Shown here: piece after piece, positions 1 through 64,000 of the stretch
Layout: every line of letters starts with the position of its first letter
Numbering within the stretch: the first letter of the stretch is position 1
From: Podarcis pityusensis
Lineage: Eukaryota
Strand: one strand, 5' to 3'
Length of the DNA: 64,000 bases
NCBI GenBank assembly: GCA_964106645.2
Contig: OZ067040.1
Notes under the pieces: model-generated
Told to the model about the DNA's origin: nothing
Database searches by the model: none
Seen by the model: the letters and a program-made list of their open reading frames with translations, nothing else
Made by a program: the position numbers and the translations under genes

Positions 1-671
1 CACACTGATTCCCAAGTTGGCACAAACCTGGCATGGGATCTAAAAATCTTGATATCCTCATCCTGTTGCTTAGCATTGGATCCCTTTTTGGGATGTTACT
101 ATAAAAGCTTGAGGTCATTATTTCAGATAGGAAATCAATATGTAGAAACAACAATTCTCATGCAAAGGGGTTTTTAGTTCTAAGGTCAAATGAATGATGA
201 ATACAAGTGGCCACACTGACAGCAAACACCATCGCCAGATTTGTTTGGGCCCTTAGCATACCCCCAGCCATGTCTGTGCACCATGTTGCAATGGGTAGCC
301 ATGCTTCCACTCTCATTTTCATCATCTCTATCCTTTTTTGGCTGCTTTGCCAGTGTATCTTTGCTTGTGGGACAGTTCTACTGACAGAGTGCTCTGTTGG
401 CAGATTGTGGGAGTTCCACTGGCACATCAGTCATGCCAGCAATATATGTTAAATTCTGACAGTATTGCGGTGCTTCCACCAGACCCTGAATCCCCCAGCC
501 AGAATCTCAAGTATAAGACTGAACTCTTAAAAAATTAAGTTTGTGGATTTGAATTTTGGGAACAGATAATAAAATAAATATCAATTGTGAAGGCAACACA
601 TAAGTATTATATTAAGGATTAATTTTAAGTGTCTTAAATATACCTGTTTTATGGCTGATACTTCCTTGTAG

Positions 672-747
672 AATTAGTTCAACGGGTATTATGACAATTG
701 AAGTGGAACCTTCCCTCACTGGAAGAACATGTATGACTCCCAACAAG
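672..747 (+). CDS. CATSPERE: CATSPERE coding exon (ISSTGIMTIEVEPSLTGRTCMTPNK)
   Basis: ttgtag acceptor, AAG|gtaagt donor, 76 nt, phase 0 out matches next exon. Confidence 0.8.
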
Positions 748-1406
748 GTAAGTTTTTAGCATGAGATGCTAATCTTTCTTTTTAAAAAAGGATGAAAACA
801 ACTGAATACCATAGTACCTTAAGCACTAACAAATACACTGTTGCAAAAACTTTCATTTTTTAAAAAAATACCTGATAGAGATCTTTAATGTCTGACTTTA
901 TATCAAATGAAGATAAAGTTGGCTTGGAGGGCCACATGGTGTGCAGAAGGGGAAAAAACAACATTAGAGGGGAAGTCCTAAGGGGAACCCTGCCCCCAAA
1001 AAAACCCCCAATAAGGACAGAGCCACATACTGCTGCTTGAAGTGTGTAGGAGGATTACAGACATTCCCAGTGAGAGGAGGGATGGAATAAAATATTGTGA
1101 GGTACAGGATGGCTGGTTGAACAGAACACAGGTTCATTCCACACATTTTGTTAAAGATTCTTGTTATTCCCCACCCCTGGGCAGCCCATCCTGTTTCACT
1201 GCCTGAGTTTAAATGGGAATTGCTCACACACACACTACTTCTCCCGTCATGGTGCCCCATCTCTTGCCGAACTTGACAGGAGCCAGGGTGGTGTGGCCCC
1301 TTTTGAAGCGGCCCTTCCTGAAACCAGAGGTTTTAGAAAACTACCACCTAGTCATACAATAATAGCTGATAGATATTGCTGACCGCCTGGTCCCCATTTT
1401 TTAGTA

Positions 1407-1650
1407 CAGTGGTACCTCGGGTTACATATGCTTCAGGTTACATACGCTTCAGGTTACATACGCTTCAGGTTACAGACTCCGCTAACCCAGAAATAGTGCT
1501 TCAGGTTAAGAACTTTGCTTCAGGATGAGAACAGAAATTGTGCTCCAGCAGGAGGCCCCATTAGCTAAAGTGGTGCTTCAGGTTAAGAACTGTTTCAGGT
1601 TAAGAATGGATCTCTGGAACAAATTAAGTACTTAACCTGAGGTACCACTG
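1407..1650. mobile_element. Tc1/mariner (Tigger-like) MITE, CAGTGGTACCTC family
   Basis: TIR cagtggtacctc...gaggtaccactg; left TA; internal gcttcaggtta repeats; same family at 35842, 49314 and 60918. Confidence 0.85.
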
Positions 1651-2629
1651 AATACAGTTCTGCCATTCATATTGGGTGGAAGGACAGAGGTTAGATCAGA
1701 TAGAAAAATCTCCTGGCCACAACCTGGATCGTCAGGAGCAGCTGTACACTAAGCAGCATTTGGCTGCATACATACTCTATCAAGGGAAATGCCTGTCAGT
1801 GGCAAGGGCTCCAGCCTCCTTGGATCCTCTATCAACATCAGCTCCATTTTATCCAGGTTCAGTTTTATTCTCCTTATCCAGCAGACCGTAGCCTTCAGAC
1901 ACCAATGAGTTCAGGACCAAGGATGCTCTGGTTAATGGATGATAAAGAGAAAGAATGAAGCAGAAAGTTAGGCAACATCATGATATTAATCATATCAAAC
2001 TCTTAAATTCCACATTCTCTCTCCCAGCAGTTTTGCATAAATATTAAATGACAAACATTACCAAATAAAAAGAGCCTCACAAGACACAGTTCTGTCTCCA
2101 CTATCTGGGTACATATTGAGAGGTAAAATTAAAACCATCTCAAGTGTTTGTCTTGGATAGTCACTAGCAGTATAATATCTGATACTTCAACGATATCAGG
2201 GACAAAAGCCACTGAGAAGTCCAATAAAATCAAGATGTTGCTGTGACTTTCAGAGATTGTCCACCAAAACAATCAAAATACTCACTGTTTTCAGGTAGTT
2301 GTTTATTAAGCTTACTGAGTTTATCCTGATTTGTTCACACTTTTGTGGTTGTGACATTATATGACATTGCCATCTAGTGGTTGTTAGCATACACTCACCA
2401 GTGCAATTTTTGTTAACTTTCCCCTTTCTGACTTTTGATGGTAAGATAAGTGATGAAAAATTACACAAGATACCAACTACTAAATGGCAGTGTCATATAG
2501 CCTCTTCACAAATTATGTGCAAAAAAAATCAAGACAAATGCTCAATAAACTGCCCATCTGGAATTACTGTCAGTCTAAAAATATTGCCGTCATATGATAA
2601 AGGGTTGAGGAGGACTCTCATCAACGAAT

Positions 2630-2674
2630 GTGTTTGTTTGTTTGCTTGCTTGCTTGCTTGCTTGTTTGTTTGTT
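2630..2674. repeat. Compound (TTTG)n/(CTTG)n microsatellite
   Basis: Read directly from the sequence. Confidence 0.85.
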
Positions 2675-2783
2675 GAAACATTTTTATACAGCGTTTTGCT
2701 CAAAGGCTTCAGAATAACATACAGCATAACATACATACATTCATAACATAATGTAACAATCATAAAATATAAAAGATAAGAAA

Positions 2784-3282
2784 CATAGCTGTCAACCGTC
2801 CCTTATTTGGCGGGAAAGTCCCTTATCCCAGCGCCGTGTCCCGCTGCTGTCCCTTATTGATGATGTCCCTTAAATTTCCCGGATTTCAAAGGAAGCAGCT
2901 TCTCTCCCTCCCTCCCTGCCGGCCAGGGAGGAGGGAGGCTCCAACTGTGTTGCTTGGCTGTGTTGCTCACCCAATAAGGAGTCTAAGAACGATTGGAAGG
3001 TGGAGCTTGCATGCCTTGTGCCGATCAAATCGGCCGCGTTGCCTAGGGATTCGCCTTTGCTCAGCGCTTCCCAGCGGAGAGGTGACGGTGGTTTTCCTTG
3101 GTGCACCCCCTTTGCCGGGTTGCTGCGCTGTGGGAACCACCGCTTGAGGCTTCGTTTGGCTACTGGCTGGGCTTTCTGCCTTTGGCTCGGAGGGGCACAG
3201 AAGTCAAACATCCCTGTGCTCTGAAAATCCTTTATTTTGGCTGCTGGTCCCTTATTTTCAAATCTGTAAGTTGACAGGTATG
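2784..3282. mobile_element. Non-autonomous hAT element
   Basis: TIR CATAGCTGTCAAC / GTTGACAGGTATG (12/13); 8-bp TSD ataagaaa/ataagaag. Confidence 0.8.
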
Positions 3283-3956
3283 ATAAGAAGAGTTATGTCA
3301 ATACTATTCATAATAAATGTCAAGTTATTCATAAATTATTTCAGTCATGGATATCTGAAATGGCACCACAGTCACCTGTTCAATAAAATTTCCCCCAACA
3401 GAGAAGTTGGAGCCTGGCCTAAAGTTAGAATGGCTATTCAAGCACAGAGATTTAAAGTTAGGGTGAATTTACTCTTTCAAGCACTTCCTTGAGCAGCGAT
3501 GACACCACATAATTTTGTCAGCAATACATTAATGAGCCCTTACAAAAATTGATTCAATCTCTTATCACTTGATTTGATCACCCTCATTCAGTTCAGTTTT
3601 TGAATTAGAAATCTGTAAGAGATATAGCCTGCTATTGTAGGTTTAAGATGTTTCAGTTTTCCAGGCTCAGTCTTATATTTAACTTTAACTCAGTGTAGAC
3701 CCATTGAAATGAATAGCTATAACTAATTTAGGTCCATTAACTGCAATATAAGTTAGAAAAATTAAAGACAAGCCTTGGAAATGAAGTGATCAGTGAGACT
3801 TAATCAAAAGTAATTATACTAAGGGTTGCAGCCAGAGTACCGTATTTTATGAATTTGCTTTCTACCAAGAGTAAGTAGTTTCTGGGAGAGTGAACTGCTT
3901 GACACCTCCAAATGAGGCACAATTTAGCCAAAGTTGTACATTGATTTCTTTAGGAG

Positions 3957-4100
3957 ATAATAATAAGTAATAATAAAATTTTATTTATATCCCACCCTCC
4001 CCAGCCGAAGCTGGGCTCAGAGCGGCTAACAACATTAAAATGATACAACATTCCAAAATCATTTCATTATAAAATCAATTCAAATGAGATTAATGGCAAT
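3957..4100 (-). mobile_element. L2 LINE 3' tail fragment
   Basis: Matches the 3' ends of the copies at 6518 and 13348. Confidence 0.7.
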
Positions 4101-4407
4101 AGTTAAGTATGTGATCAGTGGGACTTCTCTAGCCATGTTGTGCATTGGAATGCACATTAAAAAATGTATTCTTTTATTTGTTACATATATTTTAATACTG
4201 TACTGCATGCATGTAAATCACAAAAATTGGCTTTCAAATGTCAGCTTTTAAACCTAGATCTGTGCTGTCTCTCTCCCCTCTCCCCCCCCCACCGAGTGCC
4301 ATTACAGTGGTGTGAGTTTGAACAGAAACTATTTTTCCCCACTGATATTTTGGCCATTGTGTGTGATGGCAGAAACTGTCAGCTTACTAGAATGTGCTTC
4401 TTTTCAG

Positions 4408-4460
4408 GTAGCGCACATAAATGTTGGTTGTCCTGTATTTCGAGACCTGGCTATTGAAAA
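4408..4460 (+). CDS. CATSPERE: CATSPERE coding exon (VAHINVGCPVFRDLAIEK), GC donor
   Basis: ttttcag acceptor; AA|gcaagt donor is needed for phase 2 into the exon at 8087. Confidence 0.8.
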
Positions 4461-5010
4461 GCAAGTAACAATGCTATTTTTTCCTTCTTCCTCCATGTTC
4501 TACATTGCCAAAAAAAAAAAAAAAAATGTAGATACTATAGTCAGATTGGGTGCTGTAGGGTTTTCTTTGACGTTGACTGTATTGTATAACTGGTCTTATC
4601 TTGTTTATTAATTGCGGTTCACTATGAGTTTTAGCCACCTCAGAAACCCTGTTTTGGGGGCAGATGAGTGAGATAAATTAACCTGTCTGTGAACGCAAGG
4701 AACACTTACGTACCAGAACCAACAAGGTCTATCTAACCACAGCATCCTGCTCCCAGAAATCCAAAGTGAGGCATGAAAGCAATAGTATTCCCTCTGAGAA
4801 GGCTGTTCAGTGGCACCATTCTTCCAAACTTGGGGGTTCAAGTTAGCTCTCTCAGCTCATAGCTGTTGATTGACTTATCTTTCATAAACTTGTCTTGTCC
4901 CTTTAAGAGTCATCTAAGCCAGTGACTGTCACCTCACCACAGCTTGTGGCAGTGAGATCTATTAATTATGCCTGCTGTGAAGTAATACTAACTTTTAGCA
5001 AATTCAGATA

Positions 5011-6098
5011 CAGTGGTGCCCCGCAAGACGAACGCCTCGCAAGACGGAAAACCCGCTAGACGAAAGGGTTTTCCGTTTTGGAGGCGCTTCGCAAAACGAA
5101 TTTCCCTATGGGCTTGCTTCGCAAGACGAAAGCCCATAGGGAAATCTCCGGGACAGCGAGGAAGCGCAGCGCGTCTTCCCCACTGTCCTCGGACCTCCTC
5201 CCCCCGCCCGGCATCGGAACGAAGCTCCGATGCCGGGGGGGGAACGCTTCCTCCCCCCCCCGCCCGGCATCGGAACGAAGCTCCGATGCCGGGCGGGGGG
5301 GGGGAAATGCCTCCTCCCCCCGCCCGGCATCGGAACGAAGCTCCGATGCCGGGCGGGGGGGGAGGACGCCTCCTCCCCCCCCGCCCGGCATCGGAACAAA
5401 GCTCCGATGCCGGGCGGGGGGGGGGAATGCCTCCTCCCGCCACCCGGCATCGGAATGAAGCTCTGATGCCGGGCGGGGGGGGAACGCCTCCTCCCCCCCC
5501 GCCCGGTATCGGAACAAAGCTCCGATGCCGGGCGGGGGGGGGAAACGCCTCCTCCCCCCCGCCCGGCATCGGAACAAAGCTCCGATGCCGGGCGGTGGGG
5601 GAAATGCCTCCTCCCGCCGCCCGGCATCGGAACGAAGCTCCGATGCCGGGCGGGGGGGGGGAAACGCCTCCTCCCGCCGCCCAGCATCGGAACGAAGCTC
5701 CGATGCCGGGGGGGGGGGGACACCTTCTCCCGCCGCCCGGCATCGGATGGCTTTCCTGAAGACTTGGGGTGGGAGGAGGGTTTTCCTTCCCACCGCCAAC
5801 ATTCAGAATGCTGTTCTGAATGTTGGCGGTGGGGAGGAAAAACCCTACTCCCACGCAAGCCCCGGGAACAGAGGGAAAGCGCTGCGCGCCTTCCCCTCTG
5901 TTCCCGTACCTGTCCTGAAGGCTTGCGGTGGGGAGAAAAGCCCTTCTCCGCACCGCCAGCCTGGCAAGCGGTTTCCCTAGGAACGCATTAATTGATTTTC
6001 AATGCATTCCTATGGGAAACTGTGCATCGCAAAACGAAAAACTCGCAAGAAGAAAAAACTTGCGGAACGAATTAATTTCGTCTTGCGAGGCACCACTG
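5011..6098. mobile_element. Tc1/mariner MITE with internal ~60-bp hairpin minisatellite (9.5 units)
   Basis: TIR cagtggtgccccgcaagacgaa / ttcgtcttgcgaggcaccactg; TA on both sides; near-identical copy at 14094. Confidence 0.9.
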
Positions 6099-6517
6099 TA
6101 ACTTAAAGTTCCTTCATATTAGTCCTAGGCCTTTTGAGCCGGATTTTCCTGCTGCGGGAACAGTTTTTAAGCCCTTCACCTTGCTTATTGGGGTCTGGGA
6201 AAGTCACGCAAGGCCTCTGGAAGGCAGTGGGAGGCTCCCAAGATTTTGGACAGCCCTGCAAGATTTCATTGGAGGCTCCCACAGCCTTCCAGAGGTCTCC
6301 CAGATGCTTCCCAGAGCCCAGTAAGCAGTGCCTGGTGTGGGGGCATGGCCTGCAATCAGGGGCGGGGCGATCTGCGCCCATGGGTGCGGGCGAGCCTTTC
6401 CAACGCTTGGAGCCTCTCCGCCACCTCCCCCTCAGCTGTAGGGCAGCTGAGGGAGAGGTAGTAGGCAGACGCAAGTCCCACGCTGCCATTTGAGGCAGCG
6501 TGGAGCCTGCAGGTACC

Positions 6518-7480
6518 TAATAATAATAATAATAAATTTTATTTATATCCCGCCCTCCCCAGCCGAAGCAGGGCTCAGGGCGGCTAACAACAATAAAATA
6601 GTACAACATTCTAAAAACATTTCATTATAAAAATTAATTAAAATCAAATTGATGGCAACCATTAAGCTAAAGTTCTGTAGAGATTGCCAAAGGAGGGAGT
6701 CAGGCTGCGCCCTGACCAAAGGCCTGGTGGAACAGCTCTGTCTTGCAGGCCCTGCGGAAAGATGTCAAGTCCGGCAGGGCCCTAGTCTCTTGTGACAGAG
6801 CGTTCCACCAGATTGGAGCTGCAGCCGAAAAAGACCTGGCTCTAGTTGAGGCCAGCCTAACCTCTCTGTGGCCTGGGACCTTCAGGATATTTTTATTTGA
6901 AGACCGTAAGTTCCTCTGTGGGACATACCAGGAGAGGCGGTCCCGTAGGTATGAGGGTCCTAGGCCGTATAGGGCTTTAAAGGTTTAAAGCAGCACCTTA
7001 AACCTGATCCTGTACTCCACCGGGAGCCAATGTAGCTGGTATAGCACCGGGTGAATGTGATCTCGCAGTGAAGACCCCGTAAGGAGTCTCGCCGCGGCAT
7101 TCTGCACCCGCTGGAGTTTCTGGGTCAGTCTCAGGGCAGCCCCACGTAGAGTGAGTTACAATAATCCAGTCTGGAGGTGACCGTCGCATGGATCACAGTG
7201 GCTAGGTCAGGGCGAGAGAGGTAAGAAGCCAACTGCTTAGCTTGGCGGAGATGAAAAAATGCCGCCTTTGTTATAGCTGTAATCTGCGCCTCCATGGAAT
7301 GGGAGGTGTCGAAGATTACACCCAAACGCTTAACGGACGGTGCTGGCACTAATTGCACCCCCGCAAGAGATGGGAGTTGCGCCCTCAATCCCATATCGTC
7401 CCGTCCCAGCCAGAGGATCTCTGTCTTCGAAGGATTTAACTTCAACCGGCTCCCACGTAACCATCCAGCCACAGCCACCA
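6518..7480 (-). mobile_element. 5'-truncated L2 LINE (RT C-terminal part + tail)
   Basis: LKLNPSKTE...SRLDYCNSLYVGLP peptide; (TAA)n-type tail. Confidence 0.88.
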
Positions 7481-8086
7481 CGTCCCTCCTAAAAAGTTTT
7501 GTGAGCCCAATTTTTTTAAACAACTCATTTTGTCAAACCCCCCCCCCCAGTGATGAAACCCAGGGTGGACCACACACCCCGCACCCCTCTTCCTCCACCA
7601 CTTCCTGTAAGATAGGGATAGTCATGTGGTGGCAGTTTCAGGGGTCTTCCTGCCTTTGCATGCAAACCCTTGGAATGTTACCTCTGTGTAAGTTGCAGGC
7701 CAACTGTACACTCCTTACTGAAATGCAAGAAATTGCATTTGTACTGATATTCTTCCAGCTTTAGAAGATGCTTCTGTCTATGTAGGCATTCTCTTGAACT
7801 CTTGACCAGAGATCTGTTTAAATTGCTGTGTTATTTTCATTGGATTGTTTTATTGTGTATTTTAATTATGGATGTTTATATTTTAATGCTTGTGTAATTG
7901 GTTTTATACCTCGTAAACCTTTTAGAACCCTATTTTGGCATTCAGCTATATATAAATGAAATAATAAGAATATGAATAATATATAAAATGTAGAAGGACC
8001 ATAATAAATTCTGCGCTATATTTTCAAACTATCATTTAATCGTAAATATCTTTATATAATTGTATTTCTCTTTTTTGTGTCCACAG

Positions 8087-8131
8087 ACCCACAAAATGTA
8101 GCAATCAAACTTTTACATTCAAAGTACCCGC
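8087..8131 (+). CDS. CATSPERE: CATSPERE coding exon (PTKCSNQTFTFKVP)
   Basis: Polypyrimidine tract + cacag acceptor, GC|gtaag donor, 45 nt. Confidence 0.75.
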
Positions 8132-8932
8132 GTAAGAAACTTCATATAAAATATGGATGGAAATAGATTGTATTTGACTGCTATTCCAATTTATTTAAGT
8201 GTTTGTAGGTGGTAGAGTACAGGCATCTTTTTTTTGTTTTTTTAATGATGTCATACATCAGAGCTGCCAACTCTGATGGTGCTGGTCATCTCTGAGACTG
8301 AGATAGTGAATCCAGATACAAAATTCCTCCCTCCAAAAGATCATCCAAGCAGGCAGTATTTTAACTTTGCTGGCAAATCCATTTAGTCTGTCCCAAAAAA
8401 CAATAATGAGCTTGCTACTAAGTCTTTTGCTAAATTTATACTCCACCATATCCTTTTGCTATATGGAAAGTGTAAATAAGGTAAATATGTTATTTTATTG
8501 GCCATAAGCTGTAACAAAACTAACACATCAATAGAAAACAAAACTTTAAATATAGTAGCTGCATAGGTATATCATAGGCAGATATGACAAGAACCATGAA
8601 TCAATATATATGTTGTCAAGACTTATATAATTATTCATTAAAACACTCCACTTTTACTGTACATGTTCCACTGCAAGGGCAAATAAAGCCATCTTTCCAG
8701 TTCTTTTTTTCCCTGTTGAATGTTAAGATTTCAGTTTTGAATTGAGTTGTGTAAAACAGGTTTTGGGAATAAGCTATTTTATGTGTGTCTTAAGTCACTG
8801 TAAATAGGACAACTCAAGAAACAGTGGGATAGATCTTTTCGTGAAATATAAAGTCTTGTGAAATATAGAAACATTTCTGCATCAGGCCAAAACCCATGCT
8901 GGCCATTTTCTGCCTTGCTAGTTGAAGTAGTC

Positions 8933-9271
8933 CAGACCCTCCAAGTGTCCCTATTTTCCAGGGACATCCCTGATTTAGAGAAGCCATCCCAGTTTGATTT
9001 GATCCCAGAATGTCCCATTTTTCCTTAGGATGTCCCTATTTTCATTGGATAAATTTTGGAGGGTATGGACTTATCCAACCCCTGAGCTGTCTGAAGGCAA
9101 TCCTGTATAGGGAAGTTTTTTTAATGTTTAATGTTTTATTATTATTTTTATATGTTGGAAGCTGCCCAGAGTGTTGGGGCAACCCAATAAGATGTGTGGG
9201 ATATAAATAGTAAAATTGTCATTATGGAATGGGACATCCCTATTTTCAACAGAGAAGTGTTGGAGGGTGTG
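8933..9271. mobile_element. hAT-like non-autonomous element containing an L2-tail fragment
   Basis: TIR CAGACCCTCCAA / TTGGAGGGTGTG; repeated tgtccc/gggaca subterminal motifs; only 6 bp (gtagtc) of flank duplicated. Confidence 0.55.
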
Positions 9272-9884
9272 GTAGTCATTATCAGGAAAAACATTTTAGA
9301 AGTTTAATGATAAGCTATAGAGAAAAAGCACTTAAAAAAATTAATTCTATTTTATTTTATAGGATGCCTGTTCTCAGCCATGTTCCATAGCTTGTTTGTT
9401 TGTTTGTTGGATTTTTTTTATTATTCTCCAGTGAAAAAAGGCTTCCAGGGTGGTTTACAAAGAGCAATCATAAAATACCCTGCTCTTGGGTTTATAATCT
9501 AAAGGCCATGACACAAAAGGGAAAGGAATTGGGATGAAGGAGTGTGGGGAAGCAAAATCAGAAACTAGTAGTCCTTAGTTCCAAAACTCTTTATAATGAG
9601 CAGCTGAAATTGAGCGGGGGGGACAAGAAGAGGAGCTGGAAGTTGCTGGTTTGTCAGCTAAGTGAAAGTGGCTCTGTTTCCCTTCTCATCCTCAGTCTGC
9701 TAAATATTTTCTCCTAATTTTCTCGTTTCACTTCTTCCTTTTGAGGACTGAGCATTCAGGAATTGCAATGGAGTGCACAGCTATTTAGTAGTGAAAAATG
9801 AGGAGGCAAATGGTGGAGCAATTGTGACTCTAAAATTTAAAGTGTGAGACCTAATCACACATTATAGGCAATAACATCTATATT

Positions 9885-10808
9885 AAGCTGCTGGGAGAGA
9901 TTATCAGGGGGTTTGGGCTGGGTGTTCATCAGTATGCGGATAGTACCCAGCTTGACCTCTCCTTCAAATCTGAACCAGTGAAGGCAGTTAAGGTCCTGTG
10001 TGAGTGTCTGGAAGCAGTTGGAGGATGTATGGTGGCTATCGTATTAAGGTTGAATCCTGACAAGATGGACGTACTGTTTTGGGGGACAGGAGGCAGGCGG
10101 GGGGGGGGCTCCCTGGTCCTGAATGGGGTAACTGTGCCCCTGAAGGACCAGGTGCTCAGGCTGGGACTCATAGCTGTCCATGGGGACGCAGGTCAATTCT
10201 GTGTCCAGGGCAGCTGTTTACCAGCTCCACCTGATACACCGGCTGAGACTCTACCTGCCTGCACACTGTCTCACCAGAATGGTACATGCTCTGATTATCT
10301 CCCGCTTGGACTGCTGCTATGCTTTGAAGGTGACCCAGAAACTATAATTAATCCAGAATGTGGCAGCTAGACTGGTGATTGGGAGTGGCCGCCGGGACCA
10401 TATAGCACCAGTCCTAAAGGATCTTCATTGGCTTACAGCGTGCTTCCGAGCACAATTCAAAGTGTTGGTGCTGATCTTTAAAGCCCTAAATGGCCTTGGT
10501 CTAGTATACCTGAAGGAGCATTTCCTTCCCTCGTTGTTCAGCCCAGACACTGAGGTCCTCCTCCAAGCGTCTTCTGCTGGTTCCTTCACTGCAAGAAGTG
10601 AGGATACAGAGAACCAGGCAGAGGGCTTTCTCGGCAGTGGCACCCTCCCTGTGGAACACCCTCCCTTCAGATGTCAAGGAAATAAAACACTATCTGACTT
10701 TTAGAAGACATCTGAAGGCAGCCCTGTATCCAGAAGATTTTAATGTTTGATGTTTTATTATGTTCTAAAATATGCTATGGGCCACCCAGAGTGTCTGGGT
10801 AAACCCAG
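9885..10808 (+). mobile_element. Degenerate L2 LINE 3' fragment (same family as 36416-39116)
   Basis: LNPDK, RDHIAPVLKDLHWL and FKALNGLG peptides across frameshifts; runs into the gap. Confidence 0.85.
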
Positions 10809-10943
10809 NNNNNNNNNNNNNNNNNNNNNNNNNNNNNNNNNNNNNNNNNNNNNNNNNNNNNNNNNNNNNNNNNNNNNNNNNNNNNNNNNNNNNNNNNNNN
10901 NNNNNNNNNNNNNNNNNNNNNNNNNNNNNNNNNNNNNNNNNNN
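10809..10943. other. Assembly gap (135 N)
   Basis: Run of N. Confidence 1.
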
Positions 10944-10972
10944 GACAAACTTTATTTTTTTCCTCACATTAG

Positions 10973-11009
10973 GAAATATCGATGGGTCAAAACACAGGGA
11001 GAATACTGG
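10973..11009 (+). CDS. CATSPERE: CATSPERE coding exon (KYRWVKTQGEYW)
   Basis: attag acceptor, TGG|gtaag donor; 37 nt bridges phase 2 to phase 0 exactly. Confidence 0.72.
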
Positions 11010-11136
11010 GTAAGAACTACACATTTAATTTTCAGTTATAGCTCCCACTAGTGGAACACTTTCCCTAACCAGGTCCTGCTTTTGGCACGAGGTAAAAACA
11101 TACCTACAGAGCATTTGAGAGATTATGATGGTATTA

Positions 11137-11382
11137 CAGTAATACCTTGGAAGTTGAATGGAATCTGTTCCGGAAGTCCGTTCGACTTCCAAAACATTTG
11201 GAAACCAAAGTTCAGCTTCTGATTGGCTGCAGGAAGGTCCTGCAGCCAATCAGAAGCCGCGGAAGCCCCGTCGGGCATTCGGCTTCCAAAAATAGTTTGC
11301 AAACTGGAACAGTCACTTCCAGGTTTGCAGCGTTTGGGAGCCAAAACGAGTACGAAGGCATTTGAAAACCAAGGTACAACTG
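11137..11382. mobile_element. Tc1/mariner MITE
   Basis: TIR cagtaataccttgg / ccaaggtacaactg, TA both sides; related degenerate copy at about 50676-50838. Confidence 0.75.
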
Positions 11383-11623
11383 TAATGGCGTTTTTCTGTT
11401 GAAGGTTTTTCTGCTGTTTTGTGGCGTTTGCATAGCTTTTATTGTAATACAATGTACTTCTTTCTGATTCTCTGCCATGCTTTATGCTTTTAAGTTTTGT
11501 AAGTCACCTGGAGACTCCTTAAGTGCCAAGCAACTAATAAAGTGAATAAATAAATATGTTAAGTATACTATTGATGCAAATAGAAGGCAAGGAGAGATTT
11601 ATGTTAACCTACCTTTCTCCTAG

Positions 11624-11703
11624 GTGCAAGAGTACAATTTTGCACTATTTGGTTGCCCAATAGAGGTCCATTACGCACGTCCATTTCGTCCTACTGTTCT
11701 CTT
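11624..11703 (+). CDS. CATSPERE: CATSPERE coding exon (VQEYNFALFGCPIEVHYARPFRPTVL)
   Basis: ctcctag acceptor, TT|gtaag donor; Y..GCP..F.P motif of CatSper delta/epsilon. Confidence 0.88.
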
Positions 11704-11995
11704 GTAAGCAGCTTTTAAACACTATAGACCCATGGAAAATATGTATTTATATATATTTATTCGTTAAGCCCTTTCTTTGACCATCCCAATCAAATGAAAG
11801 ATAAAAGAGTGATAATGCAGCTATTATCTTCATTACCACAATTCCCCACCAGTTCCATATTTTTAAAAATTGCCTTATTGGCAAGAACTCTGGCCTACAG
11901 TAGTGTATACCCTTAGTATGGTTTTTTGTTGTTGTTGTTTTTGGTCTTTTTTTGTCCTTTACAGAGACATGACACTGTATTTCTGTTCTTTCTAG

Positions 11996-12095
11996 ATATG
12001 AGCGTGAAAACATGATTGGGACTGTTGAGGCAAATTATATCTTGTGGGAGATGAATGGCAGGAATGACTACCATTATAACACAACAGTAAAACAG
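11996..12095 (+). CDS. CATSPERE: CATSPERE coding exon (YERENMIGTVEANYILWEMNGRNDYHYNTTVKQ)
   Basis: ttctag acceptor, CAG|gtgag donor; VEAN.I.WE..GR.DY motif. Confidence 0.92.
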
Positions 12096-12500
12096 GTGAG
12101 CAGACATTTGTACACTAACCTTTCAGGTTAATCAAGAATAAGAGACCACCTGCCCAATTTTAGACCTTAATATCATTTAGATCAACTTGGGGGGGGGGAA
12201 TTCTCATGGCACCACACACCCCATAAAATGTCTTGGGGCAATGACTTCAAAATCAGCATTTTCTGCTGTTGCTCCTCAACTGTGAAATGCCCTTCCATCT
12301 GCCATTCATGAAACAGCAACCACCAGTTGCTTCAGATAGATGTATTGTGAAGACATATTTTTGCTCAGGCTTTCCCCGACATCTAAGATTGAACCTTTTT
12401 TACATGTTTGAATCTTACAAATTTCTGCTTTATTCACTTTTGAATGCTTTTATATTGCTGTTTAACTGGTTTGAGGTTGTGTTTTTATTTTAGTGATATA

Positions 12501-12819
12501 CCGTATTTTTCGCTCCATAGGGCACACCGGACGATAGGGCGCACCTAGTTTTTAGGGGGGGGGAAATAAAGAAAAAAAATTTCAGGTCCGGGAGCGGAGG
12601 CAAGGTTGTGCAGCCTTGCCGCCGCTCCCGGAGCTTGCGGGCTGGGGGAGCGCTCCGAAGGTTTGCGGATAGCTGCCTGAAGCCCGGGGAGCGAGTGGGG
12701 TCGACCCCTCTCACTCTCCAGGCTTCATCAAAAGCCTGCATTCACTCCATAGGACGCACACACATTTCCCCTTCATTTTTGGAGGGGGAAAAGTGTGTCC
12801 TATAGAGCGAAAAATACGG
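12501..12819. mobile_element. Tc2/pogo-like MITE
   Basis: TIR CCGTATTTTTCGCTC, TA both sides; second copy at 62472 in opposite orientation. Confidence 0.85.
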
Positions 12820-12944
12820 TAACATCTTTGAAATAGTAAGTGGTATATAAATGCTTTTAATAAATATGAATTTTTGTTTACAATAGGGTTTTTTAATGGA
12901 TGTTGTTTCAATCAGTCTTTTACACAGCTCTTGACAGTGCTAAA

Positions 12945-13271
12945 GTAAAGGTAAAGGGACCCCTGACCATTAGGTCCAGTCGTGGCCGACTCTGGGGTTG
13001 CAGCGCTTTATTGGCTGAGGGAGCCGGCGTACAGCTTCCGGGTCATGTGGCCAGCATGACTAAGCCGCTTCTGGCGAACCAGAGCAGCGCACGGAAACGC
13101 CGTTTACCTTCCCGCAGGAGCGGTACCTTTGACGTGCTTTCAAACTGCTAGGTTGGCAGGAGCAGGGACCGAGCAACGGGAGCTCACCCCGTTGCGGGGA
13201 TTCAAACAACCGACCTTCTGATCGGCAAGTCCTAGGCTCTGTGGTTTAACCCACAGCGCCACTCGCCGTCC
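12945..13271 (-). mobile_element. Sauria SINE (Squam1)
   Basis: tRNA-like head, (ACCTTT)n tail, 17-bp TSD ctcttgacagtgctaaa. Confidence 0.9.
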
Positions 13272-13347
13272 CTCTTGACAGTGCTAAATTGATTTAAAAG
13301 CAAATTCTTCAAAACTTTAGAAGCAACATGTTTAATAAACAAGACAC

Positions 13348-13808
13348 AATAATAATAATAATAATAATAAATTTTATTTATATCCCGCCCTCCCCAGCCG
13401 AAGCCGGGCTCAGGGCGGCTAACAACACTAAAATAGTGCAACATTATAAAAACATCAAAGAATTAATTAAAATCAAAATTGATGGCAACCATAAACTAAA
13501 GTATTGTAAAGATTGCCAAAGGAGGGAGTCAGGCTGCGCCCTGACCAAAGGCCTGGTGGAACAGCTCTGTCTTGCAGGCCCTGCGGAAAGATGTCAAGTC
13601 CTGGAGGGCCCTTGTCTCTTGTGACAGAGCATTCCACCAGGTTGGAGCCGCAGCCGAAAAAGCCCTGGCTCTAGTTGAGGCCAGCCTAACCTCTCTGAGG
13701 CCTGGGACCTTCAAGATGTTTTTATTTGAAGACCGTAAGTTCCTCTGTGGGGCATACCAGGAGAGGCGGTCCCGTAGATACGAGGGTCCTAGGCCGTATA
13801 GGGCTTTG
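13348..13808 (-). mobile_element. L2 LINE 3' fragment
   Basis: FKALYGLGPSYLRDRL...FRRACKTELF peptide; highly similar to 6518-6985. Confidence 0.85.
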
Positions 13809-13847
13809 AAATAACAAGTACTGAATAACAAGTACTGAAATAACTGA

Positions 13848-13988
13848 ATCATAGAATTGCAGAGTTGGAAGGGACCCTGAGGATCATCTAGTCCAACCCC
13901 CTGCAATGCAGGAATAGGCAGCTGTTCCATATGGGGATTGAACCTGCAACCTTGGCATTATCAGCACCATGCTTTAACCAACTGAACC
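13848..13988 (-). mobile_element. tRNA-Ile-derived SINE with CR1-type tail (Squam2-like)
   Basis: Head resembles tRNA-Ile (cagttggttaaagcatggtgctgataatgccaaggttgcaggttcaatcccc); tail ggtcccttccaactc...ttctatgattc. Confidence 0.7.
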
Positions 13989-14093
13989 TGCCAAATGTAT
14001 TAAATTCCTTTTTGTGTAGTATGGTGAACTACACACAATTTATTCAATACCTGGTTTTTAATAACGGAACAGCTGTGTACAGCCCAACAGATA

Positions 14094-15081
14094 CAGTGGT
14101 GCCCCGCAAGACGAACGCCTCGCAAGACGGAAAACCCGCTAGACGAAAGGGTTTTCCGTTTTGGAGGCGCTTCGCAAAACGAATTTCCCTATGGGCTTGC
14201 TTCGCAAGACGAAAGCCCATAGGGAAATCTCCGGGACAGCGGGGAAGCGCAGCGCGTCTTCCCCACTGTCCTCGGACCTCCTCCCCCCGCCCGGCATCGG
14301 AACGAAGCTCCGATGCGGGGGGGAAACGCCTCCTCCCGCCGCCCGGCATCGGAACGAAGCTCCGATGCCGGGCGGGGGGGGGAACGCCTCCTCCCCCCCG
14401 CCCGGCATCGGAACGAAGCTCCGATGCCGGGCGGCGGGGGGGAACGCCTCCTCCCCCCCCGCCCGGCATCGGAACGAAGCTCCGATGCCGGGCGGGGGGG
14501 GGAAACGCCTCCTCCCGCCCCGCCCGGCATCGGAACGAAGCTCCGATGCCGGGCGGGGGGGAACGCCTCCTCCCGCCCCGCCCGGCATCGGAACGAAGCT
14601 CCGATGCCGGGCGGGGGGGGAACGCCTCCCCCCCGGCATCGGAACGAAGCTCCGATGCCGGGCGGGGGGGGAAGGAAGCTCCGATGCCGGGCGGGGGGGG
14701 GGACACCTTCTCCCGCCGCCCGGCATCGGATGGCTTTCCTGAAGACTTGGGGTGGGAGGAGGGTTTTCCTTCCCACCGCCAACATTCAGAATGCTGTTCT
14801 GAATGTTGGCGGTGGGGAGGAAAAACCCTACTCCCACGCAAGCCCCGGGAACAGAGGGAAAGCGCTGCGCGCCTTCCCCTCTGTTCCCGTACCTGTCCTG
14901 AAGGCTTGCGGTGGGGAGAAAAGCCCTTCTCCGCACCGCCAGCCTGGCAAGCGGTTTCCCTAGGAACGCATTAATTGATTTTCAATGCATTCCTATGGGA
15001 AACTGTGCATCGCAAGACGAAAAACTCGCAAGAAGAAAAAACTTGCGGAACGAATTAATTTCGTCTTGCGAGGCACCACTG
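14094..15081. mobile_element. Tc1/mariner MITE with hairpin minisatellite (7 full + 2 half units)
   Basis: Same TIRs and body as 5011-6098; TA both sides. Confidence 0.9.
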
Positions 15082-15877
15082 TATAAACTATAAGCTGCCT
15101 GCCCAGAAATTGGTTATCCTCCTGCTTCTTGACTTCACTTCCCCCTTAAAAGTTATCTGTAGTGAGTATAAATGCTAAACTGAGGGCCAAAACATATGTG
15201 CTATTGCATTTAACATATGTAATATTTACATCTGCTCTGTCCAAATTTGAGAAAACACCACATACGAAAATTCTAAGGATCTATGAAGTCAGCACACTCC
15301 AATTGACCCTTCTAACCTCTAGACCAGACACCTTATCAACACTACATTTTTAAAATTACCATGGGAAGAAACATCAGAATCTTCAGAATTTTAAGGGGCA
15401 CAAAGTCCACCACAGATTCCTAGCCTGGGCCAGTGCCTTAATTGTTGGCCCAAAGGTTTTGGAGGCAGTGTCCATTGGATCCGGCAGACGTAGGTCCAAA
15501 CAGGCAGTGGAATGCAAGGAATACCTCTGTGTGTCTGCGCGCACACACTACCAGAGAAGCAAGTAGATGCGGTGGTGGCTTCTGGCAAGCTCTTGTGAGA
15601 GCCTCCACGAGACCATATAAGGCTTCCGAATGCTGCACATGACCTTACCTGAGATCCCAGTAAGGTTGACAAGGTGTCAGGAGGCAAAACAGGATGGACT
15701 GAAATCTATGAAGGGTTGTATTTGTGTTACAATGCTTTAAACCTTTAAATTTTCCAGTTTCATCAGTATCAAGCTTAAGAGATTGATAAAATTTAAATAT
15801 GCTGTACAGCTGAGACTTTGACTGAGACTGTGCATGTGATTTCTGTTTTACTTTGTGCATTTATATTCTTTGAACAG

Positions 15878-15976
15878 GTACGCTGTTTGAGCAAAGCACA
15901 AAATATGTCTTCAATGGTTCCTCAGGATCTAGAAAGCATTACTGCATATACTATAGATCGCTATTGGGGGAGACAT
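15878..15976 (+). CDS. CATSPERE: CATSPERE coding exon (VRCLSKAQNMSSMVPQDLESITAYTIDRYWGRH)
   Basis: aacag acceptor, CAT|gtaag donor; CL..AQ...WG motif. Confidence 0.87.
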
Positions 15977-16526
15977 GTAAGAAAATGTATATAATAAGGA
16001 AATTAATAATATGAATTCTGAAGCTCTCATGGTATTTTGCCTATGAATATTGATCAGGACATACAAATTAATATTCAAGAGGCAATGCAATAAGGGCACA
16101 ATCCTGTGGTCACTAGCAATGCATCTCTAGAGCTATGTGATGTTTTGGATCTCCTTCTCCAAAGGCAGCAGGTGGTGCCCTACCTTGAAACAGGAAATCT
16201 GACCTTGTAAGGCACCTACCAGCCCTGTAGAAACATATGTAGCCCTTATCTTACAGATATCAGTAGAGGTAAAAAGGGGACATGAAAACCTTTGCCTTCT
16301 TCTTACACACGCCAAACAGAACAAAATATACCCCATGGAAACAATAGGTGGGAAATTGTAATGTTATCCCCACCCTCTCAAAAACGGCCAGAAAGGGAGT
16401 TCCACCCTTCTATCCACCTTGTTTGTGTGTCCCAAGCAGAGCTTTAGATATTTTGGATCTTCCATCTTTGGTCTTCCTCCTACCCACCAGCTTTGCTGAT
16501 GTTCTGGATTGCATGATTTGCCAATA

Positions 16527-16966
16527 CAGTGGTGCCTCGCAAGACGAAAAGAATCCGTTCCGCGAGTCTCTTCGTCTTGCGGGTTTTTTCGTCTTGCGAA
16601 GCAAGCCCATTAGCGGATTAGTGCTACAGTATTAGCGGCTTAGCGGGCTTAGTGGATCAGCTGATAAGCGGCTTAAGGATAAGCTGATAAGCGGCTTAAC
16701 GATCAGCTGATAAGCGGCTTAACGATCAGCTGATAAGCGGCTTAGCATCAGCTGTTAAGCGGCTTAGCCATCAGCTGATAAGCGGTTTAGCGGCTTGGGA
16801 AAAAGGGGGCGAAAGGAAAAAAACCCCGCAGGAACTCGCAAGACATTTTCGTCTTGCGAAGCAAGCACATAGGAAATTCGTTTTGCGAAGCACCTCCAAA
16901 ACGGAAAACCCTTTCGTCTAGCGGGTTTTCCGTCTTGCGAGGCATTCGTCTTGCGGGGCACCACTG
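16527..16966. mobile_element. Related Tc1/mariner MITE with ~23-bp palindromic internal repeat
   Basis: Same TIRs as the 5011 family, inverted; TA both sides; core of (gatcagctgataagcggcttaac)-like units. Confidence 0.85.
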
Positions 16967-17156
16967 TACTTTGAAAACTATAGTGTCTTAAACTGTACCT
17001 AATTATTTTTTGCAACCCAACAACTATGGAATCAGCTACTTATTTATTATGCAAACACTTTAGGACATAAAGCAGGTATATTATTTGTACTTACCATATT
17101 CCTCACGTATTATGGATGTTTGTCTTACGGTAAATTAATTACATTTCCCCACCCAG

Positions 17157-17317
17157 AATTACGTATCCTGTTTTATGAGTGGTGGTGCTGGACTTCTAGG
17201 AACACTAGATAATCAATATGAACTCATGAACCATTCTGGCATCAACTCTATCATTTGGCCTCAGGACTATGCTGGCATTTTCCTGTTCAGATTGAAGATA
17301 ATGGATCCAAACTACAG
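17157..17317 (+). CDS. CATSPERE: CATSPERE coding exon (NYVSCF...IIWPQDYAGIFLFRLKIMDPNYS)
   Basis: cccag acceptor, AG|gttag donor; NY..CF and DPNYS motifs. Confidence 0.92.
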
Positions 17318-17373
17318 GTTAGCTTTAACATAATTAGCAGTTGTATGGTTAAGTATCTTCTTTCTTCTTCTTT

Positions 17374-17655
17374 GAGAGCCAGTGTAGTGTAGTGGTTAAG
17401 AGCGGTAGTCTCGTAATCTGGGGAACCAGGTTCACGTCTCCGCTCCTCCACATGCAGCTGCTGGGTGACCTTGGGCTAGTCACACTTCTTTGAAGTCTCT
17501 CAGCCCCACTCACCTCACAGAGGGTTTGTTGTGGGGGAGGAAGGGAAAGGAGAATGCTAGCCGCTTTGAGACTCCTTAAAGGGAGTGAAAGGCGGGATAT
17601 CAAATCCAAACTCTTCTTCTTCTTCTTCTTCTTCTTCTTCTTCTTCTTCTTCTTC
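17374..17655 (+). mobile_element. tRNA-derived SINE (Squam3-like) with (CTT)n tail
   Basis: A-box tgtagtggttaagagc, B-box-like ggttcacgtctcc, CORE-like gtgaccttgggctagtcac, (CTT)n tail. Confidence 0.8.
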
Positions 17656-17995
17656 GGTGATCACTCATTGCCAAGTAAGATTGTCTTCCATAAACACGGT
17701 TTTAACAATGAGTCCATAAGTGACTGTGGAGGCTAATTCTGGATCCACACGTCCTTCCACAGTGGGGACATTGGTTTCCGGGCAGGAGTTGATCACGGTG
17801 TGGATTTGCCAAGCGTGCCTTCCTCTTAGCATGTTTCTCCTTGCATCCTGAGTTCGAGTGTCTTCAAAGCCCATGACACGTTTGGTAAAGGCTGTTCTGC
17901 AGTTGGAGCACTCGCAGGCCAGTGTTTCCCATTTGTTGGTGTTTATACTACATTTTTTAAGATTTGCCTTGAGACAGTCTTTAAACCTCTTTTTT
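17656..17995 (-). mobile_element. RTE-clade LINE 3' fragment with C-terminal C2H2 finger
   Basis: KRFKDCLKANL...WETLA and CPHCGRTCGSRISLHSHLWTH peptides; (GAA)n tail. Confidence 0.75.
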
Positions 17996-19005
17996 TGAAT
18001 ATAATTATACCTGAATGGAACATGTTTATAAATTTGTAATTAAGTTAATTCCTAAGTGTTTGGGACAATAGTCAACTCGTATTCAGAGTAGATCCATTGA
18101 AATCAGTGGTCTTAAGTTACTTCAATAGTTCAATAGTTTCAATTAAATAGTTAAATAGTTTCAATGGGTCTTCTTCGAGTATATAGAACTAATATTGAGT
18201 GTCATATATGGTGTACATTATACAACAGGTCAATAGCAGAGATGACATCTAGCTGTTACTTAGGAACACAATAACATAGCAGATTTTCAGTTCAGTGTGC
18301 TGAATATCACCCAGAAAACTTTAGTTATTGGATGACAAATACAGTAAAACAATTTAAATAAAATAAGGTACACAGAACTCTGAATCTCATCCATTTTGTG
18401 TTATGGGAGGGTCCTGGCATATCGCCTCTGCACATGTGCTAAACTGATGGTATCCAAGGAGGAAGACAAAATCAGTCAATCTGCAAGTACAGTTTGTTAC
18501 CAGTTCTGCTTTCTTTTACACACAATATTTTCTTAGAGTAGAAAAACCTCACACACACCCATGCAGAGAGTGTGTTCATCTAATTTAATCTCTGTACAAC
18601 ACCAGCAATTACAGCTTCTTATGTACATATGGAAAAACAGTTACATAACCAATCTCACAAATGAGGGTGCTGGGGGGTGGGGCGCTGTGGTAGCATGCCC
18701 TTTTTCTTATACTCATGCAGAGAACACATGCTGATATGGAAGGAGAATAGTCCTGTTCATGTTGGTTAAGGCTATCAAGCACTACTAGTATCAGTAACCC
18801 CGTCTCTGAAGGGCCCAAATGTATCTGTCACCACTCCTCTCACAGTATCATCACTGTCATGAATCTTACACTTGATTTTTCTGAAGCAGTAATCGTCTAA
18901 AATTTGACTTCCCCTCTAATTATAAGATGGTTTCCCTCTCATTATAAGACTGTTGTAGTTTACAGTTATGAAAAATAATGTTTAGTCTCTCATTTTTTAT
19001 TCCAG

Positions 19006-19059
19006 TTTTTGTCCTTATGAAGCTTATTTTGCAGTTCGGACACATGGCATCATTGAAAG
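19006..19059 (+). CDS. CATSPERE: CATSPERE coding exon (FCPYEAYFAVRTHGIIES)
   Basis: ttccag acceptor, AG|gtagg donor, 54 nt. Confidence 0.88.
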
Positions 19060-19514
19060 GTAGGCATTAGTACTCTTGATTTGTTGGCATGAGATCAAGC
19101 ATTAGTTCCCATTCCTGCACAAAAGTTTGGTAAAAATCCTGATACAAAGTTTAGTATAAATCCATTGAACAAACTCCGTGTTCTGAAATCTGGGAAGATG
19201 TATTTACTTTCTACATTCTTAAAAAGCCTAGAGGCTTTCAGATTTTTTTCTAGTTCAATGGAAGATTGATAATATGAATGTTAACATTCTCTGTGTGTAA
19301 AAAATTGACTCAGAAAATTAGATCATGAGCTAGGGGATTGAGTATGGCATGCGTAGTGAGTACCACAGCAGTGTCAAGTTTAGGTGAGAGGGGCACAGCC
19401 TGCTATAACACACCCCAGCTCTGTGTAGGTGTTCCAATAACATTCTACATGTATTGGAAGCTAAACAAATAATTACATTCCATTCAGTGGAGCTTGTGAC
19501 AATAATGCATTTTA

Positions 19515-19613
19515 TTGTTTTTTAAATATTTTGTTGGAAGCCGCCCAGAGTGGCTGGGGAAACCCAGCCAGGTGGGTGGGGTATAAATAATAAATTATTA
19601 TTATTATTATTAT
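19515..19613 (+). mobile_element. L2 3' tail fragment with (ATT)n
   Basis: ggaagccgcccagagtggctgggg...ggtataaataataaattattatt matches the tail at 36416-36510. Confidence 0.7.
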
Positions 19614-19674
19614 TAGCCAGCAGCTCATTGAATGAACACACACACACTTATGTTCCATTTTGTTTGTATTTTAG

Positions 19675-19861
19675 CCTAAACATGCTTAAGATTGCCGGTT
19701 GGGCTTGCCTGATAGTTGTTTTCTTTTGCGGAGTCCTTGCCTTCAGCTACTATCGGTATGTGAAATTATTTCGGGCACTCCATTTTGTGGACCCAGTGGT
19801 GTCATTTAATTCAGAGATTACTTCAGCGGTTTCTTCAGATGAAGCGAAGAAATATGAGTAA
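19675..19861 (+). CDS. CATSPERE: CATSPERE last coding exon (transmembrane helix + short cytoplasmic tail, TAA stop)
   Basis: ttttag acceptor; LNMLKIAGWACLIVVFFCGVLAFSYYRYVKLFR...KKYE*; ATTAAA at 19889 and AATAAA near 20090. Confidence 0.9.
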
Positions 19862-21244
19862 CCCAGTTACAAATTATTACTTGTACTTATTAAACTGTAT
19901 ATGAACATACAATACTGTAATGTTTTAAACAAATGCTGTAATGTTTCAAACTAAGATTAATACAAGTATACTTTTAAACACAATTTTCTAACATTCTCTA
20001 AAACCCTCAAAAGCTGATCATCTTATATTTTTCAAAATCCCAATCCCAAATTGGTCCATTCCTTCTGTGCAATAATTTTTTAACAAGAAAATAAAATATT
20101 TATTCAGGAATGGTTCTGTGATGTTAACAATGACCTCTGGATACTCAAGAACTGAATCGTTAGCACTGGTTGTTATTTTAAATTTTGTTTTTATTGAAGA
20201 TTCTATTGTGCTACAAAATAAACAAACAGCCAATGGAAAGAACATATAGTGTCTCCACTTTCAATTTATAGAGTTTTTCACAGTGAGTGAATGTTCAGTG
20301 TGAGACACTAATCCTTAGCACTGTTCATAGTACTATTCATAATGGTGGTAGATAAGTGACAAGTTTGGGTGTTAGGACAAATGTCTGTGTACAAATATTT
20401 ATAGCAAGCAATAAACGTGTTCTCAAACTCTCTACCTTCCATTCCAATTTGATATAGCTTAAAATTACTGAGACCCACCAGTCACAAAATTGTAGCAGAG
20501 GGAGGCAGACTTTGGCGTAATCAGCTAACAATTACTGGCATCATTTTCTACTAATACCTAATCCCTCTTTGAAATTTCTCAAGTTTTTTGCTTCAGAGAT
20601 TTTCTTGTGACAAGGAGTTCCATAGCTCAGTTTCATTCATGCTAAGAGCATACATTGGCTGTAAGGCTGTTGAAACTCAGCCTCTCCATTTTAGCCAGAA
20701 ATTTGCTAATTTGGAGTAGAGAAAGATTTTGCTTTTTATTTCCTCCTCTCTTTCATGTTTCCCCAAGTATTTTTATCCCTTGTCATACTTATTATTCTAC
20801 AAACTGCCTGTTTGCTTCAACCCTCCTCCCTGTTCCTTTAGCATTGATTTCTTCCCTCTATAACAACTTTTCTATTACCAGTTTATTGTTGTTATTCTTT
20901 TTTAAAAAAATTAACCCTGTATCTCTTTCTCATTTCTTTCAGCATCTTTCCCCTGCCCTCAGATGAGGGACACCACATTTCCCTCCCCCTCTGAACTTCT
21001 CCCAGCCACCTTTACCTAGTATATGGGGAGCTGTTGGTGTGGGTTTCAGTCCAATCAGAAGTCAATGGCACAATCAGGGGCAGGGGGAAGGAAGAGGCAC
21101 TGGGCAAGCTGTGACACTGAAGTTCCCCACTGGTCCTTGATAAATCATTTAATAAACACGGGATACGGCAAAATGTGGTTTAACATGAGAATGGACCATT
21201 TAGCGTTTGTGTTCCCCCAAGTGTTACTGAACTCCTGGCAGCTC

Positions 21245-21432
21245 CATAGGAAGGTGCCTTATACCAAGTCAGATCATTGGTCCAACCAGCTTAGTACTGT
21301 CTACACTGACTGGCAGCTGTTCTGCAGGATTTCAAGCAGGGGTCTCTCCCAACCATACCTTGAAATGCTGTGGATTGAACCTGGGACCTTCTCCACACAA
21401 AATATATGCTCTATCATTGAGCTGTGGTCCCC
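21245..21432 (-). mobile_element. Old tRNA-derived SINE
   Basis: Reverse-strand gctcaatgatagagc...ggtcccaggttcaatcc head. Confidence 0.5.
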
Positions 21433-22899
21433 AACTAACATGGCCAATGGTTAGGGATTATGGGAGCTGTGATGCAGCAGCATCTGGAGGGCAACCATTT
21501 CTCCCTAGTTTAATATTTTTTTAAGAAAGCAGTTTGTTTTTCCTTACATTAAAATGCTCAGAAAGATATACTGTATCCTACACAAGAATTCACCACCACT
21601 AAACAAACTCTCCCCCACCACTTTTGACGTTCTTCTGAATCAAATTTGATATCTGTTGTTTTTTTTTAAAAACCATCTGAAAACAGCACATTGCAAGCTT
21701 CAAATCAATATAAAACAAATTCATTTCCTACACCATTCAAACTCTGCTGTGGAAAAAATAAAGTTATTTTGTCATATGTGTATACAGTATATCAAAACTC
21801 CGTATTAGAACACCGGAGCTGAATGGAATTGGGAGCTGAAAGGGAACCTAGTAATGATCTGTGTAACAACCCATTGAAAGTGATTTACTGAAAATGAAAA
21901 AAACAGTGTGAGAAATGCAGCATTCTTGTACAGCTCATTGGTCTTTCAGCCTTGATTTTATAACTATACTGTCTTTTCTTTGGCTCCCAAATGCTATGTA
22001 CAAAACAGGAAAGGAGATAGGGCACCAAAGGGCCACTCCAAGGTTTACTTATTATTCTTATGGCCCCATCCCTTTATTTGCATATAATGAGCACATATAT
22101 ATAGAAGGAATTATGTTTTCCAAGGTGCAGTGAAATGGCTGTGGGTCATCCTGGGAAATATATTCTCACTTCAACCTGTGGGAGTGAGCAGCCTGCTCAC
22201 TCAAGTACAGTACAGCAATCAGGTGCTCTGTTTCTGCGCCACCATTGGTTGATAGAGAGATCACGAGGCAGCTTTGGTTGCTACAATGGTAATTTGGGGA
22301 CATTAATTGGACAGCACTGACAAATGGCTGCTGGGCAGTCTGGGAGCAAAGGATGGTACTAGGGGACTAAGCAATTGGGAAGAGGATGTCAGGGGAGTGT
22401 TGTGCCAGGGGACAGCAGACCTTTCTCATGGTGATTACAGCTTGTGCCCACATAAAGAATGAAAAAGGAAAAGATAGGAAGCAGAACACGACCATAGCCA
22501 TATTTCACACCTGAAATGTTAACTGCATCCTTATGCAGATAACACGGATGTGGTGATCACCATCTATTTGTTCATAGGTTTAAAACACTGCTACTGTAAT
22601 GAATTTATAGTCCTGTTCAAATTATAATCTCATTATGGTGAAATTGACTATGAATTAGGCATAGCAACTGTCAGCGTCATGTGCTTTCCCTACTTCTGTT
22701 CTTTGTAGATGAGAAGAAAGAGCTGCTGCTTTCACTTTGGAAGAAATCACAGTTCTCTCCAACGTACAAACTTGCAACTGTCGTTTGATAGCCTGGTTTG
22801 CCAATTCCTTTGCTTAAACCGAGTTTCCCCAGGTTGCACATAATGGGAGTCTGTGATCTGTTATAAAAAGAACCTCCTTTTGCACATGAAGGAGAGGAG

Positions 22900-24100
22900 G
22901 CCAGCGATTGATGATGTTAAGCGCCGCTTGCGAGGCGAGGGGAAGCAGAAGCACTGCAAAGGGGCTTCCAGATGGGATCGGGCGCTGCACACGCCCGCTC
23001 CTGATCCCCCTCTCCTCCACCACCCTATTCCAGCGGGCGCACAAGGCCACAAAGAAGCAAAAGGGCTCGAATCCTGCGTGCGCCCTGGCAGCTCCTCCGC
23101 CACAGAAGGGCTTCTGAGCCCCTCAGTCAGCTGAGGGCAGCGGCGGCTCCTCCACATACCCACCGGGCCCCGCACCCGTCTCCCTGGCGGCAGCGAGGGC
23201 GCTCAGCCAGCTGCCCCCGCCTCGGGTCACACGAGGCGAACTTTCGCGCGGACATTCGGAAGGCCGTTGGTCGAGGAACCCTCGCGCATTCTAGCAGCCA
23301 GAAGAAGGCAGAACTGGGGGAAAGACTCCCGCTTCTTCCCTTTGGGCTGCCGGGAAACATGCTTCCTCCCGCGCTGCATGCTGGGGGTTGTAGTTTGGGC
23401 GCCTCACCTCCCCGGCGCTGAAGATGTGGGCAAGCTGGAAGGGCTCCTTCGCGAAAGCCGTTGGCCGAGAGGGGAGGAAGGGGCGCGCGGGCGGCGCAAC
23501 AGCCGCTCCTCAGGGAAGGTCACTTTTGCGCGTCCCCCGCGGCCCGTAGGGGCGGGCGGCGGCGGCAGCAGCCCGGAGACAAACAAGAGAGGCGGAGCTG
23601 CGCTGGGCCCCACCCGGGTGCCGGTGGCGGCTCTCGGCTCGCGTCTGCCGAGCGCGGGGCGAGGAGGCTTCGTGGGGACGCGGCCCCGGCTCCCCTCTTT
23701 CCCTCAGCGGAGGCGGCTCCATGCTGCCGGCGGCTCCGTCGCGCCCCTCAGCCAGAGGCCGGACGAGGAGGCGGCGGCCGCCCGGGGGGCCTCCCGAGAG
23801 CGCCCCGAGGCCGCCGCCCGAGGCCTGAGAGGGACCCCCGCCTGGAGTCGCGCGAGGGGAGAATGGCGAACCAGCTGGTGATCCTCAACGTCTACGACAT
23901 GGTGAGTGGGCGACGGAGCCGGCCGTCGGGGGCCTGCCTGCGTTTGTCCCCGCAACTCCACTCCCCGCCAGGTTCAACGCTCACATTTCTCGAGCTCGCT
24001 CTCGCATCTTTCGCCCTGGGCTGCTGCTGCTCTGCCTCCATAGCTCCTTCCTTTCCCAAACGCCACAGGAGTCTCCTTCTGCGGTTCCTCGGCGCTCACA
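22900..24100 (+). promoter_or_regulatory. CpG island / DESI2 promoter and exon 1
   Basis: Sharp rise in GC and CpG around the start codon. ZNF143/SBS-like motif AACTACAACCCCCAGCATGC on the minus strand at 23376-23395. Confidence 0.85.
23863..23901 (+). CDS. DESI2: DESI2 coding exon 1 (MANQLVILNVYDM)
   Basis: PPPDE N-terminal LNVYD motif; ATG|gtgagt donor. Confidence 0.95.
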
Positions 24101-24782
24101 TGTTTCTTCCCCCTCCTCCTCCTTCCATACATTGCTGCAACAGCAGGATGCTGGTTTAGATGCTCCTTTCATTATCCCCTTTTTGCCCTGGAAAGGTACA
24201 ATAACAATTTGGAAGCGAGGGAATTATTAAGGGCTCTAAAGTTATCGCAACAGGTGTGTGAATTTTCAGTTGCCTCTCTTTGGGTGTTGGATTCGTGCCC
24301 ATCTCCATCTTTGGTACTTTGAGTTGATCTTTGTAATGTCATGCATACAAAGAAAGAATGATAGTGTTTTAATAAGGATCTATCAGAGTTGGCCAGAACA
24401 CAATCCTCTAGTTTCTTACACTCTGAATTGCCTTGAGGACTAGAGCCTTACACCACCATTTTTGCATGTACAAAGAACCTAAGCTGGTTGCGGGGGGGGG
24501 GGTGACTACTTAAAAGATCAAATGACAAGACCTGGACACAAGTAGAAACATAATATCTTTTCAAACAGGTTAGCACTCGTGTAGTCAGGTGGCCTTAAAG
24601 TCTAAATTATAGTACTGTACTGCACTGGTTTATCATGTGAGGAAAAACATTGGAGACATTTAACTCCCTGTTGCTTTTGGCTAAAGTGTTGCAATCTTTG
24701 ACTCTGCCAGCTCATAAATGACACACACCATTCCTATCTGACTTCTTCAGCATTGCACAACAGCTTCTTAAGAATTGCAGAA

Positions 24783-24980
24783 AGCCAGTGTGAATTGAGT
24801 GAATTGACTGTCAGAACAGAAGTGGGGAGACCTAGGTTCAAATGCTTACCCAGCCATGAAGGCTGGGTTCACTATCTCTCTGCCTAAACTACCTCACATG
24901 AGTGTTGTGGAGATAAAAGAGGGATTGCAGAGAAATATGTATACCCCCTTGAGCTTCTTGAAAGAATGATGGGATATAAG
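24783..24980 (+). mobile_element. Degenerate Squam3/CORE-like SINE (similar copy at about 30350-30520)
   Basis: gccagtgtg...ggagacctaggttcaaat...ctacctcaca...gggatataa. Confidence 0.5.
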
Positions 24981-26698
24981 TGTTTTTTAAAAAATAACTT
25001 GAAAAAATACAGATAGGACAACTTTGATGTTGTTGTCAAAGTTTTTTGAATGAGTGAATGTTTTTATTAGCTGCAAATTTCTACAGCTCAAAGAGTAAAT
25101 TTTCCGTATTGTTTAAGTTCAAATAAATTAGTTTAGCCAGAATGGCATTGGATAATAGGTGCACAGTCTATTGACATGCTGTTCACCTGGTCCTAATGTT
25201 TTATACCTTGGCTAACAAGCAGCTGAAGCATGGGTTGCCCCATCAAGTAAAACAGTAGAAATACTTAACTAACTGACCAATCACATCAGTTCACCACCCC
25301 CCCCAAGTCCTGTTCCTCCCAAGCAAAGTCCTGTGCCCCCTAACAAAAATCCTGGCTACACCCATGAGCTGAAGTAAAATAGCTAGAAAACAGGGTAGTT
25401 AGTTGAAAGTAGAAGAAAATTGTGGCATCAGAAACTTAAAGGGCTGGAACATTTAAAGTGAGCTGGAACACTGAGAAAGTGCTAAAGTGCACAGAAGGGC
25501 ACTGCAGCAGAAGCCAGGAGGAGACCAAATGAGTTGATAAGTAGTGGCTTGGATAGGGAAACAATCCAGAAGACAAAGGGCTGGGAGCATTTGTCGCTGC
25601 TGTTGTTTGTTTGTTAGCTCTGATATGTAGTTACTTAAATTGTAAAGTTAGGGCTGGATTCAACTTGTGCTAGCAGAAGGCAGCACAACGAGTCCTGGCG
25701 GCACAATGGGACTTGTACTGATGGAGCAATCTTAATAGCGTAACATTGAATTCCACCCTTAGTTTTAATGAAAACTGTTCAACTTGTATTACTAAATCCT
25801 TAAGCATAGTTGCTGTAGGGGGGAAATCAGTTTGAGGTCTTGCTACTCACCACATGCTTAAGTGCCATGTCACTCCTACCAATATTAGGAAAATGTTGAG
25901 CTAGTTAAAATTCATAAGGTTAAAGGGCTATTTAGTGGAGGTAACCAGAGAAAAATAAAATGGCCACTTGGTAGTAGTGGCAAAGATAAGAAGCGGTGGG
26001 GTGGGGTGGTTTGTCTGGTTTGCTTTCCGCTTTTCCTTCTCCCAGTGCAGGCTATAACCCAGGCCATTCATGGAGATTAAGACTGCTAGTCATTATGGCT
26101 TTTTTACCTCCAGGGTTGGAGGGAGTGCAACTCTAAATATCAGTTGCTGGGGATCACAAGCAAAGAGTGTCCTTGTGCTCATGTCCTTGTTTGTGGGTTT
26201 CCCAAGGACAAAACAAAATGCGGGATCAGATGGGCCTTGAGGTCTGATTTACGTCATGAAAGTTTGCGATCTCTCCATCTATCTCAGGCATCACCAACGT
26301 TTTTGGGCCTAAGGGAACATATGCAAATCTAAGAAACTGTTATGGGCACAACACACATACAAATTCACAGAATAAAAAGAGCTAGAACACCTAAACACCC
26401 CCCAAAAACAAATAAAACAGAAATGAAAAGCACATTAGTTGCACTCATACAAGCAGCCCCTGCAACCAAAAAGGAAGCCCCAAACCTTGATTTTTTAAAA
26501 CAACAAATTGGGACAGGGAGTCTTGGCAGCAGCTGGAGAGGTATCTCAGGGTGCAATGGTGCCCATGGGCATCACATTGGTGACTACAGGACTAACTTAT
26601 TCTCTTTTGAGGATGAAAGGAAGGAACCCCGGCATTCCTCTTAGAAGTGAAATGTTGTAATTAAAAAAAAAAATCCCATCCCTTTGCTTAATCTCATT

Positions 26699-26892
26699 TG
26701 TAGATGCCAACTCCCGGAGGCTGAGAAGACTTTGCCCCCCCCCCAAAAAAAATATTTGAGGGGGCTGGGGCTGCTCAAGTTGATGGGCATTGCCATTCAA
26801 ATGGTGTGCATGCACTGCGACATATGATCGATTGTGTAGGGCATGGCTTAACTGCCCACCCCCCAAATATTTTATTCAAGTTGGCACCCCTG
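26699..26892. mobile_element. hAT-like element
   Basis: 8-bp TSD atctcatt/atcccatt; homologous to 47735-47910. Confidence 0.6.
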
Positions 26893-29104
26893 ATCCCATT
26901 GCTTTTTATCCCCCCCCCCCCACTATTTTAGGAGTTTTGTGTATTGCTACCAGAATATTTCCTCTTTACCTTCTTAAACTGCTGGCGAGTTCAGCTTCTC
27001 TCTCCTGTTCCATCCCTCTACCTGGTACTGTGTTGTCTTCTGCATGACACACATGGATACACCCTTGTTGCACCAGACTTGGAATGCAAGAGGGTGGATA
27101 AAAAAAACCATCTTCCTGTGGGAGCCTTGCAAATCTATTATTTTTACATTCTTCAGAGTAATTGTGACCCAAATGTAGTAGTGTGTATATATTGGATTCT
27201 TGTGCATTCTTCCAGAAGCTGTCTACTTCCCTGAGCATGCTATCAGAGTGAACAAATTCACTGCCATGGTTGCTTCCATGTTACAGAATGCAAATTAATT
27301 TTTTGTTTGCATGTTCAAAAACAATGGGAATTATTTCCCAGAAACAAGAAAACCTTGCTGCTCTTGTAATCTTTTTCCTGTTGTATTTTGCTTAATTCCA
27401 TCCATTTTTCTTCCTCCTTTCCTGGAGGGCTGTTTGTATGATTATAAAGTGATTTAATTGCCTTCTATAATGCAACATTTGCCTAGTTCACAAGAAATTA
27501 GATGCAATGGACATCTAAGTTCTCTTCGTGTCCCAATCTTTCCAAAATGGCTATTCTGACTAATTAGTAATCTTGACAATAATCTACAATTAGGTAATAG
27601 TGCAGCCTTGTGGGTTAGCCCCAGAAAGGAACTAGCCTAGCTAGATGGTGAACCGAGATGTGTTTTGTGAAATTCATTGTGTGAGGTATAACTTTCAGTG
27701 CATGGCATTTGGGAGACAAAAGCACGAAGTGCTCTGATCCCTTGTTGTTGGCAAATTACTGTCCACTATTTTTTGTTAACCTGTAAGTAGTTAAATGTAT
27801 ATTCGAACTGAGAATCCTAAAGCTATTACATAAAGACTGCATGAAGAGAATGCTCTGTAAAAGTCCCAATATGTGAAAGTCCCTGGAGTGTAAACTAACA
27901 CCTAATGTATTCCCTAACTTTGAACAGTGTATCCTGGATCAGCAGAACCTCCCAAGTAACCTTTGGGTACAACTGTGACATATTGACTGATTATGGGGGA
28001 GACTTACAAAGCTAGAGTGAGGGTGTATTGCTTTGTAGCAAACAAAAAAAGGCACACGTCTACTAACTTGTTTATTTTTCAGTTTGTAGTATGACTGGTT
28101 TGGGAAGGTTTTCAAAGATCACCTAATGCAATCTCTTATGTCTAATATGCTCAAAACATATCAGGTTTTTTTTCTATCCCTTGTTGAACCTTTTGGAAAT
28201 TTATTTTCTATCCAACTCAAGCTGGTGACCATTTTCTCTGTAAGCACTTTATTACCACAAATAGTTCCCTTTTACAAATTAAGTCCATGGCAGAGGACGT
28301 ACTTTTCCTTGTTTGTAGGATAGTCTGAGGGAACTACTAGACCTAACAGGACTAATGCAAGGGTGGTGTCATTTGCAGAAGGTCTGGACTCTGGGCAAGA
28401 GCTGTGGGGTGCATTTCTATTCACAATTCCCTGCTGCCCCTGCATTTCCCATGCAGCTGAGTTTCTTCTAGTCTCAATTGTACTTTATATTTGCTGCATG
28501 GTACTCACTTTTGCAATCTTCATACATTTAAAGACATCTTTTCAGGGACTTAGTTTTGGTCCATACCATCAACATGGCTCAGCTTTCGATTCCAGGTACA
28601 GAAGGTAATTATTTGTAATCATCATGCCGGGGCAGGGGGGAACTAATCCCCTCTCAGTGAAGTTCTTATAATTCTTCTAGTAGATTGGCTGCAGATTCAG
28701 TGGAACACAAATTCCATGGGTTTTTCAGAACGGATTACAGTTGTACTTATTGTTTTATTGTTCAGTATGTGCGGTTTCTGTAACCTTGCAAACAAACTCA
28801 TGCATTATGTCAGTGTTATTTATCAGTCACAGGTATTTTTAAGGAGAGGCTTCTTAACACAGTTTTGACACCTTGCGCACCATACAGTACTGCCGAGACA
28901 GGATCCCCTCCCTGTTTTTGTGTCCAGCCGCCTGCGTTTTGTGTAGCAATGTTAATAAAGAGACAAACACTTGTAGACGTAAAGGTTTAATCAAACAGCT
29001 AAGCATTGCCACTGAGGTGAACCAGAAATGAACTTAATATTTAATGGTCCAGCTCTGCTATTAACTGATATTTCCAGTGGTACATGAAGCCATCACCTTG
29101 TTGA

Positions 29105-29225
29105 ACCTAAGTAGGTCCAGGTCTTATCAGTGCCTTGATGGGAGGCTGCTTGGAAATCACATATTCAGCAACTTGGGTTATGTGAAGGAAAATGGGATAT
29201 AAATATAATAAAAATAAATAAATAG
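29105..29225 (+). mobile_element. 5S rRNA-derived SINE remnant
   Basis: aacctaagtaggtccaggtcttatcagtgccttgatgggaggctgcttggaaat resembles the 5S A/C-box region; A-rich tail. Confidence 0.5.
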
Positions 29226-29524
29226 TTTTCTGTCAAATGCAATCCAGTCCTGCCCTTTTGTACCCTGAAGGTTCTTTCAGTTCAGAGCTGTGGTCCTGTT
29301 GAGGCTCCCACTCATTAAAGGGGCAGGGGAGGTATTTTTGGCCAATTCAACCTCACCACTGTAGCCTCATGTAGCATCTTCTGCTCCAGCTCTGCTCAGG
29401 CAAATACAAGAGGCTGCAAGAGGAATCTGGAAAAATTCTCTCCCCTCTTTCCATGTACAGGGCTGACCTCGTGAATTAGAAAACCGTAATCACAATCAGT
29501 TAAGTTTCCCATTTTCCTTTTTAG

Positions 29525-29692
<168 letters not shown>

Positions 29693-30090
29693 TAGCCTTG
29701 TCTCACTCCCTACATTTCACCATCTTATTTCTGCAACAAATATTCTGACTGTTTATTCATGGTGTAGATCAGTATTGGGGAACCTGTGGCTCTGCAGATG
29801 TTGTTGAACTCAAACTTCCATCAGCCTCAGGCAGCATGGCCAATGATCAGATCATGCCTCTCCCATGGTTTCTGCATATACTGGCCTCAGCGTAATTGTT
29901 ATGGGAATTTAAATCAGTGTTCTCCAAATGTAACGTAAACTTTTATATAAATGTATAAAGCACCGACATTTGTACATATAAACTACTTTGTAGCAGTACT
30001 TCAGTTTTAACCTACAGCTGATCAAAGCATGTCTATAAAATCACCAGAAGTGAAAGTCCTACTTACAATGAGTTGTGCATAAACTCCTGA

Positions 30091-30198
<108 letters not shown>

Positions 30199-30857
30199 TA
30201 AGAAGTTTTTTCATTTATTGGTGTAACCCAAAATATGTTTGGGTGATTTAGATTCAGACGTCTGTTGACTACAACCTGCTAATTTTGAATAGTACGTTTT
30301 GAGCAACCAAAAAGTATCTACCCACTGCCTCTTAATATGAGATACGGAACTTAATGTAATGATTTGAGTGTTGGACTATGGCCTGGGAGACCGGGATTCG
30401 AATCCTCACTTTGGGCCAGTCACCATCTCTCAGCCTAACCTACCTCACAGGGTTGTAGAATGAGGAGCAGAACCATGTACACCACCTTGAGCTCCTTGGA
30501 GGAAAAGATGATACATATAGTAATAAAAAAGTGATATGCAGTATAAAGCACTAATAATTTTAACGGGCCTGTGACTGCATAATAAATGATTGATTATACA
30601 TTTGTATGTACACAAATCTGGATTTACAGAGATCTCTTGGATAAGAGCAAGGAAGTGGTAGTGTAAAAGTAGTGAGGCCTTGTGGCATGAAGTTCAAAAA
30701 CAACCAGAGGACAAAAGCAGTGAAGTTCTATTTTTAACACGATAATTTTTGGAGGTGTGTGCATGCTGTCAAGAGCAAACGGGGAATAAAAACATATCCA
30801 GTCTGATTTGCAACAACTTTCTCTCTCTGCAACTGCCTCCACCCTCTTTTATTTTAG

Positions 30858-30999
30858 AGAAGCTGTTGTTCTTGGAAGTACTGACTTCATGGAGGAGGAT
30901 ATAGAAAAAATTATAGAAGAGCTTGGAAAAGACTTTAAAGGAAATGCCTATCACTTAATGCACAAAAACTGCAATCACTTTTCTTCAGCTTTTTCAGAG
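30858..30999 (+). CDS. DESI2: DESI2 exon 4 ([10 protein letters not shown]...[17 protein letters not shown]), catalytic Cys, GC donor
   Basis: ttttag acceptor; NCNHF motif; GAG|gcaagt donor. Confidence 0.95.
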
Positions 31000-31775
31000 G
31001 CAAGTATTATTTGTTCAGCCTGGGCAAATGCTTGCCATTACTTTTATAAACACTTTAGTACTTGTAGGCTACATAGGTTACATATGTAATATTAATGTGT
31101 TTTCCATAAAGGACTTGCTGGAAATAAAATGGTAGCAGCAACACTTTTCACTGCCACCTCCAGAGAGGAAGCTCTGTGGGTTTTTAACCCAGCTAGCCAA
31201 GTTATGAAAAAGAGTGACCTTGTAAGAGTAATCAGCCATTCTTTCTCAAAAGCAATTGGAGACCTTAACTTTTCCCCCAGTTGTTTCCATTCATATAACT
31301 GGAAAGAATGTACAAAACTGCATTTTATAAAGCTATACCTTACATATAAATGACTCATACAGAAAACTGATAATTGTAACTTTCATTTGATAATTTGAAC
31401 TTTTGAAACAGCATTAATGAGGCACTAAATGATTTGTCATACACTTACTCTTTATCTTACCTGGGAGTTAACCCCATTGAACTGAAATAGAACTTTTGAA
31501 ATGGCATGGCTAGGATTGCGCTGTTGGGGTAAAAAAGGTCATTCAAAAATATGTTCAGTTTTTGATGCCCAGCATACTGTTATTTTCAGAATGGACTGCG
31601 TTGTCTCAGAATTAGATTTAGTATTCATTTTGCCTGTCTCACGGGTATCATAAGGAAGGGTTCATATTCACTGTACTATAATTGACAGGCATTTCAATTC
31701 AGTGATCTGTATTTCAAGTATAGAAACTGACATGTACTTAAAAAAGCACTGGATAACTTGTGGCATTTCATATAG

Positions 31776-32009
31776 ATTCTCTGTGGAAAAGAAATTCCTC
31801 GTTGGGTGAATCGCCTTGCCTATTTCAGTTCCTGTATCCCCTTTCTCCAAAGTTGCCTACCAAAAGAATGGCTTACACCTGCAGCTCTTCAGTCAAGTGT
31901 AAGCCAAGAGCTTCAGGAAGAACTGGAAGAAGCAGAAGATGCAGCAGCCTCAGCTTCCTTGCCAAAGTCAGCGTCAGGGGCAAGAACTGGACATCATGCT
32001 AAAATATAG
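31776..32009 (+). CDS. DESI2: DESI2 last coding exon ([17 protein letters not shown]...GHHAKI*)
   Basis: atatag acceptor; IPRWVNRLA motif; total CDS 582 nt = 193 aa. Confidence 0.96.
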
Positions 32010-35000
32010 GTTTAGTCCAAAGTTCCATTACACTGAAGCCTTTGGAAGCCTTGTCAGTAACTGACCTCATTACAGAACTTCAGAGTGGCCATTTTAATGT
32101 CTTTGGTATGCAATTGATTCTCCAGCTCAAGATGATGGTGTTCCACTCAGGATTTTATATGTAGTGGGGAAAATGTTTATGGGGGAAATGGGAAGAACTT
32201 ATGGTGGATCTGCTGTCTTGATTTTCATCTAATCAGCAAGCCTGGACTAACTGAGCAGAAGTTAAACTGTTTACAGTATTGTGTGCTGCTGTTTACAAGT
32301 CCCACAGGGACACCTGCCATTGAAAGATAAATTTTAATCAGCTCAATTAGGCCTGCATGACTTCATCAGCCTCAGTGGATGAATGAGCAGCTTTGTTTGT
32401 TGCTACCTTGGAATTGGGCAGGACAAAATATTTCACTTCCAACTGTTGCTGATAATGAAGCAGGGAAGAATGAATACTGTGTGTAAACAGGGTACATAAT
32501 TGTCAATACAAAGAAATCTGTCCTAGTAACCAAGGAGGTTACCTTAGTATGTATCTGAGAATATCTGTTCCTAAAACTGTGACTTCTCTGTCAGTTTTTA
32601 TCCACTCATGCTGAGTGAATTAATATTTTACTACAAAGGTGAGTGTGTTCTCTCTGGTGTCAGATTTCAACCTCCTTTTTGCCTCATGTTTTTGTCTGAC
32701 TTAGAGATGCAAAACGTCATTCTGAACATCAACAGTTTCCCCCCATTAAGATAAAATAACAGTGCTGTTTCACATTACCTAGAACTACAGGAGGAATACA
32801 GATGAATCATGCAATTAGACATTAACATTAGATAACATAACATGGTAACATTTGGTTCATGACTGAACTCACTTTAGCAGTGTGAGTTTTGCAGCTAATT
32901 TAACCAGATGTAAGCTGCTGCTTAAGAGAAGAGTCTCTTAATAGAAACATGAAGAGAAATGGAAAGTGCTTTGTTTAGTTTTCCATCAGCAACATTCAAC
33001 AATTACAGGGAATGCAAAGGTTTTCTCCAGCTTCTGTGTTCACAACAGAACCAATGACAGATATAGGTGAGTTACCCAGATGTTTCTTTTAGTGACACAT
33101 TTTTCTTAACCGTTAGTCTAATAGCAACTATCAAAGACAAATTGCATTCATCAAGATAACCAAGGAATTCATTCTATTTGGTATCTTTCCCCAATGTTAG
33201 CATGTCTTCTTCAGGAAGAAGGATACAGTAGAAATAATAGCAAATTGGAATAAGTTTTAGATTTTTATTATACATGCTGCCTTAAGGATCTTGCATTTAA
33301 CTGGGAAGAGGCCAACTGGAAATTATGTATAAACAAAGGTCTGGTGAAGAATATGTAAATAACTCTTACATGTGGTATTACATTGCTGGGTTTGTTGAAT
33401 AAACTCTTCAGAGTAGATGACACAGTCAGCTAAATTGGGAGGTATTTTGTTGATGCACATATTGGACAACCTGAAGAAAAGAGGGCTGGTTAATTTGTTC
33501 ATAAATTTACATTATGTTCTGGCATATTATTTTACAAATACAATCCCACTGAAGGTATAAAAATGCTATTGTTTCCAATTAAAAGGGCATTAGATATTTT
33601 TCTAACCACTTCAAGTTTTTACATACACTCATTTGAGGGAGACTGTTGTAAACAATACTCAGGTATGCAACATTATCCTGTTAAAAGTCAAACAATAATA
33701 ATTCTCAAAAATGTGAAATAATGAGCATGTTCCATATTTTAACCAACCTTTTTTAGTAAGAAACTAAATTATCTTTAACAGTGCCATTATGATTGCATTT
33801 TAACCATTTTTGTTTTGTCAGTAGCCAGCACAATCTGCTTAAGCTGCTAGATTTTTTTGATGCCACGTTTAACCCTACACTCTTTGTTCTTTAATTTATA
33901 CTTTTTGATTAGGATTCTGAGAATTGTACCCTTATGATTGACAATCTGCTCACGATTGCCAAATTATATAAAGCATTTCTTAGTAGAATGACAATGGGAT
34001 AGACGAGAGGATTTCTTTGAACTGCAGGTGAAGTGGAAATGGAATTTTCCATCTCAGATCTGAAGCTGTTAATGAAGCTCAAATGTTAACAAGATGAGCT
34101 CTGATCCAGAGCCGTCTATGTGCTGAAATGCACACAGCATTCCTCCATTTGAAAACCTCCCAACTTAATTTCAGTGGAAGGGGCAATTTGGTGAACATAT
34201 TTATTGACACTTAAGGAATTATCACCTATGTTGAGGCCCTTGTGAGGACTTATGAAGCAGTTGTGCCTACATAGGATTGCTGGATTTTGGTAATTCTGTA
34301 GCTTGTCATAGTTGTTTGGACAAACATTAGGAACTAGATGAATCTCCATCAAATTTTTTATTAAAAAAAATTGGCCTTGTTCTGCTCATATTCACAGCAC
34401 TGTATATGATACACACATACTTTCATACACATCGATAGCATGCAAGCAATGCAAAGACATACATGACACGGTAAGTACAGTCATTTTTTAATAAATAATT
34501 TGGTGGTTCATTTTGAATACGAGTTCCCTGTTAAGCCATTTAGTAATGATCATAACCCCATGAACAAACTTACCATTTGAACCTTGAATTTGGTACATCT
34601 TAAGAAGTGGTAGTCTTATATCTTACCACATGTGCTATGCTTGGTCTCCACTCGATTCTTTAAAACAAACAACCCTGCCAAAGGCTGTTCTCAAAGCAAT
34701 AGTTCAAGTTACCTTTCACCAGCATTACTACTCAGCAGGGAGTACACTGTCTGCCATTGGCCAAAGTGTGCATTTAAAAACTATAACACTATTCTCAGCT
34801 AAGAGAATACTGGATATCTGTGGGGGTTTTCCAACAAAAACAAACGGGTAGTAGAAATACATTCAGGGTTCTCTGATCTGTCAAATTCCTAATACTTGAT
34901 TATTTTTCTTTAAGATGGATTACTGTTGTTTGGTGTTCTGTCTTACTAAAGCCATTTTTATTAAAATGTCACCCTTTATTCAGGAAGCCAAAAATAAAAT

Positions 35001-35290
35001 GCTACATTTTGTCAGTTTGCATCAGTAAACTGTATAATGGTTTGATTATAACAATGTAGTGGGTTTCCAACATGCAATAGAATTGTAATCACAATTGATA
35101 AGAAAAATTTCACTTTTAGACAGTTAGATACTGAATTTTCACTGACACTTTTTGTAACTTAAGATAAGTTTACTGTAATGCATAGTATTTGTATGAAATA
35201 GTCAGAGAATTTGACTTTTGTTACTTTGACATGTCAAACTATTATAAACTTGAATCCATCCATTTATTAAAGAGAAGTTTTTTATAGAAC
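32010..35290 (+). other. DESI2: Probable long DESI2 3' UTR
   Basis: About 3.3 kb of AT-rich sequence with no recognisable transposons after the stop; candidate ATTAAA at 35266-35271 followed by a GT/T-rich tract. The end point is inferred. Confidence 0.5.
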
Positions 35291-35841
35291 AAATCGCATG
35301 TGTTCTGTTCTTGTCAATTTAAATATTAGATTTCAATTCCACTTCTTTATACTATTGCATTATTAAATCTATTTTTATATTTTGGGTTAAAAGTATCAAC
35401 ATGCAAGAGTGAACAAAGGCTTTCCACATGACAATATTGTTTTTAACGGGTTTTTATTAAACAGAAGCAATACATAACTATATAAACTATATAAGGTCTT
35501 TCAAAACAATCCGTACCCAGTGCCATACCATGATGAAGGGGTGATCACTGGAGAGTTTCAAATTAAACTATTTCAAAAGAGACAACAGAGCAATGGGAAC
35601 TGATGGTGGGGTACAAGGATGGCTAATGTACAAAAAAAGAGAAACATAACAATTATCAGAAGGTTCACAATATTTATTCTTATCTAGATATCAAAGAAAA
35701 AAGGGAAAGAACAAGAATTTCTTGGACAAACAACTCGCTTTAAGATATTTTTGTGGGAAAATACTAGAAAAGCCAAAAATTTATTGCATCCTGGTACAGT
35801 ACTGACATTCATCAAAAGCACCTGGCCTCTTCAGCATTCTA

Positions 35842-36087
35842 CAGTGGTACCTCAGGTTACATACTTAATTCATTCATTCCGGAGGTCCGTTCTTAACCTG
35901 AAACTGTTCTTAACCTGAAGCACCACTTTAGCTAATGGGGCCTTCCGCTGCTGCTGCGGTGCCACCGCCTGATTTCTGTTCTCATCCTGAAGCAAAGGTC
36001 TTAACCCGGGGTACTATTTCTGGGTTAGCGGAGTCTGTAACCTGAAGCGTATGTAACCTGAAGCGTACATAACCTGAGGTACCACTG
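35842..36087. mobile_element. Tc1/mariner MITE, CAGTGGTACCTC family
   Basis: TIRs + TA both sides. Confidence 0.85.
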
Positions 36088-36415
36088 TACTTTGAGATGG
36101 AGGGAGAGACACGATATTTTCTTGATGGTATTGGGCAACTATCAACTCCCAACTGAAACACAACAGACCCATATACAACATACCAAAAGGAATCTAATCT
36201 AACATACAGCGCCAAGATACAGTGGCAGGTCTCTGGCAAAAAGGATGGACCTTTCCCGCTCCTTTCCTGAAAGGTTAAAAGCAAAAAGCAAGTCAGAAGG
36301 AACCAAGAGGAAAATGAGAACAAGAGTAGAAATTTGGAGGACAGGATGCAGAATGCAAGAGAAACTGGGGGGGGGGGGGGAGGGAAAGTTATAAGTGACA
36401 GTTGGAGAGAGTGAA

Positions 36416-36418
36416 ATA

Positions 36419-36454
<36 letters not shown>

Positions 36455-39116
36455 TATTATTTATACCCCGCCCATCTGGCTGGGCCTCCCCAGCCACTCT
36501 GGGCGGCTTCCAAAAGAATATTAAAATACTGTGATACATCAAACATTAAAAGCATCCCTAAACAGGGCTGCCTTCAGATGTCTTCTAAAAGTCGGGTAGT
36601 TGTTCTCTTTGACATCTGGTGGGAGGGTGTTCCACAAGGAGGGCGCCACTACCGAGAAGGCCCTCTGCCTGGTTCCCTGTAACTTGGCTTCTCGCAGTGA
36701 GGGAACCGCCAGAAGGCCCTCGGTGCTGGACCTCAGTGTCCGGGTAGAACGATGGGGGTGGAGACGCTCATTCAGGTATACTGGACCGAGGCCGCTTAGG
36801 GCTTTAAAGGTCAGCACCAACATTTTGAATTGTGCTCGGAAACGTACTGGGAGCCAATGTAGGTCTTTCAAGACCCATGTTATATGGTCTCGGCGGCCAC
36901 TCCCAGTCACCAGTCTGGCTGCTGCGTTCTGGATTAGTTGTTTCCGGGTCACCTTCAAAGGTAGCCCCACGTAGAGCGCATTGCAGTAGTCCAAGCGGGA
37001 GATAACCAGAGCATGCACCACTCTTGCGAGGCAGTCCGCAGGCAGATAGGGTCTCAGCCTGCGTACCAGATGGAGCTGGTACACAGCTGCCCTGGACACG
37101 GATTTAACCTGTGCCTCCATGGACAGCTGTGAGTCCAAAATGACTCCCAGGCTGCGCACCTGGTCCTTCAGGGGCACAGTTACCCCATTCAGGACCAGGG
37201 AATCCTCCACACCTGTCCGCCTCCTGTCCCCCAGAAACAGTACTTCTGTCTTGTCAGGATTCAATCTCAATCTGTTAGCCACCATCCATCCTCCAACCGC
37301 CTCCAGACACTCACACAGGACCGTCACCGCCTTCACTGGTTCTGATTTGAAAGAGAGGTAGAGATGGGTATCATCCGCATACTAATGAACACCCAACCCA
37401 AACCCCCTGATGATCTCTCCCAGCGGCTGCATGTAGATGTTGAAAAGCATGGGGGAGAGGACAGAACCCTGAGGCACCCCACAAGTGAGAGCCCAGGGGT
37501 CTGAACACTCATCTCCCACCACCACTTTCTGAACACGGCCCAGGAGGAAGGAGCGGAACCGCTGTATGACAGTGCCCCCAGCTCCCAGCCCCTCAAGACG
37601 GTCCAGAAGGATGTTATGGTCGATGGTATCAAACGCCGCTGAGAGATCCAGCAGAACTAGGAAACAGCTCTCACCTTTGTCCCTAGCCCGCCGGAGATCA
37701 TCAACCAGTGCGACCAAGGCAGTTTCAGTCCCGTGATGAGGCCTGAATCCTGACTGGAAGGGATCCAAATGGTCCGCTTCTTCCAAGCGTGCCTGGAGTT
37801 GTTCAGCAACCACTCGCTCAATCACCTTGCCCAAGAATGGAAGATTTGAGGCTGGGCGATAGTTGGCCATCGTGGCCGCATCTAAAGATGGTTTTTTAAG
37901 AAGCGGTTTAATAACCGCCTCTTTCAGCGGGTCTGGGAAGGCTCCCTCACGGAGGGAAGCATTCACCACCCCACGAAGCCCATCGCCCAGCCCTTCCCGG
38001 CTAGCTTTTATAAGCCAGGATGGGCAAGGATCCAGGAGACGGGTGGTTGGTTTCACTCGTCCAAGCAGCCTATCCACATCCTCGGAGGTAACAGATTGGA
38101 ATTGATCCCACGCAATTTGACTAGACAGGACTCTAGCACTCTCCCGCCCCGGCCCTGCTCCCACGGTGGCGTCTACCTCTTCCTGAATCTGAGCGACTTT
38201 ATCTGCAAAAAACTTTGCAAAATCATTGCAGGAGATCATGTGGCCCGTACTGGGCCCCGATGTAGCAGGTGGTTCCGCTAAATTGCGGACCACCTGAAAA
38301 AGTCTCCTGCTGCTGTTTTCTGCAGATGCAATAGAGGCGGTGAAGAAAGTCTTCTTCGCCATCGCTACTGCCACTTGGTAGGCTCGACATTGAGCTCTAA
38401 CCTGGGTCCGGTCAGCTTCAGAATGGGTCATCCGCCACCGGCGCTCTAGCCATCTCAACGATTGTTTCATTGCCCTCAGATCCGTGGAAAACCACGGGGC
38501 TGTCCGGGCTCCATGCAATTGGAGAGGGCGCTTCAGGGCCAAACAGTCAATAGCCCTGGTTAACTCCACATTCCAGCGGGCCGCCAGGGAATCAGCTGAA
38601 AGGCCATCAACATGGGATAAAGCATCCCCTACCACTCTCTGGAAACCATTTGGATCCATCAAGTGGCGGGGGCGGTCCCACCTCCCTGCAGAGGGGAAGG
38701 GTCGCAGAGAAGTCCAGTTGCACCAGGAAGTGATCTGACCATGGCACTTCTTTTGTTTCACTTTTAGTTAGTGTCAGATCACCAACATCCGTAGAGGTAA
38801 ACACCAGGTCCAAGGCATGTCCGCGGCTATGGGTTGGGCCAAACTTATTCAGGGACAGCCCCATAGAGGCCATGCTTTCCACGAAGTCCCGAGCGGCCCC
38901 TTGTAAGGTCGTGTCGGCATGGATATTAAAATCCCCTAGGACAACCAAACTAGGTGTCTCCAGGAGAACATCCGCCACGACCTGAAGCAGCTCGGGCAGG
39001 GAATCCTTGGTGCAGTGGGGAGGTCGGTACACCAAAAGGAATCCTGTACTGCCCCTATTGCCCAACTTCCAGAACATGCACTCAGAGAACTGGGTCTTCC
39101 CAATAGGACGCCTGGT
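36416..39116 (-). mobile_element. 2.7-kb 5'-truncated L2 LINE (partial APE endonuclease + RT), inactivated
   Basis: LGDFNIH, LDLVF and SDH endonuclease motifs; LLDLSAAFDT, GVPQGSVL and YADD RT motifs; TAG at 37382-37384 just before YADD; frameshift near 38650-38760; (TAA)n tail. Confidence 0.95.
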
Positions 39117-39793
39117 GCAAGATGATTAGAAAAGAGTAGCACATGGTAAAATAGAGGGCATAAAAAGATCCTCCAGTTCATACACAGAAAAGGAGGATGG
39201 GAATAGAAATAGAAACAAATCAACCCCTGCCTTTAAACAGAGAGGCACCTATATGATGCATCAGATGCCAGGAAGATGTAAGGGGGGGGGAGTGGCAGAT
39301 GAAGCCAGATCATCTGAAATGGGCGAGGGTCCTTGCCTCCCAAGTGCACAAGGCCTTGCACATTCCAGTTGCCTTTTGTCATCCTATCTTCTGATCTCAC
39401 CACAGAATGGAACTACCAACTTTTGAACCAGATGGAACAGTTACTTGTCTCCTGAAGCAGAAGGTACATGCACAGCACATATTAGCATCTTTGAGCTGGC
39501 CTTTCATTTACTGTGAAGTCACTAAAGCAATAGTGATGTCATCAGCTTTCATAGAAACAGAATACTAATAATTCTTGGATAAAAAGTTGCATTTCACTGC
39601 CAGATATATATTGTCCTGATCCATGGAAATCTATCAGTTTAAAAGACAAAACAGTGTTATGAGGTTAGTAAAAAAAATTAATAGATGCCTAATGATTAAG
39701 GTTTTGACTTAATCTACAATTAATAAGATTTTCCTGTCCGTAGACTTTGAAAGGAAAACACCAACTTCAAGCAGAAAGGCCTTCTGAAGAATA

Positions 39794-40192
39794 ATGGAAT
39801 TTATTAATATGAGTGTGCTAGAACTGTCAGAAAAACTACCACAGCTAAGAGAAAATGTCAAGAAACTGAATGACAGGTTCATGGCTTTGCTAAACATCAA
39901 CCCAAAAATGCAAAAAGCAAAAGCAGGGACTAAAGGGTACATCAGCAGTGATAACTACAGGTACTTTAAGCTATTTTTTAGAAAAAACCAACAACTTAAG
40001 CAGTACAAGGAATTGAAAAACAGGCTTGAAAATAAAAAAGACAAGAAAGATTGGAGCAAAGGGAAATTTGCTGCTTTGCGGAGACTGTTTAAGAGGCTAA
40101 GCACCTGGGGAACCCAACATAAAGAAGAAATAGATGAAGATCAGGAACTGATTCCACTAGATTTATTTGATGTTTCCTGTGACACAACATAG
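39794..40192 (+). CDS. Uncharacterised 132-aa Lys-rich protein; possible orthologue of the small ORF gene (C1orf202-like) between DESI2 and COX20
   Basis: 399-nt ORF in AT-rich DNA, strong Kozak (ataATGg), acceptor ttttcctgtccgtag ending at 39743, AATAAA at 40248-40253, no transposon motifs. Confidence 0.6.
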   Translation: MEFINMSVLELSEKLPQLRENVKKLNDRFMALLNINPKMQKAKAGTKGYISSDNYRYFKLFFRKNQQLKQYKELKNRLENKKDKKDWSKGKFAALRRLFKRLSTWGTQHKEEIDEDQELIPLDLFDVSCDTT

Positions 40193-41802
40193 GTTATATG
40201 AATTTTCCTTACTCTTCTCCCCCCCCCCCCACTTCTATGCCTAAAAAAATAAAAAACTAATTGAAAAGAACAAACTTTGTCCAGCTTTTCAATGTTATTA
40301 ATGTACAGGACCTATTTACTGGGAAAGTGATGGTGATCTGGGCTGGCTTTAAAATAAATTTAAGAGAAATGCTATGAAACACGTGATTAGTGCACAAAAG
40401 CTTGGGAGCTTATTTAGTTCAGCAAAGTAACAGGAAGCATGTCCTTTGAAAATACTATCAAGACTGATCGCGTAACAGGTATTTGCATAGACGTCAGCTT
40501 TGCCACCAACACAAAAGGCTGTTTGTGGGGGGAAAGCTCTGCATCCAGCATCTATGCTGCCTGAAGTGTGACCAGTGCTGCTGGTTTGAGTAGCACAATC
40601 ACTTGGGGGGAGCCATTCACATATTCCTGCCTTCCTGAGAAGCTGTCAGCTTGGATGGCACTGATCACGTCAGAAGAGGGAGATAGTTCAGAGACTGCAG
40701 GAGCAGTCACTCAGCCTCCTGTTACATTTACAGTTTCATAGTTCGTCATTCGCCAGCTTCCATTATAGTTAATACATTCCTACCACATGTAAACCTATTT
40801 AGACTCAGTGTTGCCCTGAGGAAGGGCAGCTTTACGAGCATTAGTTGACACTGCCTGTCATTGGCTCTTTCCACCTCCTGTTGGCCTCTCTGACATCCAC
40901 CCCACCTGTCCCAGTGGGCACCAGCCACCACTGACAACGTGTATGCTTGCCACCCAGAATGGTGGGCAACCCAGTCAGATGGTCAGGGTACAACTATAAC
41001 AACAACAACAAATGCACATTTTAACCTTTTTAAACTTTAAGTTATTATGTGTCCAAATATTATCCAACCATTGATGCAAACCATGATTACATAATTGTTT
41101 GGAACTTTGAAATTATTTTTTAAAAAACCAAACAGAGATTTGAAACATTGCAGGTGTCAAAGCATAACTAAGCAGTATTATGGCTGCAAACAGGAAAAAC
41201 AAGCTTCCTCTCAGTTCAATGTAGATAAAAAGACTATACTTCCACCCAAAGTAGATGAATGTGGGTCCACAGCAGGCTCTCCTCTAAAATTATGTCATCA
41301 GGATGCGCCCTGAGTAAAATGAAGAGACGATCTACATTTTTTAAAAAGCTACAGCATCTTCACAGACAACCACCAGATGGCATATGGAACTAACTTTTCA
41401 TTCATCGCAGATACAGTATGTACTTGAAATCTGTATCTTACGAATGTCAGAAATCTTTTCAGTCAAATAACTTTGGCAGTCCCCTGTAAATACGCACTTT
41501 CCCCCTAAATCTCTGGGCAGTGCTGCACCAGCAAGTGAGGAAGTCACTGTAAACTTCTCTCCTCATTCCATTGATTTTCTGTCAGCTGTCAGTCATGCTC
41601 ATGTAAATAAATTTACCTTGCTTTTCCAAATTATTCAAAATAGGAAGTATGATACAATAAAATAACCTCTTTACATTTTCTTGTAAAAGGCCTAATAGTC
41701 AGTTTAATATATCTTATATTTCTGCTAAGAAAAAGTCATCAATATATTTTTAAATGAAAGGAAAAATGTATTTATTTTTTTGTTACACTTCTGTGTCTAA
41801 CC

Positions 41803-41977
41803 CAGTGCTTTTTTTCTGCGGGTATGCAGGGGGACGCATACCCCTAAACATTTTGTGAATGTTGTGCACTTTTGTCCATTTACTGTATTTATTTTTCCCA
41901 ATTTGAACTATAAAATGGTGAATTTCTTGAGTAAAAATGAGAGTACACCCAAACATTTTTTAAGAAAAACAGCACTG
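41803..41977. mobile_element. Short hAT element
   Basis: TIR cagtgcttttt / aaaacagcactg; TSD gtctaacc/gcctaacc. Confidence 0.72.
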
Positions 41978-43084
41978 GCCTAACCCATAGTATACCAATC
42001 CATAATCCAAGCATAAATAATTATGTTTATATTAAAATTATGTAAAGCTCCATGTATTTTTCAGTTGAGCAATCTATAACTGCATGATATAAAATAAAGG
42101 ATTATTTACCTAGTCCTCGGTACAGCTCCAATACTGCTTTACCATCACCCTGTTTCCTTCTATTTCATACTATGCCACAGAATAGCAACAGAATAACTAC
42201 AGACAAAAGCAAATAAAATAAAATTTCAGTATCACTTTTCAGTGCTTGCAGTTCTTTTTCTCATAAACCACAAGTAACACATCAGTGAAAGTAATAATAC
42301 AGAACTAATGAAATTATTACTGCCACTGGCATATAACCTACTAGCTATTTATGTGAGATAAAGAATATGGTAAGCACTATTTCAGTTATCATAACATAAC
42401 TTGTATTTTGATTACTGAAATAAGCCTTAGGATTTATTTATTTTGATTACTGAAATGAGCCTTAGGATCTGTTTCCTGTGGCAAAAGGTAGGGGGGGGGA
42501 ATGTAAGCCTGGGGGGGGAATCCATCATAATTCTTAAGCAGAACTATTTCCATATGCAAATAAAAAGAATTAAAACTATTTTAACTATTGGGATAATTTT
42601 TGTGCATATTGGATTTTGACACTGTAGATTCCTTTTCATCAGTCACTAACCTATGCAGTTTTTTAATATGAAACACAGCAAGAATCAAATATATCCCTTT
42701 GCAGCACTCCTAAGTGCACGGAAAGATGCTTTGTGCTGGCCAACAGGCAACGGCTTTTTCCATCTGCCTTCAGCCCTAGGAGCCTTACTAAGTAGAAGGG
42801 TAGCTTCTCTCCAGCCAATAGATAACGCTACTCAGCTTATATCCTCTTGGCTTTTTTTACCTCGTACTCCATAGAATTACAACATGGTAGAGTTGGAAGG
42901 GATCCTCAAGTCATCCAGTCCAACCTCCTGCAGTGAAGTAAATTTTGTTGCCTTGCTAGTAAAAAAACAACAACCACCGCCTGCTGTGTTTCTCTGTAGT
43001 TGTGGTCTCACAAGGGTTTTGTGTGTTTTTCACTTATGTCTGGAGGGAGATGTGGGTAACTGATGTGTTTTACAGAGGCCAGGA

Positions 43085-43827
43085 CAGTGACGGATTTATA
43101 TAAGCTAAACAAGCTATAGCTTAGGGCCCCACTCTCTTGGAGGCCCCCCAAAAAATTAAAGGGGAAAAAACTTTGATAAAATACATATTTTGTTATGTGC
43201 AAATGGCTTTAGGTACCTATTAGGTCTATCACCTTGCCAACAAAGGTCCGAATACTTAAAGCTATGGTTTTCCCAGTAGTGATGTATGGAAGTGAGAGCT
43301 GGACCATAAAGAAGGCTGATCGCCAAAGAACTTATGCCTTTGAATTATGGTGCTGGAGGAGACTCTTGAGAGTCCCATGGACTGCAAGAAGATCAGACGC
43401 ATCCATTCTTAAGGAAATTAGCCCTGAGTGCTCACTGGAAGGACAGATCGTGAAGCTGAGGCTCCCATACTTTAGCCATCTCATGAGAAGAGAAAACTCC
43501 CTGGAAAAGACCCTGATGTTGGGAAAGATGGAGGGCACAAGGAGAAGGGGACGACAGAGGACGAGATGGTTGGACAGTGTTCTCAAAGCTACCAGCATGA
43601 GTTTGACCAAAGTGCGGGAGGCAGTGGAAGACAGAAGTGCCTGGCGTGCTCTGACCCATGGGGTCACGAAGAGTCGGACACGACTAAACGACAACAGGTC
43701 CATAAATTACCATATAGCATATATTCAACACAAAAAACAGCGGCAATTTGCTGTTGACAGCTGGACATATAAAGGGTCCCATTACCTTCGGTAGCTTAGG
43801 GCCTCATCAAACCTAAATCCGGCCCTG
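43085..43827. mobile_element. hAT element hosting a nested BovB
   Basis: TIR CAGTGACGGATTTA / TAAATCCGGCCCTG (12/14); TSD ggccagga/ggcctgga. Confidence 0.75.
43227..43695 (+). mobile_element. BovB (RTE) LINE 3' fragment
   Basis: KAMVFPVVMYGSESWTIKKA...AFELWCWRRLLRVPWTARRS...HGVTKSRTRL; aggtc on both sides. Confidence 0.93.
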
Positions 43828-43949
43828 GGCCTGGACGTATGTCATACTAAGTGTTACTGTGCTATAGGAGGAGATCAGGGGCGCTTTGCTCTGCCCTTGG
43901 TGTTTCTGCTGCTGCTAAGCCATGGTTTGCTTTAGGGAGTCATCCAAAC

Positions 43950-45200
43950 TTGGGCTCTTCGGGGGTTGTCATTTACAACTGCGAGGGAGGGGAGGCTGAG
44001 AGAAATCCCTACGGGCCTTTGCAGCTGGGTCGTCCTAGTCCACCCCTCGAGTCACCACACCACGCCCATGTTTCGCGCTTTCGTTTCGGAACTCTTCGAA
44101 TTCACATGCCCGCCTTTCCGCAGACGAGAATAAAAGTCCAGATAACATGAAGATTTCTTCCAGAAGCAGCAGCAAGCCGTCGCGGCTTACTTGCGAGAAC
44201 GTCCCGCAATTTTCTTGCCAGCCTTATTACGAAACACTTGCGGCAGCCTGGCCGCCAGGAACGTGGCTGGGCCGCCAACCGCCCTCGTTAGTCTTTAACT
44301 GCTGCTGGTTTATCCTGAGGCGCTCCTCGCCCCGCCCGCCATTAGGCGCCATCAAACACCCTGACGCGACGACGTTCGTGGCGGGAGCAGGACGCGGGAG
44401 CGCGCGCGCGAGGCTGCTGGTTGGGAGGTGGGGGAGGGTGAGAGCGGAGGGAAGCGGCGCGCTCCCGCGCAGGCGCGCGCGCTGCTCCGTGACCCATCTC
44501 ACTGAACAAAGGATTCCTTACTCGAAATCTCCTCTCCAGACCTAAAATGGCGCCGGCCCTCTTTCTCTCCGAGCACCATAGAGTTAGAGGAGGGGCCATA
44601 CAGGGGAAAGGAGGGGGAGGGAGGAAAAAACCCGGGTGGACGGCAGAGACGGATGGGTAGAGCGGCCGCCTTCGTCTGCGCGAGAGGCCTCTCTGCGCAA
44701 CTCAGGCTTTAGGGCTCTGTGGTTTAGCTGCGGCGGTTGGTCGGCCGGGAGAAGCCTGGCAAGCGGGGTTGTTATGGCGGGCGAGGAAGAGGTCGGGGAC
44801 GCGGAGAAGGTAAATGAGCTGGGAGCGGAGGCAAGGCGCCGTCGGCGAGCTCCGCGGTGGCTGCTTAGGGCCTCCCTGGTGTTCGTTGGCTGTGTGGACG
44901 GAGGAAGGGGCTGCGGCTTCTGTGCCGTCAGAGCCGCGCGCAAACCGCCTCGACGTGACGAGGCTAGCAGGGCTCGTGGAGCCAAGTGTTGCCTCCCCAG
45001 CAGCGGACTCCCGGTAGCCGGGTAGCCTTTTTTCTGTTGGCCCTCCCCTTCCAGCAGGTACACTGCCTCTGAGCGTGGAAGCTCTATTCAACCGTCGCGC
45101 CTTATCGCCCTGGTAGACCGCACCTTCCCTAGGAAACCGAGGCTCGCTTCAAACCACTTAATGCCCGATATATTTCTGAGTCCACATAACGCGTCGCACG
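43950..45200 (+). promoter_or_regulatory. CpG island / COX20 promoter and exon 1
   Basis: CpG-dense; NRF1-like GCGCAGGCGC near 44467; YY1-like AAAATGGCG at 44544-44552. Confidence 0.85.
44774..44809 (+). CDS. COX20: COX20 coding exon 1 (MAGEEEVGDAEK)
   Basis: gttATGg Kozak within the CpG island; AAG|gtaaat donor, phase 0. Confidence 0.88.
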
Positions 45201-46754
45201 GCCATAAGTGGACCATAATACTCGTTTTGTTTACTCAGGTTCCTTTGTCACAATCGCTGGCATTTCTTTTCTTTTTTAAAAATACTAATAATTTAAAATG
45301 GTTTTTAATCCTGCCTTCGAGGAAAACAGAGGGCTATACTGAAGACATGACAACCGTAGCTCCAAAGAAATTTTGATCCATTGTTTTATGCCCTGACCCT
45401 GAATGTTTGGGCAGACAAGTGGAGGCTTTTATAGCTGCAATCCAATGCACACTTACATGGAAGGAAGCCTCATTGCGCTCAGTGGGTTTACTTCTGTGTA
45501 GACGTGTATAGGATTGTGCTATAAATGGAACCTTTGCTATTGGAAGAAAATGTTTTCCTTTAGAGCAGATGCATCTATAGACCTGCCAGCTTGCTGCAGC
45601 CAGAGTAGAGGAAGGTGGGGAAAAGAATTTTTCCTCCCATTGTTCCGGTTCAGACCAATTTTGTGAGCATGTTGGGTGGAGGTGGGCAAAGCAGTCTTTA
45701 TGGAAGCTTCAGATCCACGACTCTCCCAATACATCCCCATAATGCCTTGTTTAGACCTGCACTGCTTGTGAGACATTTGCACTTTCCGGTTTCCAAGGGG
45801 CCTCAACAGCTTAATGTTGTTTCACCTGGAAACTTCTCTCCAGCTGTAGAACAGCGCTCACAGTTTCCTATTGCCGCCCCCCCACCCAGCGGGCCTTCAA
45901 CTGGTTGTAGGATTGCAGCATTAACTTCTTCCCCCGACCTCCCCCCCCAAATGCAGTGGTACCTCTACTTATGTTCGCCTCCGGTTACGTATCCCTTACT
46001 AAATGCAGGTAAAATAAAAATGCCAAATTTAGAGCACTCTTGTATTTTTAAAAGAATGGTGATGCAAAGTGGAAATTTGTATAGGATTTTCTTCCACTGC
46101 ATCATATGGTGCTGAGAATTCAATAGAATCAGCATGCGCTCACTCCTGTCAAAACTCCAGGAAAGATAGGAACCACTGCAATGTGGAGCCTTCCAACCCA
46201 GAAGGATGGCTCAGTGTCACTGATCAGTGTGTCAAATCCTGAGAAATTCAGCAGGATCAATATGGTCATGCTGCACTATCCAAACTCAAGTATCCCAAGG
46301 TATGGTCTGAAGGTATATGAGGCCACCATGAAGAGAGAGAGGTGGGATATCAATGTAAAAAATATACAAAAATCAAGCATAGCCTTTTATATACCACATT
46401 GGGAATGATTTTTCCTTCAGGTGGATGGTAGCTGCAAAAGATCAAGGTGATTTGATGCATGCTTTGTCCATTGGTATGAGAATGACAATGAGAATAACAG
46501 AATAACTTTTCAACAACTTCACCCCACCCCTTTAAAAAGCTACTGGAGAATAATGTAGTAAGATAAATTAGTTTAAATGGTTGTGTCCTTTTCTTGTCCT
46601 TTTGGTCCAGTGGGAAAACTACATGTTTTTTTCTTTTTGCTCTACATCACTATTAAAGGGACAGGAATCATCTACTGTACTAAATGCAGCACTTCAGAAG
46701 GTTCTGTACATAACCAATGCATTGTTTAATGTGATATATTTCATTTCTTTCAAG

Positions 46755-46869
46755 TCTTTTAAGCTACTGGGAATACTTGACGTCAGAAATGTCCCTTGTG
46801 CTCGAGAATCAGTGCTCTATGGCTCATTGGGTGGTCTAACTTTGGGTCTTGGACACTTTTTGGCAACCA
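46755..46869 (+). CDS. COX20: COX20 exon 2 (SFKLLGILDVRNVPCARESVLYGSLGGLTLGLGHFLAT)
   Basis: PCAR.S.LYG motif; ttcaag acceptor, A|gtaagt donor, 115 nt. Confidence 0.95.
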
Positions 46870-47593
46870 GTAAGTAAAAGTAAATCTGCAGATATTTCTT
46901 TTTATATGTAATATTTTCTTTGTTTCCATTCTCTCTTTGTTTCCATTCTCTCTTCTGGTAATACTTTGCTCCATGCAGCAATTAATACAGCGCAACAGCT
47001 GACATAAAGTGTTGCTTGCATCCTCTCTAAAACCCTTCCCAGAAAAGGTGTACATACAGCACAATCAGTCTCCAAAACATTGCATACCAATTGTTCTTTA
47101 AAGTTCTTGGGGTATTCATAAGCATACCTCAGAAGCTGAGAATAATTAAGAGGGTTCCTTTCTCTTTTTTTAATAATAGTTTTTATTAGTTTCAATTAAA
47201 GGTAAAGGTAAACAGTAATAGCCTCATTATAACAATACCAATTTATAAGAGGGTTCCTTCCTTTGGCAGCCAGTAGTTCTAGAATCTAGTCTTTGTCTTG
47301 TTCGACAGGCTGCATTTCCTCCTTTATTGACCTTTTGTCAAATTTTATGAGGTTAGTACATGTCAAATTACTGCAAATTTTGTGTAGCTCATTCTGTTTA
47401 ACTTGTTGTCTCATTTGTTTGTGCAAATGTTATCATAAAGATTATGCAAAGCCAACTATATCTTCAGAAATAGTTGGCTAAATACTTCTAAAATACATTT
47501 CCTACGTTGTTTTTCTGTTAGTTCCTTTTCTTCTTGTCCAGTTGTTATGTTGTCTACATAACTTAAAAATGAACAAACTTCTTTTCTGCCTAG

Positions 47594-47657
47594 GCAGAGT
47601 GAGACGATCCTGTGACTTTGGAGTGGGAGGTTTTATCCTGACAACATTAGGATGTTG
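47594..47657 (+). CDS. COX20: COX20 exon 3 (SRVRRSCDFGVGGFILTTLGCW)
   Basis: cctag acceptor, TG|gtatgt donor, 64 nt. Confidence 0.95.
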
Positions 47658-47734
47658 GTATGTACGTTTCTGAAATTCTCAGACTTGTGTTGAAGATGTG
47701 AGTGGATAGGCTTTGAGTGGATTCTTCCTACAGC

Positions 47735-47910
47735 CCTAGGAGCCAGCTCCTAGAAACCTTTGCGCACCCCCTAAAATATTTGAGGGAACCAGGTCCCCCA
47801 AAGTTGATGAGCATTGCCATTCAAATGGTGTGTGCCATGCCTTATGAATAATTATGCAGCATGGGGCTTACCTGAGCCCACCCAATATTTTACTCTAGTT
47901 GGCACCCCTG
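47735..47910. mobile_element. hAT-like element
   Basis: TSD cctacagc/cctacaac; homologous to 26699-26892. Confidence 0.6.
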
Positions 47911-48732
47911 CCTACAACTCAGCACATGTAATCACACTAGTGTACCAGGCTATTCCTGGAAATATATGACATATTTATACCTTCTGCACCCTACTCCAGC
48001 TGTCCGTTGCTTGGGAGGGGTCTTTAAATAATATGGTGGTACAGTATAACAATCCAAATTCACATCCAATATCTTCACTGATGCAACTGAGAGATGGCAG
48101 ACTCCAATGTTGCATGAGTGGACTTGTTTCTGCAATGGAACATTGCCTTCATCTACTTTCTGCAGACTCTACATATCTCCCCCAAGTGCCTTGTCTCCCA
48201 AGCAGATTTTGTGGGCATTGTTATTTTATGAAATTTGTATACTGCCCTTCATCCACAGATCACAGGGTGGTTCACAACATAAAGTTTTTAAAAAACCCAA
48301 AATAATAATGAGCAAAAAGACCAACCACCAATAAATCTCCCTCCCACAAGCACTTTTTTTTTAAAGGGTGTAAGATGTTCATCAGCCAAAGGCCTGGTTG
48401 AAGAGGAATGTGTTCACCTGTTGTCTTAAGGTGCATAATAAAGGTGCATATAGTGGATTGAGAGGGTGTGAGGAAGGTGAAGTCCTATTGTGCAGGCAGA
48501 GGTCTGTTCCCTTTGTACAAAGCTTTCTTTAACTTTTCCCTATGTGCACATCTATTCCATGTTTTTGTTTGCAGAATACAGTTACTTAAGAAAAAGTTGT
48601 GTAAAGCATTTCTATCTTCTTCAAAGTACAGGCTGGTTCAATACTATACCATCTGAATAAATACTGGGAGTTCTTATTCTCTAAAATAGGATGGGGATCA
48701 TTCATTATTTTGTTGTTTTTTTCTTTATTGAG

Positions 48733-48868
48733 GGTCTACTGTAGATACAATAATGCAAAACTAAGGATTCAGCAACGAATGGTTCAAGAAGGGATGAGAA
48801 AGAAAATTTTGTATGAAAGCACCCAATTTGATCCAGAGAAAAAGAAAAGTGAAGAAAGCCGTTCTTGA
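48733..48868 (+). CDS. COX20: COX20 last coding exon (VYCRYNNAKLRIQQRMVQEGMRKKILYESTQFDPEKKKSEESRS*)
   Basis: CRYN.AK.RIQ and KILYE.T..DPE motifs; ttattgag acceptor; total 351 nt = 116 aa; AATAAA at 49225-49230. Confidence 0.93.
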
Positions 48869-49313
48869 AACAGCACTTGGTTGTGAACATTTCTAAGCAC
48901 AATACGAGCCATAGCTCATTTGCCGAGCATTAGGAAACAGTTCAGTTGACTGCCCTGAAGCTCCAAATCGTATTTTTCATTTATTCTCACTTTCAAATCA
49001 AGGGTAAAGCATATGCAATCTGATTTACTTTCCTTGGGGAAGGGGCAGTAGATGACACTTGATGTTTAACCCAGGATTCTAGAGCAGCACAAGATAACCG
49101 TGATGCTTGTAACACTTCTTCAGAATGTCTTAAACTAGTCTTGAGCTGGAAGCAATTTGAGTTTGCAAGGTTGCTCAATAATGTTACAACTAATCTAAAG
49201 TTGCATACAAGCATCTTTTTCCTCAATAAAATTTATCACTTGCATCATGCCCTTTCATTAGAATACTGTTTGCATTAAATTAAGCTAAAGAAGGGAATCG
49301 TTCTAGGAAAGTA

Positions 49314-49531
49314 CAGTGGTACCTCGGGTTACATACGCTTCAGGTTACAGACTCCGCCAACCCAGAAGTATTACCTTGGGTTAAGAACTTTGCTTCAGGA
49401 TGAGAACAGAAATTGTGCTCTGGTGGCAGCGGGAGGCCCCATTAGCTAAAGTGGTGCTTCAGGTTAAGAACAGTTTCAGGTTAAGAACGGACCTCCGGAA
49501 CAAATTAAGTACTTAACCCAAGGTACCACTG
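49314..49531. mobile_element. Tc1/mariner MITE, CAGTGGTACCTC family
   Basis: TIRs + TA both sides. Confidence 0.85.
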
Positions 49532-52324
49532 TACTCATTACCCTCTTTCTACTCCAGAGAAAAAGTTGTGCAAGTTTTCTGCCTTGAAATCATGTAAAAA
49601 AAAAAAACCTTGTCCTTTTACAAAGCCTTTACCCAGTTGTATATACGGTAATTATAATAGCAAGCAATTCTGTGCGGTCTGTTTGATAATAGTGGTGGCT
49701 ACTGTTTTCCATACTTTGACCGCTTACCAGTTTTGTATGCTGCTTGTACAATAATAAAAGCATCCTTAATTACATTAGGCACCTGTATTTCTGTTTAGCA
49801 TTGCAAGTGCTCTTTGCAATATTGTATAGAATTAATCAAAATAAATTTAAGAGCTAGGTGGGCGAGTAGAAATATTGTGCGAGGTTTTTACTGTTAACCA
49901 TTCTTTGTGCTGTAGAGGCCTACTCTTCAGGGGTTTTTTTTTTTGTAAAAGGTAGTTTGCCTCTGTTGCTTTTGAGAATCCCTGCAGCAAAATTATTTGT
50001 ACAGATTGTCATCTAGGCCTAGCTTCCAAAGATAGCCCATTATGCTTTAGGAGTTTGTAAACGTATCCTGTTTTAGCAGTTCAACAAGTGATCTGGGTAA
50101 TTACTTGTATAGGTTGAGTTTCATATTAAGTGAACTTTTAAAAAAGAATAAAGTTTAGTAGAAATGATAAATCCAAGCGACCATTTTATATCCCTTGCTA
50201 CTGTAATGGTGATGTAGTAAGATGTTGTGGTACTTTGCTCCTGAATGAAAATGCAGAACCAGAAAGATATTTGTTCTGATGGGCTTTCCAACTGGATGAA
50301 TGGGTATCTAGTGCTAATTTACTGCCTAAAGTGGGGTTTACAGAACCCTGTGCCATTGCTAATAAGGCTTGCACAAAACAATTATACAGGTAACAGTATG
50401 CGTAACAATTGAAAGTGAACTTGATATGCTTACAAGTCTAACCAGAGGCGCTGGTGTAGACCTAATGCAGAAGAGCGCTCTCTACATTAACATAGGATGT
50501 TTTAATGCAAGCAAAAAGCACATGGTCTTTTCCATGGCCCGTTTTCATTTTCTATTTTTATGCTGTGAGTGAACTGCCCTGTGATTTTTGAGTGAAGGGT
50601 GGTATACAAATTTAATATTACCCAATACAGTATTCCTGCAAGCAGTAATTATGTTTGGCCCAAGGAACCATGAACTAGTCATACTTTGGTTCTCGAACGT
50701 AATCCATTCCTGAAGTCTGTTAGACTTCCAAAACATTTGAAAACCAAGGCGCAGCTTCAGATTGACCGTAACACTAACAGGTTTTCAGCGTTTGGGAGCC
50801 AAAATGTAAGAGTACATTCAAGAACCAATGTAAGACTGTAAAACATTATTTTTGATTAACTGCTTTTTTAAAATTTTAGTTACTACGGGGACATATGCTG
50901 GACTCTTTAGTCATGGCATATTGTCTTAGTGAACCTTGCCGGAGGGACTTCTAGCCAAAGTTACAACTAAGTCATGACTCTAGGAGTGTGGATTTGAAAG
51001 CATGGAGGCATTCATTCTGCACATGGTTTGCTTTTACACTATTCCTCCTAGAATTAGAGTCATCTGTGCAAGTTACAATCTTTCCATATTGGTTAACAGT
51101 GTTATCTGTATAGAGCAGTGCACTAGTTTCTTCTAGCCAAACACTAAAATCTTGGCATTTTAGGGATGGTAAAAATCTTAACATGGCAAGAGCCATTTAG
51201 ACCAGCAGTCCCCAAGATTCCTGCTTGGCAGGGGGTTGGACTCGATGGCCCTTGTGGTCTCTTCCAACTCTATGATTCTAAGTACAGATGCAAGTCCAAG
51301 TCATTACACTGGCTTAGCTGTATTTTAATGAGGCAGATGATATGTAATACCTTAACCTTAGTGACGTTTCTACAAGACTAACTTCTGAAACTTTCTGAAA
51401 GCCTTAAAGGTTACCACTGCACATTTTAGATTCCCTGAAAGCACGTTAGTGGCACACTATGGATGGAACTAACAAGGGTTCAGAAACATTAGTCTGGCAA
51501 TAAGCTACCAATTCTATGACTGTTCTAAAATGCATAATCTAGACTGGTGATTTTACTTCCAGGTAAATGAGATTCGGATTCCACTCTTACTCCCAAACAG
51601 ATCTAGCTGAAAACCCCAATAAATCTTCCCACATAAACTCAAACCCTATATGCACTCCTGGAGTAGGGGGAACATAGAAAGACACTCAAGGCACACACTC
51701 CCCACCAGTTTACGCATCAAATTCAACTGGGATTCCAACCCCTTTCTTACCCAAGATTTCTACTCAAGTGAACTGAAACTAGTCTAGTGAGTAAACACAT
51801 TTCAAGGCTTGGTCTCTAAATGGATACCTAAATGTTGTGAATGAGCAAGCACCACCAACTCCACCCCTTAGACCTATCTCAACCTGTTTCCATGTCAGGT
51901 AGCGCGTTTCCAAGAGGGGGGTGGCAGGCTGCAGCAAAGATGGGAGAAAGCAGGGAGAAACTCAAAAGAAATATAAAGCTAGAAACACCAGGCGTCACAG
52001 CACCTTGAAGACTATGATCTAGATAATCCTTCCTAGCACTTAACATTTTAAACCTGTTCTTTCATAAGCTTAGTGCAAGTACTCTAAAAAGTAGAATCCA
52101 GTGATAAACCTTGAAACACAACTACACACTCCTGCAGATGCACCATTAGCTTACTTGAAGTGGCGTATTCACTAGGAACTCCAAATATATACCAAACTAA
52201 TCCTGCCAAGTGTAGCTGTAAAAGAAGCTATCTAGCCACGACATATATAACCACCTATATTCTCTCTAGAAGACGCCCAAACTAATTTGCCATTTTACAT
52301 CAAATATTAACTCTGGCTATGAGC

Positions 52325-52666
52325 GGGTGGCGCTGTGGTCTAAACCAGAGTCTAGGGCTTGCCGATCAGAAGGTTGGCGGTTCGAATCCCTGCGACGGTG
52401 TGAGCTCCTGTTGCTTGGTCCCTGCTCCTGCCAACCTAGCAGTTCGAGAGCACGTCGTCAAAGTGTAAGTAGATAAATAGGTACCACTCCGGCAGGAAGG
52501 TAAACGGGGGTTCCATGCGCTGCTCTGGTTCACCAGAAGCAGCTTAGTCATGCTGGCCACATGACCCGGAAGCTGTATGCCGGCTCCCTCAGCCAGTAAA
52601 GTGAAATGAGCGCCACAACCCCAGTCGTCCGCAACTGGACCTAGCGGTCAGGGGTCCCTTTACCTT
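52325..52666 (+). mobile_element. Sauria SINE (Squam1)
   Basis: Homologous to 12945-13271; ccctttaccttt tail; TSD tatgagc. Confidence 0.88.
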
Positions 52667-53009
52667 TATGAGCTTCAATTGCCACCACCACTGAGAGTTC
52701 TGTTAGCCTAAGCACCAACCCTGCAATATACAAATACTACTGGCTATTCTCTGCAAAACTAACACATTTGTGTGCTGGTATATTGCCATCCATTTCATGA
52801 AATTCAGAAATTCCTTCCAACAAGGGACTACCGGATTCCTGATTCCAGAAGTCTTGTCAAGTGTTTTAAGTTGCTTAATCAACTGGTTTTCTTTATTATG
52901 TGAAAGCATGCATGTGGTGCATATACATCTCACTATATTTGTGTATCCTGCCCCTCAAAGTCATTAAAGGGATTTTAGACCAATGTGGTGAGAATCCCAG
53001 AACAAGAGT

Positions 53010-54040
53010 AAAATGATTTTATTTTATTGCAAACAAACGGCTAAAGTTAATTTCTCCACCCACTTTCTTTAGATAAGTAAATCAGCAGGCTAAGGAGACA
53101 CACCCATCTGAGAACTAACATGATTAAAAATTAGATATAAAATGGGTGAATCACAATTTCATTTACAAAATGGTGGAGTTACTACTACAAGCACACTAAA
53201 TACACAGTATTTGTGGGGGAAAGGTTACAGACACACAGCTAACTTCATATAGATCCCATTAGACAACTGGATTTACAACAAGTTTGTTTAATAAGAAATG
53301 GGCAGAGCCAGCTTTTTTCAGAATCAAAATGCATAACAAATGGAAAAAGTTGATGGTGTGTACCTTCACAAGTTGAGCCTCCACAGACAAAAGCAACCAG
53401 GTTTTACATGCACTCCACCTTCACTATTTAATCTTTAGGTTTTGCTTTGCAACCCCACCCTCAACCCTTTGCCAAATTAAAAAACAAAAATACAACCTAG
53501 CTTATTGCCAAAAGACCATTCTTATTTCTCTTCCCCCTCTTCCATACCTAGAAACTGCACAGAGAGGATGGAGTGGAAGATGGAGTGTAATGAGCATTAT
53601 TTACATAGTATTAGTATTCATGGGGCCACAACAAGCCTGGTTGCTAACTTTTCTGTTTTGATGACTCTCGACTGTTTCTTATAATTTTTTTTAAGGGGGG
53701 GGAGAAGAGAAAAGAAAATCTTTAATAAGAGGACACCAGATACAAAGCAACATTTTACTTTTGTTGTGGTAAAAAAAAAGTCACATTTTACAGATAAAAT
53801 GCAGAACCCTGAAATACTGACATTCTCTTATCGTGCACAATGCTGAGGTTCTCTTNNNNNNNNNNNNNNNNNNNNNNNNNNNNNNNNNNNNNNNNNNNNN
53901 NNNNNNNNNNNNNNNNNNNNNNNNNNNNNNNNNNNNNNNNNNNNNNNNNNNNNNNNNNNNNNNNNNNNNNNNNNNNNNNNNNNNNNNNNNNNNNNNNNNN
54001 NNNNNNNNNNNNNNNNGATCAGTTCATTTTATTTGGGAAT
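53010..54040 (-). other. HNRNPU: HNRNPU 3' UTR (polyA signal AATAAA at 53028-53023)
   Basis: Follows the TGA stop; blocks closely resemble the mammalian HNRNPU 3' UTR as I recall it; interrupted by the N gap. Confidence 0.8.
53856..54016. other. Assembly gap (161 N) in the HNRNPU 3' UTR
   Basis: Run of N. Confidence 1.
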
Positions 54041-54094
54041 TCAATAGTATCCTTGGTGATAATGCTGACTCCATGGCTTCTGACCCCAGAATTG
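54041..54094 (-). CDS. HNRNPU: HNRNPU last coding exon (QFWGQKPWSQHYHQGYY*)
   Basis: Characteristic hnRNP U C-terminus; ttgcag acceptor. Confidence 0.97.
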   Translation of the reverse strand, partial: QFWGQKPWSQHYHQGYY

Positions 54095-54257
54095 CTGCAA
54101 AAACCAAGATAAACACTGTTAACCATTGTCAAATATCAGCAAATTTTATTTCTACATTCCATAGGTGTGTATGAAAAACATCTGAAGCATGCAATTGGGA
54201 GTGAAGTGTGGACACTTCCTAATACTTTAATCCCACTCCTATGATTGTTTACACATA

Positions 54258-54462
54258 CAGTGGTACCTTGGGTTACAAACGCTTCGGGTTACGTGTTTTC
54301 AGGCTGCGGACCACGGGAAACCCGGAAGCACCGGAAAGGGTTACTTCCGGGTTTCGCCTCACGCATGTGCAGAAGTGCCAAATCGCATCATACGTGTGCG
54401 CAGATGCTGCGCTGCAGGCGTGCCTCCGTCACGGATTACGTCCGCAACCCAAGGTTCCACTG
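54258..54462. mobile_element. Tc1/mariner MITE in the last coding intron of HNRNPU
   Basis: TIR cagtggtaccttgggtt / aacccaaggttccactg, TA both sides. Confidence 0.8.
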
Positions 54463-54573
54463 TATGAAGTACAAATTACGAACAAACTACATCTTGTACT
54501 AACGTTACTCTTAAGCTATTTATATTCTCATAAAGGTTTACTTGTTAAAACATACACTTAACGTTACTTCTTA

Positions 54574-54711
<138 letters not shown>

Positions 54712-55444
54712 TTAAACATTTCACCATTCAATGGCCAAAACCACACCCAGACGGCTATCTGTAGTAAACTTCAAAAATGTTTCAGTTAATAAACTTTCAG
54801 ATAGAAAGACTTCAGTTGCTGTTGATTCCTAACTATCAAGGCAACATTCTGGCAAGAGACATTTATTCCAAATTCTTCTTGCTAGTCAGTATTTACCCAT
54901 ATGCCAGTAAAGTACTGCTCCTGAACACATGAAAGTTGGGGAATCAGGCTAAACCAGGAAATAACAAATGTGGTGCTGATCTTGCTATACATACAAATTA
55001 CATGGTCAGTGGTCTTATGATCATCGTCTGGATGAAATGCTACCTAGCAGAGGGATGGTGCAGAGGCTTGTGAGATTACTTGTGTGTGTTTTTTTACTAA
55101 AATCTTGAGGTTTAGATTAATTTTAAACCCAGGAATTTCACACAGGTACAGGCTCAATCCTTTCAAACAAACAAATCATGGTAATGTCACTCAAATCTAT
55201 TTTAAATACTAATGTTTATGGGGTGGGGTAATTCTGCTACAACTACTATGAGCCAGAGATTCTTACAGGTCTGGGTGGTTCAGAGTGAATAAACCAATAG
55301 ATTCCAATCTACCTTCTGCCCATTCCATTATCTATCCACGGAGGAACATGCTTGATTAGAAAACAGGACTTCATACAAAAAGCACAGCTGCACTGTTGCA
55401 TAAATTATATATGGGATCTCTGCTAAAACCCTATGTTTCTAATA

Positions 55445-56014
55445 CAGTGGTACCTCAAGGTTACGAACAACCTAGCCAACAGCCTAGTTACGAACACTTC
55501 AAAACCGGAAATGAGTGTTCTTGTTTGCATATTTTTTTTTTGGAGTCTGAACGTACTCCATTCGGGGTGCACTCCCGTTTTGAGTGCCACACTTCTGGCA
55601 TCAGAGAAGGGGGTCATCACGGCGTTTCCCTCAGCCACAAGGGAGGGAAGCTGCGGCCGCTAGCCATATGGTTGGCGGGCTCACAACTCTCCCCCATGAC
55701 TGTGGAAATGGATAAAAGCCCCACATCCAAACAATGACTATCATCAGTGCACGTACATTTTTTAATTTTAATCATCTACAATACTGTTTTATTTATTTTA
55801 TAGTACAGTACACATTGATTATTGCTTTCATTTTATGGATCAATGGTCTTGTAAAGATAGTAAAATTCTTGTTAAATTGCTGATTTAGGGGTTTGTTTTC
55901 AGAAGTCTGGAATGGATTAATCCATTTTGCATTACTTTCTATGGCAAAGCGCACCTTGGTTTAAGAACGCTTTGGTTTAAGAATGGATTAAGTTCATAAA
56001 CCAAGGTACCACTG
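55445..56014. mobile_element. Longer Tc1/mariner (Tigger-like) non-autonomous element
   Basis: TIR cagtggtacct / aggtaccactg, TA both sides. Confidence 0.75.
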
Positions 56015-56329
56015 TATGTCTTTCAGCTCCTATATATTGGCCTTGAGAGCACCTAATGCAGGACACTGAGCACAGACCTCATCGGTTCCTTGAGATAGAA
56101 ACTACTGGAACAGCGTAAGACAAAAGTACAATTTAAAAAACTTAGGTTTCAGCACTACAGGATTGCACGTGTTATAAAACTTTGAAAAAACATTGTACAT
56201 CATATACTTCAGGAATAGTATTGTTATTTATTAGGATCACACTTTTAAACATACTTTCTGTATTGGTTGCTAAAGAGAGCACCAAAAGATTCAGCCAAAA
56301 ATGCCATCTTCCTGACTACAGCGAATTAC

Positions 56330-56541
56330 CTGGTTATAGTTCCCTCTGTTGGGCATTCCACCTCTGTTATAGTTTCCTCTGTTTGAGTAACCACCTCCTC
56401 CGCCACCGCCACCTCTGGTCGGAAAGACAGGACCACGGGGGTATGGGTAGCCTATTGCCCCACCACTGCCACCGCCTCCTCCACCTCCACGTTGGGGCAT
56501 GTTACCACCTCTCCTGTTGTATCCTCCACGATTTCCAGGGA
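56330..56541 (-). CDS. HNRNPU: HNRNPU RGG-box exon
   Basis: [19 protein letters not shown]...NRGNYNQ; canonical sites, 212 nt. Confidence 0.96.
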
Positions 56542-57085
56542 CTGTGAAAAATTAGAATTTTAATATTGACCCAATGGCATACTTTAATTTGACCCAGGGG
56601 GTTGGGGAAGAGAAGTACAAGACTATTTAGTAATAGACATTAATTTCAGCCTGTGCACAAGTTAGTTTTTTCTAGTAAAGGAGCTTTGAACTTGGAAGAC
56701 AAAATTGAAATCCCATGGGGCAAGGCATTTGAAAACTGTTATAGAGTCCAAACTGAGGTTGCTTTAAGAACAGTTATGGGGAAAGATAGTGACAGCCCTC
56801 TCCCAAACTACCGAAAACTCATTCAGCCCAAGCACTGGTGATTTCATGAGGTTCTGTCCATAAATGTACACCTAAGCTTTAGGATGCTGAATTACATTGT
56901 TTCTTTCCTGCTAAATCAAAGCCATGCCTGGGCCCCTCCAGCTGTATTTTCTTCAGAAATGAAGACATTGTCTCCATCCACACTGATCTATTCTCAAAGC
57001 TCTGCTCTTCTTTGGGGCAAGCAACTAAGACCTCGGGTATAAAAATTAAGATATTTTAAGAAGCAGTTTTAGGAGCACAGGATAC

Positions 57086-57331
57086 CTCCTCCTCTGAAGT
57101 TGCCACGCATGTTAAATCCACCGCGTCCTCTCTGTCCACCTCTGTTAAACTGGTTTTTACCACTCTTTTTATTACTTTTCTTTGAACCAGTGTTCTGTTT
57201 TTTCTCTGGGGGAAGGGCCTTCTTGCTTTCTTCTTTGTACTGTTCCAGAAGCTTCTGGGCTTCTTCTTTTTGCAACTCTACGTAGATTATTTCATCAAAA
57301 CATTCTGACACCTCTGGCAGAGTAAAATTTC
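57086..57331 (-). CDS. HNRNPU: HNRNPU exon ([14 protein letters not shown]...[13 protein letters not shown])
   Basis: ttgtag acceptor, G|gtatcc donor, 246 nt. Confidence 0.95.
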
Positions 57332-57748
57332 CTACAAGATAGAGAGTCCTGAATATTCAGTATTTATTTCTGAAGCCATTAGAAAAAGCCAAAGTTCCCC
57401 TCCTATATAAAAGGAATACAAGACAAGTAATCATCACTTCAGGGTAGGAGCAAGATTCCTGAAAATTTTGACACATTCTCCCTATTAAGTTGAACTGGGA
57501 ACACACGTCTGCTATAACATGTTTAGCTTCGTTTTCTAGGGCACTTTATGCCAAGACAGCTTTGTGCATCTGCATGAAGCATATCATGACTTAAGTAGTA
57601 TTAAGGGCTGCAGCAGAGGGAACACAATATAGTGTTGTCTTACAAAGTTACAGAAGTCTTCCAGTTTTTTTTAAAGAGGCATAACTGTTTTAAGGCAAGA
57701 AATTTTGAATCTTTAGGTTTTTACATTATTCCTTTAAACAGATACTCA

Positions 57749-58009
<261 letters not shown>

Positions 58010-58230
58010 TTAGTGTGCTTAGATTTCACCTCCACATGTATAAATGCAAAGAAGTTTACAAGTAGAAGGAAGTTATGTACATGTTAGGCCGTAGAGGCTA
58101 GGATAACCATTCTCCCCCTGATTTCATGTATATTACAAACCTAAGTACAACTGCTAATATTCTAACTTTATTGCCTCAATATATAAACTGTATCTGCCAT
58201 TGAAGTTTAGAATCTACACACCCCCCCTTA

Positions 58231-58413
<183 letters not shown>

Positions 58414-59007
58414 CTATGAAAACAGAAGTTGCCCAGCATTCACTGCCATTAATGTTCTTATCATTGGGTATTTTTTAATAGCAAGAAATTGTCTATAATT
58501 GCTAATACCAAAAACATTTTAGGCAATGTTTTGCAATACATGATTTGCTTTGAAAGAGTTCTAAATGCTCATGAGATCAATCCTAAGAATTAAACAGGCC
58601 AACCCAATTTATCCCATCATTCAGTGCCTTGCAATATTTAATTCAGACACTTTACTATTAATATACCATGCAAATCTCAAAACAAATGTGTCACGTAACA
58701 GCCTACAGCTAAACCAGGTGAGACTTATTTTAATCTGGAGTTCCAATATTTCAAGCAGGATGTGTATACTTTTAGGGGAATAACAGCTTCTTCTAAGTTT
58801 CCAAATGAACAATCTAGAAAATACCCGCTCCATAGAAATAAAGCTTTTCAGTGCGCCATCAACTGCTAAAGCAGTACCCTTAAATGAGTTAAAGACATCT
58901 AAGCTTTATTACTATAGATACATGATAGCTACAAGTTTCCAAATGAGTTACCTTAAAGTTGCAATCCTAAACACTGAACATAGTGGGATGAACCACCCAT
59001 AGAACTA

Positions 59008-59157
<150 letters not shown>

Positions 59158-59311
59158 CTAATGAGTTTAGGCATAAAAAATGAAAGCTCTTATTTTATAC
59201 CCCAATTGCCCTACAGACTAGGCTTGTCATTTGTGGTACCCATATCAACTGCCTCAAGACAAATACTCAAGCTGGCATGCTTCAATGATTTCAAAATGGA
59301 CCGTTACTTAC

Positions 59312-59575
59312 TTCACATTCTTTCTTGTGCTCTGGTCCCTTGGGTCCTCTAACTCTATCTTCCAAGGGAACATTCTGGATGAAGGTGTACCCCTCTGGTA
59401 TGGGGAAGTACGGCTCATCCTTCTGGCCAAAGTTAAATTCAACAGCACAGTTATGGCAGAGAACATGGGGGAAAATGGGCTTTTCAGAAAGAACTTCCTT
59501 GCTGATTTTGAAAGCAACGCCAAGTTCCTGTCCATTCTTTGAGTAAGAAAGTTCCACTTCATCACCATCAAAATT
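59312..59575 (-). CDS. HNRNPU: HNRNPU SPRY exon ([15 protein letters not shown]...KKECE)
   Basis: Canonical sites, 264 nt. Confidence 0.96.
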
Positions 59576-59719
59576 CTGTTGTACAAAAAAAAAGTGTTAG
59601 CATAAATGAACTTAGGCAGGTTCATTAATTAGAAATAAATCTAGAACTTAAGCCTTGAGTGGAAATTTAAAGGGAAATCTGAACACTTGAAAGTTAAGCA
59701 AAGGTGCAATACCTAATTA

Positions 59720-59989
<270 letters not shown>

Positions 59990-60660
59990 TCAATCTCAAG
60001 ATTTTCTATAAAAGCTGCACCATACAGATAACCCCCATCCACTGCAGAATCCTAGCACTATGGTACACTGCAAAGTGAGAATGGCTCATGTGAGAGCTCA
60101 GGAAGTAACTTCAGTTTAGAGCACAGGTCTGGTGGGAAAGTCCCATTATTTTCTTTCTAATCCAAGGAAATTAGCTGCGTAGGATGTTACTTCAGCTTCT
60201 CACCCAACTAATCACTTCTGGCAAGCACACAATGAATTAGCCTCCGATTCCTACATGTGCTGGAGCCATTCCTTCTGTACTAGGCTCCTCAGGCGGACAG
60301 AGACATGAAATAGGCACAAAGGTGAAGAGTGCTGTTGCTAAGGGATTTGATTCAAAGCACTATTCTTTGCCCAATATAAAAATAGAGGATGTCAGGTATG
60401 CTGGCACTTCACTATATTCCTTTTGTCGAAGTGCTGAGTTTTCTGGAACAGATTCCATAGATCAAATGTAACTTCTAACTACCATTACTAACAAAAATAG
60501 TGGTTGTAGTTACTCTTTTTTCAAAATTAAGTTTTACCATGCATTTTCTGTCTACAGTGATTCATCATCTCCCTCTTTTAAGCACTCAGAAAAGTACTAC
60601 ACCCATTCCTACAAAAAGACGAATCACCATGACAATCCATGTTTTAAGGGAAAAGCTTAC

Positions 60661-60760
60661 CAAGCAGCATCCCACTTGTGTTCAGTGACCAGCCAACTCT
60701 CACTTCATGTATGTCAATGTCTTTTGTATACAGGTGCTTGACAGGGATCTTTTCAGTTAC
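60661..60760 (-). CDS. HNRNPU: HNRNPU SPRY exon ([33 protein letters not shown])
   Basis: Canonical sites, 100 nt. Confidence 0.96.
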
Positions 60761-60917
60761 CTATTTTTGTAATAAAAAAGCTGCTATTAACTAGTTATAA
60801 TAAAAGTATAGCTTAGCTAGCCTTGTCAATCAGGCTCCAAAATTACCAGTCTTTCATACTTTTTAAAAAAAAAAGTTTTCAGCTCCTCTTATGAGCAAAT
60901 TGCAGGCTAGTAACATA

Positions 60918-61126
60918 CAGTGGTACCTCAGGTTAAGTACTTAATTTGTTCCAGAGGTCCATTCTTAACCTGAAGCATCACTTTAGCCAATGGGGCCTCC
61001 TGCTGCTGCCGTGCCGCTGGAGCACGGTTTCTGTTCTCATCCTGAAGCAAAGTTCTTAACCCGAGGTAATATTTCTGGGTTAGTGGAGCATGTAACCTGA
61101 AACGTATGTAACCCGAGGTACCACTG
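60918..61126. mobile_element. Tc1/mariner MITE, CAGTGGTACCTC family
   Basis: TIRs + TA both sides. Confidence 0.85.
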
Positions 61127-61971
61127 TATATTGCAAGCCAGTAACAAGTGCTCTTTGCCTCCTCAACCAACTGGCTTCACCTTGTGTACAGAGCATAAAA
61201 GTGCAGCTTGCCATGTTTCTATGCTAAACACTATGTAGTCCACCAGCTGGGAATCTAGCATTGCAACACAGCAGGCTAATAATCAAGGAACAGCGTGGTC
61301 CTTTCCCATGTGACCATGTTGGACAAAAAGGAAACACATACCCTGGTCCACACCCAGCACAGAGACACAGACTGTTTCAAGAGGGATCAATCATTCCATC
61401 CCTCTACTGGCAACTCACTCCCTTACTTGGGTGAACTCCCTAGATGCTGATGGTGACCAGGTAAGCACATTATGTTGAATGATGGTAATAAGCATACTAT
61501 GTGTAGGATCTGCTGCAAAATGCTATTATTATTGAAGAAACCATTCTGGGTTTTGTATGAAAGGTTAATTGGATAATTGCTTTAGTGTGTTAAATAGCAC
61601 TTTACTGCTAAATTTTCCAGGTACTGATAAAATACCTGTTATGGTCTTAGCTATTTTTATTCTGAGTTGCCTAATACTCATACATAAATGATTCTGAGTG
61701 TCCATGCCTGTGCAGCAAAGACAGCACCTTTCATGCTAATGAGAGGCAGTATTGACGGGTGGGGGTGGGGAATTGGCACACACTCCAGAAAAATACCCCC
61801 AGCTCTTTTAAAGGCTGAACTTACCCACAAAATGCTGACTGTTAGGGAGCATATAGGTGGGAATAGACTGGGAGTATCTTGGAAATGGGCATGACTGCCA
61901 GTTGAAATCAAGAATACGTAATTTTCCATAATAAAATGTAGTTTCTCCTCTCCTCGTTTAGCTTGATTTCA

Positions 61972-62199
<228 letters not shown>

Positions 62200-62471
62200 T
62201 TAAAATCTGTTCAACTACAGTCGAACAAAAAAAGTGGAGAACACCTGTAAGAATCAAGTTACATCAGTTTGATTTAGTGCTATTCTTTGTCACAATAGGT
62301 AACTCTTGAATTAGTCAAAATTTAACTCAGTCCCCCTTTTACTTAAGGGTTCTCAAGCAAAATGATGGCGTTTGCTCAAGACCGAAGCTTATCATCTTAT
62401 TTCACTCTGGAATCAGGATTATCTATGTTTAGCTTAGCTATGATGTATTTTCACACATACCCTATGAAGTA

Positions 62472-62815
62472 CCGTATTTTTCGCCCTATAGGACACAATT
62501 TTTCCCCTCCAAAAATGAAGGGGAAATGTGTGTGCGTCCTATGGGGCGAATGCAGGCTTTCGCTGAAGCCCGGAGAGCGAGAGGGGTCGGTGCGCACCGG
62601 CCCCTCTCGCTCTCCAGGCTTCAGGAAGCTATCCGCAAGCCGTGGGAGAGCTGCGCGAAGTCGTGCAGCTCTCCCACGGCTTGCGGATAGCAGCCTGTTC
62701 TGGGGGCTGGGGTCGGGGGAAGCTCGGGCTTCCCCCGCCCCAGCAGGGAAATAAATTTTTTTTCTTTATTTCTCCTCCAAAAAACTAGGTGCACCCTATG
62801 GGGTGAAAAATACGG
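62472..62815. mobile_element. Tc2/pogo-like MITE
   Basis: TIR CCGTATTTTTC, TA both sides; homologous to 12501-12819. Confidence 0.85.
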
Positions 62816-64000
62816 TAATCATCATTTGTCTTGGGCTAGCTTTGTGTGCAGACACTTAAAATGTGCTCTTATCTGGTGCTCTGCCAAATCTAATTCTGTT
62901 TTCTAGTATATAAAACCTAAGAACCATTGGATGGTATGCAACTAAGTTTTACCCAAAGTAAACCCACTGAAATTAATTGACCTGACTTTGTAATGTTCAT
63001 TAATTTCAATGGGTCTAATCAGAGTAAAACTTATTTTGATACCACATTCCATGAATAAGCTGTAGATTGAGAAAGGATTTCAAGATGACAATGTTCAGCA
63101 AAACACAAGTTGTCCTATAATACAAATGTCTCAACGCCTCAAGAGATTATTGCTTTTTATAGAGCCATTGAGTCAGACACTATTCAAACAGAGATAGAAA
63201 CATTGCTAGAAATACTCTCAATTGTTCTATCAAACAATATTTTCATATTATGTAAGTGAAATAGAAAGTGTAGGCCTCACTTCCAAGGGTGCAGAGGACT
63301 GCAGTTTAAGATGCAATTCTAGACATATCCAATACAGCACTAAGCTTGAACTGGACTTGGTAGAATTTACTTAAGTAAACATGCACATGATAAAGTTGTT
63401 TACTATTCTTTATCTTGTGCTGCAGCATATGAATTTGAAATTTTCTAAAACACCAACAATCAGCAGCTTCACTGCCCAGTACTATCACTTTTCAAACCAA
63501 GGATTAGTTTCGCATAGCCACTTTGTCTTCTGGAAATACCTCCATAATCCCTCTATAAACTTGTCTGTGCAACAGTTCACTACTTTTCCATGAGCAATGC
63601 AAATGTGCCAAAGTAACTGTAGACTGTCCCAGAATAACTTCTCACAGCTTTTTAAAGTTTCATTGTTCTTAATAAAGTCATTTTGATTGTGCATGAAGCT
63701 CTAAAGTGAAAGCTTACGAAATTACCTACAACCTCAAACAATGGCTTATCATCTTGTTAGAATACACATGCCCTTAAATTATCATTTGGTAACAATTTTC
63801 AAACATATTCCTTATCAGTTTCCATTATTTTACCAATAAAACTCAAGATTGACTTGGGACTCCAAATATACCCCGCAGACGGGAGGCATCAAGATTGCAG
63901 CTGCCAACCAACATCTGCAGACATACTAAGCGATACAAGGTGGAAAATTCCACCACTTTCCAAAAGTAGTGTTACACAATTAGCATATCTCATATCTCCC

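Follow-up and report, generated by a model that had tools for sequence, protein, structure and literature searches.

Between DESI2 and COX20 in a 64,000-nt stretch of Podarcis pityusensis DNA (here called the window), an open reading frame of 132 codons raises the question whether a protein gene is located at this place and, if so, whether it is the lizard counterpart of a poorly characterised human gene. A sequence-only reading of this DNA had described the frame as a real, fast-evolving gene that might be C1orf202-like. The claims were followed up with public sequencing runs, protein and domain searches, structure prediction and a comparison with the human protein.

The open reading frame and its neighbourhood

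The frame is found on the plus strand at 39794-40192 and has 399 nt, with the TAG stop included. A TGA stop lies in frame 9 nt before the ATG, so this ATG is the earliest start possible. The features described by the sequence-only reading were recovered: the frame is uninterrupted over 132 codons and purine-biased (purine fraction 0.62), the Kozak context is strong with A at -3 and G at +4, and an AATAAA, the likely poly(A) signal, is located at 40248-40253 (+), 55 nt past the stop. An A to T change at 40251 in the runs X1 and X22 leads to the variant ATTAAA. The coding sequence has a GC content of 36% and occurs as a single copy within the window. By itself, the length of the frame is modest evidence for a gene, since simulated DNA reached a frame of at least 132 aa by chance 19 times in 1000 for the unique 4-kb interval, and 38 times in 1000 when the local composition was used.

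The gene order in the window is a CATSPERD/E-family gene, DESI2, the open reading frame, COX20 and HNRNPU. Two CATSPERD/E-family exons were detected on the plus strand at 11973-12128 and 17139-17330 by PF22850 (E=4.9e-4 and 1.8e-7; 2 matches among 118 frames scanned), and from the synteny we take them to belong to CATSPERE. The DESI2 coding exons lie at 23863-32009 (+), with the Peptidase_C97 exon at 30790-31086 (E=1.4e-14). The COX20 coding exons follow at 46572-47670 (+); their Cox20 exon at 46572-46874 was matched at E=0.0037, under the curated cut-off because one exon alone was scanned. Downstream of COX20, an AAA_33 exon on the minus strand presumably belongs to HNRNPU. With the CATSPERD/E-family exons upstream, the CATSPERE-DESI2-COX20-HNRNPU block therefore appears to be intact in the window. 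Only about 12.5 kb separate the stop of DESI2 from the promoter region of COX20.

A 5'-truncated L2/CR1-like LINE of 2.7 kb was found on the minus strand at 36416-39118 (approximate ends; RVT_1, E=3.8e-24). It has an (ATT)n tail and long ORF pieces, of 156, 425 and 248 aa. This element, which the earlier reading had overlooked, ends about 470 nt before exon 1 and about 670 nt before the ATG, and it may have split or reshaped the upstream region of the gene. Rfam gave no matches in 35000-44600. At 35840-36089 lies a MITE-like element whose terminal inverted repeats are 25 nt long, and a 176-aa frame at 43264-43794 (+), with no Pfam match at E 0.01, resembles the end of an RTE/BovB-type LINE. 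Short high-copy repeats, visible as spikes of the run depth, lie outside the gene at about 40870-41040 and about 41800-41980. At 5194-5747 and 14277-14671, two copies of an element about 9 kb apart contain a GC-rich 60-nt tandem unit with the internal inverted repeat CCCGGCATCGGA...TCCGATGCCGGG, which yields many overlapping long ORFs; this is probably a minisatellite-bearing mobile element. Runs of N (assembly gaps) are found at 10809-10943 and 53856-54016, in the CATSPERE-like and HNRNPU regions.

Splicing of the transcript

The stretch or part of it is carried by 24 public runs, and four of these (X1, X5, X9 and X22; putative RNA) were aligned to 39120-42120. In X1 and X9, which come from two studies and two organisms, position 39661 was joined to 39742. 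When the cut is moved by +2, an 80-nt GT..AG intron at 39664-39743 (+) results. The joint was absent from X5 and from the DNA-like X22. The depth was 12.4 in X1 (organism A, study P1) and 20.5 in X9 (organism C, study P3). The acceptor ttttcctgtccgtag, which precedes 39744 and lies 50 nt 5' of the ATG, had been predicted from the DNA and is the exact end of the intron that is spliced out in these contigs. The junction 39663/39744 is present in contigs of two of the four putative RNA runs.

A single X9 contig of 601 nt spans 39586-39661 and 39742-40257. Exon 1 (39586-39663, +) is non-coding 5' UTR; its 3' end is set by the donor GAG/GTTAGT, and 39586 is the start of one contig. This short upstream exon, ending at 39663, had been overlooked by the sequence-only reading. 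The intron lies in the 5' UTR, and exon 2 (39744-40257, +) contains 50 nt of 5' UTR, the whole coding sequence and a short 3' UTR, as its coverage by the X9 contig places the entire coding sequence in one exon. The X9 run does not cover the flanks, and contig ends mark neither the start nor the end of the RNA.

X1 showed spliced and unspliced forms and reached past both exons, and X5 showed the unspliced form only. The contigs of both runs are continuous from 39120 to about 40990, which indicates that DNA carry-over or a longer RNA is also present. The intron was skipped by the X1 and X9 contigs but not by the DNA-like X22, and its GT..AG polarity places the gene on the plus strand. We conclude that a spliced two-exon gene with one coding exon is located between DESI2 and COX20.

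Two upstream ATGs are found in exon 1, one at 39623 that opens a 15-codon uORF in this genome (39623-39670) and one at 39659 with 3 codons. An extra T after 39633 is present in all four runs and missing from this genome. Owing to the missing T the 15-codon uORF reads across the splice junction; the extra T would bring this frame to a stop inside exon 1. About 50 nt 5' of the covered exon 1, a CRE-like octamer, TGATGTCA, was picked up at 39534-39541 (+) by a pattern scan without a chance control; it is a possible, weak candidate for a CREM-type promoter element.

Relatives and conservation of the protein

A word-indexed search with the lizard protein returned three clusters (P0002-P0004) that are 55-61% identical across 96-99% of the length. 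P0007, a protein of 126 aa, came from a profile search (E=1.3e-15) that covered 1.84 billion representatives; in the pairwise comparison it is 40% identical to the lizard protein across 123 aa (E=1e-22). In total, this gives four clusters of unnamed full-length relatives with 40-61% identity and E values from 1e-36 to 1e-15. The relatives P0002-P0007 come from Logan assemblies, carry no protein names and have 126-135 aa and a pI of 9.8-10.1. No further relatives were obtained at E up to 10 when either the five-sequence profile or P0007 served as query, and no mammalian or named relative was returned from the protein collections by the word-indexed or profile searches. These collections may not include vertebrate reference proteomes, so that the lack of a named match does not mean that the gene is unannotated in every genome. 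The bacterial repeat protein P0008 was matched at E=1.7e-5 over a 33-residue stretch; it was judged spurious and excluded from the alignment (A2). This alignment comprises five sequences, with P0005 and P0006 left out as near-duplicates of P0003 and P0004.

Across the five aligned sequences, 32 positions are invariant. The conservation is blocky, with three conserved blocks and variable linkers between them: the mean identity is 0.74 for residues 10-40, 0.36 for residues 41-90, 0.44 for residues 91-107 and 0.88 for residues 117-126. Full-length frames of 126-135 aa that are kept at 40-61% identity in such a blocky pattern require coding selection. We also compared X1 with the window. Among the differences listed (40 of 166), at least 4 substitutions fell into the 399-nt ORF and at least 32 into 1094 nt of flanks (Fisher p=0.035). 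The ORF substitutions among them were 2 synonymous (75 sites) and 2 non-synonymous (321 sites), a tiny sample for dN/dS, and none of the indels listed (12 of 43) was in the ORF. The description of the gene as fast-evolving holds for the far relatives with their 40-61% identity, but in the close relatives the ORF has fewer substitutions than its flanks among the differences listed.

Pfam gave no family above cut-off, of transposable elements or otherwise, for the lizard protein and its relatives; together with the single copy in the window, this bears out the earlier statement that LINE or transposase motifs are missing from the protein. Matches to FapA, SPEF2_C, FTA4, RDM, CdiI and CARD_2 were each seen in one of the five members, far under cut-off, and were rejected. 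The best match of the PDB sequence search (E=0.14) was rejected as well, and the ESM Atlas gave no usable match for P0001 or P0007.

It is the splice joint and the full-length relatives that establish the gene, and with splicing at the predicted acceptor and conserved relatives the claim of a real gene is supported. We consider it very improbable that the locus instead gives rise to a non-coding, DESI2 read-through or LINE-driven RNA with a chance ORF and no independent protein gene. The X1 and X5 contigs that are unbroken across the locus, the LINE end close upstream of exon 1 and a chance of 2-4% for an ORF of this length in the simulations would fit such an RNA. The blocky conservation of the relatives' full-length ORFs speaks against it, as do the lack of an Rfam match in the region and of a TE domain in the protein.

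Features of the protein

The lizard protein and its six relatives are basic, with a pI of 9.6-10.1 (9.6 for the lizard protein) and 27-28 Lys and Arg residues. A transmembrane stretch is not present, as the maximum 19-residue Kyte-Doolittle mean is at most 0.63 in all five sequences, and no catalytic domain was detected in the lizard protein. AlphaFold2 predicted a low-confidence string of helices (pLDDT 53.5, pTM 0.22), which was best at residues 8-32 and 93-111.

The best-conserved long block comprises residues 10-40 (39821-39913, +), where 14 of 31 positions are invariant in the five sequences. It overlaps a predicted helix at 8-32 with the hydrophobic heptad L11, L15, L18, V22, L25, F29 and L32, and the AlphaFold2 pLDDT reaches about 70 for residues 11-30. 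Residues 91-107 (40064-40114, +) are predicted as a basic amphipathic helix that ends in the invariant Trp105 and has the highest hydrophobic moment in the protein (0.83). An [RK][RK]xS site, located at Ser103 in the lizard protein, is found in all five sequences; the simpler basic-x-Ser, likewise present in all five, is also contained in 41-61% of shuffled sequences. The acidic-hydrophobic tail at residues 115-126 (40136-40171, +) carries the motif E.IPL...D, with 6 of the 10 positions 117-126 invariant. A clathrin-box pattern is present in this tail in all five sequences and an acidic-dileucine pattern in four of five, each of which occurs in 8-30% of shuffles. The lizard protein has a single cysteine, Cys129, and no CxC.

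Comparison with the human gene AL451007.3

In the human genome, AL451007.3 presumably lies between DESI2 and COX20, downstream of CATSPERE, with both DESI2 and COX20 on the plus strand. We take ENSG00000284188 to be the gene now named C1orf202, and UniProt A0A1W2PPE3 to be the protein of AL451007.3/C1orf202. The human COX20 and HNRNPU genes are near 244.79-244.87 Mb, which is partly consistent with this order. According to a GENCODE supplement (Mudge et al. 2019, Suppl. Data S2), AL451007.3/ENSG00000284188 is located at chr1:244,730,375-244,730,923 on strand -1 within a CpG island and encodes 182 aa in one coding exon; the mouse orthologue is ENSMUSG00000070489, expression is in testis in human and mouse, with peptide support, and the conservation is given as 'mammals' only (PMC6886504). 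The gene entered GENCODE only with the help of peptides (PMC6886504), owing to the divergence of its coding sequence in the middle. In a proteome study, 2 peptides of A0A1W2PPE3, listed as 'uncharacterized protein', were quantified in human spermatozoa (PMC9478589). The name C1orf202 did not occur in the literature searched, nor did its Ensembl identifiers in the main texts, and a mouse germ-cell paper (PMC10760527) had no matches in 2 supplementary files. A mention of AL451007 in PMC8708250 refers to AL451007.2, a different gene.

No homology search returned a mammalian relative, so the link to the human gene is a comparison by eye with the printed human sequence, and the blocks were picked after seeing the sequences. 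The pair of proteins had been named beforehand by the sequence-only reading. Four blocks were recognised. EL.EK...L is identical at 5 of 9 positions (lizard residues 10-18), L.RL..RL.TW at 7 of 11 (lizard 95-105) and E.IPL...D at 5 of 9 (lizard 118-126). The remaining block contains an exact SGCWC and is identical at 7 of 12 positions between P0007 (residues 44-55) and human; it is eroded in the lizard protein. All four are collinear between the human protein and the lizard protein or P0007. In 30,000 random 182-aa proteins with the lizard composition, a 7-of-11 window was found 1566 times, and in 35 cases a 5-of-9 window came after it on almost the same diagonal. A 7-of-12 window with P0007 was found anywhere in the protein 2019 times; these counts are guides and not exact probabilities, since the thresholds were set after seeing the match.

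Like the lizard gene, AL451007.3 has a single coding exon, encodes a small basic uncharacterised protein and is presumably positioned in the DESI2-COX20 interval downstream of CATSPERE. The human protein differs in length (182 versus 132 aa), its C-terminal tail having about 50 aa more, and the match of its N-terminal block to the lizard protein extends over 9 residues only. It also contains the CWC motif that is missing in the lizard protein, and its gene sits in a CpG island in contrast to the low GC content of the lizard coding sequence. P0007, with 40% identity the most distant relative, carries SGCWC as the human protein does. The orientation differs as well: the lizard ORF and its intron are co-directional with DESI2 and COX20, whereas AL451007.3 is opposite to its presumably plus-strand neighbours, so that orthology needs a local inversion.

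Of the suggestion that the gene is C1orf202-like, the interval was found as described, and the L.RL..RL.TW...E.IPL pattern and two more blocks were recognised by eye; a match by a search did not emerge and the orientation was different. On balance, the lizard gene is very probably orthologous to AL451007.3, with a local inversion in one lineage. It is improbable that a real but reptile-specific gene, unrelated to human C1orf202, has come to resemble it in motifs and position by coincidence. That no tool gave a mammalian match, that the human gene and its presumably plus-strand neighbours have opposite orientations and that the comparison was made by eye would be expected for such a gene. It would leave to chance the four collinear blocks (about 0.001 for the last two together), the same interval with a single coding exon in both species and P0007 as a bridge with its human-type SGCWC.

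Possible function in spermatids

Expression of the lizard gene in testis is likely by analogy with human and mouse. The CRE-like octamer at 39534 and the short uORFs would weakly fit expression in spermatids. Our overall reading, which we regard as probable, is that the two-exon gene encodes a 132-aa basic protein, likely the orthologue of AL451007.3, that is predicted to be a small non-enzymatic membrane adaptor in spermatids or sperm.

How a peripheral membrane adaptor might work in spermatids can be proposed tentatively. The Trp-ended basic amphipathic helix would keep the protein at a membrane. S-acylation of the Cys-Trp-Cys motif might add to this hold in the human protein and P0007, a step that is inapplicable to the lizard protein because it has no CxC. 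The acidic E.IPL...D tail could then engage clathrin/AP-type sorting machinery, and this engagement may serve the building of the acrosome or of sperm membrane domains. For the N-terminal heptad helix, binding to a partner or self-association is proposed.

With the same orthology, the protein could instead act in the sperm flagellum as a structural or regulatory partner, with a helix that binds calmodulin/EF-hand proteins and possibly as a CatSper accessory; we hold this to be unlikely. Small soluble CatSper subunits exist, and the CATSPERD/E-family exons, presumably of CATSPERE, the CatSper epsilon subunit gene, are two genes upstream. The Trp helix is basic and amphipathic with a 1-8-14 spacing in three of the five sequences, and A0A1W2PPE3, assumed above to be the human protein, is present in mature sperm (PMC9478589). 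The 1-8-14 pattern is loose, however, and an IQ motif is absent in all five sequences. Adjacency of vertebrate genes rarely reflects a shared complex, and here DESI2 intervenes; a CatSper subunit domain was not matched in the lizard protein by Pfam or PDB searches. Slightly less likely again is a role in the spermatid nucleus or in RNA granules, where the Lys-rich middle of the basic protein would bind nucleic acid, as in a transition protein. This would account for the high pI with 27-28 basic residues and for the NLS-like K-K-x-[KR] pattern in four of the five sequences, but conservation is lowest in the basic middle (0.36 identity) and the invariant residues are mostly in the hydrophobic helices and the acidic tail.

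Discussion

A known but unstudied human gene is most likely extended here to reptiles, and a gene without a named relative in the protein collections searched is added; a new kind of system is not revealed. If the orthology is true, the reptile orthologue would date AL451007.3/C1orf202 to the amniote ancestor, which is far older than the 'mammals' listing. The locus would then illustrate in detail how homology-detection failure can make a testis gene look 'lineage-specific', and 182 uncharacterised residues would come down to three or four short motifs open to direct mutation.

A more far-reaching view, rather unlikely in our estimate, is that the 'mammal-only' sperm gene is an ancient amniote gene beside CATSPERE, flipped in one lineage. 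Its invariant motifs would then mark a membrane-docking module, so far undescribed, in the acrosome or in the CatSper/flagellar machinery, on which male fertility would depend from lizard to human.

Among known systems, small lipid-anchored adaptors of the LAMTOR1/p18 type, which carry acidic dileucine sorting signals, resemble the adaptor proposed here. A relation in sequence or structure to these proteins was not found, and the lizard protein differs from them in having no N-terminal Gly/Cys anchor. The likeness is that of the proposed principle alone: in both cases a small, partly disordered protein would combine a membrane segment with an acidic-hydrophobic sorting motif.
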